A stretch of DNA of 64,000 nt from Heterodontus francisci (Eukaryota), in assembly GCF_036365525.1 (NCBI RefSeq), contig NC_090393.1, forward strand, positions 54,762,488 through 54,826,487. Reading direction: 5' to 3'. Position 1 is the first letter of the stretch, and the number at the start of each line of letters is the position of its first letter. The position numbers and the translations under genes are program-made. The notes under the pieces were generated by a model. That model did not search any database. It saw only the letters and a list, made by a program, of their open reading frames with translations, and was not told the origin of the DNA. Shown here in pieces: positions 1 through 64,000 of this stretch.

Positions 1-639
1 TGATCTTGGTGAGGGTGGCCGAAAATGCTTTGGAATTGTGCTTACATTCATTCAGCTCTTGACAGCTGCAGTCCGTAAACGTCCCGGAAAAGCGACAAGT
101 TACCGGAACTGGAAGACCGCCACAGGAACTAAGAAGTCTTCTTGCCATTTCACTATTGGCATCGTCTGGACGAAAATTAGTGGGTTAGCTCGGGGAAAAA
201 AAAGCATTTACAAGCAGCTGGTTGTGAGAAGGAAAAACAAATACACTAAACGTTAGGGCTATATGTTGAAACTACAGGGCCCGGTAAAATATAGCCCGAG
301 ATACTTGCAAAAGTAGAATTGAATGTTTATCTGAAAGTTATAATCAAACTAATGAGACGTGATATTCAAACACAGTGTCAGGTACAGAACACTGCCATAA
401 ATGTTAGATTTACTGTTCATTCCTTATAGCAAAATTACACTAATGTTCCATTTCTGTATTTCAAAATAGCCTATGGGACCAGAAGATTAAGTTTACATCA
501 AAACAGCTTTAAGGCAAAATCATTAAATGCAAGCACTAGAATATACTCCGAATATCTCAAATCTTGAAGGATCGGCCCAAACAAAAATTATTTCATGGAA
601 TAATTTAAATAGAAAAAATTCCCCCAAGTAACGTATAAC

Positions 640-3160
640 CACACTTACACTTCCCAGCGTTCCAGCCTGTGGTCCTCCATTCAAGACAACATCTGCGCAG
701 CTTCAATCTGTTGAATCACATCCTAACCTGGACCTTAAATGGTCTTTTCCACTTTAAAATCCTTACTCTCTTTCATCCCGGCCAGTCCTCTGTATGACCA
801 TCATCTGCACTCCCTTAAGACGAAGGGAGGAAGACTTGAAAGTTTATGGTGGACAATTGGTTTAGCCATACATTGCCAGATTTCATTGGACCACAGAATG
901 CACTATCGGGTCTTGCTATCATCAGTCAAAACTGTTCATTATTCCACGATCGACCAGAATACATAGACATGTCGCATGGGGTCCAGGGTGTACAAGCTAG
1001 ATGGATAAAGAACTGGCTGGGCAACAGGAGACAGAGAGTAGCAGTGGAAGGGAGACGTGTGACCAGTGGTGTTCCACAGGGATCCGTGCTGGGACCACTG
1101 TTGTTTGTGATATACATAAATGATTTGGAGAAAAGTATAGGTGGTCTGATTAGCAAGTTTGCAGACGACACTAAGATTGGTGGAGTAGCAGATAGTGAAG
1201 GGGACTGTCAGAGAATACAGCAGAATATAGATAGATTGGAGAGTTGGGCAGAGAAATGGCAGATGGAGTTCAATCCAGGCAAATGCGAGGTGATGCATTT
1301 TGGAAGATCCAATTCAAGAGTGAACTATACAATAAATGAAAAAGTCCTGGGGAAAATTAATGTACAGAGAGATTTGGGTGTTCAGGTCCATTGTTCCCTG
1401 AAGGTGGCAACGCAGGTCAATAGAGTAGTCAAGAAGGCATACGGCATGCTTTCCTTCATCGGTCGCGGTATTGAGTGCAAGAGTTGGCAGGTCATGTTAC
1501 AGTTGTATAAGACTTTGGTTCGGCCACATTTGGAATACTGTGTGCAGTTCTGGTCACCACATTACCAAAAGGATGTAGATGCTTTGGAGAGGGTGCAGAG
1601 GAGGTTCACCATGATGTTGCCTGGTATGGAGGGCGCAGGCTATGAAGAGAGGTTGAGTAGATTAGGATTATTTTCATTAGAAAGACGGAGGTTGAGGGGG
1701 GACCTGATTGAGGTGCACAAAATCATGAGAGGTATAGACAGGGTGGATAGCAAGAAGCTTTTTCCCAGAGTGGGGGATTCAATTACTAGGGGTCACGAGT
1801 TCAAAGTGAGAGGGGAAAAGTTTAGGGGGGATATGCGTGGAAAGTTCTTTACACAGAGGGTGGTGGGTGCCTGGAACGCATTGCCAGCGGAGGTGGTAGA
1901 TGCGGGCACGATAGCATCTTTTAAGATGTATCTAGACAGATACATCAATGGGCAGGAAGCAAAGAGATACAGACCCTTAGAAAATAGGCAACAGGTATAG
2001 ATAGAGGATCTGGTTCGGCGCAGGCTTGGAGGGCCGAAGGGCCTGTTCCTGTGCTGTAATTTTCTTTGTTCTCTTTGTTCTTTATAACCCCTAGCTTCTG
2101 TTCTCAAATACAATCCATATTTTAAACCCATCTTCCCTGCAACCACCACCCTCACCTCCAACAATAGGTCACTGACTTTGGACATCCTTGCTGCTTCTAT
2201 CCATTTCCTTGGCCGACTTGGGCCAAATCTCCCCTGAAGTTCCCACCTGCCCTAGCTCTGAATTTGCATGTTAGTCTCCTATTCTGCTCCTGCCCTCTCC
2301 AAGTTCATCTTGTCCATGAAACCAACTGCTGTCCTGAAACTATTCAAATTAAACTGCTGACCACGCAGTCTACCTCATCACAAGCTCTCTTGTCCTCTCC
2401 ACTGTTTCTACTTTGTTATATTGCTTGTCCGACATTCAGTACTAGATGAGCGATAATTTCCTCCAACTAAATATTGGAAAGAGGGAAGCCATTGTCTTCC
2501 ATCCTCATCACAACCTCCAGTCCATCGCCACCAGCTCCTTCCCTGTCCCTGGCAACTGTCTGAGGCTGAACCAAACTGTTCGTAACCTTGGTGTTGTATT
2601 TGAGCCTTCCAGGTGCTTGTGAACACATAATCCACCACAAGACTGTCTAATCCCACCTCCATAACATTGCCCGACTTCACCCCTGCTTCAGCTCATCTGA
2701 AACTGAAACCCTTATCCATTCCTTTATTACCTCTACACATGACTATTCCTACGCTCATCTGGGCAGCTTGCCATCTACCACACTACCTAAGCTTGACCTC
2801 ATCCAAAATTCTGGTGCCCATATGCTACCTCGCACCAATTCCTTTTCACCAATCTCCCCTATGCTCACTGGCCTATATTCAACAATGCCTTCATTTTAAA
2901 ACTTTCATTGTTGTTTACAAATTTCTCCATGGCCTTGTCCCTTGCCAGTTCGGTAACTTTCTGCAATCATACAACCCTCTGAAATTTCTGAGCGCCTCCC
3001 ATTCTGGCCACTTACACTGACCCGATTTTAATTGCTCCATTATTGACAGCGGTGCCTTCAGGAGATGAGGTCTTAAGCTCTGGACTTCTCTCTCTAGGCA
3101 GCACTGCCTCTCTTCCTCGATCTCCTCATTGAAGGGGCACCTTAAAACCTATCTCTTTGA
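640..3160 (+). mobile_element. Old degenerate L2-type LINE fragment (interrupted by the CR1 insertion; ~640 bp deleted vs copy B)
   Basis: Paralogous to 31050-33070, where RT motifs are recognisable; typical 3' end CACCTTAAAACCTATCTCTTTGA. Confidence 0.65.
967..2084 (+). mobile_element. 5'-truncated CR1-clade LINE (RT C-terminus + 3' UTR + (TTCTTTG)n-like tail), young insertion
   Basis: Open frame with GVPQGSVLGPLLF, KFADDTK, RDLGV, RPHLEYCVQFWSP, RRLRGDLIE motifs. Absent at the paralogous site in copy B (CCAGAATGCACAGCTAACCCC at ~31355-31375). Confidence 0.93.
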
Positions 3161-5113
3161 TCAATCTTTTGGTCCCTGTTCGAACATCTTCTTTTGTTGT
3201 TCTCCATCAAAGTTTCTTAGACTATGTTCATATGAAACAGTTTGGGATGTTTTACTGCCCTAAAGTACTCTTAATGCAAGTGGTTGTTGTTTTAATAGTC
3301 AAGTCAAGTCAGTCATTCCGATTTCTGATACATTGCTTGTCTATTGATAAATCTAGTTTGCAGCTCATCCCTGCTTTGCTAAATCAATGAATAGGAGTAA
3401 AATATTATCCAAATTGGAGTTCTGGCAGCTTTCCCTCTGGGAAATTGATCTCTTGTGAAGCTCACTGGCTAAATATGTCTCACAATGAGCTGGATTTTAC
3501 ATACAGTTTGAAGGCGGGTTCTTTGGCGTGGTGGGCCGGAGAATCAGCACAAATTCATCTACCAAGGAACCTGATGCCTCATGCCGGATTCTGATTTCCT
3601 CGGAGGCGCCGAAGTTCCATGGTGGCACTGCCACCGCTCTGTGATGGGACCGTAATTTAAATATGTTAAATACAATTTGGCATTAATTATCATATAATTC
3701 ACTGCAATCCTACCAGTTGTTCGCAATCTTCTGCATGTCATGTGACACCCACGTGCCTTCACTTTCCTGTCTCTGAAAAGCTGGCAACACCGAGGTGAGA
3801 GACCTTGGTGCCTGCAAAGGTTTGGTAAATTATGCGTGGTTCTCCTGTTGAACTTGTTTTAACTTCGGACATTACCACTAAGGTCAATCTGCAGATGTGA
3901 TGGAAGCTTGGAATTCTGCAAGTAGATACTGTTGAGGAGGGGGAAGGGGGGAACTCTGCAAGTGGATACTGTTTGCGGGGAAGTGGGGAACTTTGCAAGT
4001 GGATCCATTGTTTGGGAGAGAGCAGAACACAGAAACTGTATCGGTTGTTTTTAATGGGGGTCCAGTGCAGGCAACTCAAATGATATTCTGATGGTCATGA
4101 TGGCTTGCACTTATTTAAAAGTTGTGAGGGCAGCATCAATCCATACCATAGAGCTCACGCTGGAACACTATGAAACTAGAAATTAACACAAATCTCTTCC
4201 CAAATAGGCGTAGTTGAACTTTGGAAGCAATCTGAAGTTACAAGGAGGATAGAGATGGGTATGATTCATCCTGTATTCCTGAATCCCCTTGCTGTGATGA
4301 CATCACTACTGGAAGCCGTCCCAAGAGACAGGTGTGGCTCACGAGGAAGCTCCTAGACATGAGCAGCAGAAGCCACCAAGGCGAAGAGGAGCCCAGATAT
4401 GCTGTGAGTCCAAAGCACTCGGATGACATACCTGCAAATGTCTGAGCACCCATGCCAGAGACAACTGTGAATGTCGAGAAAGGCTGCCACACACCTCTGT
4501 GCACTGTCGAATGATGATTGGCAACCAATGGGCTTTGGTGGTCACCCTATGGCCGTGGCTCTCAAAATTACTGTATCCCTGAACTCTTATGCCTCTGGAT
4601 GATTCCAGTGGTCCACCGATGACATGTGGGGGGGTCTCTCAATCCACAGTGCACCGCTGCATCAAGGAGGTGACTGATGCTCTGTTCAGGAGGGATGTCG
4701 ACTATGTCTGTGACAGGAGAGGCCCAGAGAGTCAGGCCAAGAGCCCCATTGGATTTGGGGCCATTGTAGGATTCGCACAGAGCCAAGGTATGATCGACTG
4801 CACACATCTGGCTATCAATGCTCCCATGGACTGATCAGCCACCTTCATAAACATAAAAGAGGTTCATTCAATCCATGTCCAACTAGTGTGTGACCACAGA
4901 AAGTGCTTTTTACAAGTGTGTGCCTGTTTCCCAGGCAGCTGCCATGACTTATACATAATTTGTCAGTCCCAGGTGTCAATACATTTCACTGCTCCCGGTC
5001 ACCTTCACGGGTGGATTCTTGAGGATATGGTTTTTGACACCAGTGAGGTACTCCACCGTTGATGCTGAAGAGTGTTACAATGAATGCCAAGGCTCCACCC
5101 GAGTGATCATTGC

Positions 5114-8100
5114 TGTCATGGTCCTGTAGTTTTTTTGGGGGGAATATGCAGTTTGCTTTAAGGCTTGTAAAGGATCAGTATTGCTTTAAGAACCAGCAAA
5201 CCTCAGGAGTTATTGGCAGGTGCATTTCCGTGACCTTAGAAACAGCCATTTGGAGACTATGATTCAAAGGGTGCATTCTCATTATCATAGATACAGCCAT
5301 TGAGAGTGAGTATGAAGTGATACACTTGTTACAATTCAATTTTGAACTGACTTTTTAGTTGAAGACAGATTGGTCCAGCAGAACACACACTCACAGAGGA
5401 CACACACAGACAGACAGCTGTGGTGTTTAGCCCTTGAAAAAGGCTCTTAATCATTTAAACTGAAGGAATAGGATTTTAGACTGTTAATTATTATCTCTCA
5501 AAATTCTAAAGAAGTCAAACCAAAACCGAGATCTCTGGTAATTTAAACTGAAAGGAAGGAAGTTAGACTGTGACAATCTTTTATCCCTCAAAAAACTCTT
5601 ATGTCAGATTGATTCTATTGAAAGTGTTCGCAAGTTGTGAATTGTTGAAATCCATCTCGGAAGAAGGAAAGCATCACCTGCTGCTGGAGTTAGACTACAG
5701 TCACTTCTACTGTGCAAGAACTTTTTTTCACATTGAACAGCTGTGAGGACTTCAAGCAACATTGGACTGTAAATTTGCAAGGACACTATTTTTTTCTATT
5801 TTAAATGTTGTTTATATCTTCATAGTGTTTAAGAATTTAGTTCTTCTAATTAAAGAGTTAATTTATTGATTTCAAGACACCTGGTTTGGTTAACCTCATT
5901 CAGGCGGTTAAAAGATGGTACAATTTGGTTGGTTCTTTCATTAATTTGGAAAGTTTTAAATGATATGTTAGGCCATCTGTGGAACGACGGGATTGAACTA
6001 ACAGTGCAATTTTCCTACCACAATCAGAATCATATATTTTGATTGGGGGCTTTGACTGGAGTGGTCAGTCATAAGATATTTATTGGGGACTCCTCTGTGG
6101 TTTGAATAACATATTAATTGGGGGGTCACTCAAGATTTGAATAACATATTAATTGGGGGCTCACAAGATTTGATTCACATATTAATTGTGTTTCTCATGA
6201 TTTGAATCATATCTTTATTGGGGGCTCACTTGCAGTTGAATCTTATTTAATTCGGTGGCTCATGTCTGGGATCAGAGTCAGACAAATTTGGAGGGTGGGC
6301 ATTTTAAATTACTCATCTCTGGGATAACATATTTAAATTGGGGTCTTGCATTTGGCATCAGGTTAATTGCTCTCGAGTCCGGGATTTTATCAATTGGAAA
6401 CTTGATTGTTGGAATCTAAATCTGACACCAAGTACAAAGAAATTAAAAGAACCAGGTCTCCTGAATAATAAGGTACAATCTATACCATTGTTATGGCATT
6501 AGTGGTTGCACAGAGATTTTGAGAAAGCAGAATGTTTCCCTGAGTGACTTGATAACTTTAACTAAGAACAAATTCAAAGAATTGGCAGCGAAATTGGGGT
6601 TGAAATTGAAATCAGGTGCCAAAAAAGCAGAGATAATTGACATAATAGCCGAACATCTGGAATTAGGAGAAGATGATGATGATAATACAGATGTAGGGCA
6701 ATACGAGGAACAAGAAGGTAGTAAGTCCGAGAGTGATGCAATGGTATTGGCTAGGCTTCAGTGAGAAACAAAAAAAACTTGAGGCAGAAAAAGAATTAAG
6801 AAATCTTGAACTGGAAAAAGAGGAAAGGGAAAAAGAAAAAGCAAGAGCATGAAGAAAACTTGAACTTCAGAGAGAGAGTGAAAGAGAAGACAGGGAATTT
6901 AAATTAAAAGAAATGGAACTATGACAAAATAGTAGTCTTGAATCCAGGGAAATTTCGGGTCAGGAAGAATCTGAGTTTAGATCAGGACCCAGTGAGCAGT
7001 TGTTCAAATTTATATAGGCTCTTCCTAAGTTCGAGGAAAGGGATGTAGAGGCATTTTTCATATCTTCTGAAAAAATAGCCAAACAGATGAAATGACCGGA
7101 AGAAAGCTGGATATTGCTCATACATGCAGGCTGGTAGGCAGAGCTCCTGAAGCTTATGCCATGCTTTCTGAAGAGGCTTCTGCAGATTATGAGATGGCAA
7201 AAAAGGTTATTCTCGCTGCGTATGAGTTAGTCCCTGAAGCTTACCATCAGAGGTTTAGGAACTTACAGAGATTGACTAGGCAGAAATATTTCGAATTTGA
7301 GAGGGTGAAGCAAATGAATTTTGACCATTGTATATGGGCATTCAAGATAGAAACCACATATGAGAACCTTCGAGAACTGATTCTCTTAGAAGAGTTTAAA
7401 AACTCCATTCCTCCGGTAGTGAGAACTCATATAGATAACCTGAAAGTTTTGAAAGCTAGGCAAGCAGCAGAGATTGCTGATGATTCAGAGCTTGTGAATA
7501 AGCCAACCTATTTTGTCCGTCAACCCCATAAACCCGAGAAGGATAGAAAGTGGAAGAGTGAAAGGAAGGCAAGAAGCCGGGGAGAAGAAGGAACAGCTGG
7601 GAATGCCCCAGCATCACCTCCTCAGGTCAGAAAGGATCGTGCTGGGGTAGAAGTGAGGTTCACAACCCAAGGTGTTATCATTGCAACAACAGGGGTCATC
7701 TTCGTTCAGACTACTGGAAATTGTGAGGAACTTGTTGGGGTACGCAAAGTTAGTGCAGAGGAAAAGACTCCCTGACTGAGAGTATAGAAGTCCAGGCTAT
7801 AGCTTTAATGACAGCTGTGAATGTGAAGTCAGATACTAAAACTAAGAGGAGTGTAGAGGTTAAGCATAAAATACCTGAGAGTTATAATGATTTTATGACA
7901 AAGGGGAGAGTAACTCTGTATCCTGTAAGTGAGGCAGGAAATACTATCATTAAACTCAGGGATACAGGAGCGACCCAAACACTCTTGCTGGGGAAATATA
8001 TGAGGTTTTCACCAGAGAGCATCTTGAATGCTAAAGTTTTAGTAAATGGAATTGGCGGGGTGTGTATACTCGTACCTTTGCATAAAGTATGCCTAGAGAG

Positions 8101-9240
8101 TGACTTAATAACTGGGATAGTAATTGTAGGTGTTGTCCTGAGTTTACTAGTAAAGGGAATTGATCTACCCCTAGGAAATTATTTGACTGGATCAAAAATA
8201 TCAGTTTCTCCTATAGTTACAGAGGAACCATGTGAAGTTAAGGAAATGGAGCAATTACAGGAGCAAGTTCCAGGAATATTTCCTGCATTACCCGAGCAAT
8301 GGCTAAACAGGATCCATTGTTGGAGTTAAAAGGGACACCACAAATAGATAATCAGGCATCTGAAACCTTATTTGGGGATTTAGATAATCCAAATCAGATG
8401 TTTAACAAATCGCCTATCATTGCAGCACAGGAAGCTGATCCAGAGATCTACCAAATAGTATAGACAGCTCTGTCAGAAACCGAGGTGAAAGGAGTTTTGG
8501 AAGGCTATTATATGGCAAATGGGGTTTTGTGGAGGAAATGGAGACCGCCTCACAGACATGCTGACAAAGACTGGACAGTTGTTGAACAGATAATGTACCA
8601 CCTAATGTACCAATCGCCAAGGATTATTAAGGTTAGCACACGACATTCCCTTTTCAGGACATAGGGGAATTCAGAAGACCAAATCACACATAAGCAAACA
8701 TTATTACTGGCCAGGTCTTACAAAGGTGTCAGACAATTTTGAAGGACATGCCACACCCCTCAAACGGTGGGGAAACCACACCTACTATTGAAAGTGTTCG
8801 CAAGTTGTTAATTGTTGAAATCCATCACGGAAGAAGGAAAGCATCACCTGCTACTGGAGTTAGACTATGGACTGTTCGACTGTGGAAGAACCTTTTTTTT
8901 GCATCGGACGTCTGTGAGGACTTCAAGCAACATTGGACTGAAAATTTGCAAGGACTCTATTTTTTTCTATTTTAAATGTTGTTTATACCTTCATAGTGTT
9001 TAATAATTTAGTTCTTCAAATTAAAGAGTTAATTTAAAGACACTTGGCTTGGTTAACCTCATGTGGGGGGTTAATAGTTGGTCCAATTTTTTGGGGTCTT
9101 TCTTTAATTTGGAAACTTTTAAATGCTATGTTAGGCAATCTGTGGAGCAACGGGATTGAAATTAACAGTGCGTTTCTGCTACCACAATCAGAATCGTATA
9201 TTTTGATTGGGGGTTTTGACTGGAGTGATCAGTCATAACA
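5114..9240 (+). mobile_element. Gmr1-like Ty3/Gypsy LTR retrotransposon, copy A (5' LTR 5114-6076; gag-PR-INT N-term; ~2.5 kb deletion; 3' half of 3' LTR 8785-9240)
   Basis: TGTCATG...CATAACA termini; 4-bp TSD TTGC/TCGC. SCAN-like gag (ELVPEAYHQRFRNL, LILLEEFKNSI), protease LRDTGATQTLL. Confidence 0.9.
6077..6390 (+). repeat. Tandem array of degenerate tRNA-Pro primer-binding-site units after the 5' LTR (copy A)
   Basis: ~35-nt units TATTAAT-TGGGGGCTCAC..GATTTGA-ATAACA/ATCACA; core resembles TGGGGGCTCGTCCGGGATTTGAA, the complement of the tRNA-Pro 3' end. Confidence 0.75.
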
Positions 9241-9939
9241 TCGCACAGGCCATTGGTATGCTGAAGATGCGCTTCCACTGCCTCAATAGATCTGCTGGAG
9301 CCCTACAGTATGCATCACACAGGTTTGCGTACATCATTGTAGTCTGCTGCGTTCAACACAACATCATTCTACAGAGCGGTATGGCCCTGCAAGATGAAGA
9401 AATATGGGAGCATGAGACATCCTCTGACAATGAGGACACAGAGGGCAAAACAAGGACAAGCACACATGGGTAATCAGAGAGCAGTGATGGATGCCAGACA
9501 TGATAAGCAGCGAGCAAGGAAGGCAAGGCACAGACTGATAATTGTGTATTTCCACAACCAACAATTTCAATAAAAATGTTTGCGAACAAAACTCACCATC
9601 GTGCATGCAGTCTCAAGTCCTGATCCTCCATTACGGTTATCTCTCCAGCATGACTGGCAGCAACAAACTGCGACATTGCCCATGTGACATCATACTTGCA
9701 ATTAAACATCATCCATATTGGCATGCCAAAGATGTCAGTGGTCACATTGGCAATAATGTCAGGGTTATGATGTAATTGAAAGACACATAATTAGTGCGTG
9801 GTGGAATGTCGCTCGCAGAAAATAAAGGCTGATGATTGGCAGGAAATCGCATTTAATTAAAGTAAACATGATTTTATTCTCGCATCCTGAATATCCATAT
9901 GTGTCAAGGTGTCTTTATAACACCTTTGTCATAAAGTCA

Positions 9940-10970
9940 TAGAGTCATAGCATCGTACAGCATAGAAACAGGCCCTTCGGCCCACCACGTCCATGCTGAC
10001 CATAATGCCTAAATATACTAATCCCACCTGCTGCATTAATTCCATATCCCTCTATGCCGTGCTCATTCAAGTACCTGTCCAGATGCCTCTTAAATGTCGC
10101 TACTGAACCTGCCTTCACCACGTCCTCAGGCACCTCATTCCAGATATCCACTATTCTTTGTGTGAAAAATTTAACCTTTAAACCTCCTCCCTCTCACTTT
10201 AAATCTATGCCCTCTAAAAAAATGTTTTTTTAATCGAAGCTGGCACTGACCCATCTAATCCATGAGCCTCGACTTTTTAACTAACCTTATCAAATGCTTT
10301 CTTAAAAACCATCTAGACAACCTTCACTGCATTCCATTCATCAACCTTCTATTTTACTTCATCAAAATTTCAAATAAATTAGTCAAATACGATCTGCATT
10401 TTACAAATCCATGCTGGCTCTCCTTCATCAGCTCAAACCACACCAAGACCCTTTTGATTTATGTTCCTTGACTATTATTTCTAAAATGTTACCCACCACT
10501 GATGTTAAACTGATTGGCCTGTACTGACTAGGAATGTCCTTACACCCTTTCTTGAACATTTGCCACTTTCCAATCCTCTGGCATCTCCCCCACATCTAGG
10601 GAAGATTGGAATGTTATGGCAAGACCTTCTGCTATCTCCACTCCCAGTTCCTTTAGCAACCTGGGACGAAAGCCATCTGGGCTAGGTGATTCATCCATAG
10701 CCAGCATTTCCAGTACATCCTGCTTATTAATTTTCACCACATCCATTTTCTCTACCATCTCCGTTTCTACTGATATTTTGTCAGCATCATCTTCCTTAGT
10801 AAACATCGAAGTACTCAATAGGTGGTCTAGCTTTTCCCTGTACCTCTAAGCATATGTCACCTTCTTTGTCCCGAATAGGCCTCACAGTGCCTCTTACTAT
10901 TGCTTACTATTACATGTTGGTAGAAGATTTTTGGGTTCCCCATTATGTTAGCTTCCAGTCCCATCTCACC
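9940..10970 (-). mobile_element. CR1 LINE fragments (3' end and RT N-terminal part)
   Basis: Minus-strand motifs WNEVPEDVVKAGSVATFKRHLDRYLN and SPSPDGFRPRLLKE...MPEDWKVANV; CR1 3' UTR hairpin GGGCCGAAGGGCCTG. Confidence 0.85.
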
Positions 10971-10974
10971 ATTA

Positions 10975-11857
10975 TGTTATGACTGCGGCGGGAGCAACAC
11001 ATTGTCAATTCAGTCCCCTCACTCCACAGGTCGCAGCATACTATTAAGCTTTCAAACCCAATTGGAAAACAGCCAAATTAAACACTCTCGTAACCCAAGA
11101 ATGAAACAGACCAAACTAGGTACCTTTAGAGAACAACAAATTAACTATTTATTAAAACTAAATCTCAAATACTATTAAGATAAAACTATGGCGAAAGACT
11201 ATATAACTTCTTATTTTAATCTAAATGCCCCATTCACACACATACATTCAAAAACCAACAGTTAATCAGTTTTAAAAGTGGTGTATTTAAAATTAACTGT
11301 CTCTTAAGAATAAATAAAATAAGTAAGTTTTTGCAGGTTACGTTGCTGATGGTCTTCTAATGTGGAAATAGTCAAAGGCCACTCGAAGTCTTCATCTGGA
11401 TTTGATGAAAATAGTCCTTCAGCAGATAGATATTCAACTCTTCAGCTGCAGCAAGCATTAAACAGTTCTTTGAATGATAAGCACAGCAATACAAACGGTT
11501 TCTTCCAAAATCAGGCTTTTCTTCTTTATTCAGGGAATTAACTTGGCTGGTAGCTCCTTGTCGAATTTTCTGCTGAGAGGAAATATACAGTTTTCTCTCT
11601 TCAGTACGCTTCACTGGAAAATCTCTGAAAACTAACTGGTTTCAGCTGGTTTCTGCCATTTCCACACACAGTCAAAGTGGAAACATCATACCATGTGAAC
11701 TCTCTCTCCTGCTGTTGCCCAGGGCATCAAAAATGCAGCTGTGGCGCACTGTGTCCCCAGACCTTTCTTTCCCTTAAAGGTGCACTGATTTAACAGAGTC
11801 TTAAAGGTCCACACACTGTTTTAATTCGAGGAGAAAAATATTTACAAGTCCGTGACA
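10975..11857 (-). mobile_element. Solo LTR related to the Gmr1-like LTRs
   Basis: TGTTATGAC...GTCCGTGACA termini; minus-strand 3' end CTGTGGAGTGAGGGGACTGAATTGACAATGTG...AGTCATAACA resembles the end of the 5114-9240 LTRs. No matching TSD. Confidence 0.65.
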
Positions 11858-14480
11858 ACTGGAATTCAGCAGTTTAGTCCATGTTTGGACCAAGGCTGTA
11901 ATTAGTTCTAGAGCCAATTGAGTGCCAGTGAGCAGGTTATTGCCAAGTACATACCACTTGACAGCACTGCTGACAACACCTTCCAGCAGCTTGCTGATGA
12001 CTGAGAATAGACTGATAGGGTGGTAATTAACCAGGCTGATTTGCCCAGCTTTTGGTGGACAGGACATACCTGGGCAATTGGTAGATGCCAGTGTTGTGTC
12101 TGGACTGGAACAGCTTGGCTGGAGGTGCAACTAGTTCTGTGGCACAAGCCTTAAGTAATACAGCAGGGATGTTGTTACGGCCCATAGCCATTGTGGTATC
12201 CAGTGCCTTTAGCCATTTCTTGGTAGCAAATGGAATGAATCAAATTGGCTGAAGTCTGCCATCTTTTTATTTTATTCATTTCATGAGGTGTGTCTCTGGC
12301 AAGGGCAGCATTTGTTGCCCATCCCTAATTGCCCTTGAGAAAGTGGTGGCAAGCTTCCTTCTTGAACTGCTACAGTCCATCTGGTGGGGGCACTCACACA
12401 GTGCTATTAGGGATGGAGTTCCAGGATTTTTGTTCAGTGAAAGTGAAGGAACAGCGATATATTTCCAAGTTTGGAAGGAGTGTGGCTTGGAGGGGTGCTT
12501 ACAGATGGTGGTGTTCCCACATGTCTGCTGCCTTTGTACTTCTAGGTGGGAGAGGTGGCGTGTTTGGAAGGTGCTATGGAAGGAGGCATGGGGAGTTGCT
12601 GCAGTGCATTTTGTAAATGGTACATCCTGCTGCCACTGTGCGCTGGCGGTTGAGGGAGTGAATGTTTAAGATGGTGGATGGGGTGTAAATCAAGCATGCT
12701 GCTTTATCCCGGATGGTGCCATGCTTCCTGAGTATTGTTGGAGCCGCACTCATCCATGCAAGTGAAGAGTATACCATCACACTCCTGAATTGTGTCTCAT
12801 AGATGGTGGACAGTCTTTGGGGAGTCAGGAGGTGGGTTACTCACCACAGAAGTCCGAGCCTCTGACCTACTCTTGCAGCCACAGTATTTATGTGACTGCT
12901 CCAGTTCCGTTTCAGGTCAATTGTAACACTGAGGATGCTGATAGCAGGGGATTTTGTGATGGCAATGCCGTTCAAAGTCAAGGGGAGATGATTGGATTCT
13001 CTCTTGTTGGAGATTATTAATGACTGGCACTTCTGTGGTGCAGATGTGCAGATGTTACTTACCATTTATCAGCCCAAGCCTGAATGTTGTCCATGTCTTG
13101 CTGAATAAGGACATGGACTGCATCACTATCTCTGATGGTAGTGGCCTCAGGTAGAGGTTGATATGGATCAGCACTTCATGCTGAAGATTGTTGCAGTGCT
13201 TCAGCTTTGTCTTTGGCATTCTCACGCTGGCTTCTTTCCCCCCTTGAGGATTGGAATAGACATGAAGAATCCTCCTCCCATTCGTTGTCAACTTTGTTTA
13301 CCACCATTCGCGACTGGATTGGGCAGGACTGCAGATTTTGGTCTGACCCATTGATTGTGGGGTTGCTTAATTCTGTCCAAAGCATACTGCTTCTGTTGTT
13401 TAGCTTGCATGTAGTCCTGTGCTTCAGTTTCACCAGTCATACAGCTCACTTTTAAGTATGCCTGGTGTTACCCGTGGCATGTTGCCCAACACTGCTAATT
13501 GAACCCGGATTTAGAGCATGGCCACCCAACCCGAACCCGACCAGAACCGATGATATGTGTCAGGTTTGGGTCGGGTCGTATCTCTCTTCCAGGTCCGGCA
13601 TTGGGGCTCGGGTCGGGTCCGGCTGGGTCGGACATAGTGCTGCCTTTTGCTCAGGGAGGGAAAAGCTTCAAAATTTGAACAGCCAGGACATCAAGGCAGG
13701 AAATCTGCATCTGGGCTCTGCACTAGTCTGCAGTGCATGATTCCATTCAAGGTAGAGCACAACCTCGTTGATATAATCAACTTCATTCCAGCCTTCCTGT
13801 CGTGTCGGGTTGGGTCGGATCAGGCGCAGGAACAAATCAAAGGACTCAGGATGGATCGGATTCGGGTTGGATGTGGTTCTCTCGGGCCCCGGTCGGGTTT
13901 CAATTGCATACCTTTGCAGGCCTTTACCAGGGTTAGCCCTCTCGCCTAATGGTGATAGTAGAGTGTGGCCATGAGATTACAGATTGTGTTTGAATATAAT
14001 TCTGCTGCTTTTGATGTCTCACAGTGCTTCAAGGATGTCCCGTTCTGAGCTTTTAGATCTGTTCTGCTTTATCCCATTTTGTATGGTGCTACTGGCAGGG
14101 AACATGATGGAGGGTTTCCTCAATGTGAAGGCAGGACTTTGTCTTCACAAGGACTGTGTAGTGGTGACTCCTAACAACACTATCATAGACCGATGCATCT
14201 GCAACTGAGAGGCTGATGAGGACTGGCTCAGGTAGGTTTTCCAACATGATTCTTCTCTCACTACCTGCTTCAGACCCAGTGTGGCAGCTATATGCTTCAG
14301 GACTCAGTCAGCTTCATCAGTAGTGGTGCTACTGAGCCACCTTTGGTGCTGGATATTTAGGTCCCTCACCCAGATTATATTCTGAGCACTTGCGACTATC
14401 AGTGCTTCTTCAGGTGGTGTTCAGCATAGAGGAGGACTTATTTATCAGCCGAGGGAGGGCTGTAGGTGATAATCAGCCAT
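11858..14480 (-). mobile_element. Fragmented non-LTR retrotransposon(s), same family as 43791-45400
   Basis: Motifs NYHPISLFSVISKLLEG, LITALVQTWTK, SSLAWMSAAPT, SPAISILSVTIDLKRNWSSHIN; (ATGA)n-type tail at ~12265-12285. Confidence 0.8.
13512..13926. mobile_element. hAT-type MITE nested in the LINE
   Basis: Imperfect TIRs TAGAGCATG.../...GCAGGCCTTTA; 8-bp TSD-like CCCGGATT (13504-13511) / CCAGGGTT (13927-13934); many ACCCGA/TCGGGT subterminal motifs. Confidence 0.6.
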
Positions 14481-15894
14481 AAGAATTTATGGAGCCGAAA
14501 TTATTTTAAGGACTCCCAGGTTCAGTCCTTCCCAAGCATATACCAATGCGCCTTCACCTCTGGTGAGTCTGGACGGACTTTTATGTTGGGCAGGAGGTCC
14601 CGCCCACCGGCCAAAAGTTCGAGGATGGGCCCACCTCTGCTGGGCCTGTGGGCCACGCCAGGATTTTACACTCCCCAGGCTCTTACTTGCCGCTGCTACC
14701 CCTCATAAAATTGCAGTGCCCATTTAGAACAGAGATGAGGAGAAAGTTTTTCTCTCAGAGGGTCGTAAGTCTTTGGAACTCTCATCCTCCAAAGGCGGTG
14801 GAAGAGGTACTTAGAATGGTGATAAACAAGGGGGTGAAAGGTTATTGGTGGTAGGCAGGAATGGGAAGTTGAGGTTACAATCAGATTAGCCATGATCTTG
14901 TTGACTGGCGGAGGAGGCACGAGCGGCCAGGTCGTCTACTGCAGCACCGAATTCGTTTGTTCGGATGTTCGGATGTCATCCCTGTGTCATATGTTACAGC
15001 ACCAGCAGGTGGCAATCTTGCACCACATTTATTTGGTACACAAATGTCAATGGCATCTCAGACATTTCTTATGAGTAAAGATAAGAATATTTTGTGATTA
15101 AATATATCACATTTTATCAAAATATTAACAACTTAAAGATATTTGTCTCTCAATTAGCCACAATTATTTACATCAAACCTTTGATACTTCCGAAATTGTC
15201 TTTAATATTTCCCGTTGCTTGGGTTTGGCTTGCAAAATGCGAACAATATAAATGAATCCTTGCAAAGCAGAGCAAGCACAGAACGATCGCGGATGTCATC
15301 CATCTGTGCAGTTGCCTTGTCAGCAAACGCAGCCCATCTAAACCTCTGGCTCTCAAACAGAGCTCCCCAGACCCCTGGGGTCCGCAGTGACCTTCTGTGC
15401 TGTCCGTGTGCGGGACAACCTTATAGTTGGACGGCTGTCCAGGGCACCGTAACCAAGGGTATGCAAGTGAACGGCGATCGCAGCCGTGCTCTGCTGCATC
15501 GTGCTCCTCTAGTGTTTTTTTCCGTGATCTGCTTCCCCCGTGATGCGATTCCCGCCATTCTCCTGCTCTCTCCGAGCTGCTGCCAATATTAGACAGACTA
15601 TGCAGTGAGAAGCAGGCACTCCCATTGCACTGTTATCTATAAGTAAATACCGGTCTTCTAAAAACCGTTCTTAAAAACAATTTTTACATGCATCACTTTC
15701 ATATTTTGAGCTTTACATAGTATTATAATTGGGGCTGGGTGGGTGGCATGATTACTAATCTATTAATCCATCAAAAGGAGTCCTTTAGTGAAAAAGATTT
15801 GAGAACCACTGGACTAGAGAAACTGGGGCTTCTCTCAGAGTAGAGCACGTTAAAGAGAGATTTGTTCGAGGTGTTCTTGAAGGAACAGAAAAGC

Positions 15895-18600
15895 AAAATA
15901 GTGAGAATACTACAAATCTGAAATAGAAACAGAAAATGCTGGAAATACTCAGCAGGTCTGCCAGCATCTGTGGAGAGAGGAACAGAGTTAACTTTTCATG
16001 TCGATGACCCTTCACTAGAACTGGTAAACGTTATAAATGTAAAAGATTAAAAGTAGTACAAATGCGGGAGGGTGGAAATAGAACAAAATGGAAGGTCTGT
16101 GATAGGGTGGAAGTTGGAAGACATTGAATGACAAAGGAGTTGGTGAGGCAGAGTGAAAGGGAGTAGTAATGGCACAAGTAAAGAAACAAAATATGTGTCC
16201 AGAAGTGGTGTGAATGGCAGCATAATGAACAGCTGCAATCCAAAAGCAAAAACAAGAGAAAACGTGCGAAAAACAAGATAGTCGAAACATGCAAAGAAAA
16301 TGTATTAAAATGTGGGCAGAGATTAGTGTCTGGAATTGTTGAACTCAGTATTGAGTCCAGAGGGCTGTCGAGTGACTAATCAAAAGATGAGGTACTGCTC
16401 CTCAAAATTACGTTGAGCTTCATTGGAACACTGCAGTAGGCCGAGGACAGAGATGTCAGCGTGAGAACATGATGGAGAATTAAAGTGGCAGGTCACTGGA
16501 AGCTTGGGGTCATGCTTGTGGCTGACCAGAGGTGTTCCACAAATTGTTCACCCAATCTGCATTTATTCTCCTTAATGTAGAGCAGATTCCATTGCGAGCA
16601 GCATAAACCGTGGATAGGTTACTAGGCTGCTTCCCCTCGCAGGCGTGTTTGAGGCCTTGGACAGTGAGACGAGATGAAGCAATGGAGCAGGTCTTGCATC
16701 TCCCGTGCTTGCATGGAAGGGGACAGAGTGTTGGGTGTGAGAGAGGAGTGGAGCAGGATTTCACGGAGGGAATGTTCCCTCCAGAATGCTGAATGGGGAG
16801 GGGAGCGAAAATGTGTTTGATGGTGGCATCAAGCTGGATGTGACAGAAATGGTGGAGGATGATCCATTGAATGTAGAAGCTGGTGGGGTAGAAGGTGAGG
16901 ACAAGGAGAACCCTGTTGTGGCTCTGGGAGGGACGGGAAGGGTTGACAGCCGAAGTGTGCGATGTGGGTCAGACATGGTTGAGGGCTATGTCAGCCACGT
17001 TGGGAGGTGGGGAGTTGCGGGGATAGAATCCTTGGTTCAGGAAGAAGGGAGACATATCAGAAGCGCTGGTGTGGAAGGTTGCAGCATCAGAATAGAGATG
17101 GAGAAACTGGGAGAATGGAATGGAGTCCGTACAGGAACTAATGTGAGTAAGTGTAGTTGAGGCAGCTGAGCCAGTCAGTGGGCTTATTATGACTATTTGT
17201 TTATCACCCAACACTATAAATGAAAACGGAGAGGCACCGGATGAGAAGCGGGGTTGGAGATTGATCATGAGAAGGTGAGAGAAGGGCAGAAATTGGAATC
17301 AAAGTTGATAAACATTTCCAGTTCAGAGCGAGAGCAGGGAATGACACTGATACATTCATCAATGTACTGGAAATAGAGTTGAGGGACGGGGTACAAGGAA
17401 TATTCCACATTTTCCACAAAAAGGCGGGCATAGCTAGGACCTATGTGGGTAGCCATAGCAACACCTTTTATCTGGAGGAAGTGAGATGAGTTAAAGAATA
17501 ATTTATTCAATGTGAGAACAAGTTCAAACGGGCATAAATGTATGGTGGTGGATGGAAACTAGTTGCACCTCCATTCAAAGAAGAAGTGGAGAGCCCTCAA
17601 ACCATCCTGGTGGGGGATGGAGGTGTGGAGAGATTGGACGTCCATGGTGAAGAGAAGATGGTTATGGCCGGGAAATTGGAAACTGTTGAAGTGACAGTGG
17701 GCATCAGAAGAGTCACGGATGTAGGTAGGAAAGACTGGACAAGGGAAGAAAAAAATAGATCCGAGAGGAAGAAATCAGTTCAGTAGGGCAGGAACAGGTT
17801 GAAGCAATATGTCTCTTTGGGTAGTCCTGTGTGTGGATCCTGGGAAGCAGGTGGACGTGGGCTGTTAGGGGTTGAGGAACTATGAGGTTCGAAGCTGTGG
17901 AGGGATGATCTCCAGTCGTGGAAATAATGGTTTGCTGTTTGGTGCTGTGGTATAGTCCAGGGGGAGGTAGGAGGAAGTGTCAGAGAGTTGGTGTTCAGCA
18001 TCTGCAAGGTAGAGGTCAGTTTGTCAGTCAACAATAGCACCATTCATGTCAGCAGCTTTGATAATGATGTTAGGGTTGGATCTGAGAGAACAGAATGTAG
18101 TCAGTTCAGAGGGAGATAGGTTACAGTAAGAGTGGGGAGCAGAGAAATTGAGACGGCTAATGTGAGGTTGCATTTCGCAACGAAAAGATCAAGAGAGATA
18201 AGAGGCAGGGGAGGAGGGGGTGGGGGGGGGGTGGTTGGTGGGTGTTGCTAGGTGGAGGGAGAATACTGGAAATGGGTAAACTGGTTTGATGTGTGAAGGG
18301 AGGACTCCTGGCCAAAGAAGTCGGCGCAGAGGCAAAGACAATGGAAAAAGAGCTCAACATGGTGCCGAGATCAAAATTCTTTGAGATAGGCCGTAAGGAA
18401 ATAAAGCTGAATCCTTTACGAAGAACAGATTGTTCAGGGTCAAGGTGGGGAATGTGGGAAGTTATTGTGAATACACGGCAAGAGGTGCGATTAGAAGAAG
18501 GGATGTAGTCAGAAGGAAGTGAAGGGGAGAAAGATCTGGAGGGGCATTCGTACCCCTGAGTTGTTTGAGCCTGCGATCTTTAACAACTGACATGAAGATA
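15895..18600 (-). mobile_element. Penelope-like retroelement (RT + GIY-YIG endonuclease, degenerate) with 3' terminal repeat
   Basis: FLQIKGVAMATHIGPSYARLFV and FQYIDE (PLE RT motifs); PCKHGRCKTC before the GIY-YIG domain; terminal repeat shared with 27510, 28625, 29480 and 40368. Confidence 0.85.
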
Positions 18601-19409
18601 AAAACATTTCTTGAAGGAATTTGATAGAGTAAATAAGCAGAAAGTCTTTCCAGTGGCAGAGGGTTCGGCAACCGGAGGTCACAGATTTAAGGTAATTTGG
18701 GAAAAGAACAGAAGAGCAAGGAGGAAAACAAAGTCACGCCAGTTGTTTTGATCTGGAATACATCAGCTGAAATGTTGGTGGGAGAAGATTTAATAATAAC
18801 TTTCGAAAGGGAATTTGACAATCACTTGAAGGTGGGAAATATAGAGGGTTCTGGAGAAAGACGAGGACAGTGGATCTAATTTGATGGCTGCTTCACAGAG
18901 CCGACATAGGTGCTATGGGCCGATTGGCCTCCTTCTGTGCTGTTTCATTCCATGAATCTATGTACTATCTGAGACACTATCTGCAACCACGACGGCCTGT
19001 GCTCTCAGTGTACTGATTAGATCGTTATTTCTTGATCTCTCTGTGCCTTTCAGTTGGACAATGAGAATGGAATTTCGCACAACAGTGACATCGCACAGAT
19101 GATTTCACTTTGCCGTTTTTCATAACTATCACAAGTCTAATGAACAACTGTAAAATTTGACTCATTTACCCTTCATTTTTCAATTCATTGACATGACATT
19201 CTAAACCTCACCGTTTCCTGTGACACAAATAACTTGCCCGGATCCATTAATAAAACATCTTGCGGAAAGCACCATTTCCTCGTCCACATTTTTCTCACAA
19301 AGTTTAACTCACCAAGACTTCCCAAGAAGTGCACTATTGGCACCTCATTGCAGGGCAAGATAAAAATAAAACATTTCGATGTGTTTGTTAAACCTTCATT
19401 CATTTCCAT

Positions 19410-19453
19410 GATCGATCGATCGATCGATCGATCGATCTATCTATCTATCTATC
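19410..19453. repeat. Compound microsatellite (GATC)n(TATC)n
   Basis: Directly visible. Confidence 0.95.
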
Positions 19454-19499
19454 TCTGATGTCAACAGGGACAGTGCCCAATTTCTTTAATTCCTTGCTG

Positions 19500-19770
19500 C
19501 AAACTTGTGTGGAGTTTGCAAGTTCTCCCTGTGTCTGCGTGGGTTTTCTCCGGGTGCTCGGGTTTCCTCCCACAAGCCAAAAGACTTGCAGGTTGGTAGG
19601 TAAATTGGCCGTTATAAATTGCCACTAGTATAGGTAGGTGGTAGGGAAATATAGGGACAGGTGGGGATGTGGTAGGAAAATGGGATTAGTGTGGGATTAG
19701 TTGATGGTCGGCACAGACTCGGTGGGCTGAAGGGCCTGTTTCAGTGCTGTATCTCTAAACTAAACAAATC
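19500..19770 (+). mobile_element. 5'-truncated tRNA-derived V-SINE (HE1-like) with CR1-type tail
   Basis: V-domain core TGTGTGGAGTTTGCAAGTTCTCCCTGTGTCTGCGTGGGTTTT...GGTTTCCTCCCAC; tail GGGCTGAAGGGCCTGTTTCAGTGCTGTATCTCTAAA. Confidence 0.85.
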
Positions 19771-20051
19771 AAATCTCAACTCATACATTGCTTATCCAAT
19801 GCGCTCTTCCCGAGGTCCATAGAGCTATTAAAGCATTTACTATGCTCAAGTTTTCCTCTATTATAACCTTTACCCTTCTAAAACCCAAACCTAATCGCTA
19901 TTCCATGTCTCGCTGCGCCGTGTATTTTGCCGTTTTCAATCATTCTCCAGTTGGATCCGATCTCATTGACGTTTTGTTTCTCTTTTTCTAAAATGACTGA
20001 CATGCGCGTAATTCAAATATCAGTCAACGCAGGGCATGGGATCCCGTGACC

Positions 20052-20100
20052 TGATTTACATGAATGGAAATTTGCATGTAAATTTAATATTCAATGACGT
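20052..20100 (+). promoter_or_regulatory. Ig light-chain V promoter: octamer ATTTGCAT (20070-20077) with flanking octamer variants and a CRE half-site
   Basis: Perfect octamer in light-chain orientation ~120 nt upstream of the ATG; TGATTTACAT 20052-20061; overlapping ATGTAAAT 20076-20083; TGACGT 20095-20100. Same octamer position in gene 2. Confidence 0.85.
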
Positions 20101-20198
20101 TGCGAAGGTTGAAACTTTTTAAGGAGGTTTAGAAAGAGCCCAGAACCACATTCGTGTCAGGAACTATCCTCCATCAGACCCTCACTAGAACCTTCACC

Positions 20199-20247
20199 AT
20201 GACTGAATGGGTTCAAGTTCTTGCCGCACTGATGCTCTGTCTCCACA
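20199..20247 (+). CDS. Ig light chain gene 1 leader exon
   Basis: Kozak-like CACCATG, hydrophobic MTEWVQVLAALMLCLH, donor A|GTAAGT. Confidence 0.92.
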
Positions 20248-23200
20248 GTAAGTACCGGCGTTAACCTTCATTATCGCTGCTGTTTGCATTGCTCGGAATT
20301 TTTTTTTTAGAGATTGTGTTTAACAGACCTGAATTAGCAACAATATTCACAATTGCAGAGTTTGACTGATCAATAACTTGTTATTTCACCAGGTACAAAC
20401 GCGGATCCTGTCCTGACTCAGCCAGCATCCATCTCAACCACACCGGGGAGCACCGTCAAGATCACCTGCACCATGTCCGGAGGCAGCATCGGCAGCTACT
20501 ACACGAGCTGGTACTGGCAGAAACCCGGCAGTGCCCCTGTATTGGTTTGGTCCGAGAGCTACGATACGGCTTCGGGGATTCCAGATCGATTTACCGGGTC
20601 TGTGGAGTCATCGAGTAACAAGTTGCTTTTAACCATCACCAATGTGCAGACGGAGGACGCCGCCGATTATTACTGTGCTGCCGCGAGTAGCGGTGCATAC
20701 ATTTTCGGGAGAGGAACCAAGCTGAACCTGGACAGTAAGTAAATTATTTCTACTGAGCTTTAACATTTTCAGCGTTAACATCGAAATATTAAAAATCACT
20801 TTAAAATCACTGGCTTGGTAGATTGGATGAGAGCAAATCAGGACTATTTCTCTTATAACATATTTATACAGAGCTTGTGAATCAGCGTCCGGTGACATTT
20901 AAAAGAGGCATAACTGCGCCCAATTTTGCGCAGGGTTTTCAGGTTGTAAGAGAGGACAGAGGCAATTTTTTAAGATGATACCAGTGCTGCAAGGTTTTAG
21001 TTACAAGAGAACGAGAGTGAAGCTCGGTCTACTGGAAGTTTACGGGATCATCTGCTAGAAATGAGCATAGTTCTGAGCAAAATGAAAACAGATATTTTCA
21101 CTGATCGGTAACCTGAGGACATCAATTGAATGTCCTTGGTAGAAGGGCGAAGGGACTGGATAGGATATTTTCTTTACCCAGTGGAGTGTTAGGACTGCAG
21201 TGTCCTACCTCAAAGAATGGGGCGAGCAGAATCAGACTACCGTTTAAAAAGAAAGTGGATAAAACTTTGACAAAGGAAAAACAAATGGATGGGAAAAGGA
21301 CTAAGTGGGCGCCTTTCAAAGGTTGCGATTGGCCTGTTTCTGGCTATGATTCCTGAATCCAACAGGGTCTTTGAGATCGGAATACCGCGGCCCTTTTCTG
21401 CACAAAAGGCATAAACACAAATTCAAAACTTTCATTCTACTGGGAGTGGTACCGGAATTTAATCATCATTCTTGGATTGAGACTGCGGAAGGATAGTGTG
21501 GCGACTTGCTGTAAGTCACTCTCACTCGTCTCCAAACTCAGTGAAAACCGCTCAGTACATGATCCTCAGTCCGACATTTCGCATTAATCCCCGCTGACTA
21601 TAGTAATCACACTGATGAGCTCAGTTCAGCTGGTGGTAACCACCCACACTGATCGATTTTCTGCATTCCGCAATAACAAACACCAATAATTGACATGATG
21701 CCTATTTTCTTAACAAGTCAGGGGCTCATTATCTTCCCGCCCAATCAATTGTGTAGCGATGTCTCGGAACCAGAATCAGATTCTTCCTGCTGCTCTTGTG
21801 CTCTCAATTGCGCTTTGCTGTAGGTTCTGTGGTTAGTGTGAGAGGAGTAATATGGAAAATGCACATACTCTATCGTTATTTTGACTTGGTTATTCGGTGG
21901 CATCACAGCAAAATGGGCGAAAATGAGATATGAAACAGAACATGCGACAGAATATTTTCAATTATTCCTTTTCAAAACGATCGCTGCTACTAACTTTATC
22001 GTTCGTTGTTTACTTGCTTGCTCTCGCCATAATCCTAAAGGTCCAGAGGCATCTCTCCCCATTAGAGAGACAGTTGGTGATACATAGTTTGAGGATCACC
22101 ACTCCTCAAGTTTGGGACAAGCCTCCATGAGCTAACACAGCCGGTAAAGGGATTGAGCCCACGCTGTTGGGGTCTTTCTGTCTCATATTCTAGCCGTCCA
22201 CCCAGCTGACGCTCAGTTCGCTGCAAAACTCTTGTATTTAGACAATAATATAAACTGATGGTAAAACCTGTGCAATAATCCCACGAGATTTCAGATATTT
22301 CAGTATCTGAATTTTCAGCTAAACTCTGGGTGAGGCCTGGAGATTATACAAACTCTGACAACAGGGGTTGGAGGCACTTGTCAGACTAATCGCAGTTTCA
22401 GTCTCCAAATTAATAACGTTAGGAAAGTGAGGCGAAGTTGTCGGTTCCAAGGCGAAACTCTCAGAATGACAATAGATTGTTAAACCGTCACGGTCACATC
22501 TAGTGCTGGTGAGACGCGCCGATGTAGCTGACATCACACCTCAATATCAGAACCAATTGTAGAGGCTCGGCCTCTCATTTTAGTATTGAAAAAAGTAGTG
22601 TTTCAACCCTTTCTTCATTTCTTCACATTACATAAACCATTTTACCGAGGGTTTGTCATTGGCAGCTGGTGCTTGTAATACATGGTGCGAAGGGTTATTT
22701 AAAAAATGAGATTCTGAGAGTTCGGCTTTAATCTTCTTACACTTGGTAATATTTCGTTGTTGCTATCATGGGAATATTTCGATTGAAGAATAAGAAAAAA
22801 AAAGAACGAGCTTGCATTGTTAGGCCTCCTTCCACGACCTCAGGACATCTGAGCGCACTTCATAGCTAATTTCGTGCTTTTTAAAGGACAGTCACCCTTT
22901 GTAATGTATGAAACTCGGCAGCTTATTTGCGCAAAGTCCCACAAACATCACAGGACAGATAATCTGTTGTAACGATGTTAGTTGAGGGATGAATATAAAC
23001 CAGGTCAGGTTGGCTTTATTACTTGCAGATTGAGGTTATATTATTAGACAATATAGATATAATAGTTCACAATAACAGATGTTATTTAGAGGAAACAGTT
23101 TCCGTTTAGTGAAAACGTATGAATTGTGACACACTGACCCCAAAGAAGTCCCCAAACAGCGTAATTAGAATGTGATAGAACAGTCTTCTGAGGTTTTAGG

Positions 23201-24073
23201 CAATAGAGTCACCGTCGGACGAGCGGGAAACCTCGTGGCAGCGAGAAAGGAGCAAAGCGACAGAAATCCAAATATTAGTCCAAGATTCACTTCCGTCAAA
23301 GCAAGTGCAAATTCGAAATTATTTAATAGTTGGTTTAACAGTCAATTTTTTCAAAGTCGAATGTTGGGCGTTAAATGTTAAATAGTCTTTGTTGTCAGCA
23401 TTGCCTTCAATATAAATCCTAATTCTGATTTATTGCTTACTACGATTCTTTTAAATCTTTATATTATTTTCTGAGCTCATTATTTTGGTTAGATTCAATT
23501 TCCTCTTAAGAATTTGTATGTGTTCCTTGCCTTAAGGAAAAGTAGGGATCTTTTCTCAGGTTATATATTTCCCGGGACTGTTGGCCCCAGCTTTTCGACG
23601 GTTGACACGAAAGGGGTTCCGTTCTGTTAAATTCCTAATAGCTTTTTAACCTGTCATCTAATTTTAAAAGTTTTGGACAATGTAAAACATTGATTCCGAC
23701 TTTTATGTGGATGAAGAATGGATCTACTTCAATTTATTTCTGATTTTCAGATCCACGGGTCCCCTCGGTTTCCGTCCTTCCGCCTTCATCAGATCAAATC
23801 ACAACAAAGAACACGGCGACCCTGGTGTGTTTGGTGAGCGGTTTTAACCCGGGAGCTGTGGAGATTGAGTGGACTGTAGATGACAGTGTGAGAGGGAATG
23901 GCGTTGAGACCAGTCGGATCCAGCAGGAGACGGACAACACGTTCAGTGTGAGCAGTTATCTGACTCTGCCAGCCTCAGAGTGGAACTCACACGAGCTTTA
24001 CTCCTGTGTGGTTAAACATGAGACTCAGGCAAACCCGCTTAAAACAAGTATCTCGAGGTCCAGTTGTATCTGA
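20199..24073 (+). CDS. IgL: Immunoglobulin light chain, elasmobranch type II/lambda, germline-joined VJ; exons 20199-20247, 20393-20734, 23751-24073
   Basis: All three exons splice in phase 1 with GT/AG: MTEWVQVLAALMLCLHSTNA-DPVLTQPASISTTPGSTVKITC...WYWQKPGSAP...DYYCAAASSGAYIFGRGTKLNLDN-PRVPSVSVLPPSSDQITTKNTATLVC...YSCVVKHETQANPLKTSISRSSCI*. Close to known shark lambda-like chains (recalled, not searched). Confidence 0.96.
20393..20734 (+). CDS. Ig light chain gene 1 fused V-J exon
   Basis: Acceptor TTTCACCAG|; conserved C, W, DYYC and FGRGTKL in one frame; donor A|GTAAGT; no heptamer/nonamer between V and J. Confidence 0.96.
23751..24073 (+). CDS. Ig light chain gene 1 constant exon
   Basis: Acceptor TGATTTTCAG|; C1-set domain ATLVCLVSGF...IEW...FSVSSYLTL...YSCVVKHE; penultimate Cys for the H-L disulfide. 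Confidence 0.96.
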
Positions 24074-24286
24074 TTCAAAATCTTATGTATTGATTTGTTA
24101 TTCCAGCAGCAAAGTTTCTTTACAAATATATTCCGCAAACGGCCATTACATGCTTGTTTTTAAGTGGAACATTTCAAATCAGAACAGTTGTGCAGGTTAT
24201 CCGGTGGATTCCGCTGTCTGTATTTTACAGTGTGTTCACCCTGAACTGATCAAAGTTTCAGTGTAACCTCACAAACATCACAGTTT

Positions 24287-24292
24287 AATAAA
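24287..24292 (+). terminator. Polyadenylation signal of gene 1
   Basis: AATAAA ~215 nt after the stop, followed by a GT-rich element (GTGTGTTGTTATTGTTCTGTG). Confidence 0.75.
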
Positions 24293-25374
24293 ACGACTAT
24301 TCCGCTATCTCGTGTGTTGTTATTGTTCTGTGCCGTTGGGTCTGAAACAATTATTAGCAACTTCCTCCATGTGATTAAATAGCGGTTTTATTTTAGCGAC
24401 ATTCTGCACATTTTCTGTAAAGCCTTTAACATCAGTCGGAATACTGAGATTATGTACACGAACACGTGGAAGTAATCTTGCAACATATTTTCAAAGATAG
24501 ACCTACTGAATATTGTTCGTGTAGGGATGGAGCTGAAGAATTCAAAGCACTTGGTGCAAGTGTTTCTAAATCATCTGGTTGCACAAATTCAGGGCAAACC
24601 CCGTGACCGCCTCTCTTTTGGAGACCCCGCACCTAACGCGGTGCAATTTCTGACCTTGCTTTTTTTTCCTCAAAATTATCCGATGACTTTAATTGGTCAA
24701 TAATGGTTAGATTGAATCAGGTTCTTTTAGAAACAAGTCAAACAGCCATAACTAGAGATTCCTTGAGGCCTTTGACCGAAACCAGCTCCTATGTGAGTTG
24801 CGCTTTTTAAATTCAGCCTCACACAAATCAGCAACACGGTGCAAGTATCCCTTTAGTATCTTGCCTTCTTTGATCAGACTGATTTAGAACTACAGTACAT
24901 AAATCGCTAAAGTAGTATTATTAGTTGTTAGGGCCATAGCGAGTGAAAACAAAGTGCCGGCTAATTTCCATTGGAATAGAATACAACAGCAGGGGGGTTT
25001 ATGTTAGAGTTATATAGAACTGTGCTAATTATTTGACTCCGTACTATAAAAATGCTACTGAAGGGCTGGAGAAAGTGCCGAACGTATCTGCAATGTTGTT
25101 ACTACTATTGGGATGATGCGTGGGACTAGAACAGAGAGGCGAAAATATCAGATCTCCACGTACAGATGAAATCAATAGTTTATTTGAAGATACGAGTTGG
25201 GTGGGAGGAGAGGGAGAGTAAGCATTAGTGTTTCGTTCTCTGATTGGTTGGACGTGACAAACGGAGTCCAGCACAGCTTTTCGCCATATATATTAATGAA
25301 ACCATACAGAGTTCGATAAACAAGTTGCAGATCACACCAAATTTGGAGGTAGAGTAAGTTTTGCGTTTCCTCAA

Positions 25375-26990
25375 TGGGATAAAAACCCTCTCAGAAATAT
25401 TAAGCAACCAAGGTGCTAGCAAAAATGAGGAACTGAAAGAAATTAGTATCAGTAAAAAAGTAGTACTGGAGAATTAATAGGACTGAAAGTTGATAAATCC
25501 CATGTACCTGATGATTAACAATGCACATTGTTGAAAGAGTTGGCTGCAGAGACAGTGGATGCGTTGGTGATCATCTTCCAAAATTCGATAGATTCTGGAA
25601 TTGTTCCTGCAGATTGAATGATAGCAAATGTAACCCCACTAATTAAGAAAGGAGGGAGAGAGCAAACGGGAACCACAGAACTGTTTGCCTGAAAGTAGTA
25701 GGGAAAATGCTAGAACCTATGATAAAGGATGTTATAACTGGACAGTTAGAAAATAATGGTAGGATTGGGCAGAGTCAACATGGACTTATGAACGAGAAAT
25801 CATGTGACAAACCGATTAGTTTTTGAGGATATAATTGCAGAATAGATAAGGGGAGCCATGAACGCGGTGTGTTTGAATTTTCAGAATTGGTTGATGAACA
25901 GAAAATAGAGAGTAGAAAAAAACAGGTCATTCTCAGGTTAGTCGGTTTTGACTGCAAGGATCAGTGCTTGTGTGCCAGCTAATCACAATCTTTATCAATG
26001 ATTTGAATGTGGGGGCTGAATGCAATATTTCCAGGTTTGTTGATGACACAAAACCAGGTGGGAATGTGATTTGTGAGGAGGATGCAAAGAGTCTTCAAGG
26101 GGATGCAAACAGGTTATGTGAGTGGGCAAGAATATGATTGATGGAATATAATGCGGTAAAATATGAGGTTATCCAATTTGGTAGGAAGAACAGAAATGCA
26201 GAGTATTTCTTAAATGGTGAGAGATTGGGAAGTATTGATGTCCAAAGGGACCTGGGTGTTTTTGTTCATAAGTCATTCAATGCTAACATGCAGGTGCAGC
26301 AAGCAATTAGGAAGCCAAATGGTATGTTAGCTTTTATTTCAATAGAATTTGAATAGAGGAGTAAAGAAGTATTGCTGCAATTGTGTAGAGTCCTGGTGGG
26401 ACTGCACCTGGAATATTGTGTGCAGTTTTGTTCTTCTTACCAAAGGAGAGTGTCATAGATGGAGTGCAATGATGGTTCACCAGACTGATACCCGGGATGG
26501 CGGGATTGTCCTATGAGAAGAGATTGAGGAGACTGGGCCTATATTCTCGAGAGTTTAGAAGAATGAGAGGTGATCTCATTGAAACATACAAACTTCTTAC
26601 AGGGCTCAACCAAGTTGATGCAGGAAGGATGTTCCCCTGGTTGGGGTGGGGTGGATGCGTTTGAGGTGGAGGGGGTTGGTGGAGCTCTACAACCAGGGGA
26701 AACAATCTCAGAATAAGACGCAGGCCATTTAGGACGGAGATGAGGAGGATTTTCTTCACTCAGAGGGTGGTAAATGTGTGGAATTCACTGGCCCAGAATG
26801 CTGTGGAGGCTCAGTCACGAGTATCTTCAAGACAGAGAGTGATAGATTTCTAGATATAAACAATATCAAGGGATATGGGAATAGTGCAGCAAAATGGCAT
26901 TGAGGTCGAAGATCAGCCATGATCTAGTTGAGTGGCAGACCAGGATCGAAGGGCTCAATGGCCTGCTCCTGTGTCCTTTGTTCCTAAGGT
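25375..26990 (+). mobile_element. Degenerate CR1 LINE (RT to 3' UTR)
   Basis: Motifs QHGLMNEKS, FVDDTK, QRDLGVFVHKS, RMRGDLIETYK; CR1 3' end. Confidence 0.85.
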
Positions 26991-27509
26991 CGAAACTGAA
27001 TGCTCGGAAGGCTTAAATGACCTGTTGCTATATCCTAGATTTTGCGTAGTTACATATAGTGAGAAATTATTAAAATAACATGATCGGGTTACTAATTAAT
27101 ATTGATCTGATCTCAAATATGTTGCTGACACACAACGTGAAAGTTGTTTTCAGTCACCATACCTGGTTGTGCACATTGTTTCATGTCTACTCCTAAGATA
27201 AAATGCTAATGCATGCATTAGATATTATCATTCATGTAGCTGCCACCCAACTTCCACCTGCATTAGGATAGCAAACAATTTGACAGGGCCTTGGTGAGCC
27301 CACACTTGTACTGTGAGCAGTTTTGATCTCCTAACCTAGGGAGGGATATACTTGCCTTAGAGATAGTGCAACACATGTTCAATAGACTGATTCTTGGGAT
27401 GAAGGGAATTGAGTAAACTATGCTTATATTCCTTTGAGATGAGCAGAATGAGAGGTGAACTCAGTAAAACGTATATAATTTTAAGGGGCTTGACAGGATA
27501 GATACTGGG

Positions 27510-28180
27510 AGAAAAGCAAGAAATGCTGGAACCACTCAGCAGGTCTGGTAGCATCTGTGGAAAGAGAAGCAGAGTTAACGTTTCGGGTCAGTGACCCTTC
27601 ATCGGAACTGACAAATATTAGAAAAGTCGCAGGTTATAAGCAAGTGAGGTGGGGGTGGGGCAAGAGATAACAAAGGATGTCTAGAATGGACCAGGCCACA
27701 TAGCTGACCAAAAGGTCACGGAGCAAAGACAAACAATATGTTAATGGTGTGTTGAAAGACAAAGCATTAGTACAGATGAGGTGTAAATACACTGAATATT
27801 GAACAGCAGCAAGTACAAACCTGAAAAAAAAACAGTGGGTAAGCAAACTGAACAAACTGAGATGAAATGAAATAAATGCAAAAAAAAAGATTGTAAAAAA
27901 TGTAAAAAAGAATGTAAATAAAAAGGAAGAAAAAATAACTAAAAATGAAAGTAAAATGGGGGGCTGTCATGCTCTGAAATTATTGAACTCAATGTTCAGT
28001 CCGACAGGCTGTAGTGTACCTAATCGGTAAATGAGATGCTGTTCCTCGAGCTTGCGTTGATGTTCACTGGAACACTGCAGCAATCCCAGGACAGAGATGT
28101 GAGCATGAGAGCAGGGGGGAGTGTTGAAATGGCAAGCAACGGGAAGCTCAGGGTCCTGCTTGTGGACTGAGCGGAGATAG
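27510..28180 (-). mobile_element. Penelope-like element 3' part (GIY-YIG C-terminus + terminal repeat), inserted in a CR1 fragment
   Basis: ORF 27967..28230: LPVACHFN...QRKLEEQHLIYRLGTLQPVGLNIEFNNFRA; flanks 27290-27510 and 28180-28500 are contiguous CR1 sequence. Confidence 0.85.
27572..27612 (-). ncRNA. Minimal Penelope-type hammerhead ribozyme motif (core CCGAUGA variant)
   Basis: Minus strand AGTT-CCGATGA-A-GGGTC-ACT-GACCC-GAAACGTT-AACT: stem I AGTT/AACT, stem II GGGTC/GACCC, palindromic minimal helix III. Confidence 0.55.
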
Positions 28181-28624
28181 ATACTGGGAGGTTTTTTCAC
28201 TTGGCTGGTGAGTCTCGAACTCGGAGACACAGTCCCAAAATAAGAGGCAGATATTTTGGACTGAGATGAAGAGCAATTTCTTCACTCAATCTTCAGAATT
28301 CTGTACCCCACAGGGCTGTGACTGCTCAGTAGTTGAGCTTATTTAAGACAGAAATCGATAGTTTTTTGGATACTGAAAGAATCAAGGAATTTAGGAGTAG
28401 GGCTGGAAAGTGTATTTGATGTGGAAGATCAGCCAGGAAAATCATTGAATGGTGGAACAGGCTCAAAAGACCAAATGGCGCAATGCAATTTCTATTTCTT
28501 TTGTTGCAGTGTTCTAGTTTCTTTGTTTTGTTGCACCACCATGGGCAGTCTGAGTGAAAGAGATTTCCCTTCTCTGACCAGCAGTGTTGTTATGGAGCAG
28601 CCCGTAGGCAACCGCCCCAGTATG

Positions 28625-29285
28625 ATAAAAGCAAAAATAATGCGGATGCTGGAAATCTGAAATAAAAACAGAAAGTGTTGGAAATACTCAGCAGGTCTCG
28701 CAGCATCTGTGGAGAGAGAAGCAGAATTAACATTTCAGGTCTGTGACCTATCATCAGACTGGCAAAGGTTAGAAATGTCATCAGTTTTAAGCAAGTAAAG
28801 CGGGGTGGGGGTAAAGAGAACAAAAGGGGAGGTGTGTGATAGGACAGAGGGCCGGAGAAATTAACTGACAAGAAGGTCAAGGGGAAAAGGCAAAGAGAGT
28901 GAGCTAATGGTGTGGTGAAAGACAAAGCATTAGTGCAGAAAGAGTGTTAATGACAGAATAATTAACAGCCCTAGCCAAAAGCACAAACATGAAAAATCCA
29001 GTTTAAGGCAGGCACATGGTTAAAAAAACGATAAAGCAAAATATAACAAAACAATTATAAAAAAAAAGTGGCCACTCATGCTCTGAAATTATTGAACTCA
29101 ATGTATAGTCCTGGTGCCAAGTCCGAAAATGACATGCTTCTCCTCAATCTTGCGTTGATGTTCACTGGAGCACTGCAGCAGGCCCAGGACAGAAAAGTGG
29201 GCATGGGAGCAGGGGTGTGTGTTGAAATGGCAGGCAACCGGAAGCTCGGGGTCATGTTTGCGGACTGAGCGGAGGTGTTCCGCTG
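28625..29285 (-). mobile_element. Penelope-like element 3' part (second copy)
   Basis: LAPGLYIEFNNFRA C-terminus; same terminal repeat. Confidence 0.82.
28724..28762 (-). ncRNA. Minimal Penelope-type hammerhead ribozyme motif
   Basis: Minus strand AGT-CTGATGA-T-AGGTC-ACA-GACCT-GAAATGTT-AATT: intact CUGAUGA core and stem II. Confidence 0.55.
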
Positions 29286-29479
29286 CTCCACCTCTGGGTT
29301 CGTTTTCTGCAAACCATCATCAGTTGTCTCCTTTTCTGGTACTTGTGATTTCTAGCCAGTAATCTGATGTACCTGTACCAGTTATACGAAACGTAATCAA
29401 AATCTTGAGTTAACGTACCCAACCCCTCAAATTAATGAAACGCTCATTTTCCTTACCAGAAGTAAATTATAACTGCAGG

Positions 29480-29663
29480 AAATAAAAACAGAAAGTGCCG
29501 TAAATTGCAGCTCTGGCAACATCAGAACAGTTCTGATGAAAATCCACAGACCTGAAACGTTAACTCTGTTTCTGTTTCCACAGATGCTGCCAGGCCTGCT
29601 GAGTATTTCCAGCACTTTCTGTTTTTATTTCAGATTTCCAGCATCTGCAGTATTTTGCTTTCA
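29480..29663 (+). mobile_element. Short fold-back Penelope-terminus insertion with 11-bp TSD
   Basis: Flanked by ATAACTGCAGG (29469-29479 and 29664-29674); inverted 5' part AAATAAAAACAGAAAGTGC vs GCACTTTCTGTTTTTATTT; contains CTGATGA...GAAACGTT. Confidence 0.8.
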
Positions 29664-31049
29664 ATAACTGCAGGTAATCTCACCATTAATGAATCTTAAC
29701 CAAGACAGCATTCCAATTAAACCCCTCAAACACAACATGAAGGAGAGTACAAGGGCTCTCTGGAAAATTCAGGGCTCACTATTTATTTACATAGATGTTG
29801 ATCAAATAAAATAGGTGCTTGGAATTTCCGTGGGATTTATCCCACACGTGATCGGTGGAGATGCGAGAGAAACGGCGTAAACGGCGGACGCAGCGCCGCA
29901 TGTTTAAAACATAAACGTTTCTATTAATTCGGGCACTAGCAAAAAGTCAAGTCGGGAAAATCGGGCTGTGAAAAATAACGTGCGACAAACAGGAGTTTCG
30001 GCTAGACTCTGTCTGGACGGTGTTGTTCCATGTAAGCAGTCCTCATCATATTGCGTTCCGAAAACGTGCTCGCGTTGATCTGATCGCCTCCTTCGAAAAA
30101 GCTTCAAATCTCTTGTTCGGTATATCAGCAGAATGGCCTGAATAACGGCGAGGAGTAGCAGTTCGAACAGAGGGAGAAAACATCATCCTCAGCTAGAGAG
30201 AACATCCGCCTGTCTCTGCAGCTCCGCCGTTGAGGAGCAGTTTATTGTTCTTATACTGAGATTGGTCTTCCTGTTTGAGAAACCAGGATCTCAGGTATAA
30301 GTGTTACAATCACAACTCCCTTGATTGCTGACCAATGACACTCAAGTATTGCAGAGGTTCAAGCAATCCATTGAGAATTGCAGATCATTTGCTCTTGTTC
30401 TCTTTGATCTTGGTGAGGGTGGCCGAAAATGCTTTGGAATTGTGCTTACACTCATTCAGCTCTTGACAGCTGCAGTCCGTAAACGTCCCGGAAAAGCGAC
30501 AAGTTACCGGAACTGGAAGACCGCCACAGGAACTAAGAAGTCTTCTTGCCATTTCACTATTGGCATCGGCTGGACGAAAATTAGTTGGTTACTCGAAAAA
30601 TAAAGCATTTACAAGCAATTGGGTGTGAGAAGTAAAAACAAATACATTAAACGTTAGGGCTATATGTGGAAACTACAGGGCCCGGTAAAATATAGCCCGA
30701 GATACTTGCAAAAGTAGAATTGAATGTTTATCTGAAAGTTATAATCAAACTAATGAGACGTGATATTCAAACACAGTGTCAGGTACAGAACACTGCCATA
30801 AGTGTTAGATTTACTGTTCATTCCTTGCAGCAAAATTACACTAATGTTCCATTTCTGTATTTCAAAATAGCCTAAGGGACCAGAAGATTAAGTTTACATC
30901 AAAACAGCTTTAAGGCAAAATCATTAAATGCAAGCACTAGAATATACTCCGAATATCTCAAAGCTTGAAGGATCGGCCCAAACAAAAATTATTTCATGGA
31001 ATAATTTAAATAGAAAAATTTCCCACAAGTAATGTGTAACCACACTTAC

Positions 31050-33070
31050 ACTTCCCAGCGTTCTTGCCTATGGTCCTCCATTCAAGATAACATCTCTGCA
31101 GCTTCGATCTGCTTAATCTCATCCTGACCTGTACCTTAAATGGTCTTTTCCACTTTAAAATCCTTACTCTCTTTCATCGCGGCCAATCCTCTGTATGACC
31201 ATCATCTGCACTCCCTTAAGACGAAGGGAGGAAGACTTGAAAGTTTATGGTGGACAATTGGTTTCGCCATTCATTGCCAGTTTTCATTGGACCACAGAAT
31301 GCACTATCGGGTCTTGTTATCGTCAGTCAAAACTGGTCATTATTCAACGATCGACCAGAATGCACAGCTAACCCCCTAGCTTCTGTTCTCAAATACAATC
31401 CATATTTTAAACCCATCTCCCCTGAAACCACCACCCTCACCTCCAACAATAAGTCACTGACTTTGGACATCCTTGCTGTTTCTCTCCCTTTCCTTGGCCG
31501 ACTTGGGCCAAATTTCCCCTGAAGTTACAACCTGCCCTAGCTCTGAACTTGCATCTTAGTCTCCTATTCTGCTCGTGCCCTCTCCAAGTTCATCTTGTCC
31601 ATGAAGCCAACTGCTGTCCTGAAAGTATTCCAATTAAACTGCTGACCACGCAGTATACCTTCCTGGCCCCGATGTTGTTTGATATTGTGAGTGGTTCTCT
31701 CTCCTCAGGTACTTTCCCCATCTTCAAACCTATCGTCAGCATCCGTCTTCTAAAACAGTCACCCTTACCTTCTGTTCTTGCAAACTGCTGACCCATCTTC
31801 AACCACCCTACCTCTTTGAACTCCTCAAGTGTGTTGTCACCTCCCACATCCATGGCCATCTTTCCAGCAACTCGACTTTTGAGTTGCTCCAGACAGATTT
31901 CTGCCCCAGCCACAGTAAACACCCTCATCAAAATCACAAATGGCATCATTTGTCATTGTGACCATGGTAAACTATTCCTGTTCATCTTTCTCGACCAGTC
32001 TTCAGCCTTTGGCACACTTAACTACGCCATCTTTAACTACCCCGCCTCCAACACCTTTCCATCGCTATCCAGCTGGGTGGGGCTGCCCTCACCTAGTTCT
32101 ATTCTTATCCATCCTGCCGTAGCCAGAGAATAACCTGCAATTGCTCTCTTCTCACTTCCACACATTACCTCTGGCGTACCCCACTGATCTATCCTTGACT
32201 CCCTCCTATTTCTCATCTACTTACTATCCGTTGGGGACTTCATCTGGAAAGACCATGTCAGGCGCCACATGAACACTGATAACATCCAGGTCTGCCTCAT
32301 CACCAGCTCTCTTGTCCTCTCCACTGTCTCTGCTTTGTTATATTGCTTGTCCGACATTTAGTACTAGATGAGCGATGATTTCCTCCAACTAAATATTGGA
32401 AAGAGGGAAGCCATTGTCTTCCATCCTCATCATAAACTCCAGTCCATCGCCACCAACTCCTTCCCTGTCCCTGGCAACTGTCTGAGGCTGAACTAAACTG
32501 TTCGTAACCTTGGTGTTGTATTTGAGCCTTCCAGGTGCTAGTGAACACATAATCCGTCACAAAACTGTCTAATCCCACCTCCATAACATTGCCCGACTTC
32601 ACCCCTGCTTCAGGTCATCTGAAACTGAAACCCTTATCCATTCCTTTATTACCTCTACACATGACTATTCCTACGCTCATCTGGGCAGCTTGCCATCTAC
32701 CACACTACCTAAGCTTGACCTCATCCAAAATTCTGGTGCCCATATGCTACCTCACACCAATTCCTTATCACCCATCTCTCCTATGCTCATTGGCCTACAT
32801 TCAACAATGCCTTAATTTGAAAATTTTCAAATTGCTCCATGGCCTCGCCCCTTGCTATTTCAGTAATTTTCTGCAATCATACAACCCTCTGAAATTTCTG
32901 AGCGCCTCCCGTTCTGGCCACTTACACTGACCCGATTTTAATTGCTCCATTATTGACAGCGGTGCCTTCAGGAGATGAGGTCTTAAGCTCTGGACTTCTC
33001 TCTCTAGACAGCACTGCCTCTCTTCCTCTATCTCCTCCTTGAAGGGGCACCTTAAACCCTATCTCTTTGA
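31050..33070 (+). mobile_element. Old L2-type LINE fragment
   Basis: Degenerate RT motifs TLIKITNGII...FIFLDQSSAFGTLNYAI, GVP..SILDSLLFLIY; typical 3' end. Confidence 0.7.
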
Positions 33071-33398
33071 TCAATCTTTTGGTCCCTGTTCTAACATCTT
33101 CTTTTGTGGTTCTCCATAAAATTTTGTTTGACGATGTTCATATGAAGCCGCTTGGGATATTTTACTGCCTTAAAGTACTCTATAAATGCAAGTGGTTGTT
33201 ATTTTAATAGTAAAGTCAAGTCAGTCATTGCGATTTCTAATACATTGCTTGTCTATTGATAAATCTAGTTTGCAGCTCATCCCTGCGTTGCTAAATCAAT
33301 GAATGGGAGGAGAATATTATCCAAATTGGAGTTCTGGCATCTTTCCCTTTGGCAAATTGATCTCATGTGAAGCTCACAGGCTAAATATGTCACAAAGT

Positions 33399-35022
33399 GA
33401 GCTGGACTTTGCATTCGGTTTGAAGGCGGGTTCTTTGGCGAGGTGGGCCGGAGAATCCGCGCAGAACCGTTTACCAAGGAACCTGATGCCTCATGCTGGG
33501 TTCTGATTTCCTCTGAGGTGCCGAAGTTCCCTGGTGGCACCGCTGCTGCTCTGTGATGGGACTGTAATTTAAATATGTTCAATACAACTTTGCATTGATT
33601 ATAATGTAATTCACTGCAATCTCACCAGCTGTTAGCCATATTCTGCATGACATGTGGCACCTTCTTTCCTGTCTCTGAAAAGCTGGCACCACTGAGGTGA
33701 GAGACCTTGGTGCCTGCAAAGGTTTGGTAAGTTGTGCGTTGTTGTCCTGTTGAACTTGTTTCAACTTCGGACATTACCACTAAGGTCAATCTGCAGATGT
33801 GAGGGAAGTTTGGAATTCTGCAAGTAGATACTGTTGGGGAGGGGGAAGGGGGGAACTCTGCAAGTGGATACTGTTTGCGGGGATGTGAGGAGCTCTGCAA
33901 GTGGATACATCGTTTGAGGGGGAGCAGAACTCAGAAACTGTATAGGTTGTTTTTAATGGGGGTCCAGTGCAGGCGACTCAAATGGTATTCTGATGGTCAT
34001 GATGGCTTGCACTTATTTAAAAGTTTTGAGGGCAACATCAATCCATACCATAGAGCTCATGCTGGAACACTTTGAAACTAGAGATTAACACAAATATCTT
34101 CCCAGATATGGAAAGCTGCCAGAATTCCAAAGTTGAACTTTGGAAGCAATCTGAAGTTGCAAGGAGGATAGAGTTGGGTGTGATTCACCTGACATTCCTG
34201 AATCCCCTTGCTGTGATGAGGCATCGCTACTGGAAGCGGACCCAAGAGACAGGTGTGGCTCAAGAGGAAACTCCTAGACATGAGCAGTGGAAGTCACCAA
34301 GGCGAAGGGGAGCCCAGATATGCTGTGAGTCCAAAGCACTCGGATGACATACCTGCAGATGTCTGAGCACCCGTGCCAAAGTCAACTGCAAATGTCAAGA
34401 AAGGCTGCCACACACCTCTGTGCACTGCTGAATGATGATTTGTAACCAATGGATTTTGGTGGTCACCCTATGGCCGTGGCTCTCAAAATTACTGTAACCT
34501 GAAACTCTGGATCATTCCAGGGGTCCACTAATGGCATGTGCGGGGTCTCTCAATCCACAGTGCACCGCTGCATCAAGGAGATGACTGATGCTCTGTTCAG
34601 GAGGGATGTCGAATATGTTTGTGACAGGACAGGCCCAGCAAGCCGGGCCAAGAGGGCCATTGGATTTGGGGCCATTGCAGGATTCGCACAGGTCCAAGGT
34701 TTGATCGAATGCACACATCTGGCCATCAACGCTCCCACGGACTGATCAGCCACCTTCATAAACATAAAGGAGTATCATTCAATCCATGTCCAATTAGTGT
34801 GTGACCACAGAAAGCGCTTTTTACAAGTGTGTGCTTGTTTCAGCCAGCTGCCATGACTTCTACATACTTTGTCAGTCCCAGGTGTCAGTACTTTTCACTG
34901 CTCCCGCTCACCCTCACGGGTGGATTCTTGAGGATATGGTTTCTGACATCAGTAAGGTACTCCACCAAAGATGCTGAAGAGTGCTTCAAAGCCTTCCAAG
35001 GCTCCTCCCGAGTGACCATCCC
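33399..35022 (+). mobile_element. Harbinger transposon 5' part (copy B), up to the Gypsy insertion site
   Basis: GVSQSTVHRCIKEMTDAL, QGLIECTHLAINAP; paralogous to 3487-5113. Confidence 0.85.
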
Positions 35023-35992
35023 TGTCATGGTCCTGCAGTTTTCGATTTTTGGGAATATGCAGTTTGCCTATAAGGCTTGCAAAGGATCAGTTTTGCTTTA
35101 AGAGCCAGCAAGCCTCAGGAGTTATCGGCTGCTGCATTTTCGTTTGGAGACTGCGATTCAAATGGTGCTTTCTCGTTACCATAGATACAGCCATTGGGAG
35201 TTAGTATTAAGTGATACATTTGTTACACTTCAATTTTGAACTGGCTTTTTAGTTGAAGACAGTTAATTCTAACTGAACACATACAGAGAGGACACACACA
35301 GACACACAGCTCTGGTGTTTAGCCCTTGAAAAAGAGCTCTCAATCATTTAAACTGAAGGAATAGGATTTTAGACTGCTAATTATTATCTCTCAAAATTCT
35401 AAAAAAAAGTCAAACCAAAATTGTGATCTCTGGTAATTTAAACTGAAGGATGGGAAGTTAGACTGTGACAATCTTTTACCCTCAGAAAACTCTAAAGTCG
35501 GATTAATTCTATTGAAAGCGCTCGCAAGTTGTTAATTGGTGAAATCCAGCACGGAAGAAGGAAAGCATCACCTACTGCTGGAATAGACTATGGACTGTTC
35601 TACTGTGGAAGAACCTCTTTTCACATAGCACAGCTGTGAGGACTTCATGCAACATTCTGTGAGGACTTCAAGCAACATTGGACTGTAAATTTGCAAGGAC
35701 TCTAATTTTTTCTATTTTAAATGTTGTTTATATCTTCATAGTGTTTAAGAATTTAGTTCTTCCAGTTAAAGAGTTAATTTATTGATTTAAAGACACCTGG
35801 TTTGGTTTGCCTCATTCGGGGGGTTGATAGATGGTACAATTTGGCTGCTTCTTTCTTTAATTTGGAAAGTTTTAAATGATATGTTAGGCAATCCGTGGAG
35901 TGACGGGATTGAACTAACAATGCGTTTTTCCTACTACAATCAGAATCGTATATTTTGATTGGGGGCTTTGACTGGACCAGTCGGTGATAACA

Positions 35993-36350
35993 TATTTATT
36001 GGAAGCTCATCCGCGATTTGAATAACATAGTAATCCGGGGCTCGCTCAAGATTTGAATCACATATTTATTGGGGGCTCATCCCAGGATTTGAATAACATA
36101 GTAATTGGGGGCTCACTCAAGATTTGAATCAGATATTAATTGGTTTTCTTGGGATTTGAATCATATCTTAATTGAGGGCTTGCTCACAGTTGAATCTTAT
36201 TTAATTCGGTGGCTCACATCTGGGATCAGAGTCAGACAAATTTGGAGGGCTCGCATTTGGAATCATAGTAATTACTCATCTCTGGGATAACATATTTAAA
36301 TTGGGGTCTTGTGTTTGGCATCAGATTAATTGCTCTTGAGTCCGGGATCT
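35993..36350 (+). repeat. Tandem array of degenerate tRNA-Pro PBS units after the 5' LTR (copy B)
   Basis: E.g. 36000-36022 TGGAAGCTCATCCGCGATTTGAA and 36070-36093 TGGGGGCTCATCCCAGGATTTGAA vs TGGGGGCTCGTCCGGGATTTGAA; about 4 clear units and 5-7 decayed ones. Confidence 0.78.
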
Positions 36351-39300
36351 TATCAATTGGAAACTTGATTGTTGGGATCCAAATCTGACACCAAGTACAA
36401 AGAAATTAAAAGAACCAGGTCTCTTGTATAATAAGGTACAATCTATACCATTGTTATGGTTGTAACAGCGTTTTTGGGAAAACAGAATGTTTCCCTGAGT
36501 GACTTGATAACTTTAGCTAAGAACAAACTAAAAGAATTGGCAGCGAAATTGGGGTTGAAATTGAAATCAGGTGCCAAGAAAGGAGAAATAATTGACATAA
36601 TAGCCGAACATCTGGAATTAGTAGAAGAAGATGATGATGATAATGCAGCTGAAGGGCAATACGATGAACAACAAGGTAGTAGGTCCGAGAGTGATGCAGT
36701 GAAATTGGCTAGGATTCAGTTAGAAACAAAAAAAACTTGTGGCAGAAAAAGAATTAAGAAAACCTGAACTGGAAAAAGAGGAAAGGGAAAAAGAAAAAGC
36801 AATAGCATTAAGAAAATTTGAACTTCAGAGAGAGAGTGAAAGAGAAGAGAGGGAATTTAAATTAAAAGAAATGGAAGTAAGACAAAAGAATAGTCTTGAA
36901 TCCAGGGAAAATTCAGGTCAGGAAGAATCTGAATTTAGATCAGGACCCAGTGAGAAGGTGTTCAAATTTATATAGGCTCTTCCTAAGTTCGAGGAAAGGG
37001 ATGTCGAGGAATTTTTCATATCTTTTGAAAAAATAGCCAAACAGATGAAATGGCCGAAAGAAAGCTGGACATTGCTCATGCAATGCAGGCTGGTAGGCAG
37101 AGCTCATGAAGCTTATGCCATGCTTTCTGAAGAGGCTTCTGCAGATTATGAGATGGCAAAAAAGGCTAGTCTCGCTGCGTATGAGTTGGTCCCTGAAGCT
37201 TACCATCAGAAGTTTGGGAACTTACAGAAATTGAATTTAGAATTTGAGAGGGTGAAGCAAATGAATTTTGACCATTGCATACGGGCATTAACGATATAAA
37301 CCACATATGAGAGCCTTGGAGAATTGATTCTCTTAGAAGAGTTTAAAAACTCCATTCCTTCAGTCGTGAGAACTCATATAGATGACCTGAAAGTTTTGAA
37401 AGCTAGGCAAGCAGCAGAGATTGCTGATGATTCTGAGCTGGTGAATAAGCCAACCGATTTTGTCCATCACCCCCATAAACCCGAGAAGGATCGAAAGTGG
37501 GAGAGTGAAAGAAAGGCAAGTAGACGGGGACAAGAAGGAACAGCTGGGAATGCCCCAGGATCACCTCCTCAGGTCAGAAAGGAAGGTGCTGATGGTAGAA
37601 GTGAGGTTCACAATATGTTATAATTGCAACAACACAGGTCATCTTCGTTCAGAGAGGTGGAAATTGCGAGGTAAACCCATAGGAATTGTTGGGGGACGCA
37701 AAGTTAGTGCAGAGGAAAAGACTCCCTGACTGAGAGTATAGAAGACCAGGCTACAGCTTTAGTGACAGCTGTGAATGTGAAACCAGATACGAAAACTAAG
37801 AGGAATGTAGATGCTAAGAATAAAATATCCGAGAGTTATAATGATTTTTGTCAAAGGGGAGAGTAACTCCATATCCGTAAGTGAGGCAGGAAATCCTACC
37901 ATTATACTCAGGGATACAAGAGCGACCCAAACACTCTTGCTGGGGAAAGATGTGAGGTTTTCACCAGAGAGCGCCTCGAATACTAAAGTTTCAATAAATG
38001 GAATTGGCGGGGTGTGTATACCGTGTATAAAGTATGCCTAGAGAGTGACTTAATAACTGGGGTAGAAACTGTAGGTGTTATCCAGAGTTTACTAGTGAAA
38101 GGAATTGATTTACTCTTAGGAAATTATTTGGCTGGATCAAAAATATCAGTTTCTCCTATAGATATAGAAGAACTAAGTGAAATTAAGGAAATAGAGCATT
38201 TACAGGAGCGAGTTCCAGGAATATTTCCTGCGTGTGTAGTTACCCGAGCAATGGCTAAAGAGGATCCATTGTTGCAGGTAAAAGGGCACAACAAATAGAT
38301 AATCAGACATCTGAAACCTTAATTGAGGATTTAGATAATCCAAATTAGATGCTTAACAGATCATCTATCATTGCAGCACAGCAAGCTGATCCAGAGATCT
38401 ACCAAATAGCACAGACGGCTCTGTCAGAAGCTGAGGTGAAAGGAGTTCTGAAAGGCTATTATATGGCCAACGGGGTTTTGTGGAGGAAATGGAGACCGCC
38501 TCATAGACCTGCTAACGAAGACTGGACAGTTGTTGAACAGATAGTGGTACCATCTAAATATCGTCAAGGATTATTAAGGTTAACACACGACATTCCCTTT
38601 TCAGGACATAGTGGAATTCAGAAGCCCAAATCACACATAAGCAAACATTATTACTGGCCAGGTTTAACAAAGGATGTGAGACAATTTTGTAAGGCATGCC
38701 ACACCTGTCAAACGGTGGGAAAACCACACCTACCATAAAAGCAGGGGATGAAGTATTAGTGTTGTTGCCATTACAGGGAGAACTATTAAAAGCACGGTTC
38801 AGTGGCCCAGAGAGTGATCAAAAGAGTGGGTAAGGTAGATTACTTGATTGACACCCCTGATCGCTGGAAGAAGAACCAGTTGTGTCACATTAATATGCTC
38901 AAACAATATTACCGCAGGGAGGGGGATAAGCCAATACAGGTATGTCAGGTAATCAGAACTGTGGAGAAGGAAAAGGATAATGAGGATGAGGCAGAATTAA
39001 GCCCAGAAAATTCTCAGATTGAACCTCCAACTGTCAGATTAACGAACACAGAATGGTTAGGAAAATGAGACAAAACATGAGACAAATGAGACAAATGAGG
39101 CAAAACAACGAGAAGCCCTAACCAGGGTTTTCACAATGTTTAAAAGAGTTTGTAGGGAAAAGCTGAGATGTACAACCTTAGCCACACATGGTGTGGATAT
39201 AGGGGCACTGTTCCTTTAAAACAACATCCTTACCACCAGACAAACAGCCCCAAGTGAAAGCAGAGATCCAGTACATGCTGGAAAACAATTTGATTGAACC

Positions 39301-40367
39301 TAGTCAGAGTAGCTGGAGTTCCCCAGTATTCTAGAACGTAAACCTGATGGGGCAACACGATTTTGTATAGATTATAGGAAAGTTAATGCTGTAACAAAGG
39401 TAGACTCCTCCCCAATTCCACGTTTAGATGACTGCATCAACAGAGTAGGCAGCGCTCAGTTTCGTACCAAGATTGACTTGTTAAAGGGGTACTGGCAAGT
39501 TCCTTTGACTCCTCGAGCCAAAGAGATATCAGCTTTTATAACACCTGACGGTCTTTATCAGTGCCGGGTGATGCCATTCGGGCTAAAAAAATGCCCCAGC
39601 CACTTTTCAAAGATTAATGAATCAGGTAGTAGCCAGGGTTCCCAACTGTGTAGTATATCTCAATGATGTACCAATATATAGTAACATTTGGCGAGAACAC
39701 TTAAGCCAATTAAAACTTTTGTTTAAAAGGTTATGAGCTGCAGACTTAGTGGTAAATTTGGGAAAAAGTGAATTTGGAAAGGCAAGTGTAACTAACCTTG
39801 GACACATTGTGGGGCAAGGTCAGGCATTACCAAAAATGACAAAGGTGCAAGCCTTAATGGAGTTCTGTATCCCTAAATCTAAACGGGAAATGATGAGATT
39901 TTTAGGGATGTGTGGGTTTTATGGGAAATTTGTATGAAACTTTAGTACTGTGGCTGCTCCATTTACCGACTTGTTACAAAAAAGAAAAACAAAGTGGTAT
40001 GGTCAGATGAATGACAGGCAGCTTTTGAAAAGCTAAAGGCAATCCTAATTAATGAACCAGTGTTGGCTGCTCCAAATTTCACTAAACACTTTAAATTAGC
40101 AATCGATGCTAGTGACCTGGGGGTTGGTGACGTCCTACTGCAAAATGATGAATCCGGCATAGAGAAACCTGTAGGGTATTTTTCTGGAAAACTAAATTGT
40201 CATCAGAAAAATTATTCCAATGTGGGGAAAGAAACATTGGGACTCTTACTAGCTCTCCAACATTTTGAGGTAAATGTCCACCAGGATTATAAGGAGATAT
40301 TAACATACACTGACCATGACCCATTAACATTTGTGGAAAAGTTTAAGAATTGAAATACTAGAATCTT

Positions 40368-40462
40368 CAATAAAAACAAGAAATGCTGGAAATACTCAAC
40401 AGGTCTGGCAGCATCTGTGGAGAGAGAAGCAGAGTTAACGTTTCAGGTCTGTGACCCTTCTT
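40368..40462 (-). mobile_element. 95-bp Penelope terminal fragment inserted in Gypsy RNase H, 7-bp TSD GAATCTT
   Basis: TSD at 40361-40367 and 40463-40469; removing the insert restores N-T-R-I-F-R-W-S-L-L-L-Q. Confidence 0.88.
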
Positions 40463-41404
40463 GAATCTTTAGATGGAGTCTGTTGTTACAGCCCTATCAT
40501 CTGAGGGTTGTACACATTTCAGGGAAAAATAATGTTGTCGCCAATGTTTTGTCGCTGATTTAACTATGTGGGTGGTGATGAGAATGCTGTAAATTATTAG
40601 TAGAGTATATCTGTAAATTCGGGGGAAAGAATTGTTTTCATTTTTTCAATTTGTATTTTTTTTTACCCATTGTAATGAAACACATTTCAGGAATGGCGTT
40701 TCATTCCACTAGTGGCAGAGGTGTCATGGTCCTGTAGTTTATTTTCAGGAATATGTGGTTTGCCTTTAAGTTTGGCAAAGCATCAGCATTGCTTTAGGAA
40801 CCAGCAAGCCTCAGGAGTTATAGGAAGGGGCATTTTCGTTGCCTTAAAAACAGCCATTTGGAGACTGCAATTGAAAGGATGCATTCTTGTTACCATAGAT
40901 ACGGCCACTTGGAGTAAATATTAAGCGATACATTTGTTACAATTCAATTTTGAACTGGCCTTTTAGTTGAAGACAGTTTGTTCTAACAGAACAGAGACAC
41001 AGAGGACACACACAGACAGACAGCTGTGATGTTTAGCCCTTGAAAAAGAGCTCTCAACCATTTAAACTGAAGGAATAGGATTTTAGACTGTCAATTATTA
41101 TCTCTCAAAATTTTTTAAAAGTCAAGCCAAAAGAGAGAGCACTGGTAATTTAAACTGAAGGAAGGGAAGTTAGACTGTGACAATCTTTTATCCCTCTATA
41201 AACTTTAAAGTCAGATTGATTCTATTCAAAGTGTTCGTAAGTTGCTAATTGCTGAAATCCATCACGGAAGAAGGAAAGCATCACCGACTGCTGGAGTTAG
41301 ATTATGGACTGTTCAACTGTGGAAGAACTTTTTTTGACATCAGACGGCTTTGAGGACTTCAAACAACATGCTGTGAAGACTTCACAGTCACAGTGCCTAA
41401 ACAA

Positions 41405-43050
41405 CACCACGTCCCTTCCTCTCTCTCCTCCTTTAAGTGACACCAGAAAACCGACCTCTGATGAATCATTAGGTTCCTGTTCTTCTTCTGTGGTGCGCCA
41501 TTACATTTTGTTAGATTATGTTCATATGAAGCAGCTTGGGTTGTTTTACTATCTTAAAGTACTCTGTAAATTCAAGAGGTTGTTATTTTAGTAGTAGTTC
41601 CGTAGTTGTGATTTCTGATACATTGCTTGCCAATCTATAAATCTAGTTCTCAGCTCATCTTCGTTTTGCTAACTCAATGAATATGACGAGAATATAGACT
41701 AAATGGGAGTGTTGACAGCTATCTCCCTTGAAAATTCATCTCATGTGAAGCTCACAGGCTCAATGTGCCACACAGTGAGCTGGATTTTGTGCTTGCTTTA
41801 AAGGCGGGTTCTTTGGCGGCTTGGGGGTGGCGGCGGAGATACAGCACTGGGTCGACGCCACAGAACCCAATGCCGTAATGTCAAGTTCCGATTTTCTCGG
41901 AGGTGGCGAAGTTCTGTGGCAGCACCTCCACCACTCTGTGATGGCACTATACTTTAAATATGTTAAATTCCGTTTTGCATTACTTGGAATGTAATTTATT
42001 GCAATCCTACCTGCCACTCGCAATCTTCTGCATGAGATGCGACACTCGCATGTCTTCATTTTCCCGTCTTTGAAAAGCTGGCATCACCGAGACTGGAGTC
42101 CTCCGTGTTTGCGAACGTTAGGTAAGTTATTCGATGTTATCCTGTTGAATTTGTTTTAATATTGAACATTGCCACCAAGGTCAATCTGCAGATATGAGTG
42201 GAGGTTGAAATTCTGCAAGTGGATTCTTTTGGCGGAGGAAGGGGAACTTTCCAAGTGGATAGAGCTGTGGGCAGGAACTGGGGGAATTCTGCAATTGGAT
42301 ACTGTTGGGGGGGGGGGGGGGTTGGGGGGAAGGGCGATCTCTGCAAGTGGATACTGTTGTGGATGGGGGGGGCGGGAGAGGGAAACTCTGCAAGTGGAAA
42401 CACTGGGCAGAACTCAGAAACTGTATGGGTTGCATTTTTGGGGGTCCAATGCAAGCAACTCAAATGGCATTACTATGGTCATGATGGCTTGCACTTATTT
42501 TAATGTTGTGAGGGTAACATCAAACCATACCATAGAGCTCATGCTGGAATGCTGCAGGACCAGAAATTCAGACAAATCTCTGCTCAGATAAGTGTACTTC
42601 ACCTTTTTATGGAATCTGAAGTTACAAGGAGGGTACAGATGGGTATGATTCACCTTATTTTCCTGGATCCCTTGCTCTGATGAGGCATCTTCACTGGAGG
42701 CAGGCCCGAGAGGCAGGTATGACTCAAGAAGAAGTTCCTAGATGTGAGCAGCATCAGCCACCAAGGCAAAGAGGAGCCCAGATATGCCAAGATGACATGT
42801 CTGCAGATGTCAGAGTGCCAGTGCCAGAGATGACTGTGGATGGCCAGAGATCCTGTCACACACCTCTGTGCATTGCTGAATAATGATTTGCAATCAAGGG
42901 GTTTTGGTGGGCACCCTATGCCTGTGGTCCTCAAAATTACTGTGGCCCTAAACTGTTATACTTCAGGATCATTCCAGGGATCCACCAGTGACATGTGTGG
43001 GGTCTCTCAATCTGCAGTGCACTGCTGCATCTTCAGTAGGGATGGCGATT
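41405..43050. repeat. Third, more diverged paralogue (copy C) of the L2-end/Harbinger-start segment (3100-4700; 33010-34610)
   Basis: Shared strings such as TATGTTCATATGAA.CAG.TTGGG, GCAGCTCATC, TGTGAAGCTCACAGGCT and AAGGCGGGTTCTTTGGCG in the same order. Confidence 0.85.
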
Positions 43051-46000
43051 AGGTCCACTACAGGAATGCTGATCAGGATGCCCCTTGGCTTGGGATGACT
43101 TTAGCAGTTGTCTTCTGGGTGTCTGAGGCCTGGAGGGCCCCAGCTGCCTAAAGGTTTCCTGCACCAGTGCAGGACTGTCCTCAGGTATTGCAGCTGCTGG
43201 AACTGGACTCACGGGTGGAGGGGCTCAAGAGCCCGTGTCCACACTTGAATCACCCTGAGGCGAGACCACAGACATGGAGCGAAGCCTCTCCTCCTCCCTT
43301 TCAAGACTTGTTGGAATCTCACTGCTCTCTGCAGATGGACTAGGAGTGTGAACACTCTCCATGCTCCTGGTCCTTCTCTTGCCCTGCCTTTGCTACATTG
43401 AAGTAATGGCCAAGGCGAGGGTTTGCAGGTCATGTTGCAACTGTGCAATGTGGCTCTCCATAAGGGTTGCCAACCTCTCAATGGATGAAGCCATGCACTC
43501 TCATGCCTGGGACATGGCAGCAGTCATGGCATGGATGGATTCCTCCATTGTCTGCTGATGGCTGGACATCTCTGCCAGATGCTGCAACTCCAGCATGCCC
43601 TGTGCTGTCAACACCAGAGGCTCATCATCAGTCTGGGGTTCAGCATGGGTCTGGACACCCACAGTCCTCCAACTGTCAGAAGCCTTGGCTGTTTCAGTTT
43701 CAGTCAGCTGATTGGTTGTATATGTGATGCTATCACCAGCTTGTGACGCTGATTCTAATGTCAATTGGATATCCAGCAAGGTTTTTAAATTTTTGTTTAT
43801 TCATTCATGGGATGTGGGCGTTGGTGGCTGGGCCAGCATTTATTGTCCATCCATAATTGCCTTTGAGAAGGTGGTGGTGAGCTGCCTTCTTGAACCACTG
43901 CAGTCCATGTGAGGTAGTGTACCCACAGTGCTGTAAGGAAGGGAGTTCCAGGATTTTGACATAGCAACAGTGAAGGAACAGTGACAGAGTTCCAGGTCAG
44001 GATGGTGTGTGGCTTGGAGGGGAACTTGCAGGTGGTGGTGTTCCCTTGCATTTGCTGCCCTTGTCCTTCTAGTTGGTAGAGGTCACAGGTTTGGAAGCTG
44101 CTGTCTAAGGAACCTTGGTGCGTTGCTGCAGTGCATCTTGTAAATGGTACACACTGCAGCCACTGTGCATCGGTGGTGGAGGGAGTGAATGTTTGTAGAT
44201 GGGGTGCCAATCAAGCAGGTTGCTTTGTCCTGTTTGGTGTCGAGCTTGTTAAGTGTTGTTGGAGCTGCACTCATCCAGGCAAGTGCAGAGTATTCCATCA
44301 CATTCCTGACTTGTGCCTTGTAGATGGTAGACAGGCTTTGGGAAGTCAGGAGGTGAGTTACTCGCCGCAGGATTCCTAGCCACTGACTTGCTCTTGTAGC
44401 CACGGTATTTATATGGCTACTCCAGTTCAGTTTCTGGTCAATGGTAACCCCCAGGATGTTGATAGTGGGGGATTCAGCGATGGTAATGCCATTGAACGTC
44501 AAGGGGAGATGGTGAGATACTCTCTTTTTGGAAATTGTCATTGCCTAGCACTTGTGTGGCATGAATGTTACTTGCCACTTATCAGCCCAAGCCTGGATAT
44601 TGGCCAGGTCTTGCTGCATTTCTACACGGACTGCTTCAGTACCTGAGGAGTCACGAATGGTGCTGTATATTGTGCAATCATCAGCGAACATCCCCACTTC
44701 TGACCTTATGATTAAAGGAAGATCAATGATGAAGCAGCTGAAGATGGTTGGGCCTATGACACTACCCTGAGGATCTCCTGCAGTGATGTCCTGGAGCTGA
44801 GATGATTGACCTCCAACAACCACAAGCATCTTCCTTTGCACTAGGTATGACTCCAACCAGCGGAGAGTTTCCCCCCTGATTCCCATTGACTCCAGTTTTG
44901 CTATGGCTCCTTGATGCCATACTCGGTCAAATGCTGCCTTGATATCAAGGGCAGTCACTCTCACCTCACCACTTGAGTTCAGCTCTTTTGTCCATGTTTG
45001 AACCAAGGCGGTAATGAGGTCAGGGGCTGAGTGGCCCTGGAGGAAACCAAACTGAGTGTCACTGAGCAGGTTAAAGCTAAGCAAGTGCTGCTTGATAGCA
45101 TGGTCGAAGACACCTTCCATCACTTTACTGATGATTGCGAGTAGACTGATGGGGCAGTTATTGGCTGGGTTGGACTTGTCCTACTTTTTGTGTACAGGAC
45201 ATATCTGGGCAATTTTACACATTGCAGGGTAGATGCCAGTGTTGTAGCTGTACTGCAACAGCTTGGCTAGGGGTGCGACTAGTTCTGGAAGCACTATTGC
45301 CGGAATATTGTCAGGGCCCATAGCCTTTGCAGTATCCAGTGCCTTCAGTCACTTCTTGATATCACGTGGATTGAATTGAATTGGCTGAAGTCTGGCATCT
45401 GCAAGGTGAGAGTATCTGCACTGGTGGAAGCTGTAGGAGTGTCATGGGATGGTGTAACCTTGAAGTGCTTTCCATCCTCAGAGATTGTTGTTGTTTTCTC
45501 AATGTCTACAAGCATTTGCGAGTGCCACCCTGCAAGATGCAATGTGAAGAACAGACATTTAGATGCATAGCATTTCTACATAAAATGTAATTTCTGTTTA
45601 TTCTGTGTTAGTCAATAATCACTCTCTTCAATTGGGACCCTGAATTCAATGTCTGATATGGCACGTGCTCCTTGCTGCTTCTCCCAGCTAACTTGAGCAC
45701 ATCCTCTTTGGCTGCTGGTCAGGAACCCTGCCATTGGTCCTGGTCGTATTCCTGCTTTCATGGACACTTTTCTCCAGAAAGATCAAGGATGCAGTTACTG
45801 TTAAGTTCCAAATATCTCCCACAAAACACCAATGCTAACATTGGCCCCTCTTCTGCACTTGGGGAAAGTCGCTGCTCTCATACTGACTCTATCTGTCATG
45901 GATCTCACATAGGCCAAGATAGAAATGAAGGAGACTGGTCTCACTTATGCAGTCAATAATCTGCTATCATTATGCTCTGAGTTTCCTACCTTTAGAATGG

Positions 46001-46576
46001 CTGTGCCAAGCAGTCTATCTGGAACCACGCAACTTGTCAGAGCATAGGAGGTCATTGGCTTTCTTCCTACACTGGGCCCAGTTACGATGGCTGACCCTAC
46101 GGCTGCTCGCATCTGCGATCTCCGTCCAGGCTTGTTTGGTCAGGCAGGATGACCTCTTCTTGCCATTGCTGGGGAAGAGGACCTGGTGCCTTTCCCTTGC
46201 AGCCTGGAGGAGAATCCACAAGGAGGCATCACTGTATCATGGAGCTACCCTTGCCCTTATCTCTGCCATGTTAGTAATGATTCCCGTGCTGAGATGCAAA
46301 CTGACAACAACCTAATATTGAATGCAAGGACAGTAATTGCAGGGCTGGCAGCCTTTTAAAAATGACACCAGCGCCTGATGCAACATCAGGTGACGCAACT
46401 CACAGCGTCACTAATGCCTCCCACGCCACGTGTTTGGGAGGGCAAGTCCGCCATTATGATGGTCATTTGCTGCCCGCTGTGTAATTATGGCGGAGATGCC
46501 GCGAACGGCACATGCGGGCCGACCGACAGTTTTGTGCACCCGCCACATCCCGTCGGCGCGATAACAAAATCCAGCT
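41777..46576. mobile_element. Internally deleted Harbinger transposon with both TIRs (transposase 5' part on +, Myb/SANT gene on -)
   Basis: 13-bp perfect inverted repeat AGCTGGATTTTGT (41778-41790) / ACAAAATCCAGCT (46564-46576), with AGT on both outer sides. Myb-like TKQAWTEIA...RNWAQCRKKANDL (46015-46221). Confidence 0.78.
43791..45400 (-). mobile_element. 5'-truncated non-LTR retrotransposon (CR1-superclade-like RT) nested in Harbinger
   Basis: QFGFLQGHS, ALDIKAAFDRVWH, GDPQGSVIGPTIF, MFADDCT, YKAQVRNVMEY; (ATGA)n tail. Confidence 0.88.
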
Positions 46577-46859
46577 AGTATTGAGCTAAGCAGACCAGAA
46601 AACATCCAATTCGTGCTTTAACCTGTGACCTTGTAGCAGCTGTTCTCAGTTTTAAGGTAGTGGACAGATCAGCATCAGCCAGTCTGGTCGCTCCAGACTA
46701 CAAACGTCCTCTGGAAAGTGCATGGAGAGCTCACCCTCAGGTGCAGCTGGGTCTGGGCTGCATTTGCTCCTATCCGGATCCAATAGCCTTCCCATTTTTA
46801 AGTTTCAGTTCCTGTGTAAAGAATAATTGTGCAGTTAAGATGTTAGACCTTTCTGAGCG

Positions 46860-48500
46860 CCCATAGATTCATACAGCATCGAAAGACCCATTGAGTCTGT
46901 CGTGTTTGTGTCGGCTCTTTGAAAGAGCTGTCCAAATAGTCCCATTCTTCTTCTCTTTCTCCAAAGTCCTCCAATTGATTTTCCTTTCCAAGTATAAATC
47001 CTTTCCCTTTTGAAAGTAAATCTGCTCGATCATCCTTTCAAGCAATGTTTTCCAGATTGTAAGAAATTCATTCCATAATTTTTCACCTGCTCCATTAATA
47101 ACCACCACGTAAGGAAGTAAAGGAGGGAATAGTAGGGACAGGCATATGACCACCTACAAAAATAAACAAAAGCTGAAATTATTACTGGGTGACAATATTT
47201 TGTGCTCAATTTCCAGCCACATCATAAAAGGATACAGCACAAAAGGAGGCTAATTGGCCTCTCGTGCTCTTTGAAAGAACTATCCACTTGGTCACACTTC
47301 ACTGCTGGATGGCCATAACACGCAAAATGTTTCTGTTTCTAGTATTTATGCAAATCCCTTTTGAAGGTTATCAATAAGTCTCTCTCCAATGCCCTTTCAG
47401 GCAATGCATTCCAGATTAACACACAATTCACTGTGTATTTCTTCCTCATGTCACCTCTGATTCTTCTGCCAATTGCCTAAATATGTGTCCTCTGGATACC
47501 GACCATTTTGCTACAAGAAACAGGTTTTCCTTAATAACGCTAAGAAAATCCTTCAAGATTTTGTCAGCTCCATTTTGTCTTCTCTTAAGCTCCTCTGGTC
47601 TAAGGAAATCAATCCCAGTTTATCCAAATTCTCTAAGTAACTGAAGTCTTTCGTCCCGGTTAACCTTCTCGTGAATCTGCTCTGCACCTCACCACCCCCA
47701 TCCCTCCAAAGGCCTTGACAGCCATGAAAACGTGTGGTGGCCAAAACTGGCCACAGTACTCTTTCTGGGCACGAATCAATGTTTCATAAATGTTTACTGT
47801 AACTTTCTTGCTTTTGTACTCTATGCCTCTATTAATACCAAGAATCCTGTAAGCTTTTTTTAACAGCCTTTTCCAATTGTCCTGTCACTTTCAAACACTT
47901 GTGTATGTACATTCCTTGGTATCTCTATCCCTACACCTCTTTAAAATTTGTACCATTTCATTTATATTGTCTCTCCTAATTCTTCTTACCAAATCTGCCA
48001 TGTCTGCCCATTTCAGCAGTCTGCTTATTCCTCCTAAATTTTCTTACTATCCTCTTCATTGGTTACTACATTTCTGACTTTTGTGTCATCTACAAACTTT
48101 AAAATTACGCCCTGCATTCCCAAGTCCAGGCTATTAATAAATACCCAGAAAGGTGGCGGTCACAACCACTCCTGAGGGTACCACTGCACCCTTCCCTCCA
48201 GTCTAAAAAAGCTACTGTTCACCATTAGCCTCTGCTTTCTGTTACTTATCCGATATGATATCCACACAGCCACTGTCCCTTTAATCTCATGGGGTTTAAT
48301 GTTGCTAACAAGTCTATTATCTCTCACCTTATCAAATGCCCTTTGAAAGTCCATATACATAGCATTAACCGCACAACCGTTACCCGCATCTCCATCAAAT
48401 ATTTCACCAAGTAACTCAACCAAGTGAAAAACTTTTTGCCTTTAACAAGGACTTTCCGGCTTTCATTTATTCACGTATGTTTCCAAGCGCTGATTAAGTG
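46860..48500 (-). mobile_element. Degenerate CR1 LINE fragments
   Basis: MYMDFQRAFDKV, LDKLGLISLDQRSLRED motifs; CR1-like 3' ends. Confidence 0.7.
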
Positions 48501-49149
48501 AACCTAACAAGTCTTCACCTGCAAAGTTTGGGAGAAATGCATGAATTAATGAAAAATGTTATAATGTCAGAGAAACAGGTTAAATCAATCAAATTTACCA
48601 ACCTGAACAAGGAAAATACAAATGAGGAACCAGTGTTTTGCACATTATCCGCCTCAATCATTACAAGAATTATGGTGCACAAGCCTGGTTGTACTGGTTC
48701 CCGGTTAATTTTCCATAACTCATCTCTCCCTCCAGAGATTCACCCCCTCTAATATTTTCCGCTTTGAGGGACAGCCCACACCGTCACGTCATTTTGGGGA
48801 GGGTGGGGTGGGGTGGGGCGGCCATGAGCCGCTGCGCTAAATATCCCGGTGGCTCCGCGACGTGCGGCCTGCCCGGGCAGGCTGCCGGCGTTGGGAGTAT
48901 AAACTTCAGCCCACGTGTTGGCCTCCATCACGCAGAATACATGAATACAGTGTAAAGGTATTTATCCTGACCTGTATCGTTAAATTGTTTACCTATTATT
49001 TTATACACTATCCTATAATTTGGACTTAAAACGATTACATGGTTAAAACATTTTGCCACCGTTCTCAGTAATAAAGGCATTGTTAACTTGCCAGTTATGA
49101 TGGATAGCGGTCATGCAGCGGTTGACCAATTAACATAACGGAGGCAAGG

Positions 49150-52100
49150 GGCCTGCCCTATTGCAGGACGGGGGCAGACTACGAGGTGCTGATGGTGGCG
49201 TCAGATGATCAGAACGCAGGTGCTGGCACCATCTTTAAAGTGTTGCCGTCCCTGCTTGTACTCCTGCCTTTCACTGATGTAGTAAACCTGGAATGCTGCT
49301 GGACCCTTTTGCTGCTGCTGTAACTCCTGAGCCCCCATCTAACACTGCTGCTGCATCTCCTGGACCTCGCTCTACCGCTGCTGCTGCTGTAATAACTTCC
49401 GGACCCCTCTACCACTGCCGCAACTCCTGCACCTCTCTACACCCTTGCACCAGGCCAGTGGACCGACCAGATGGAGTGGGAGCCAAATGGGACCTTGTGG
49501 GAGGTAAGACATTGGGTGGCCTCACAGTTTAACGATGCCTCCCTGTAGATTCCCCTCCAGGTTGCAAGGGAAAGGTGGGTGGTCCCCTTTCCAAGGGCTG
49601 GCAAGAAGAGATCCTCCCGCCTGACCAAGCAAGCCTGGATGGAGATCAAAGAGGAGATAGGCAGCCATGGGATCAACCCCTGGAACTGGGTCCAGTGCTG
49701 CAAGATGGTCAGTGACTTCTTTTACTCCTCCAAGGTGAGTCCTCCATACTCATCTCATTGTTGGGACTTGCATGTGGCTACACGGGAGGGAGTGCTACAT
49801 GGGGAAGGAATGACCAACCAGGAGCTGGCAAGGGGGTTAGGCATTACCACATCCTGGCAGATCCATGGTTGTCTCACAGCAACAGGCAGCCTTTATTCAG
49901 AGCTCGATTCATTATGTCCCCCTGAGAGCAGATGTGGGGAGGGACCATTTAGGAGACGCCTTTCGGGGCTGAGGGGCTGCCACAAGTATAAGTGTTCAGT
50001 TGCTCTTCATGTGAAGTCTAACTGTGTCCCTTTTTCTGCTTGCAGGCGAAACAGGCCCATGACACCAGGGAGACATTGAGGACTGGCAGTGGGATCCCTG
50101 ATATGCATCCTCTGACGTTGGCAGAGGAGAAGGCTCTGGAGTTAGCAGGGGTCCAGGGTGGCCGTGCAATCACAGATAGTAAGACTGGAGTGTCTAGACA
50201 AGTGCGTGAAGAGAGATTGTGTTCATGTGTCCTCCAAAACACTTCTGGAAATCCACATGATTCATGGTTTGCATGAGGAGATCTGAACAACCTAACCCAC
50301 TAATGTTTATGTTCTCTCACGCAAGTGCAGCTGCTGGGTTGGGGGGCCTGCCATCGAGCTCTGAGGAGCAGGAACAGTCAAAGGATGACCAGGCACATCA
50401 TTCCCCTGCTCCCTTCACCAGCGCTGATACTTCCTTGTCAGTAGGTATGCAGTTAGGCTTAAATTTAGGATTAGAGCTGGTGAGAGTACCACTCACGCAC
50501 CCGAGCAGCTGATGGAGATTGTGACAACTGTGATACTGACAGTTGGAGGACTCTAGGAGGCCAGACCCATGCTCAGCCACAGGCTGCTGATGAGCTTCTG
50601 GTGTCAGCAGCACAGAACATGCTGGAGTTACAAAGAGAGGTAAACAAACATCTGGCAGAGCTGACAGAGGCAGTACGTGGCCATGAGTGGACGATGGAGC
50701 AGTCCATCCATGCCATGATTGCTGCCATGTCTCCGACGTGTGAGTGCATAGATTCCTCCATCGAAAGGTTGGCAGCCTCATGGAGAGCCAGATGCCACAA
50801 ATGTGGGCAGACCTGCACCATCATCACCTTGGCCACGAGCTCAACGTAGCAGTGGCAAGATGACAGAAGGTCAAGGCACTTGGAGTCTTCTCCAGGTTCT
50901 TGGCTTTCTCTGGTCAGCGGGGAGGTTCATGTGAGCCTTGAAAGTGAGGAGGAGAGGCTGACTGCCACATCTTGAGGCTTCCCTCAGGGTGCTCTGAGTG
51001 TGGCTAGCGGCACATCAGCCCCTCTGCCAGTGACCCTAGCTACAGTGGCCATGATGTCTGAGCAGTCTGCTGCACCTGTGCAGGAAACCTCAGTTAGCCT
51101 CAGGCACTCAGAGGACGCCCATCAAAGTCATTCCGGGCCAAGGGGAAGTCCAATCAGCAGACTGCCTCCATCTCAGTTGCCAGTGCAGGGGTTGCACGGT
51201 GTAGAAGTACGCAAAAACGTTTAAAGAAGAGCACCTAGGTGCACTTGGGTTGCACTTGGGTCTTCACGGGTGTCTTATTTGTGGCCTGTACATTGGTTCC
51301 TGCAATTATGTTAATAAATATATGTCAGAATCATTGCATTAAATGGCTCATGTTTTCATTGCTGAATTGTGAAATTCTATCTTTACCCTTGCTCCCTCAA
51401 TGGGCTGCCAGTGTAGCCACAGGCCACGTTTGATCATCATCTCAGATGTGTCGGAGCATGTGGTGAGGCTGGGTGCTCGGCACTGGAGTGAGATAGGAAG
51501 AAGGCTTCAGGCGGAATACAGTGAGGTGAGTCTTTATTGCATTCACATTGAGAGGCCACCATGGTTGAAGGAAGCAGTATGTATGAGATTGTGTCATACA
51601 TCCCTTGCACATCCCTCAATGCCCCTGGCCTCCAGTGCAAGGAAGCCAGAACCAGTGGTGCCTGCTTATTAGCCTCCTCCATATCTTCCTCGTTGGATGA
51701 CAACTGGAAATTAATCATGTCCTCTTCACGCTAGGCCTCCCCACTCTGTTGTGCTAGATTGTGCAGAGCACAACATACCGCAATATATGCAAGTCTCTCG
51801 CTGGGGCATACTGCAGGGCTCCACTGGATCGAGCAAGATACCAGAATCTCAGCTTCAGCAGCCCAATGGCCTGCTCGATGGTTGCTAGGGTGGACCTGTG
51901 GTAGGTGTTGTACCTCTCCTCTGCTACAGTAGGAGGGTTCCTCACAGACATGAGTATCCAGGCCTTCAATGGGTATCCCTTGCCCCCAAGAATCCATCCC
52001 TGAAGGTGAGCAGGGTGGGGGGTGGGGGAGGGCATCAAAAGCTGTGGCATCTGAGACTGCTCAAGTATGTAGGTACCGTGACTGCTTCCCAGGAAGTGGA

Positions 52101-53238
52101 TCACACCCGCAGGATGCATTTTTGGTGGTCGCAGACCAGTTGCACATTAATGGAATGGAAGCCCTTCCTGTCGATGAAGGCTGCTGGTTGCTCCATGGGA
52201 GCCCTGATGGCCTCATGCATGCAGCTAATGGGACTTTGCACTTGGGGGAATCCAGCAATGGCTCTGAAGCTGAAGGCTCTCTCTGTCTAACTGTCAGGGT
52301 CAGACTGGAACTGCACATAGTTACCAGTCCTCTTGAACAAGACATTGTTCACCACCTTAATGCAGCCATGGGATGCTGCTTGGAGACGTCATGCGTGCCC
52401 CTAGTGGATCCCTGGAAAGCCAGACATGTAGAGGTTGAGTACCATGGTGATCAGGGCTGCAGGCATTAGGTGTCCACCTAATGCAGCTCATCCTGCAGCA
52501 TGGTGTATAATATCTCCCTGGAGAGCTGCAGCCTTCACTGGCACTGCGTCTTGGACAGATGGAGGTAGCTGCAGTGAATCTGGCACACTCTCTAGCATGG
52601 AATAGCCCTTCTTGCCTTGGCAGGCTGCTGTGGCTCTCCTATTGGAGCTACTTCGGCAGGCCCAGTAACATGTTTACCCCTTTCCTGCACTGGCCCTGCA
52701 GAGAAGAACTTGCCTTGGGAACTTCCCGTTGCTACCCGCCTCTGAAGATATGCTAATGCCCCTTAGTGCGCATCCTTGCAGAGAGCCTAGCACCCGTGAG
52801 TGATCCCACCCGACCCTTGCGCCTGAAGGTGAGGCCACCCATGCAAACAGCCCAGCACGGAAGGCAGACAATGGTCTCCACTCCCAACTCTTCCCTTATC
52901 CATTGCTCCCCGTGGCTGGCTTCCCACGGTGTCACTGCAGCCTTGCCTCAGTGTTGCCACCTTTAAATGGCTGAGGATCTGAAGACATGTGATCCCACGT
53001 GCCATTGACTAAATTTAAACCCTCCATAAAATTGTGTTCAGTTCAATGCAAATGCATTCTAACTAGCTGTTCACCAATTCAAATTGCAGTCCTGCCGCAT
53101 CATGGTGGCAAAGCTGCATTGGAGCTTTCCCATCACTGATAAAATCCAGAACTGGCATCACAACGTCAGGCTTCTGGGTGAGAACGTCCATCTCGAATTT
53201 TGGCCCCCACTCCTACTGGCCGGATAAAATTCTGCCCA
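49150..53238. mobile_element. Second-family Harbinger transposon: Myb/SANT gene on + (~49520-51220), convergent transposase on - (~51700-52600)
   Basis: TKQAWMEIKEEIG...WNWVQCCKMVSD; transposase GWILGGKGYPL, ERYNTYHRSTLATIEQAIGLLKLRF...SGALQY. Right TIR-like ATAAAATTCTGCCC ending at 53238; left end not identified. Confidence 0.82.
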
Positions 53239-55744
53239 TGGAGAGGTCAAGTAATTAACTTATGTTTCCAACATTAAAGGCCAGCCTACATGGTTAACGA
53301 CTTTTAGCTCTGAACGAGCACTGGGCCGCAGACCTGAACAGACTTTTATTCACAGGAATGTTCCCACCAGCCGTACACAGATACTGAAACCATCATCCAG
53401 TTGCCTTTCCCTTAAAAACAGAACATAACACCAATTTCTTTCTCACAGCAGTTTTGACTTTTGCTGTGGGTTTTTTTTCACTTACGTCTTTTCTTTGCAA
53501 CCCTTTCCCCTAACCCAGGGTTTTCTTTTATGCCACTCGTTTACAACATTTGAATGCCATTCCTTCACATCCTGCTGCACAATCTCTTTTCTTCCCCTTA
53601 CGTCCTGTAACTTTAACCCTCTTCACTCATACTTTTCTCTCACTTGATGTTCTTCTAACAATTGGTCGACCAATCACTACCTTTTATGTTCTTTTCCTCA
53701 ATTTCTTTTCTTAACCTGATCTTTTACGAACATACGAATGTACGAATTAGGAGCAGGAGCCGGCCATTCAGTCTCGCGAGCCTGCTCTGCCATCTGATAA
53801 GATCATGGCTGATCTGATTGTAGCCTCAACTCTACTTTCCTATAACTTTTGACTCCCATGTTACTGAAGAATCTATCTAGCTCAACCTTAAAAAATAGTC
53901 AATGACTCTGCTTCCACTGCTCTGGAAATCTGGAACTGTTTCCCCCAAAAGGCCATGAGGCTAGGTCAGTTTTGTTTTTAAAGAGATGAATGGATATTTT
54001 TGAGACAAGGGCATTTAGTGTTATGGAAACAAGGTGGGTATACGGAGTTAAGATGCAGATCAACCATTACCTAACTGACTGGTGGAACAAGGTGGCCTAC
54101 TCCTGTCCTATGTTCCTCTGATGGTGACCGGGACCTGGTGCAGGTTAGGAAACAGGCAGCAGCCTTTTGGGTGTGCTCAAGATTATGGTATTGTGGGTTG
54201 TTAGAAGATGGGAGGCCAGCGAGGATAACATTGGAATAGCCGAGCCTGGTGTTACTAAAAGCATGGACCTGGTTTCAGCAGCAGATGGGCTGCAGCACGA
54301 GTTGAGATGAACACATGATGAATGTTATAATGGAGGTGGCAGCAAGTGGTCTATATTTAGGAGATGATATGGGGTAGGAAGTTCAGATCAGGGACGCTGA
54401 TGTTGAAAACAGTCTTCTTCAGTGTAGGTATTAGTCAGACAGGAGGATGAAATCGGTGGCCACGCAACGGAGATTATGGTAGGGCCGAAGACAACGACTT
54501 CCGTCTTCCAAATGTGTAATTGGAGGATATTTATGCTTATTAATTATGGATGAATTGACAGCAAGGAGTTACTCTTTGGGGAAAAGACATGGCGCTAAGG
54601 TAGAGTATGGTATCGCCTGCATACATGTGGAACCTGACACTGTGCCTTCTGATGATGTCGAGGAGGGGCAACAGGTGGATGAAATAGAATAGTAATAGGG
54701 ATAACTATGTGGATGAGGCAGAATGTTAAAATCCAAACTCGTTCTGTTACTTCCTGTTAATGCATCATTGCAGAATGCTGTGTAATTACCATCTCACCAT
54801 GTGCGCATGTGTACTGGTATTACTATCTGTTTTTGCTCTTGGATATTGTTCACCCATGACTTTCATTTCCTTATCTTAAATATAGATATTTATTACAGAG
54901 AAAAGGTATTATTCTTTCATACGCCCAAACTAATGCCAGACGCCGCATCTTCCTACACTTCGGTGCTATTCTCTGTTCCACCTTTTGCCCTGAGACGAGC
55001 TTAATTCAATTAACCTCTTCTAACATTGCTATGACCTGACTTAATATAATGTTGACTAGTGTACTCACTATATCTATCTTACAGGCAGCAATCGTTATGA
55101 CCGTAGAGTTTAAAATCTAAGTTATATTCATCCTAAGTGAACTGTTCCGTTGCCTATTCGTTGAATTTATCAATTGAGAAAATTTGCCCTTGCAGGCTTT
55201 AAATATCTGTACCAATCTTAATGTTAATTAATATAAGGCCTACAAAGGATTTACACTTTCAAGCGACTCAATGTAAAGAGGCCGAGCCACTCCGAGCACA
55301 GTTCCACAGACTGCAGTCTCACCGAGAAATTTAAATTAGAACAGTACATTGAAAAATGAAAAGCTCCTGGTATAGTGGTGTAGAAAAAATATCTGCTTCT
55401 CCTGTAATAAACCTTTTTCTCTCATCTCAATCTTCAATCTCTGAGACTACCGATTTAACCCAGTTTTCTACTGATTTAAATCCACGTGTAGGCATAAGAA
55501 ATTCTCCTCCTGAGGCGTTTGTCCTCCATTTCTGCCACCTTGTTTACGAATTCAGGGAACGTGGTTCATGTACCCCCCAGAATGTAATTAGTGTAACTGC
55601 CTAATGGTCAGAATCTTCACCCAAGTCTGGCACAATGAAGGTCTGGATAACAGGCTTGTGAGCTTTTAATTTATTTCTCTTGTCTTCCAAGTATTTTGTT
55701 ACACTCGATGTGACTAGCCAAGTGTTATTTACCCAAGTGCAGCA

Positions 55745-56108
55745 CTGCTGGGAAGGCGGTGGCAATGTCACTAGACCAGTAGCTCAAAACCCCAGGCTAA
55801 TGCTCTGGGGACGTGGGTTCGAATCCCGCGCAAAGCAGATGGTGAAATTTGACTTCAATTAACGAATCTGGAATTAAAATCTAGCCTAATGGTGACCATT
55901 AAACCATTGTCGATTGTTGTAAAAACCCATCTGGTACACTAATGTCCTTTAGGGAAGGATGTCTGATGTCCTCCGTGTGACTCCAGTCCCACAGCAAAAT
56001 GCCCTCTGAAATAGTCCAGCTGCCACTCAGTTCAAGGGCAATTGGAAATGGGTAATAAGTGCTGGCCTAGCCAGCGTTGCCCACATCTCACGAACGAATA
56101 AAAAAAGA
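55745..56108 (+). mobile_element. tRNA-derived SINE sharing its 3' tail with the LINE at 43791
   Basis: B-box GGTTCGAATCCC at ~55816; tail GGGCAATTGGAAATGGGTAATAAGTGCTGGCCTAGCCAGCGTTGCCCACATC resembles the reverse complement of 43800-43865. Confidence 0.7.
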
Positions 56109-56254
56109 ATCTGTTTAATGGCTCACTTTATCCCTATTATTCCGCATGCTCGTCCTGCACGACTCCCTTTACATTATTACCATGTTTTGCGGACTATCGA
56201 ATTGTTTTGTTACTTCCTGCCAGGTTACGCATATTCCTTCTGTTCACCTTCTTA

Positions 56255-56632
56255 GTTTATTTTTTTATTTTTATTTATTTATTTATTTGTATTTAGAGAT
56301 ACGGCAACGAGACAGGCCCTTCGGCCCACCGAGTCTATGCCGACCATCAACCACCCATTTATACTAATCCTACATTAATCCCATATTCCTACCACATCCC
56401 CACCTTCCCTCAATTCCCCTACCACCTTCCTATACTAGGGGCAATTTATAATGGCCAATTTACCTATCAACCTGCAAGTCTTTGGCTGTGGGAGGAAACC
56501 GGAGCACCCGACGAAAACCCACGCAGTCACAGGGAGAACTTGCAAACTCCACACAGGCAGTACCCAGAACTGAACCCGGGTCGCTGGAGCTGTGAGGCTG
56601 CAGTGCTAACCACTGCGTCACTGTGCTGCCCC
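56255..56632 (-). mobile_element. Full-length V-SINE (HE1-like) with (AAAT)n tail
   Basis: Minus strand GGGCAGCACAGTGACGCAGTGGTTAGCAC (A box), CCGGGTTCAGTTC (B box), V-domain core, CR1-like tail. Confidence 0.88.
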
Positions 56633-57159
56633 TTGGGTTTAAAAAAAATCTCATCTGCAACTACTTTAACACCCGCAAACATAAGTTGCACCACCGCTGC
56701 TTTGGTGTTATTCTTTTAATTCTTTCGGGCACGAAGGAGCTCTTTCTGTAGCACCTGAACCAACTCATTCAGGAGTCGGTGTTCCCTGTCAAGTGCCCAA
56801 ACCACCAGACTGTCACCAGCGTGGCTGACGATGCAATTGTGTACATATTGCCCCAATACTCAAATACTTCTACATTGTATGAACTCCAACTTCATTTCCT
56901 GTTCCCAAATTCTCTCGAATACACGTTGGGGTTGGCTCAGGAACGAGGAGTTCCGGAATCGCAGGTCAAAATATTCACTGCTCAGGCCTCTGCTACAGCT
57001 TGTCAAAACGGTTCCATAAATATAATTAATAGATTCGAAGGCCCATGTTCAATTGATACATTGACAGATGTTTATTGATATTTGAGAGCGCACTAAAACT
57101 GCAAAGAAGTAATATACCCTTATAAACTCACAAATAGAATGCCTATTTGGGGCATGCAA

Positions 57160-58910
57160 TAGGAACATAGGAAGATAGGAGCAGGAGTAGGCCATTCAGC
57201 CCATCGAACCTGCTCTGCTATTCAACAAGATTATGGCTGATCATCCATTTCAATGCCTTTTTCCTACACTATCCCCAAATTCTTTTCTGTCATTGGTATT
57301 TAGAAATCTGTCAATCTCTGCTTTAAACGTACTCAATGACTGAACTTCCACAACCCTCTGGGGTAGAGAATTCCAAAGATTCACAACCCTCTGAGCAAAG
57401 AGATTTCTCCTAATCTCGGTCCTAAGTGGCTTCCCCCTTATTTTGAAATTGTGTCCCCTGGTTTTAGACTCCCCAACCAGGGGAAACATCTTACCTGTAC
57501 CTACCCTATCAATCCCTTTACTTATTTTGTAGGTTTCAATGAGATCACCTCGCATTTTTCGAAACTCAAGAATGCAGCCTAGTTTCCCCTATTTCTCTTC
57601 ATAGGACAGTCCCACCATCCCAGGAACAAGTCTGGTGAACCTTGTTGCACTACCTCCATGACAATAATATCCTTCCTAAGGTAAGGGGACCAAAATTGCA
57701 CACAGTACTCCAGGGGCGGTCTAACTAAGGTTCCATACAATTGAAGCAAGACTTCACTACTCCTGTGCTCAAATCGTCTTGTGATAAAGGCTAACATACC
57801 ATTAGCCTTCCTAACTGCGTCCTACACCTGCATGTTAGCTTTCAGTGACTTATCGACGGGAACACCCTTTGTACATCTACACTTTCTAATCTCTTATCAT
57901 TTAAGAAATACTCTGCACATCTGTTCCTCCTACCAAAGTAGATAAAGTCACATTTTTCCACATTATATTCCATCTACCATGTTCTTGCCCACTCACTAAG
58001 TCTGTCCAAATCCCCTTGAAGCCACTTTGCATCTTCCACACAACCCACATTCCCACCTAGTTTTGTGTCATCCACGCACTTGAAAATATTACATTTGGTC
58101 CCCACATCCAAATCATTGATATATTTTGTGAACAGCTGGAACCCAAGTACTGATCCTTGCGGTTCACAGCCTGCCAATCCGAGAATGGCCCATGTATTTC
58201 TACTCTCTGTTTTCTGCCTGTTAGCCAATCCTCAATTCATGCCAGTATATTACCTCCTATCCCATGTGCTTTAATTTTGCGGACCAACCTCCTGTGAGGG
58301 ACTATATCAAAAGCCTTCTGAAAATCCAAATATACCACGTCCACCGACTCCCCTTTATCAATTCTGTTAGTAACATCCACAAAAAACTCCAATAGGTTCA
58401 TCAAACATGATTTCCCATTCATAAATCCATGTTGACTATGCCCAATCATCATTATTATCCAAGTGTTCATTTATCAAATCCTTTAGAATAGATTCTAGCA
58501 TTTTCCCTCCTACTGAAGTAAGGCTAACAGGTCTGTGCTCCCTGTTTTCTCTGTCCCTCCCTTTTTAAATAGTGGGGTGACATTTGCTACCTTTCAATCT
58601 GCAGGAACCATTCCAGAAACTAATGAATTTTAGAAGATGATCACCAATGCATCCACTATCTCCATAGCTACCTCTTTCAACACTCTGGGATGTAGAACAT
58701 GAGGTCCAAGGGACTTATCAACCTTCAGCCCCATTAATTTCTCCAATACAACCTTCTTACTAATACTAATTTCCTTCAATTCCTCATTCCCCCTAATCCT
58801 TTGGATCTCTAATTCTGGGAGATTTCTTGTATCTTCCACAGTGAAGACAGACACAAAGTAATCATTTAGCTTCTCTGCCATTTCTCTCCTCCCCATTATA
58901 TTCTCCAATA
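57160..58910 (-). mobile_element. Degenerate CR1 LINE (RT to 3' UTR)
   Basis: QHGFMNGKSCLMNLLEFF, VYLDFQKAFD, PQGSVLG, CVDDTKLGG, RPPLEYCVQFWSP, MRGDLIETYK. Confidence 0.9.
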
Positions 58911-60119
58911 GATACCTCTCATGGCCGTTTGCAGTGCTAAGACAGAACTTTGTTACTAATAATTCATATTTATACAAATTAGCAAACAGGGAAAGCTGAA
59001 CTGAATTATAGTAGTTCTGCATTTGGAACTCTCTCAGCTGTATCTCTTTTTCTAAACTTATATGTACCAGATGGTTCCAGTTCAGTTAGTTTAACATCCT
59101 TTAAGCCTGCGTTTTGACATGGTTTCGATGAGTTCATTCATGTACTTTTCTATTATCCTGAAACTAGTTTTTTCCATCGTAACATTAATAATGCTCGCGA
59201 CATTCGACCATAATGTATTCTGCTCATATCAAGTTATCCAAATTTAGCAGTTATCTACGTACTTCTAACATTCCACAGCGTTACCTTTGGTTCGTTAACC
59301 TTTTTGCGCAAAGCAGAATATTTATACTGTTCGTGTTCTCATGCGTCTGACTAATGCAATTATTAAGGATTCAAAATAATCTCTAAGTTGTGGATGTTTC
59401 ATCCGATCATGCAGCATCAATTCTGAGACGGTCTTTAATAAATTGAATGGGGGGAAATTGCAGGGCTGTGCCAGAAAGCCGAGGAGTAGGACTAACTGGA
59501 AAGATTTTTCTCCTAGCCGGCGCAAACCCGACGGGCTGAATGTCATTCTGCCGTGCGGTATCAGTCTTCTCTTTTCAATTCAGTTCATATTCTCATTCTA
59601 CTGGAACTCTGATTAATCTTTATCCTTTTCAACGAGTATGATACAACGTTATTTGGTATTTATATGGTTTCTCAATGAGGTCACTCGGAATAAGGAAGAA
59701 CATTAACCGCAATCACATACAATGTAGTTCAATCAATCTACAAATGAAATTTAGACAAAATAGCATTTCATACGTTATATTATTTCGACCCATCATCTAT
59801 TCGTTCTGGAAAATGTTTATTTCCTTCCAAGAGTTTGGCAGTTTTATGTAAATTTGCAATAGGTTAGGAAGAATGGGTCCTTGCGTTTTTGACGTTTAGA
59901 AATGGTCGTACATTCGGAAAGACATTATCTGTGACATTGGAGTAATCATTGTATTACACTGCAATGACACAGAGCAGGGATGATGACTGCAGAGTCGGCG
60001 CACTCTCACGCGTTGGACCCAGTGAAACCAAGGCAACAAACGAGCTGCGCATTATTTTTAACTTTACAGCAATTGAAACAAAATATCTAACTTCAAATTC
60101 GAATTTTGTTCAATGAAAG

Positions 60120-60125
60120 TTTATT
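60120..60125 (-). terminator. Candidate polyadenylation signal of gene 2
   Basis: AATAAA on the minus strand ~36 nt after the normal stop. Confidence 0.4.
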
Positions 60126-60160
60126 CACGAGAAAAGAGACGATTACATAAGGTTCTTACA

Positions 60161-60483
60161 TCAGATACAACTGGATCTCGCGATGCTTGTTTTAAGCGGC
60201 TTTGCCTGAGTCTCATGTTTAACCACACAGGACTAAAGCTCGTGTGAGTTCCACTCTGGGGCTGGCAGAGTCAGATAACTGCTCACACTGAACGTGTTGT
60301 CCGTCTCCTGCTGGATCCGACTGGTCTCAACACCATTCCCTCTCACACTGTCATCTACAATCCACTCAATCTCCACGACTCCCGGGTTAAACCCGCTCAC
60401 CAAACACACCAGGGTTGCCGTGTTCTTTGTTGTGATTTGATCTGCTGAAGGTGGAAGGACAGAGACCGAGGGGCCTCGCGGAT
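60161..60483 (-). pseudogene. Ig light chain gene 2 constant exon (in-frame TAG before the second Cys)
   Basis: 323 nt, same length as the gene 1 C exon; 19 substitutions by manual alignment. Confidence 0.92.
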
Positions 60484-63256
60484 CTAGAAAGAAAAGTAGA
60501 AACAACGTGTAAAGATCTACTCTAAAATCGATGTGAAAAGTCGAAATTCAACGTTTTACTCTTTATTTTTTTAATTTGATATCACTTAAGAGGTTACGCT
60601 GAGAAATTGATAGCTTCCTTTAGCTAGTCATATAGGGGACATAGATCAAGAAAACATTATAACCAATTGAAGAAAATCCGAGGGTTCTGTACAGCTAGAA
60701 AAGGAAATCTGAAAGTTTAATTACTCTTACTTGGATCAAGTCCTGAAGCTTGGAGGTTTGCTTTCTTTAAATTTCCTTTTAATGTGTTGTCCGAACTTAC
60801 GACGAATATTTCGATGCAAGTTTAAGAACGCTCAACTGCGCCAACTTTCTTGGTTGTTGCATAGAATTTACAGCACAGAAATAGGCCATTCACCCCAACT
60901 GGTATATGCCAATGTTTATGCTCCACACAAGTCTACCCAACACTGCTTCATCTATCCCTATCTGTACATCTTTCTATCCCTATCCCTCCCATGTACTTAT
61001 CTAGCTCCCCCTTAAAGGTATTACGCTATTCCCCTCAGCTGCCTCATGTGATGCATTTTACCCACTCTCTGGGTAAAGAACTTTGTCCTGGATTTATTCG
61101 TGACTATGAAATATTTACAGCCCTCTGGTTTTGGATTACCACGCAAATGGAATTTTCTTTTCTACTTCTACACTATCAAACCCACTCATACGTTTACAGA
61201 CCTCTATTAGGTCTCGCATCAGCCTTCGTTTTTATAGAGAAAAGAGCCCCAGTCTGTGTAAACTTTCCGCGTTTATTCAGCCTTTTCAGTCAGCTACAAT
61301 TTGGGTGCTGGGACTTCTCTCGCACCCGGGCAGAGTCAATCTAGAGTCGTTGTTGGGTGTAAACGCTGCCAGTATTTCAGCTTTTCGTTGCCTGTTCACG
61401 CAAGGAACCGTCTTCTGCAGAAAACTCAGCTGTTTCTGTTTGTTTATACTAAAAAGAATAACGAACAGCATTATATAGCACCTCATCAGGTCTCACATAT
61501 ATGACTTTGAAGCACAGTGATAGTAAGCGTAAACAAAGCAAGAAGCTACTAATACCAAACCGTTTCTTTCGAGGCAATGTTTAATGTAGAGGTGGAGGTA
61601 TGAGCTATGTTTTCTGCTGTTTCACGAATAATGCAACGGGTTCATCAACATCCACTTGAACAGGAATGTGGGACTCTGTTCCTGGCGTCATCCAAAGGAA
61701 GGCACTGCTGAAAGTGCTCCACCCACTACATATCACTATTTCCTCTTGTCAGGACTCCATAAAACAAGGAAGCAAGATCTTAAAACTAGAGCTAGGCCAT
61801 TAAAGAGTGAAATCGGGAAGCATTTTTTCGCACAAATAGTATTGGAAATCTGAAACTGAACCCCGAATCGTTGTGCCTGTTCGGTAAATTTAGATTTTCG
61901 AGACTGAGATCGATAGATCTTTGTACGGTAAGGGTATCAAGGGATAGGGACCAAAGGCGGATAAAATTAGTCATGGTACATATTAGGCATGATCAATTGA
62001 TTGGTGGAAGTAGCTCCAGGGGTTCAATCGCATTCTCCTGCTTCTAGTTCCGATGTAACTCCTGGGAAAAGGGCTTAAACCCAAAGTTTTCTGATCCAGA
62101 CATGAGAAAGTTACCGCCTGAGGCAAACCAAGGACAGACTTGTAAATTACTCGTTTAAAATTGTTTTTGAAATTTACCTCATAGCAGAGAAATCTTGAAT
62201 GGCAGAATTTATCATTGTTACAGTATGTAGCTAAATATTCCAATTACAATACCCTTCGAGTCTTTCGGGTTATTTAAATGGTTTTACCTTCTCTACTGAC
62301 ATAAATAAATACATTTTAGAAGCAGGAACAATTATTCTATTGCTGATCCCGTGGTAGTATTGATACACAATGAAGCAGATTCGAAGGTACTGAATCTACC
62401 AGACCATCCATAATGTCGGCGTGGGATCAAACACCGATGATTATTGCAATAAGCATTCAAAAATAAAGTTGGAAAAGGAGCGTCAGGTCTTTGTTTTCAT
62501 GCACATTCAGGTACATTCAGCTAACTTGGGTAGACAAAACAGCAAAAAACGTGTGGCTAAATCCGGGAAACCTCTGGAAAATTTATCCGGAACTCTTGAA
62601 GGCATTCAGGCAAGTCCCCAGAGATCAGTTACCCAGGACGCATCATTTGACCTAATGAAGTTCATCTCTGTCCAACCAATATTTCCCATTTCCAGTAAAA
62701 ACATAGAACTGTACAAGAGAAAAAAACGTCCGTCTCCACCCATAAGATCTTTCCAAAGGCAACAAATCACTCATCCCATTTTTTATCCCTGGTAACATCA
62801 ATATCCCTGTAATTCGGGGATTACAAAATATTTCATGATAACGTCTTCACTTAATGTGTTTTTTTTACAACTCTGCACGGGTCATTAAGCGCAGCTGAAC
62901 CAGTCACAAGTATGAACTATTTTTAATACCGTCTGATACAGATTGACCAATGCTTTATGAAATACATTTCGAACCAGCAAGGCATTGTGATTGAATTGGT
63001 GCAGGCTCAATTGCACCCAGGACAAAATAATTATTCAGAAGCTTTCGGAACTTCACCCATATTATTGTAAATATTATACGACAGTTTCTTGAGCATTTGG
63101 CAAACAGAATAGAAGCGCGCATTCCTCTAAATACCAGGAGAGAATGGGAGAATTATCAATATATGTTCGAACTCATTTCACTACAAGTGGATTAAGCTGA
63201 AACGTGAAAACTCGTACTTCAAGAATCCCCGTTGTACATAGCAAAACATTACTTAC

Positions 63257-63607
63257 TGCCCAGATTCAGTTTAGTTCCTTTCCCGAAAGTGAATTCCCCA
63301 GCACTGGAATCCCAGGCAACACAATAATAGTCAGCGGTATCCCCGGATTGTACATCGGTGATGGTTAAATGCATAACGTTGCTCGACGTGTTCCTGGATC
63401 CAGTGAATCGATCAGGAATCCCCGAACCCCTGGTGGAATCATAGTCCCGCCAAACAAAGACAGGGGCACTGCCGGGTTTCTGCCAGTACCAGCTCGTGTA
63501 GTAGGTGCCCATGCTGCCTCCGGATATGGTGCAAGTGATTTTAACGGTTTTTCCCTGTGAAGTTGACATAGACGCTGGCTGAGTTAGTACAGTACCCGCG
63601 TTGGTAC
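63257..63607 (-). CDS. Ig light chain gene 2 fused V-J exon (open frame)
   Basis: Acceptor TTTTCACTAG|; conserved C/W/YYC/FGKG; donor A|GTAAGT; no RSS. Confidence 0.95.
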
Positions 63608-63739
63608 CTAGTGAAAAGATAAGTGACTTCAGTAAAACCCTGGAAAGTAATTGTAATTCAGATCCGTCCAACTCAAGTACCGCACCCGATCAGCGTAAAT
63701 ACAAAGAGATGTAAAAGACGTTTACAGTTCCATACTTAC

Positions 63740-63788
63740 ATTGCAAACAGAGCATCAGGGCGGTAAGAACACGAAGCCACTCACTCAT
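63740..63788 (-). CDS. Ig light chain gene 2 leader exon
   Basis: MSEWLRVLTALMLCLQ, donor T|GTAAGT; 49 nt, as in gene 1. Confidence 0.92.
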
Positions 63789-63913
63789 TTTGGGGATTTT
63801 TTTTATCAAGGTCAGAACAAAGTGTTTCCCTACTCGAACCTAATGATCGGCACCTTCTAAATCTCTCCTTAAGAACATTTAAACAGGAGAATATCAGGTC
63901 ACCTTTATTATTT

Positions 63914-63921
63914 ATGCAAAT
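63914..63921 (-). promoter_or_regulatory. Octamer ATTTGCAT of the gene 2 V promoter
   Basis: ATGCAAAT on + strand, ~125 nt upstream of the ATG. A downstream TTAAGGAG..TTTAGAA motif is shared with the gene 1 promoter. Confidence 0.85.
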
Positions 63922-64000
63922 TTATACACGTTGCGGCAGTTCATTGGATCCTTGGAATTGGTCTGATTGACGTTTTCATACAGCGAATTTTAGCCAACAT

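What the first reader, a model, noticed from the sequence alone, without database searches (positions are those of the whole stretch)
35993..36350. Tandem array of 'LTR end + tRNA-Pro PBS' units behind a Gypsy 5' LTR (also at 6077-6390)
Seen: after the LTR terminus ...ATAACA, a ~35-nt unit repeats: AT-rich linker, then TGGGGGCTC..GATTTGA, then ATAACA/ATCACA. Units 1-2 repeat as 3-4 (alternating TATTTAT/TAGTAAT linkers), and units decay with distance from the LTR. Established: TGGGGGCTCGTCCGGGAT is the 18-nt tRNA-Pro PBS, and vertebrate tRNA-Pro continues as the complement TTGAA. The units therefore match ~23 nt of tRNA, beyond the m1A58 position where plus-strand copying normally stops. Inference: the element adds a new PBS unit next to the LTR in some replication cycles (read-through of the primer tRNA plus misaligned strand transfer), giving a polarised array that records past priming events and may offer redundant priming sites. 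LTR elements normally have one PBS.
Basis: partly seen in the sequence, partly recalled or inferred. Interest (0 to 1): 0.75.

Follow-up and report, generated by a model that had tools for sequence, protein, structure and literature searches.

The report
Tandem primer-site array in retrotransposon
A dead but abundant jumping gene carries 10-11 tandem, increasingly decayed copies of the site where a host tRNA starts its copying; the array likely grew by duplicating existing copies, and probably only the first copy was ever used.

Summary
The array is real. Behind the 5' LTR of a decayed Gmr1-like Ty3/gypsy element lie 11 (35993-36348) or 10 (6077-6385) units of spacer, tRNA-Pro primer-binding site (PBS), often TTGA, and an LTR-end hexamer. 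Match to tRNA-Pro far exceeds shuffles and falls with distance from the LTR. The two window arrays are one insertion duplicated with its flanks. Reads from three organisms fix the LTR end at 35992 and show a high-copy family that shares distal units and varies near the LTR.

TTGA is the known primer over-extension sequence. The 1-2/3-4 repeat carries a spacer change private to this copy, so it arose or was homogenised in the chromosome. Inner units share changes and unit 2 had already decayed at insertion. Most likely an aberrant strand transfer seeded the repeat, duplications and deletions shaped it, and only unit 1 primed. A half-PBS remnant inside U5 hints that priming once shifted.

Two related Gmr1-like families also repeat PBS parts. 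The scan noted similar arrays before in other genomes; ten literature searches found none described. New variant, moderate interest.

The parts
35023..35992 (+). 5' LTR of copy B (970 nt, TGTCAT...ATAACA)
   Evidence: Self-BLAST; loose ends of reads pile at 35992 in 4 of 4 runs
35945..35967 (+). Remnant inside U5 that resembles hexamer + spacer + first 8 nt of the PBS; also at 6029 and 9193
   Evidence: Local score 33, 29 and 25 in the three LTR ends; maximum 26 in 4908 random windows and 28 in 5000 shuffles, so the 3' LTR copy alone is not above the null; noticed by eye first
35993..36027 (+). Unit 1: 7-nt spacer, PBS-Pro (36000-36017, decayed), TTGA, ATAACA; the inferred priming site
   Evidence: 18 of 22 matches; no mismatch shared with unit 1 of copy A; reads of other copies carry the tRNA-matching letter at two listed sites
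36028..36133 (+). Units 2-4; units 3-4 repeat units 1-2 (two-unit duplication private to copy B)
   Evidence: TRF period 71; alignment; spacer letter at 36030 and 36101 absent from copy A and from other copies' reads
36134..36348 (+). Units 5-11, more decayed, shared with copy A and with many family copies
   Evidence: Distal array about 91% identical between A and B; read depth equal to the leader's
36435..37623 (+). Broken gag with SCAN-type capsid domain
   Evidence: Pfam SCAN E 0.0024 here and 4e-7 in copy A; 46% identity to the gag of relative L002
38349..39068 (+). Integrase zinc-binding domain and C-terminal domain, adjoining; the catalytic core is missing; lies before RT
   Evidence: Pfam Integrase_H2C2 5e-20 and Integrase_p58_C 7e-6
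39313..40560 (+). Broken RT and RNase H
   Evidence: Pfam RVT_1 2.5e-13 and RT_RNaseH_2 2.6e-25; tblastn
40722..41384 (+). 3' LTR of copy B, truncated, preceded by a purine-rich tract
5114..6076 (+). 5' LTR of copy A
6077..6385 (+). Array of copy A, 10 units (unit 2 repeated once)
8785..9240 (+). 3' half of the 3' LTR of copy A, ending ATAACA with no array unit; followed by a 4-nt target-site copy (9241-9244)
4862..9422 (+). Harbinger-type transposase remnant split by the insertion (pieces 4862-5113 and 9243-9422); same junction in copy B at 35022
   Evidence: Pfam DDE_Tnp_4 on both pieces, profile positions 28-88 and 122-158

Best explanation
This is a tandem array of the LTR-end, spacer and tRNA-Pro primer-binding module in the leader of a Gmr1-like retrotransposon family, likely seeded by a faulty second strand transfer and then likely reshaped by duplication and loss of existing units, with probably only the first unit priming. 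Shown: the unit make-up, the LTR end, the gradient, variation between copies, and one length change after integration. [quoted passage not shown] Unit 1 would be recopied from the tRNA in each cycle while inner units drift, which gives the polarity without new capture each time. Transfer onto an inner unit would delete proximal units; template switching or chromosomal slippage would add them, often two at a time. The U5 remnant may mark one old shift of priming to an inner unit.
For: Unit borders fit the known strong-stop ends at tRNA positions 59 and 55 (PMC8599865; PMC13191261). Unit 1 has no tRNA mismatch shared by A and B, while unit 2 has 4 shared ones. Inner units resemble each other as much as or more than the tRNA: g-e 0.44 and g-i 0.43 against 0.18 for g-tRNA; f-h 0.38 against 0.31 and 0.34; mean likeness at distance two 0.37, at distance one 0.28. 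B's two-unit repeat shares a private letter. Read depth rises from 15-20 over units 1-4 to 81-101 over distal units in the raw-read run, with the same trend in the 3 contig runs; joints link the LTR end to inner units (skips of 73 and 147 nt; LTR joined to 36238 or 36274 in organism B) and one goes back. The 3' LTR of A contains no unit.
Against: The odd/even unit test is not significant (rank 14 of 126). Only one insertion could be read in full; no listed contig spans the array. The low depth near the LTR is partly an artefact, since B's own decay in unit 1 can clip reads, and joints at 80% likeness can come from misplaced repeats. The seed event needs a join with 0-2 nt of A/T homology, whereas the RT clamp needs a C or G (PMC3035444, abstract); documented HIV cases jump downstream and delete rather than duplicate. 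Two contigs show a unit-5-like site next to the LTR end (table 5c), which a refreshed unit 1 does not predict. B's two-unit copies differ at about 8 of 71 positions, as much as the LTR pairs, so divergence alone does not date that duplication.
Confidence: 0.6

Rival explanations
1. One reading: each unit is a fresh tRNA copy added by read-through plus misaligned transfer, so the array logs priming events and offers spare priming sites.
For: Units end at known stop positions; gradient rho -0.78; LTR-side variation in reads; two junction types (with and without TTGA) land on the same hexamer; U5 remnant.
Against: Derived changes shared between inner units; B's two-unit repeat is private; TTGA is common in single-PBS viruses, 6 of 24; unit 2 already decayed at insertion; no inner LTR ends among the 24 loose-end rows shown, 1023 not shown.
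Confidence: 0.15
2. An ordinary minisatellite that happened to start at the PBS by polymerase slippage, with no link to strand transfer; the polarity comes only from the refresh of, or selection on, unit 1.
For: A and B differ in unit number although they are one insertion; the proximal array diverged more than the background (83% against 91-93%); this window holds other minisatellites in repeats; relative L010 has a 21-nt repeat starting at the PBS end.
Against: The unit's borders match the LTR end and the tRNA stop sites to within a base; relative L002/L003 also repeats spacer plus PBS with a 35-nt period; most listed joints across the array start at or near the LTR end.
Confidence: 0.18
3. 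The inner units are kept by selection, for example to load or hold tRNA-Pro, to fold the leader, or as decoys for tRNA fragments or PBS-binding repressors.
For: Distal units are as common in reads as the leader itself; PBS-Pro is a target of host repressors and tRNA fragments (PMC10602909 and PMC12853362, search listings only).
Against: Inner units are heavily decayed and carry indels; folding is no better than shuffles (z -1.24 for 35930-36400; -1.86 to +1.44 for four short stretches); most gag-bearing reads appear to lack this leader (depth about 100 against 300-440).
Confidence: 0.07

Closest known systems
Gmr1-like Ty3/gypsy LTR retrotransposons
   Same: SCAN-type capsid followed by protease, integrase, then RT and RNase H (10.1101/2025.03.03.638093, passages). 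Relatives L002/L003 and L010/L045 have the same gag, a PBS-Pro and a long (5-nt) spacer.
   Different: 10-11 tandem PBS modules and a 7-nt spacer. No PBS array came up in the searches; the original Gmr1 papers and Repbase/Dfam could not be consulted.
Primer over-extension sequence / second strong-stop at tRNA position 54-55 (lentiviruses, spumaviruses)
   Same: Genome complementarity to the tRNA continues past the 18-nt PBS to position 55 (PMC13191261; PMC8599865, passages).
   Different: Described for a single PBS and for tRNA-Lys3; human tRNA-Pro gets pseudouridine at 54 (PMC6380271, passages), so the same stop is untested for tRNA-Pro.
HIV-1 MAL-type partial PBS duplication
   Same: A 23-nt insertion downstream of the PBS from a partial PBS duplication, kept in 14% of isolates (PMC3185550, passages).
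   Different: One partial copy, described as a partial PBS duplication; no multi-unit gradient.
Aberrant second-strand transfer in defective HIV-1 proviruses
   Same: RT copies tRNA past m1A58 and jumps; 44 cases with tRNA inserts (PMC12657518, passages).
   Different: Jumps go downstream and give deletions in dead proviruses, not a heritable array.
Two tRNA-binding sites of Drosophila gypsy
   Same: An LTR element with more than one primer-tRNA site, of which only the 5' one is needed (PMC1635307, abstract and one passage).
   Different: The sites lie at opposite ends of the genome and pair with different parts of the tRNA; not tandem.

Membership tests
Gmr1-like Ty3/gypsy retrotransposon | Integrase lies before RT and RNase H | tested here: met
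   Integrase_H2C2 and p58_C at 38349-39065 precede RVT_1 at 39313 and RNase H at 40015; the integrase core is deleted
Gmr1-like Ty3/gypsy retrotransposon | SCAN-like capsid domain in gag | tested here: met
   Pfam SCAN E 4.1e-7 in copy A, above the curated cut-off; weak in copy B
Gmr1-like Ty3/gypsy retrotransposon | LTRs with TG...CA ends, target-site duplication, PBS and polypurine tract | tested here: met
   970-nt LTR; TTGC/TCGC flanks in copy A; purine tract before 40722; read ends at 35992
Gmr1-like Ty3/gypsy retrotransposon | RT groups with Gmr1 in a tree | not tested
   No named reference RT sequences were at hand; only pairwise matches to unnamed relatives
tRNA-Pro primer-binding site | 18-nt complement of the tRNA-Pro 3' end next to the 5' LTR | tested here: met
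   Decayed in both copies (14 and 13 of 18) with no shared mismatch; reference. The host's own tRNA-Pro genes were not available.
tRNA-Pro primer-binding site | Spacer of 0-3 nt after the LTR's CA (recalled rule; 2-3 nt in 7 LTR-like loci) | tested here: not met
   7 nt here; 5 nt in both Gmr1-like relatives
Primer over-extension sequence | Complement to tRNA positions 58-55 directly after the PBS | tested here: met
   TTGA follows units 1-5 of B and 1-4 of A and is visible by eye in the next unit; absent in three distal units
   Shared derived changes among units; private two-unit repeat; the parity test alone is not significant
   None among the 24 loose-end rows shown, 1023 not shown; unit-1 depth about 20 against about 790 in U5; the U5 remnant hints at one old case
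Minisatellite / higher-order tandem repeat | Copy number changes in host DNA | tested here: met
   10 against 11 units in two duplicates of one insertion

The most novel reading that the evidence does not exclude
The leader is a polarised tape written by reverse transcription: faulty second strand transfers add LTR-end plus primer modules at the LTR side, priming now and then moves to an inner module and pulls the outer one into the LTR (the U5 remnant), so the LTR boundary itself walks and the array orders the family's lineages the way spacers order CRISPR arrays.
Probability: 0.2. Interest if true: 0.7.

Novelty: new variant of a known kind. Interest (0 to 1): 0.45.

Why it matters
LTR elements are taken to have one PBS right behind the LTR. 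A family that spread widely with about nine tandem modules and a 7-nt spacer shows that the leader tolerates them. If the seed is a strand-transfer error, genomes hold a natural record of a step studied almost only in HIV, and shared distal units give a marker for ordering subfamilies. It also matters for annotation tools that expect one PBS within a few bases of the LTR. No new enzyme or host function is implied.

Tried and rejected
No whole genome is held, so genomic copies could not be collected. Rfam and ARAGORN found no RNA gene in the window. Folding gave no structure beyond shuffles; I dropped the idea that the PBS is held in a selected hairpin. The odd/even test of a two-unit higher-order repeat was not significant (14 of 126). 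A loose pattern for LTR end plus long spacer plus half PBS in viral contigs gave 120 loci, of which 1 was a true PBS, already known as L010. Protein searches with a gag piece gave nothing at near length and 2 SCAN-bearing proteins at longer length; they did not name the family. Of 24 viral and 17 genome-contig loci with the exact PBS, none had a second copy reaching 13 of 18 or 11 of the first 13 letters within -300/+400 nt; 3 viral and 1 genome-contig locus had a 10-of-13 chance-level site. No RNA holder was listed; the run guessed as RNA says nothing on expression. Rejected: that the two window arrays are independent evidence (same junction and flanks), and that TTGA proves read-through per unit. 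The scan's own notes had no look-alike of this sequence.

Full report
Observation. The arrays are present as described. Copy B (35993-36348) has 11 units and copy A (6077-6385) has 10, counted by eye. A proximal unit is a 7-nt AT-rich spacer, an 18-nt PBS-like stretch, TTGA and a hexamer like ATAACA; periods run from 24 to 36 nt. The human tRNA-Pro complement continues TTGAA after the 18-mer (PMC12217144, passage; PMC5159642, passage). All 5 plus-strand sites with at least 16 of 22 matches in the window fall in the arrays, and 7 of 9 with at least 15; one minus-strand site reaches 16. Non-overlapping local hits number 8 (B) and 6 (A) against shuffle means of 0.58 and 0.49, maxima 4 and 2 of 300. 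No site is within 3 mismatches of the 18-mer, so no intact PBS is left. The host's own tRNA genes were not available.

The element. Copy B runs LTR (35023-35992), array, gag with SCAN domain, protease-like motif (by eye, no Pfam hit), integrase zinc-binding and C-terminal domains with the core missing, RT, RNase H, purine tract and a truncated 3' LTR (40722-41384). Integrase before RT with a SCAN capsid is the Gmr1-like order (10.1101/2025.03.03.638093, passages). All frames are broken. The host looks like a cartilaginous fish from its other repeats; that is recalled, not tested.

One insertion, twice. A and B share the 5' junction inside a Harbinger-type transposase and colinear flanks at 91-96% identity. 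Their internal parts are 91-93% identical, their 5' LTRs 90%, and LTR pairs within an element 87-89%. The 3' LTR of A ends in ATAACA followed by TCGC, which matches TTGC (A) and TCCC (B) on the left: a decayed 4-nt target-site copy. This fixes the LTR end and shows that the LTR held no array unit. The window therefore gives one insertion, and the different unit numbers (A: a b b c...i; B: a b a b c...i) mean that at least one length change happened in the chromosome.

The family. Four runs from three organisms were laid on 35560-36640 at 80% likeness (runs, 4 of 20 listed). Loose ends pile at 35992 in 4 of 4 runs (276 reads; 315, 27 and 7 contigs) with low agreement, as expected at an LTR end of a high-copy family. 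In the raw-read run the depth is about 790 in U5, 15-20 over units 1-4, 45-71 over units 5-7, 81-101 over the distal units, 75-111 in the leader and 300-440 in gag. The three contig runs show the same rise. Listed joints skip 73, 78-79 and 147 nt, join the LTR end to 36085, 36238 or 36274, and one goes back from 36174 to 36085; 83 joints are not shown. So copies share distal units and differ near the LTR. Limits: no listed piece spans the array, B's own decay can clip reads in unit 1, bins are not independent, and joints at this likeness may be misplaced repeats.

Which unit primed. Unit 1 of A and of B differ from the tRNA at 5 and 4 of 22 sites, with no change in common, and reads of other copies carry the tRNA-matching letter at two listed sites (25 of 25 and 22 of 23). 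Unit 2 has four changes common to A2, B2 and B4, and the distal units are about 91% identical between A and B while far from the tRNA. So at insertion unit 1 most likely matched the primer and the rest had already drifted. Likeness to the tRNA falls along the nine unit types (rho -0.78, p 0.013), unevenly. No pile of loose ends at an inner hexamer is among the 24 rows shown (1023 not shown), and unit-1 depth is a few percent of U5 depth, so LTRs that end at an inner unit are rare at most. Against a simple picture: two contigs show a unit-5-like site directly behind the LTR end (table 5c).

How it grew. The spacer letter shared by B units 2 and 4 (36030, 36101) is absent from A and from 18 of 18 and 16 of 16 raw reads, and nearly all contig depth. 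The conspicuous 1-2/3-4 repeat thus arose, or was homogenised, after A and B split. Its two halves differ at about 8 of 71 sites, which does not by itself date it. Inner units share derived features: f and h share a deletion and a TTGG end, e, g and i lack TTGA, b and d share changes after the CTC motif. Mean likeness is higher at distance two (0.37) than one (0.28), but the odd/even test ranks only 14 of 126. Growth by copying existing units is therefore better supported than one fresh capture per unit.

The TTGA extension. Retroviral genomes often pair with the primer to position 55: the primer over-extension sequence, matching a second stop before position 54 (PMC13191261, passage; PMC8599865, passages). 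m1A58 is present in tRNA-Pro (PMC11251516, passages). Among 24 viral loci with an exact PBS-Pro, 6 extend by 3 or more tRNA-matching bases. One ancestral 22-nt site explains TTGA in all proximal units. [quoted passage not shown] Read-through with a faulty second transfer is documented in HIV-1 proviruses, but as deletions (PMC12657518, passages), and the two-base RT clamp needs a C or G (PMC3035444, abstract), which these junctions lack. The seed mechanism is inference.

A remnant in U5. All three complete LTR ends hold, about 40 nt before the PBS, a stretch like hexamer, spacer and first 8 nt of the PBS (35945-35967; scores 33, 29, 25; null maxima 26 and 28). It was noticed by eye first. It would be expected if priming once moved to an inner unit and the outer one became part of the LTR; a chance duplication or an accessory tRNA contact is not excluded.

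Relatives. A scan of metagenome contigs for tandem PBS-Pro found 2 loci on one contig: tandem copies of a Gmr1-like element with open frames in the stretch fetched, a 5-nt spacer, a perfect PBS, then 35 nt on a second spacer with 13 nt of PBS and a third 10-of-13 remnant. A close relative in viral contigs (L010/L045; RT 91% identical to L002, integrase after protease) has a 21-nt repeat of 2.5 copies starting at the PBS end. The first was found by asking for the pattern, and the two are one subclade. The other 23 viral loci and 17 genome-contig loci with the exact PBS had no clear second copy.

Literature and earlier notes. Ten searches found no tandem array of LTR-end plus PBS modules. Nearest are the partial PBS duplication of HIV-1 MAL (PMC3185550, passages) and the two distant tRNA sites of Drosophila gypsy (PMC1635307, abstract and one passage). 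The library lacks most subscription papers, including the original Gmr1 descriptions (recalled); Repbase, Dfam and supplements were not seen. The scan noted similar repeated primer modules in other genomes; these are unchecked leads, one of which pointed me to the MAL paper.

Verdict. A real, family-wide, polarised array of primer modules in a Gmr1-like retrotransposon. Most likely seeded by a strand-transfer error, shaped by duplication and loss, with one working site (0.6). Per-unit capture with spare priming 0.15, plain minisatellite 0.18, selected function 0.07. New variant of a known kind; interest 0.45.

Noticed in passing
window 1-8788 and 30405-38736: About 8.8 kb duplicated 30 kb apart at 91-96% identity; copy A has an extra RT-bearing LINE-like insertion at about 967-2087. 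An older, 75% identical copy of the flank follows the truncated 3' LTR at 41397-43031.
   Followed up: partly
window 35993-35999; L002 1496-1500; L010 696-700: Spacer of 7 nt (5 nt in two relatives) between the LTR's CA and the PBS, longer than the 2-3 nt in other PBS-Pro elements; how the integrase end is trimmed is unexplained.
   Followed up: partly
window 8784-8785 and 38736: Internal deletions of copies A and B begin at nearly the same base after the integrase zinc-binding domain: A jumps into the middle of the 3' LTR, B to the integrase C-terminus.
   Followed up: no
window 6084-6105 and 36000-36021: Unit 1 took 9 changes in 44 positions after insertion, only 2 of CpG type, more than the roughly 6% per copy expected; proximal arrays of A and B are 83% identical against 91-93% around them.
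   Followed up: partly
window 3910-4004, 33812-33921, 42281-42398: A G-rich 37- to 52-nt minisatellite inside each copy of the flank upstream of the Harbinger-type transposase remnant.
   Followed up: no
window about 40369-40463: A short interspersed repeat with a target-site-like copy interrupts the RNase H region of copy B; related copies at 15903, 27490, 28642 and 29545.
   Followed up: no
L002, L003, L045: Both Gmr1-like relatives lie as head-to-tail tandem elements sharing one LTR (RNase H, LTR, PBS, gag), and the L002/L003 LTRs differ by internal repeat blocks.
   Followed up: no
L001 398-420, L015, L013, L018-L020: Single-PBS retroviruses primed by tRNA-Pro often continue the tRNA complement by 3-5 nt, so an over-extension sequence is not limited to tRNA-Lys users.
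   Followed up: partly
L030, L031, L033, L034, L035, L036, L042, L044: Contigs filed in bacterial metagenome-assembled genomes look like eukaryotic LTR-PBS junctions, probably host contamination.
   Followed up: no
window 35634-35679: A 23-nt tandem duplication inside the LTR of copy B; reads show further copy-number variation at this spot.
   Followed up: no
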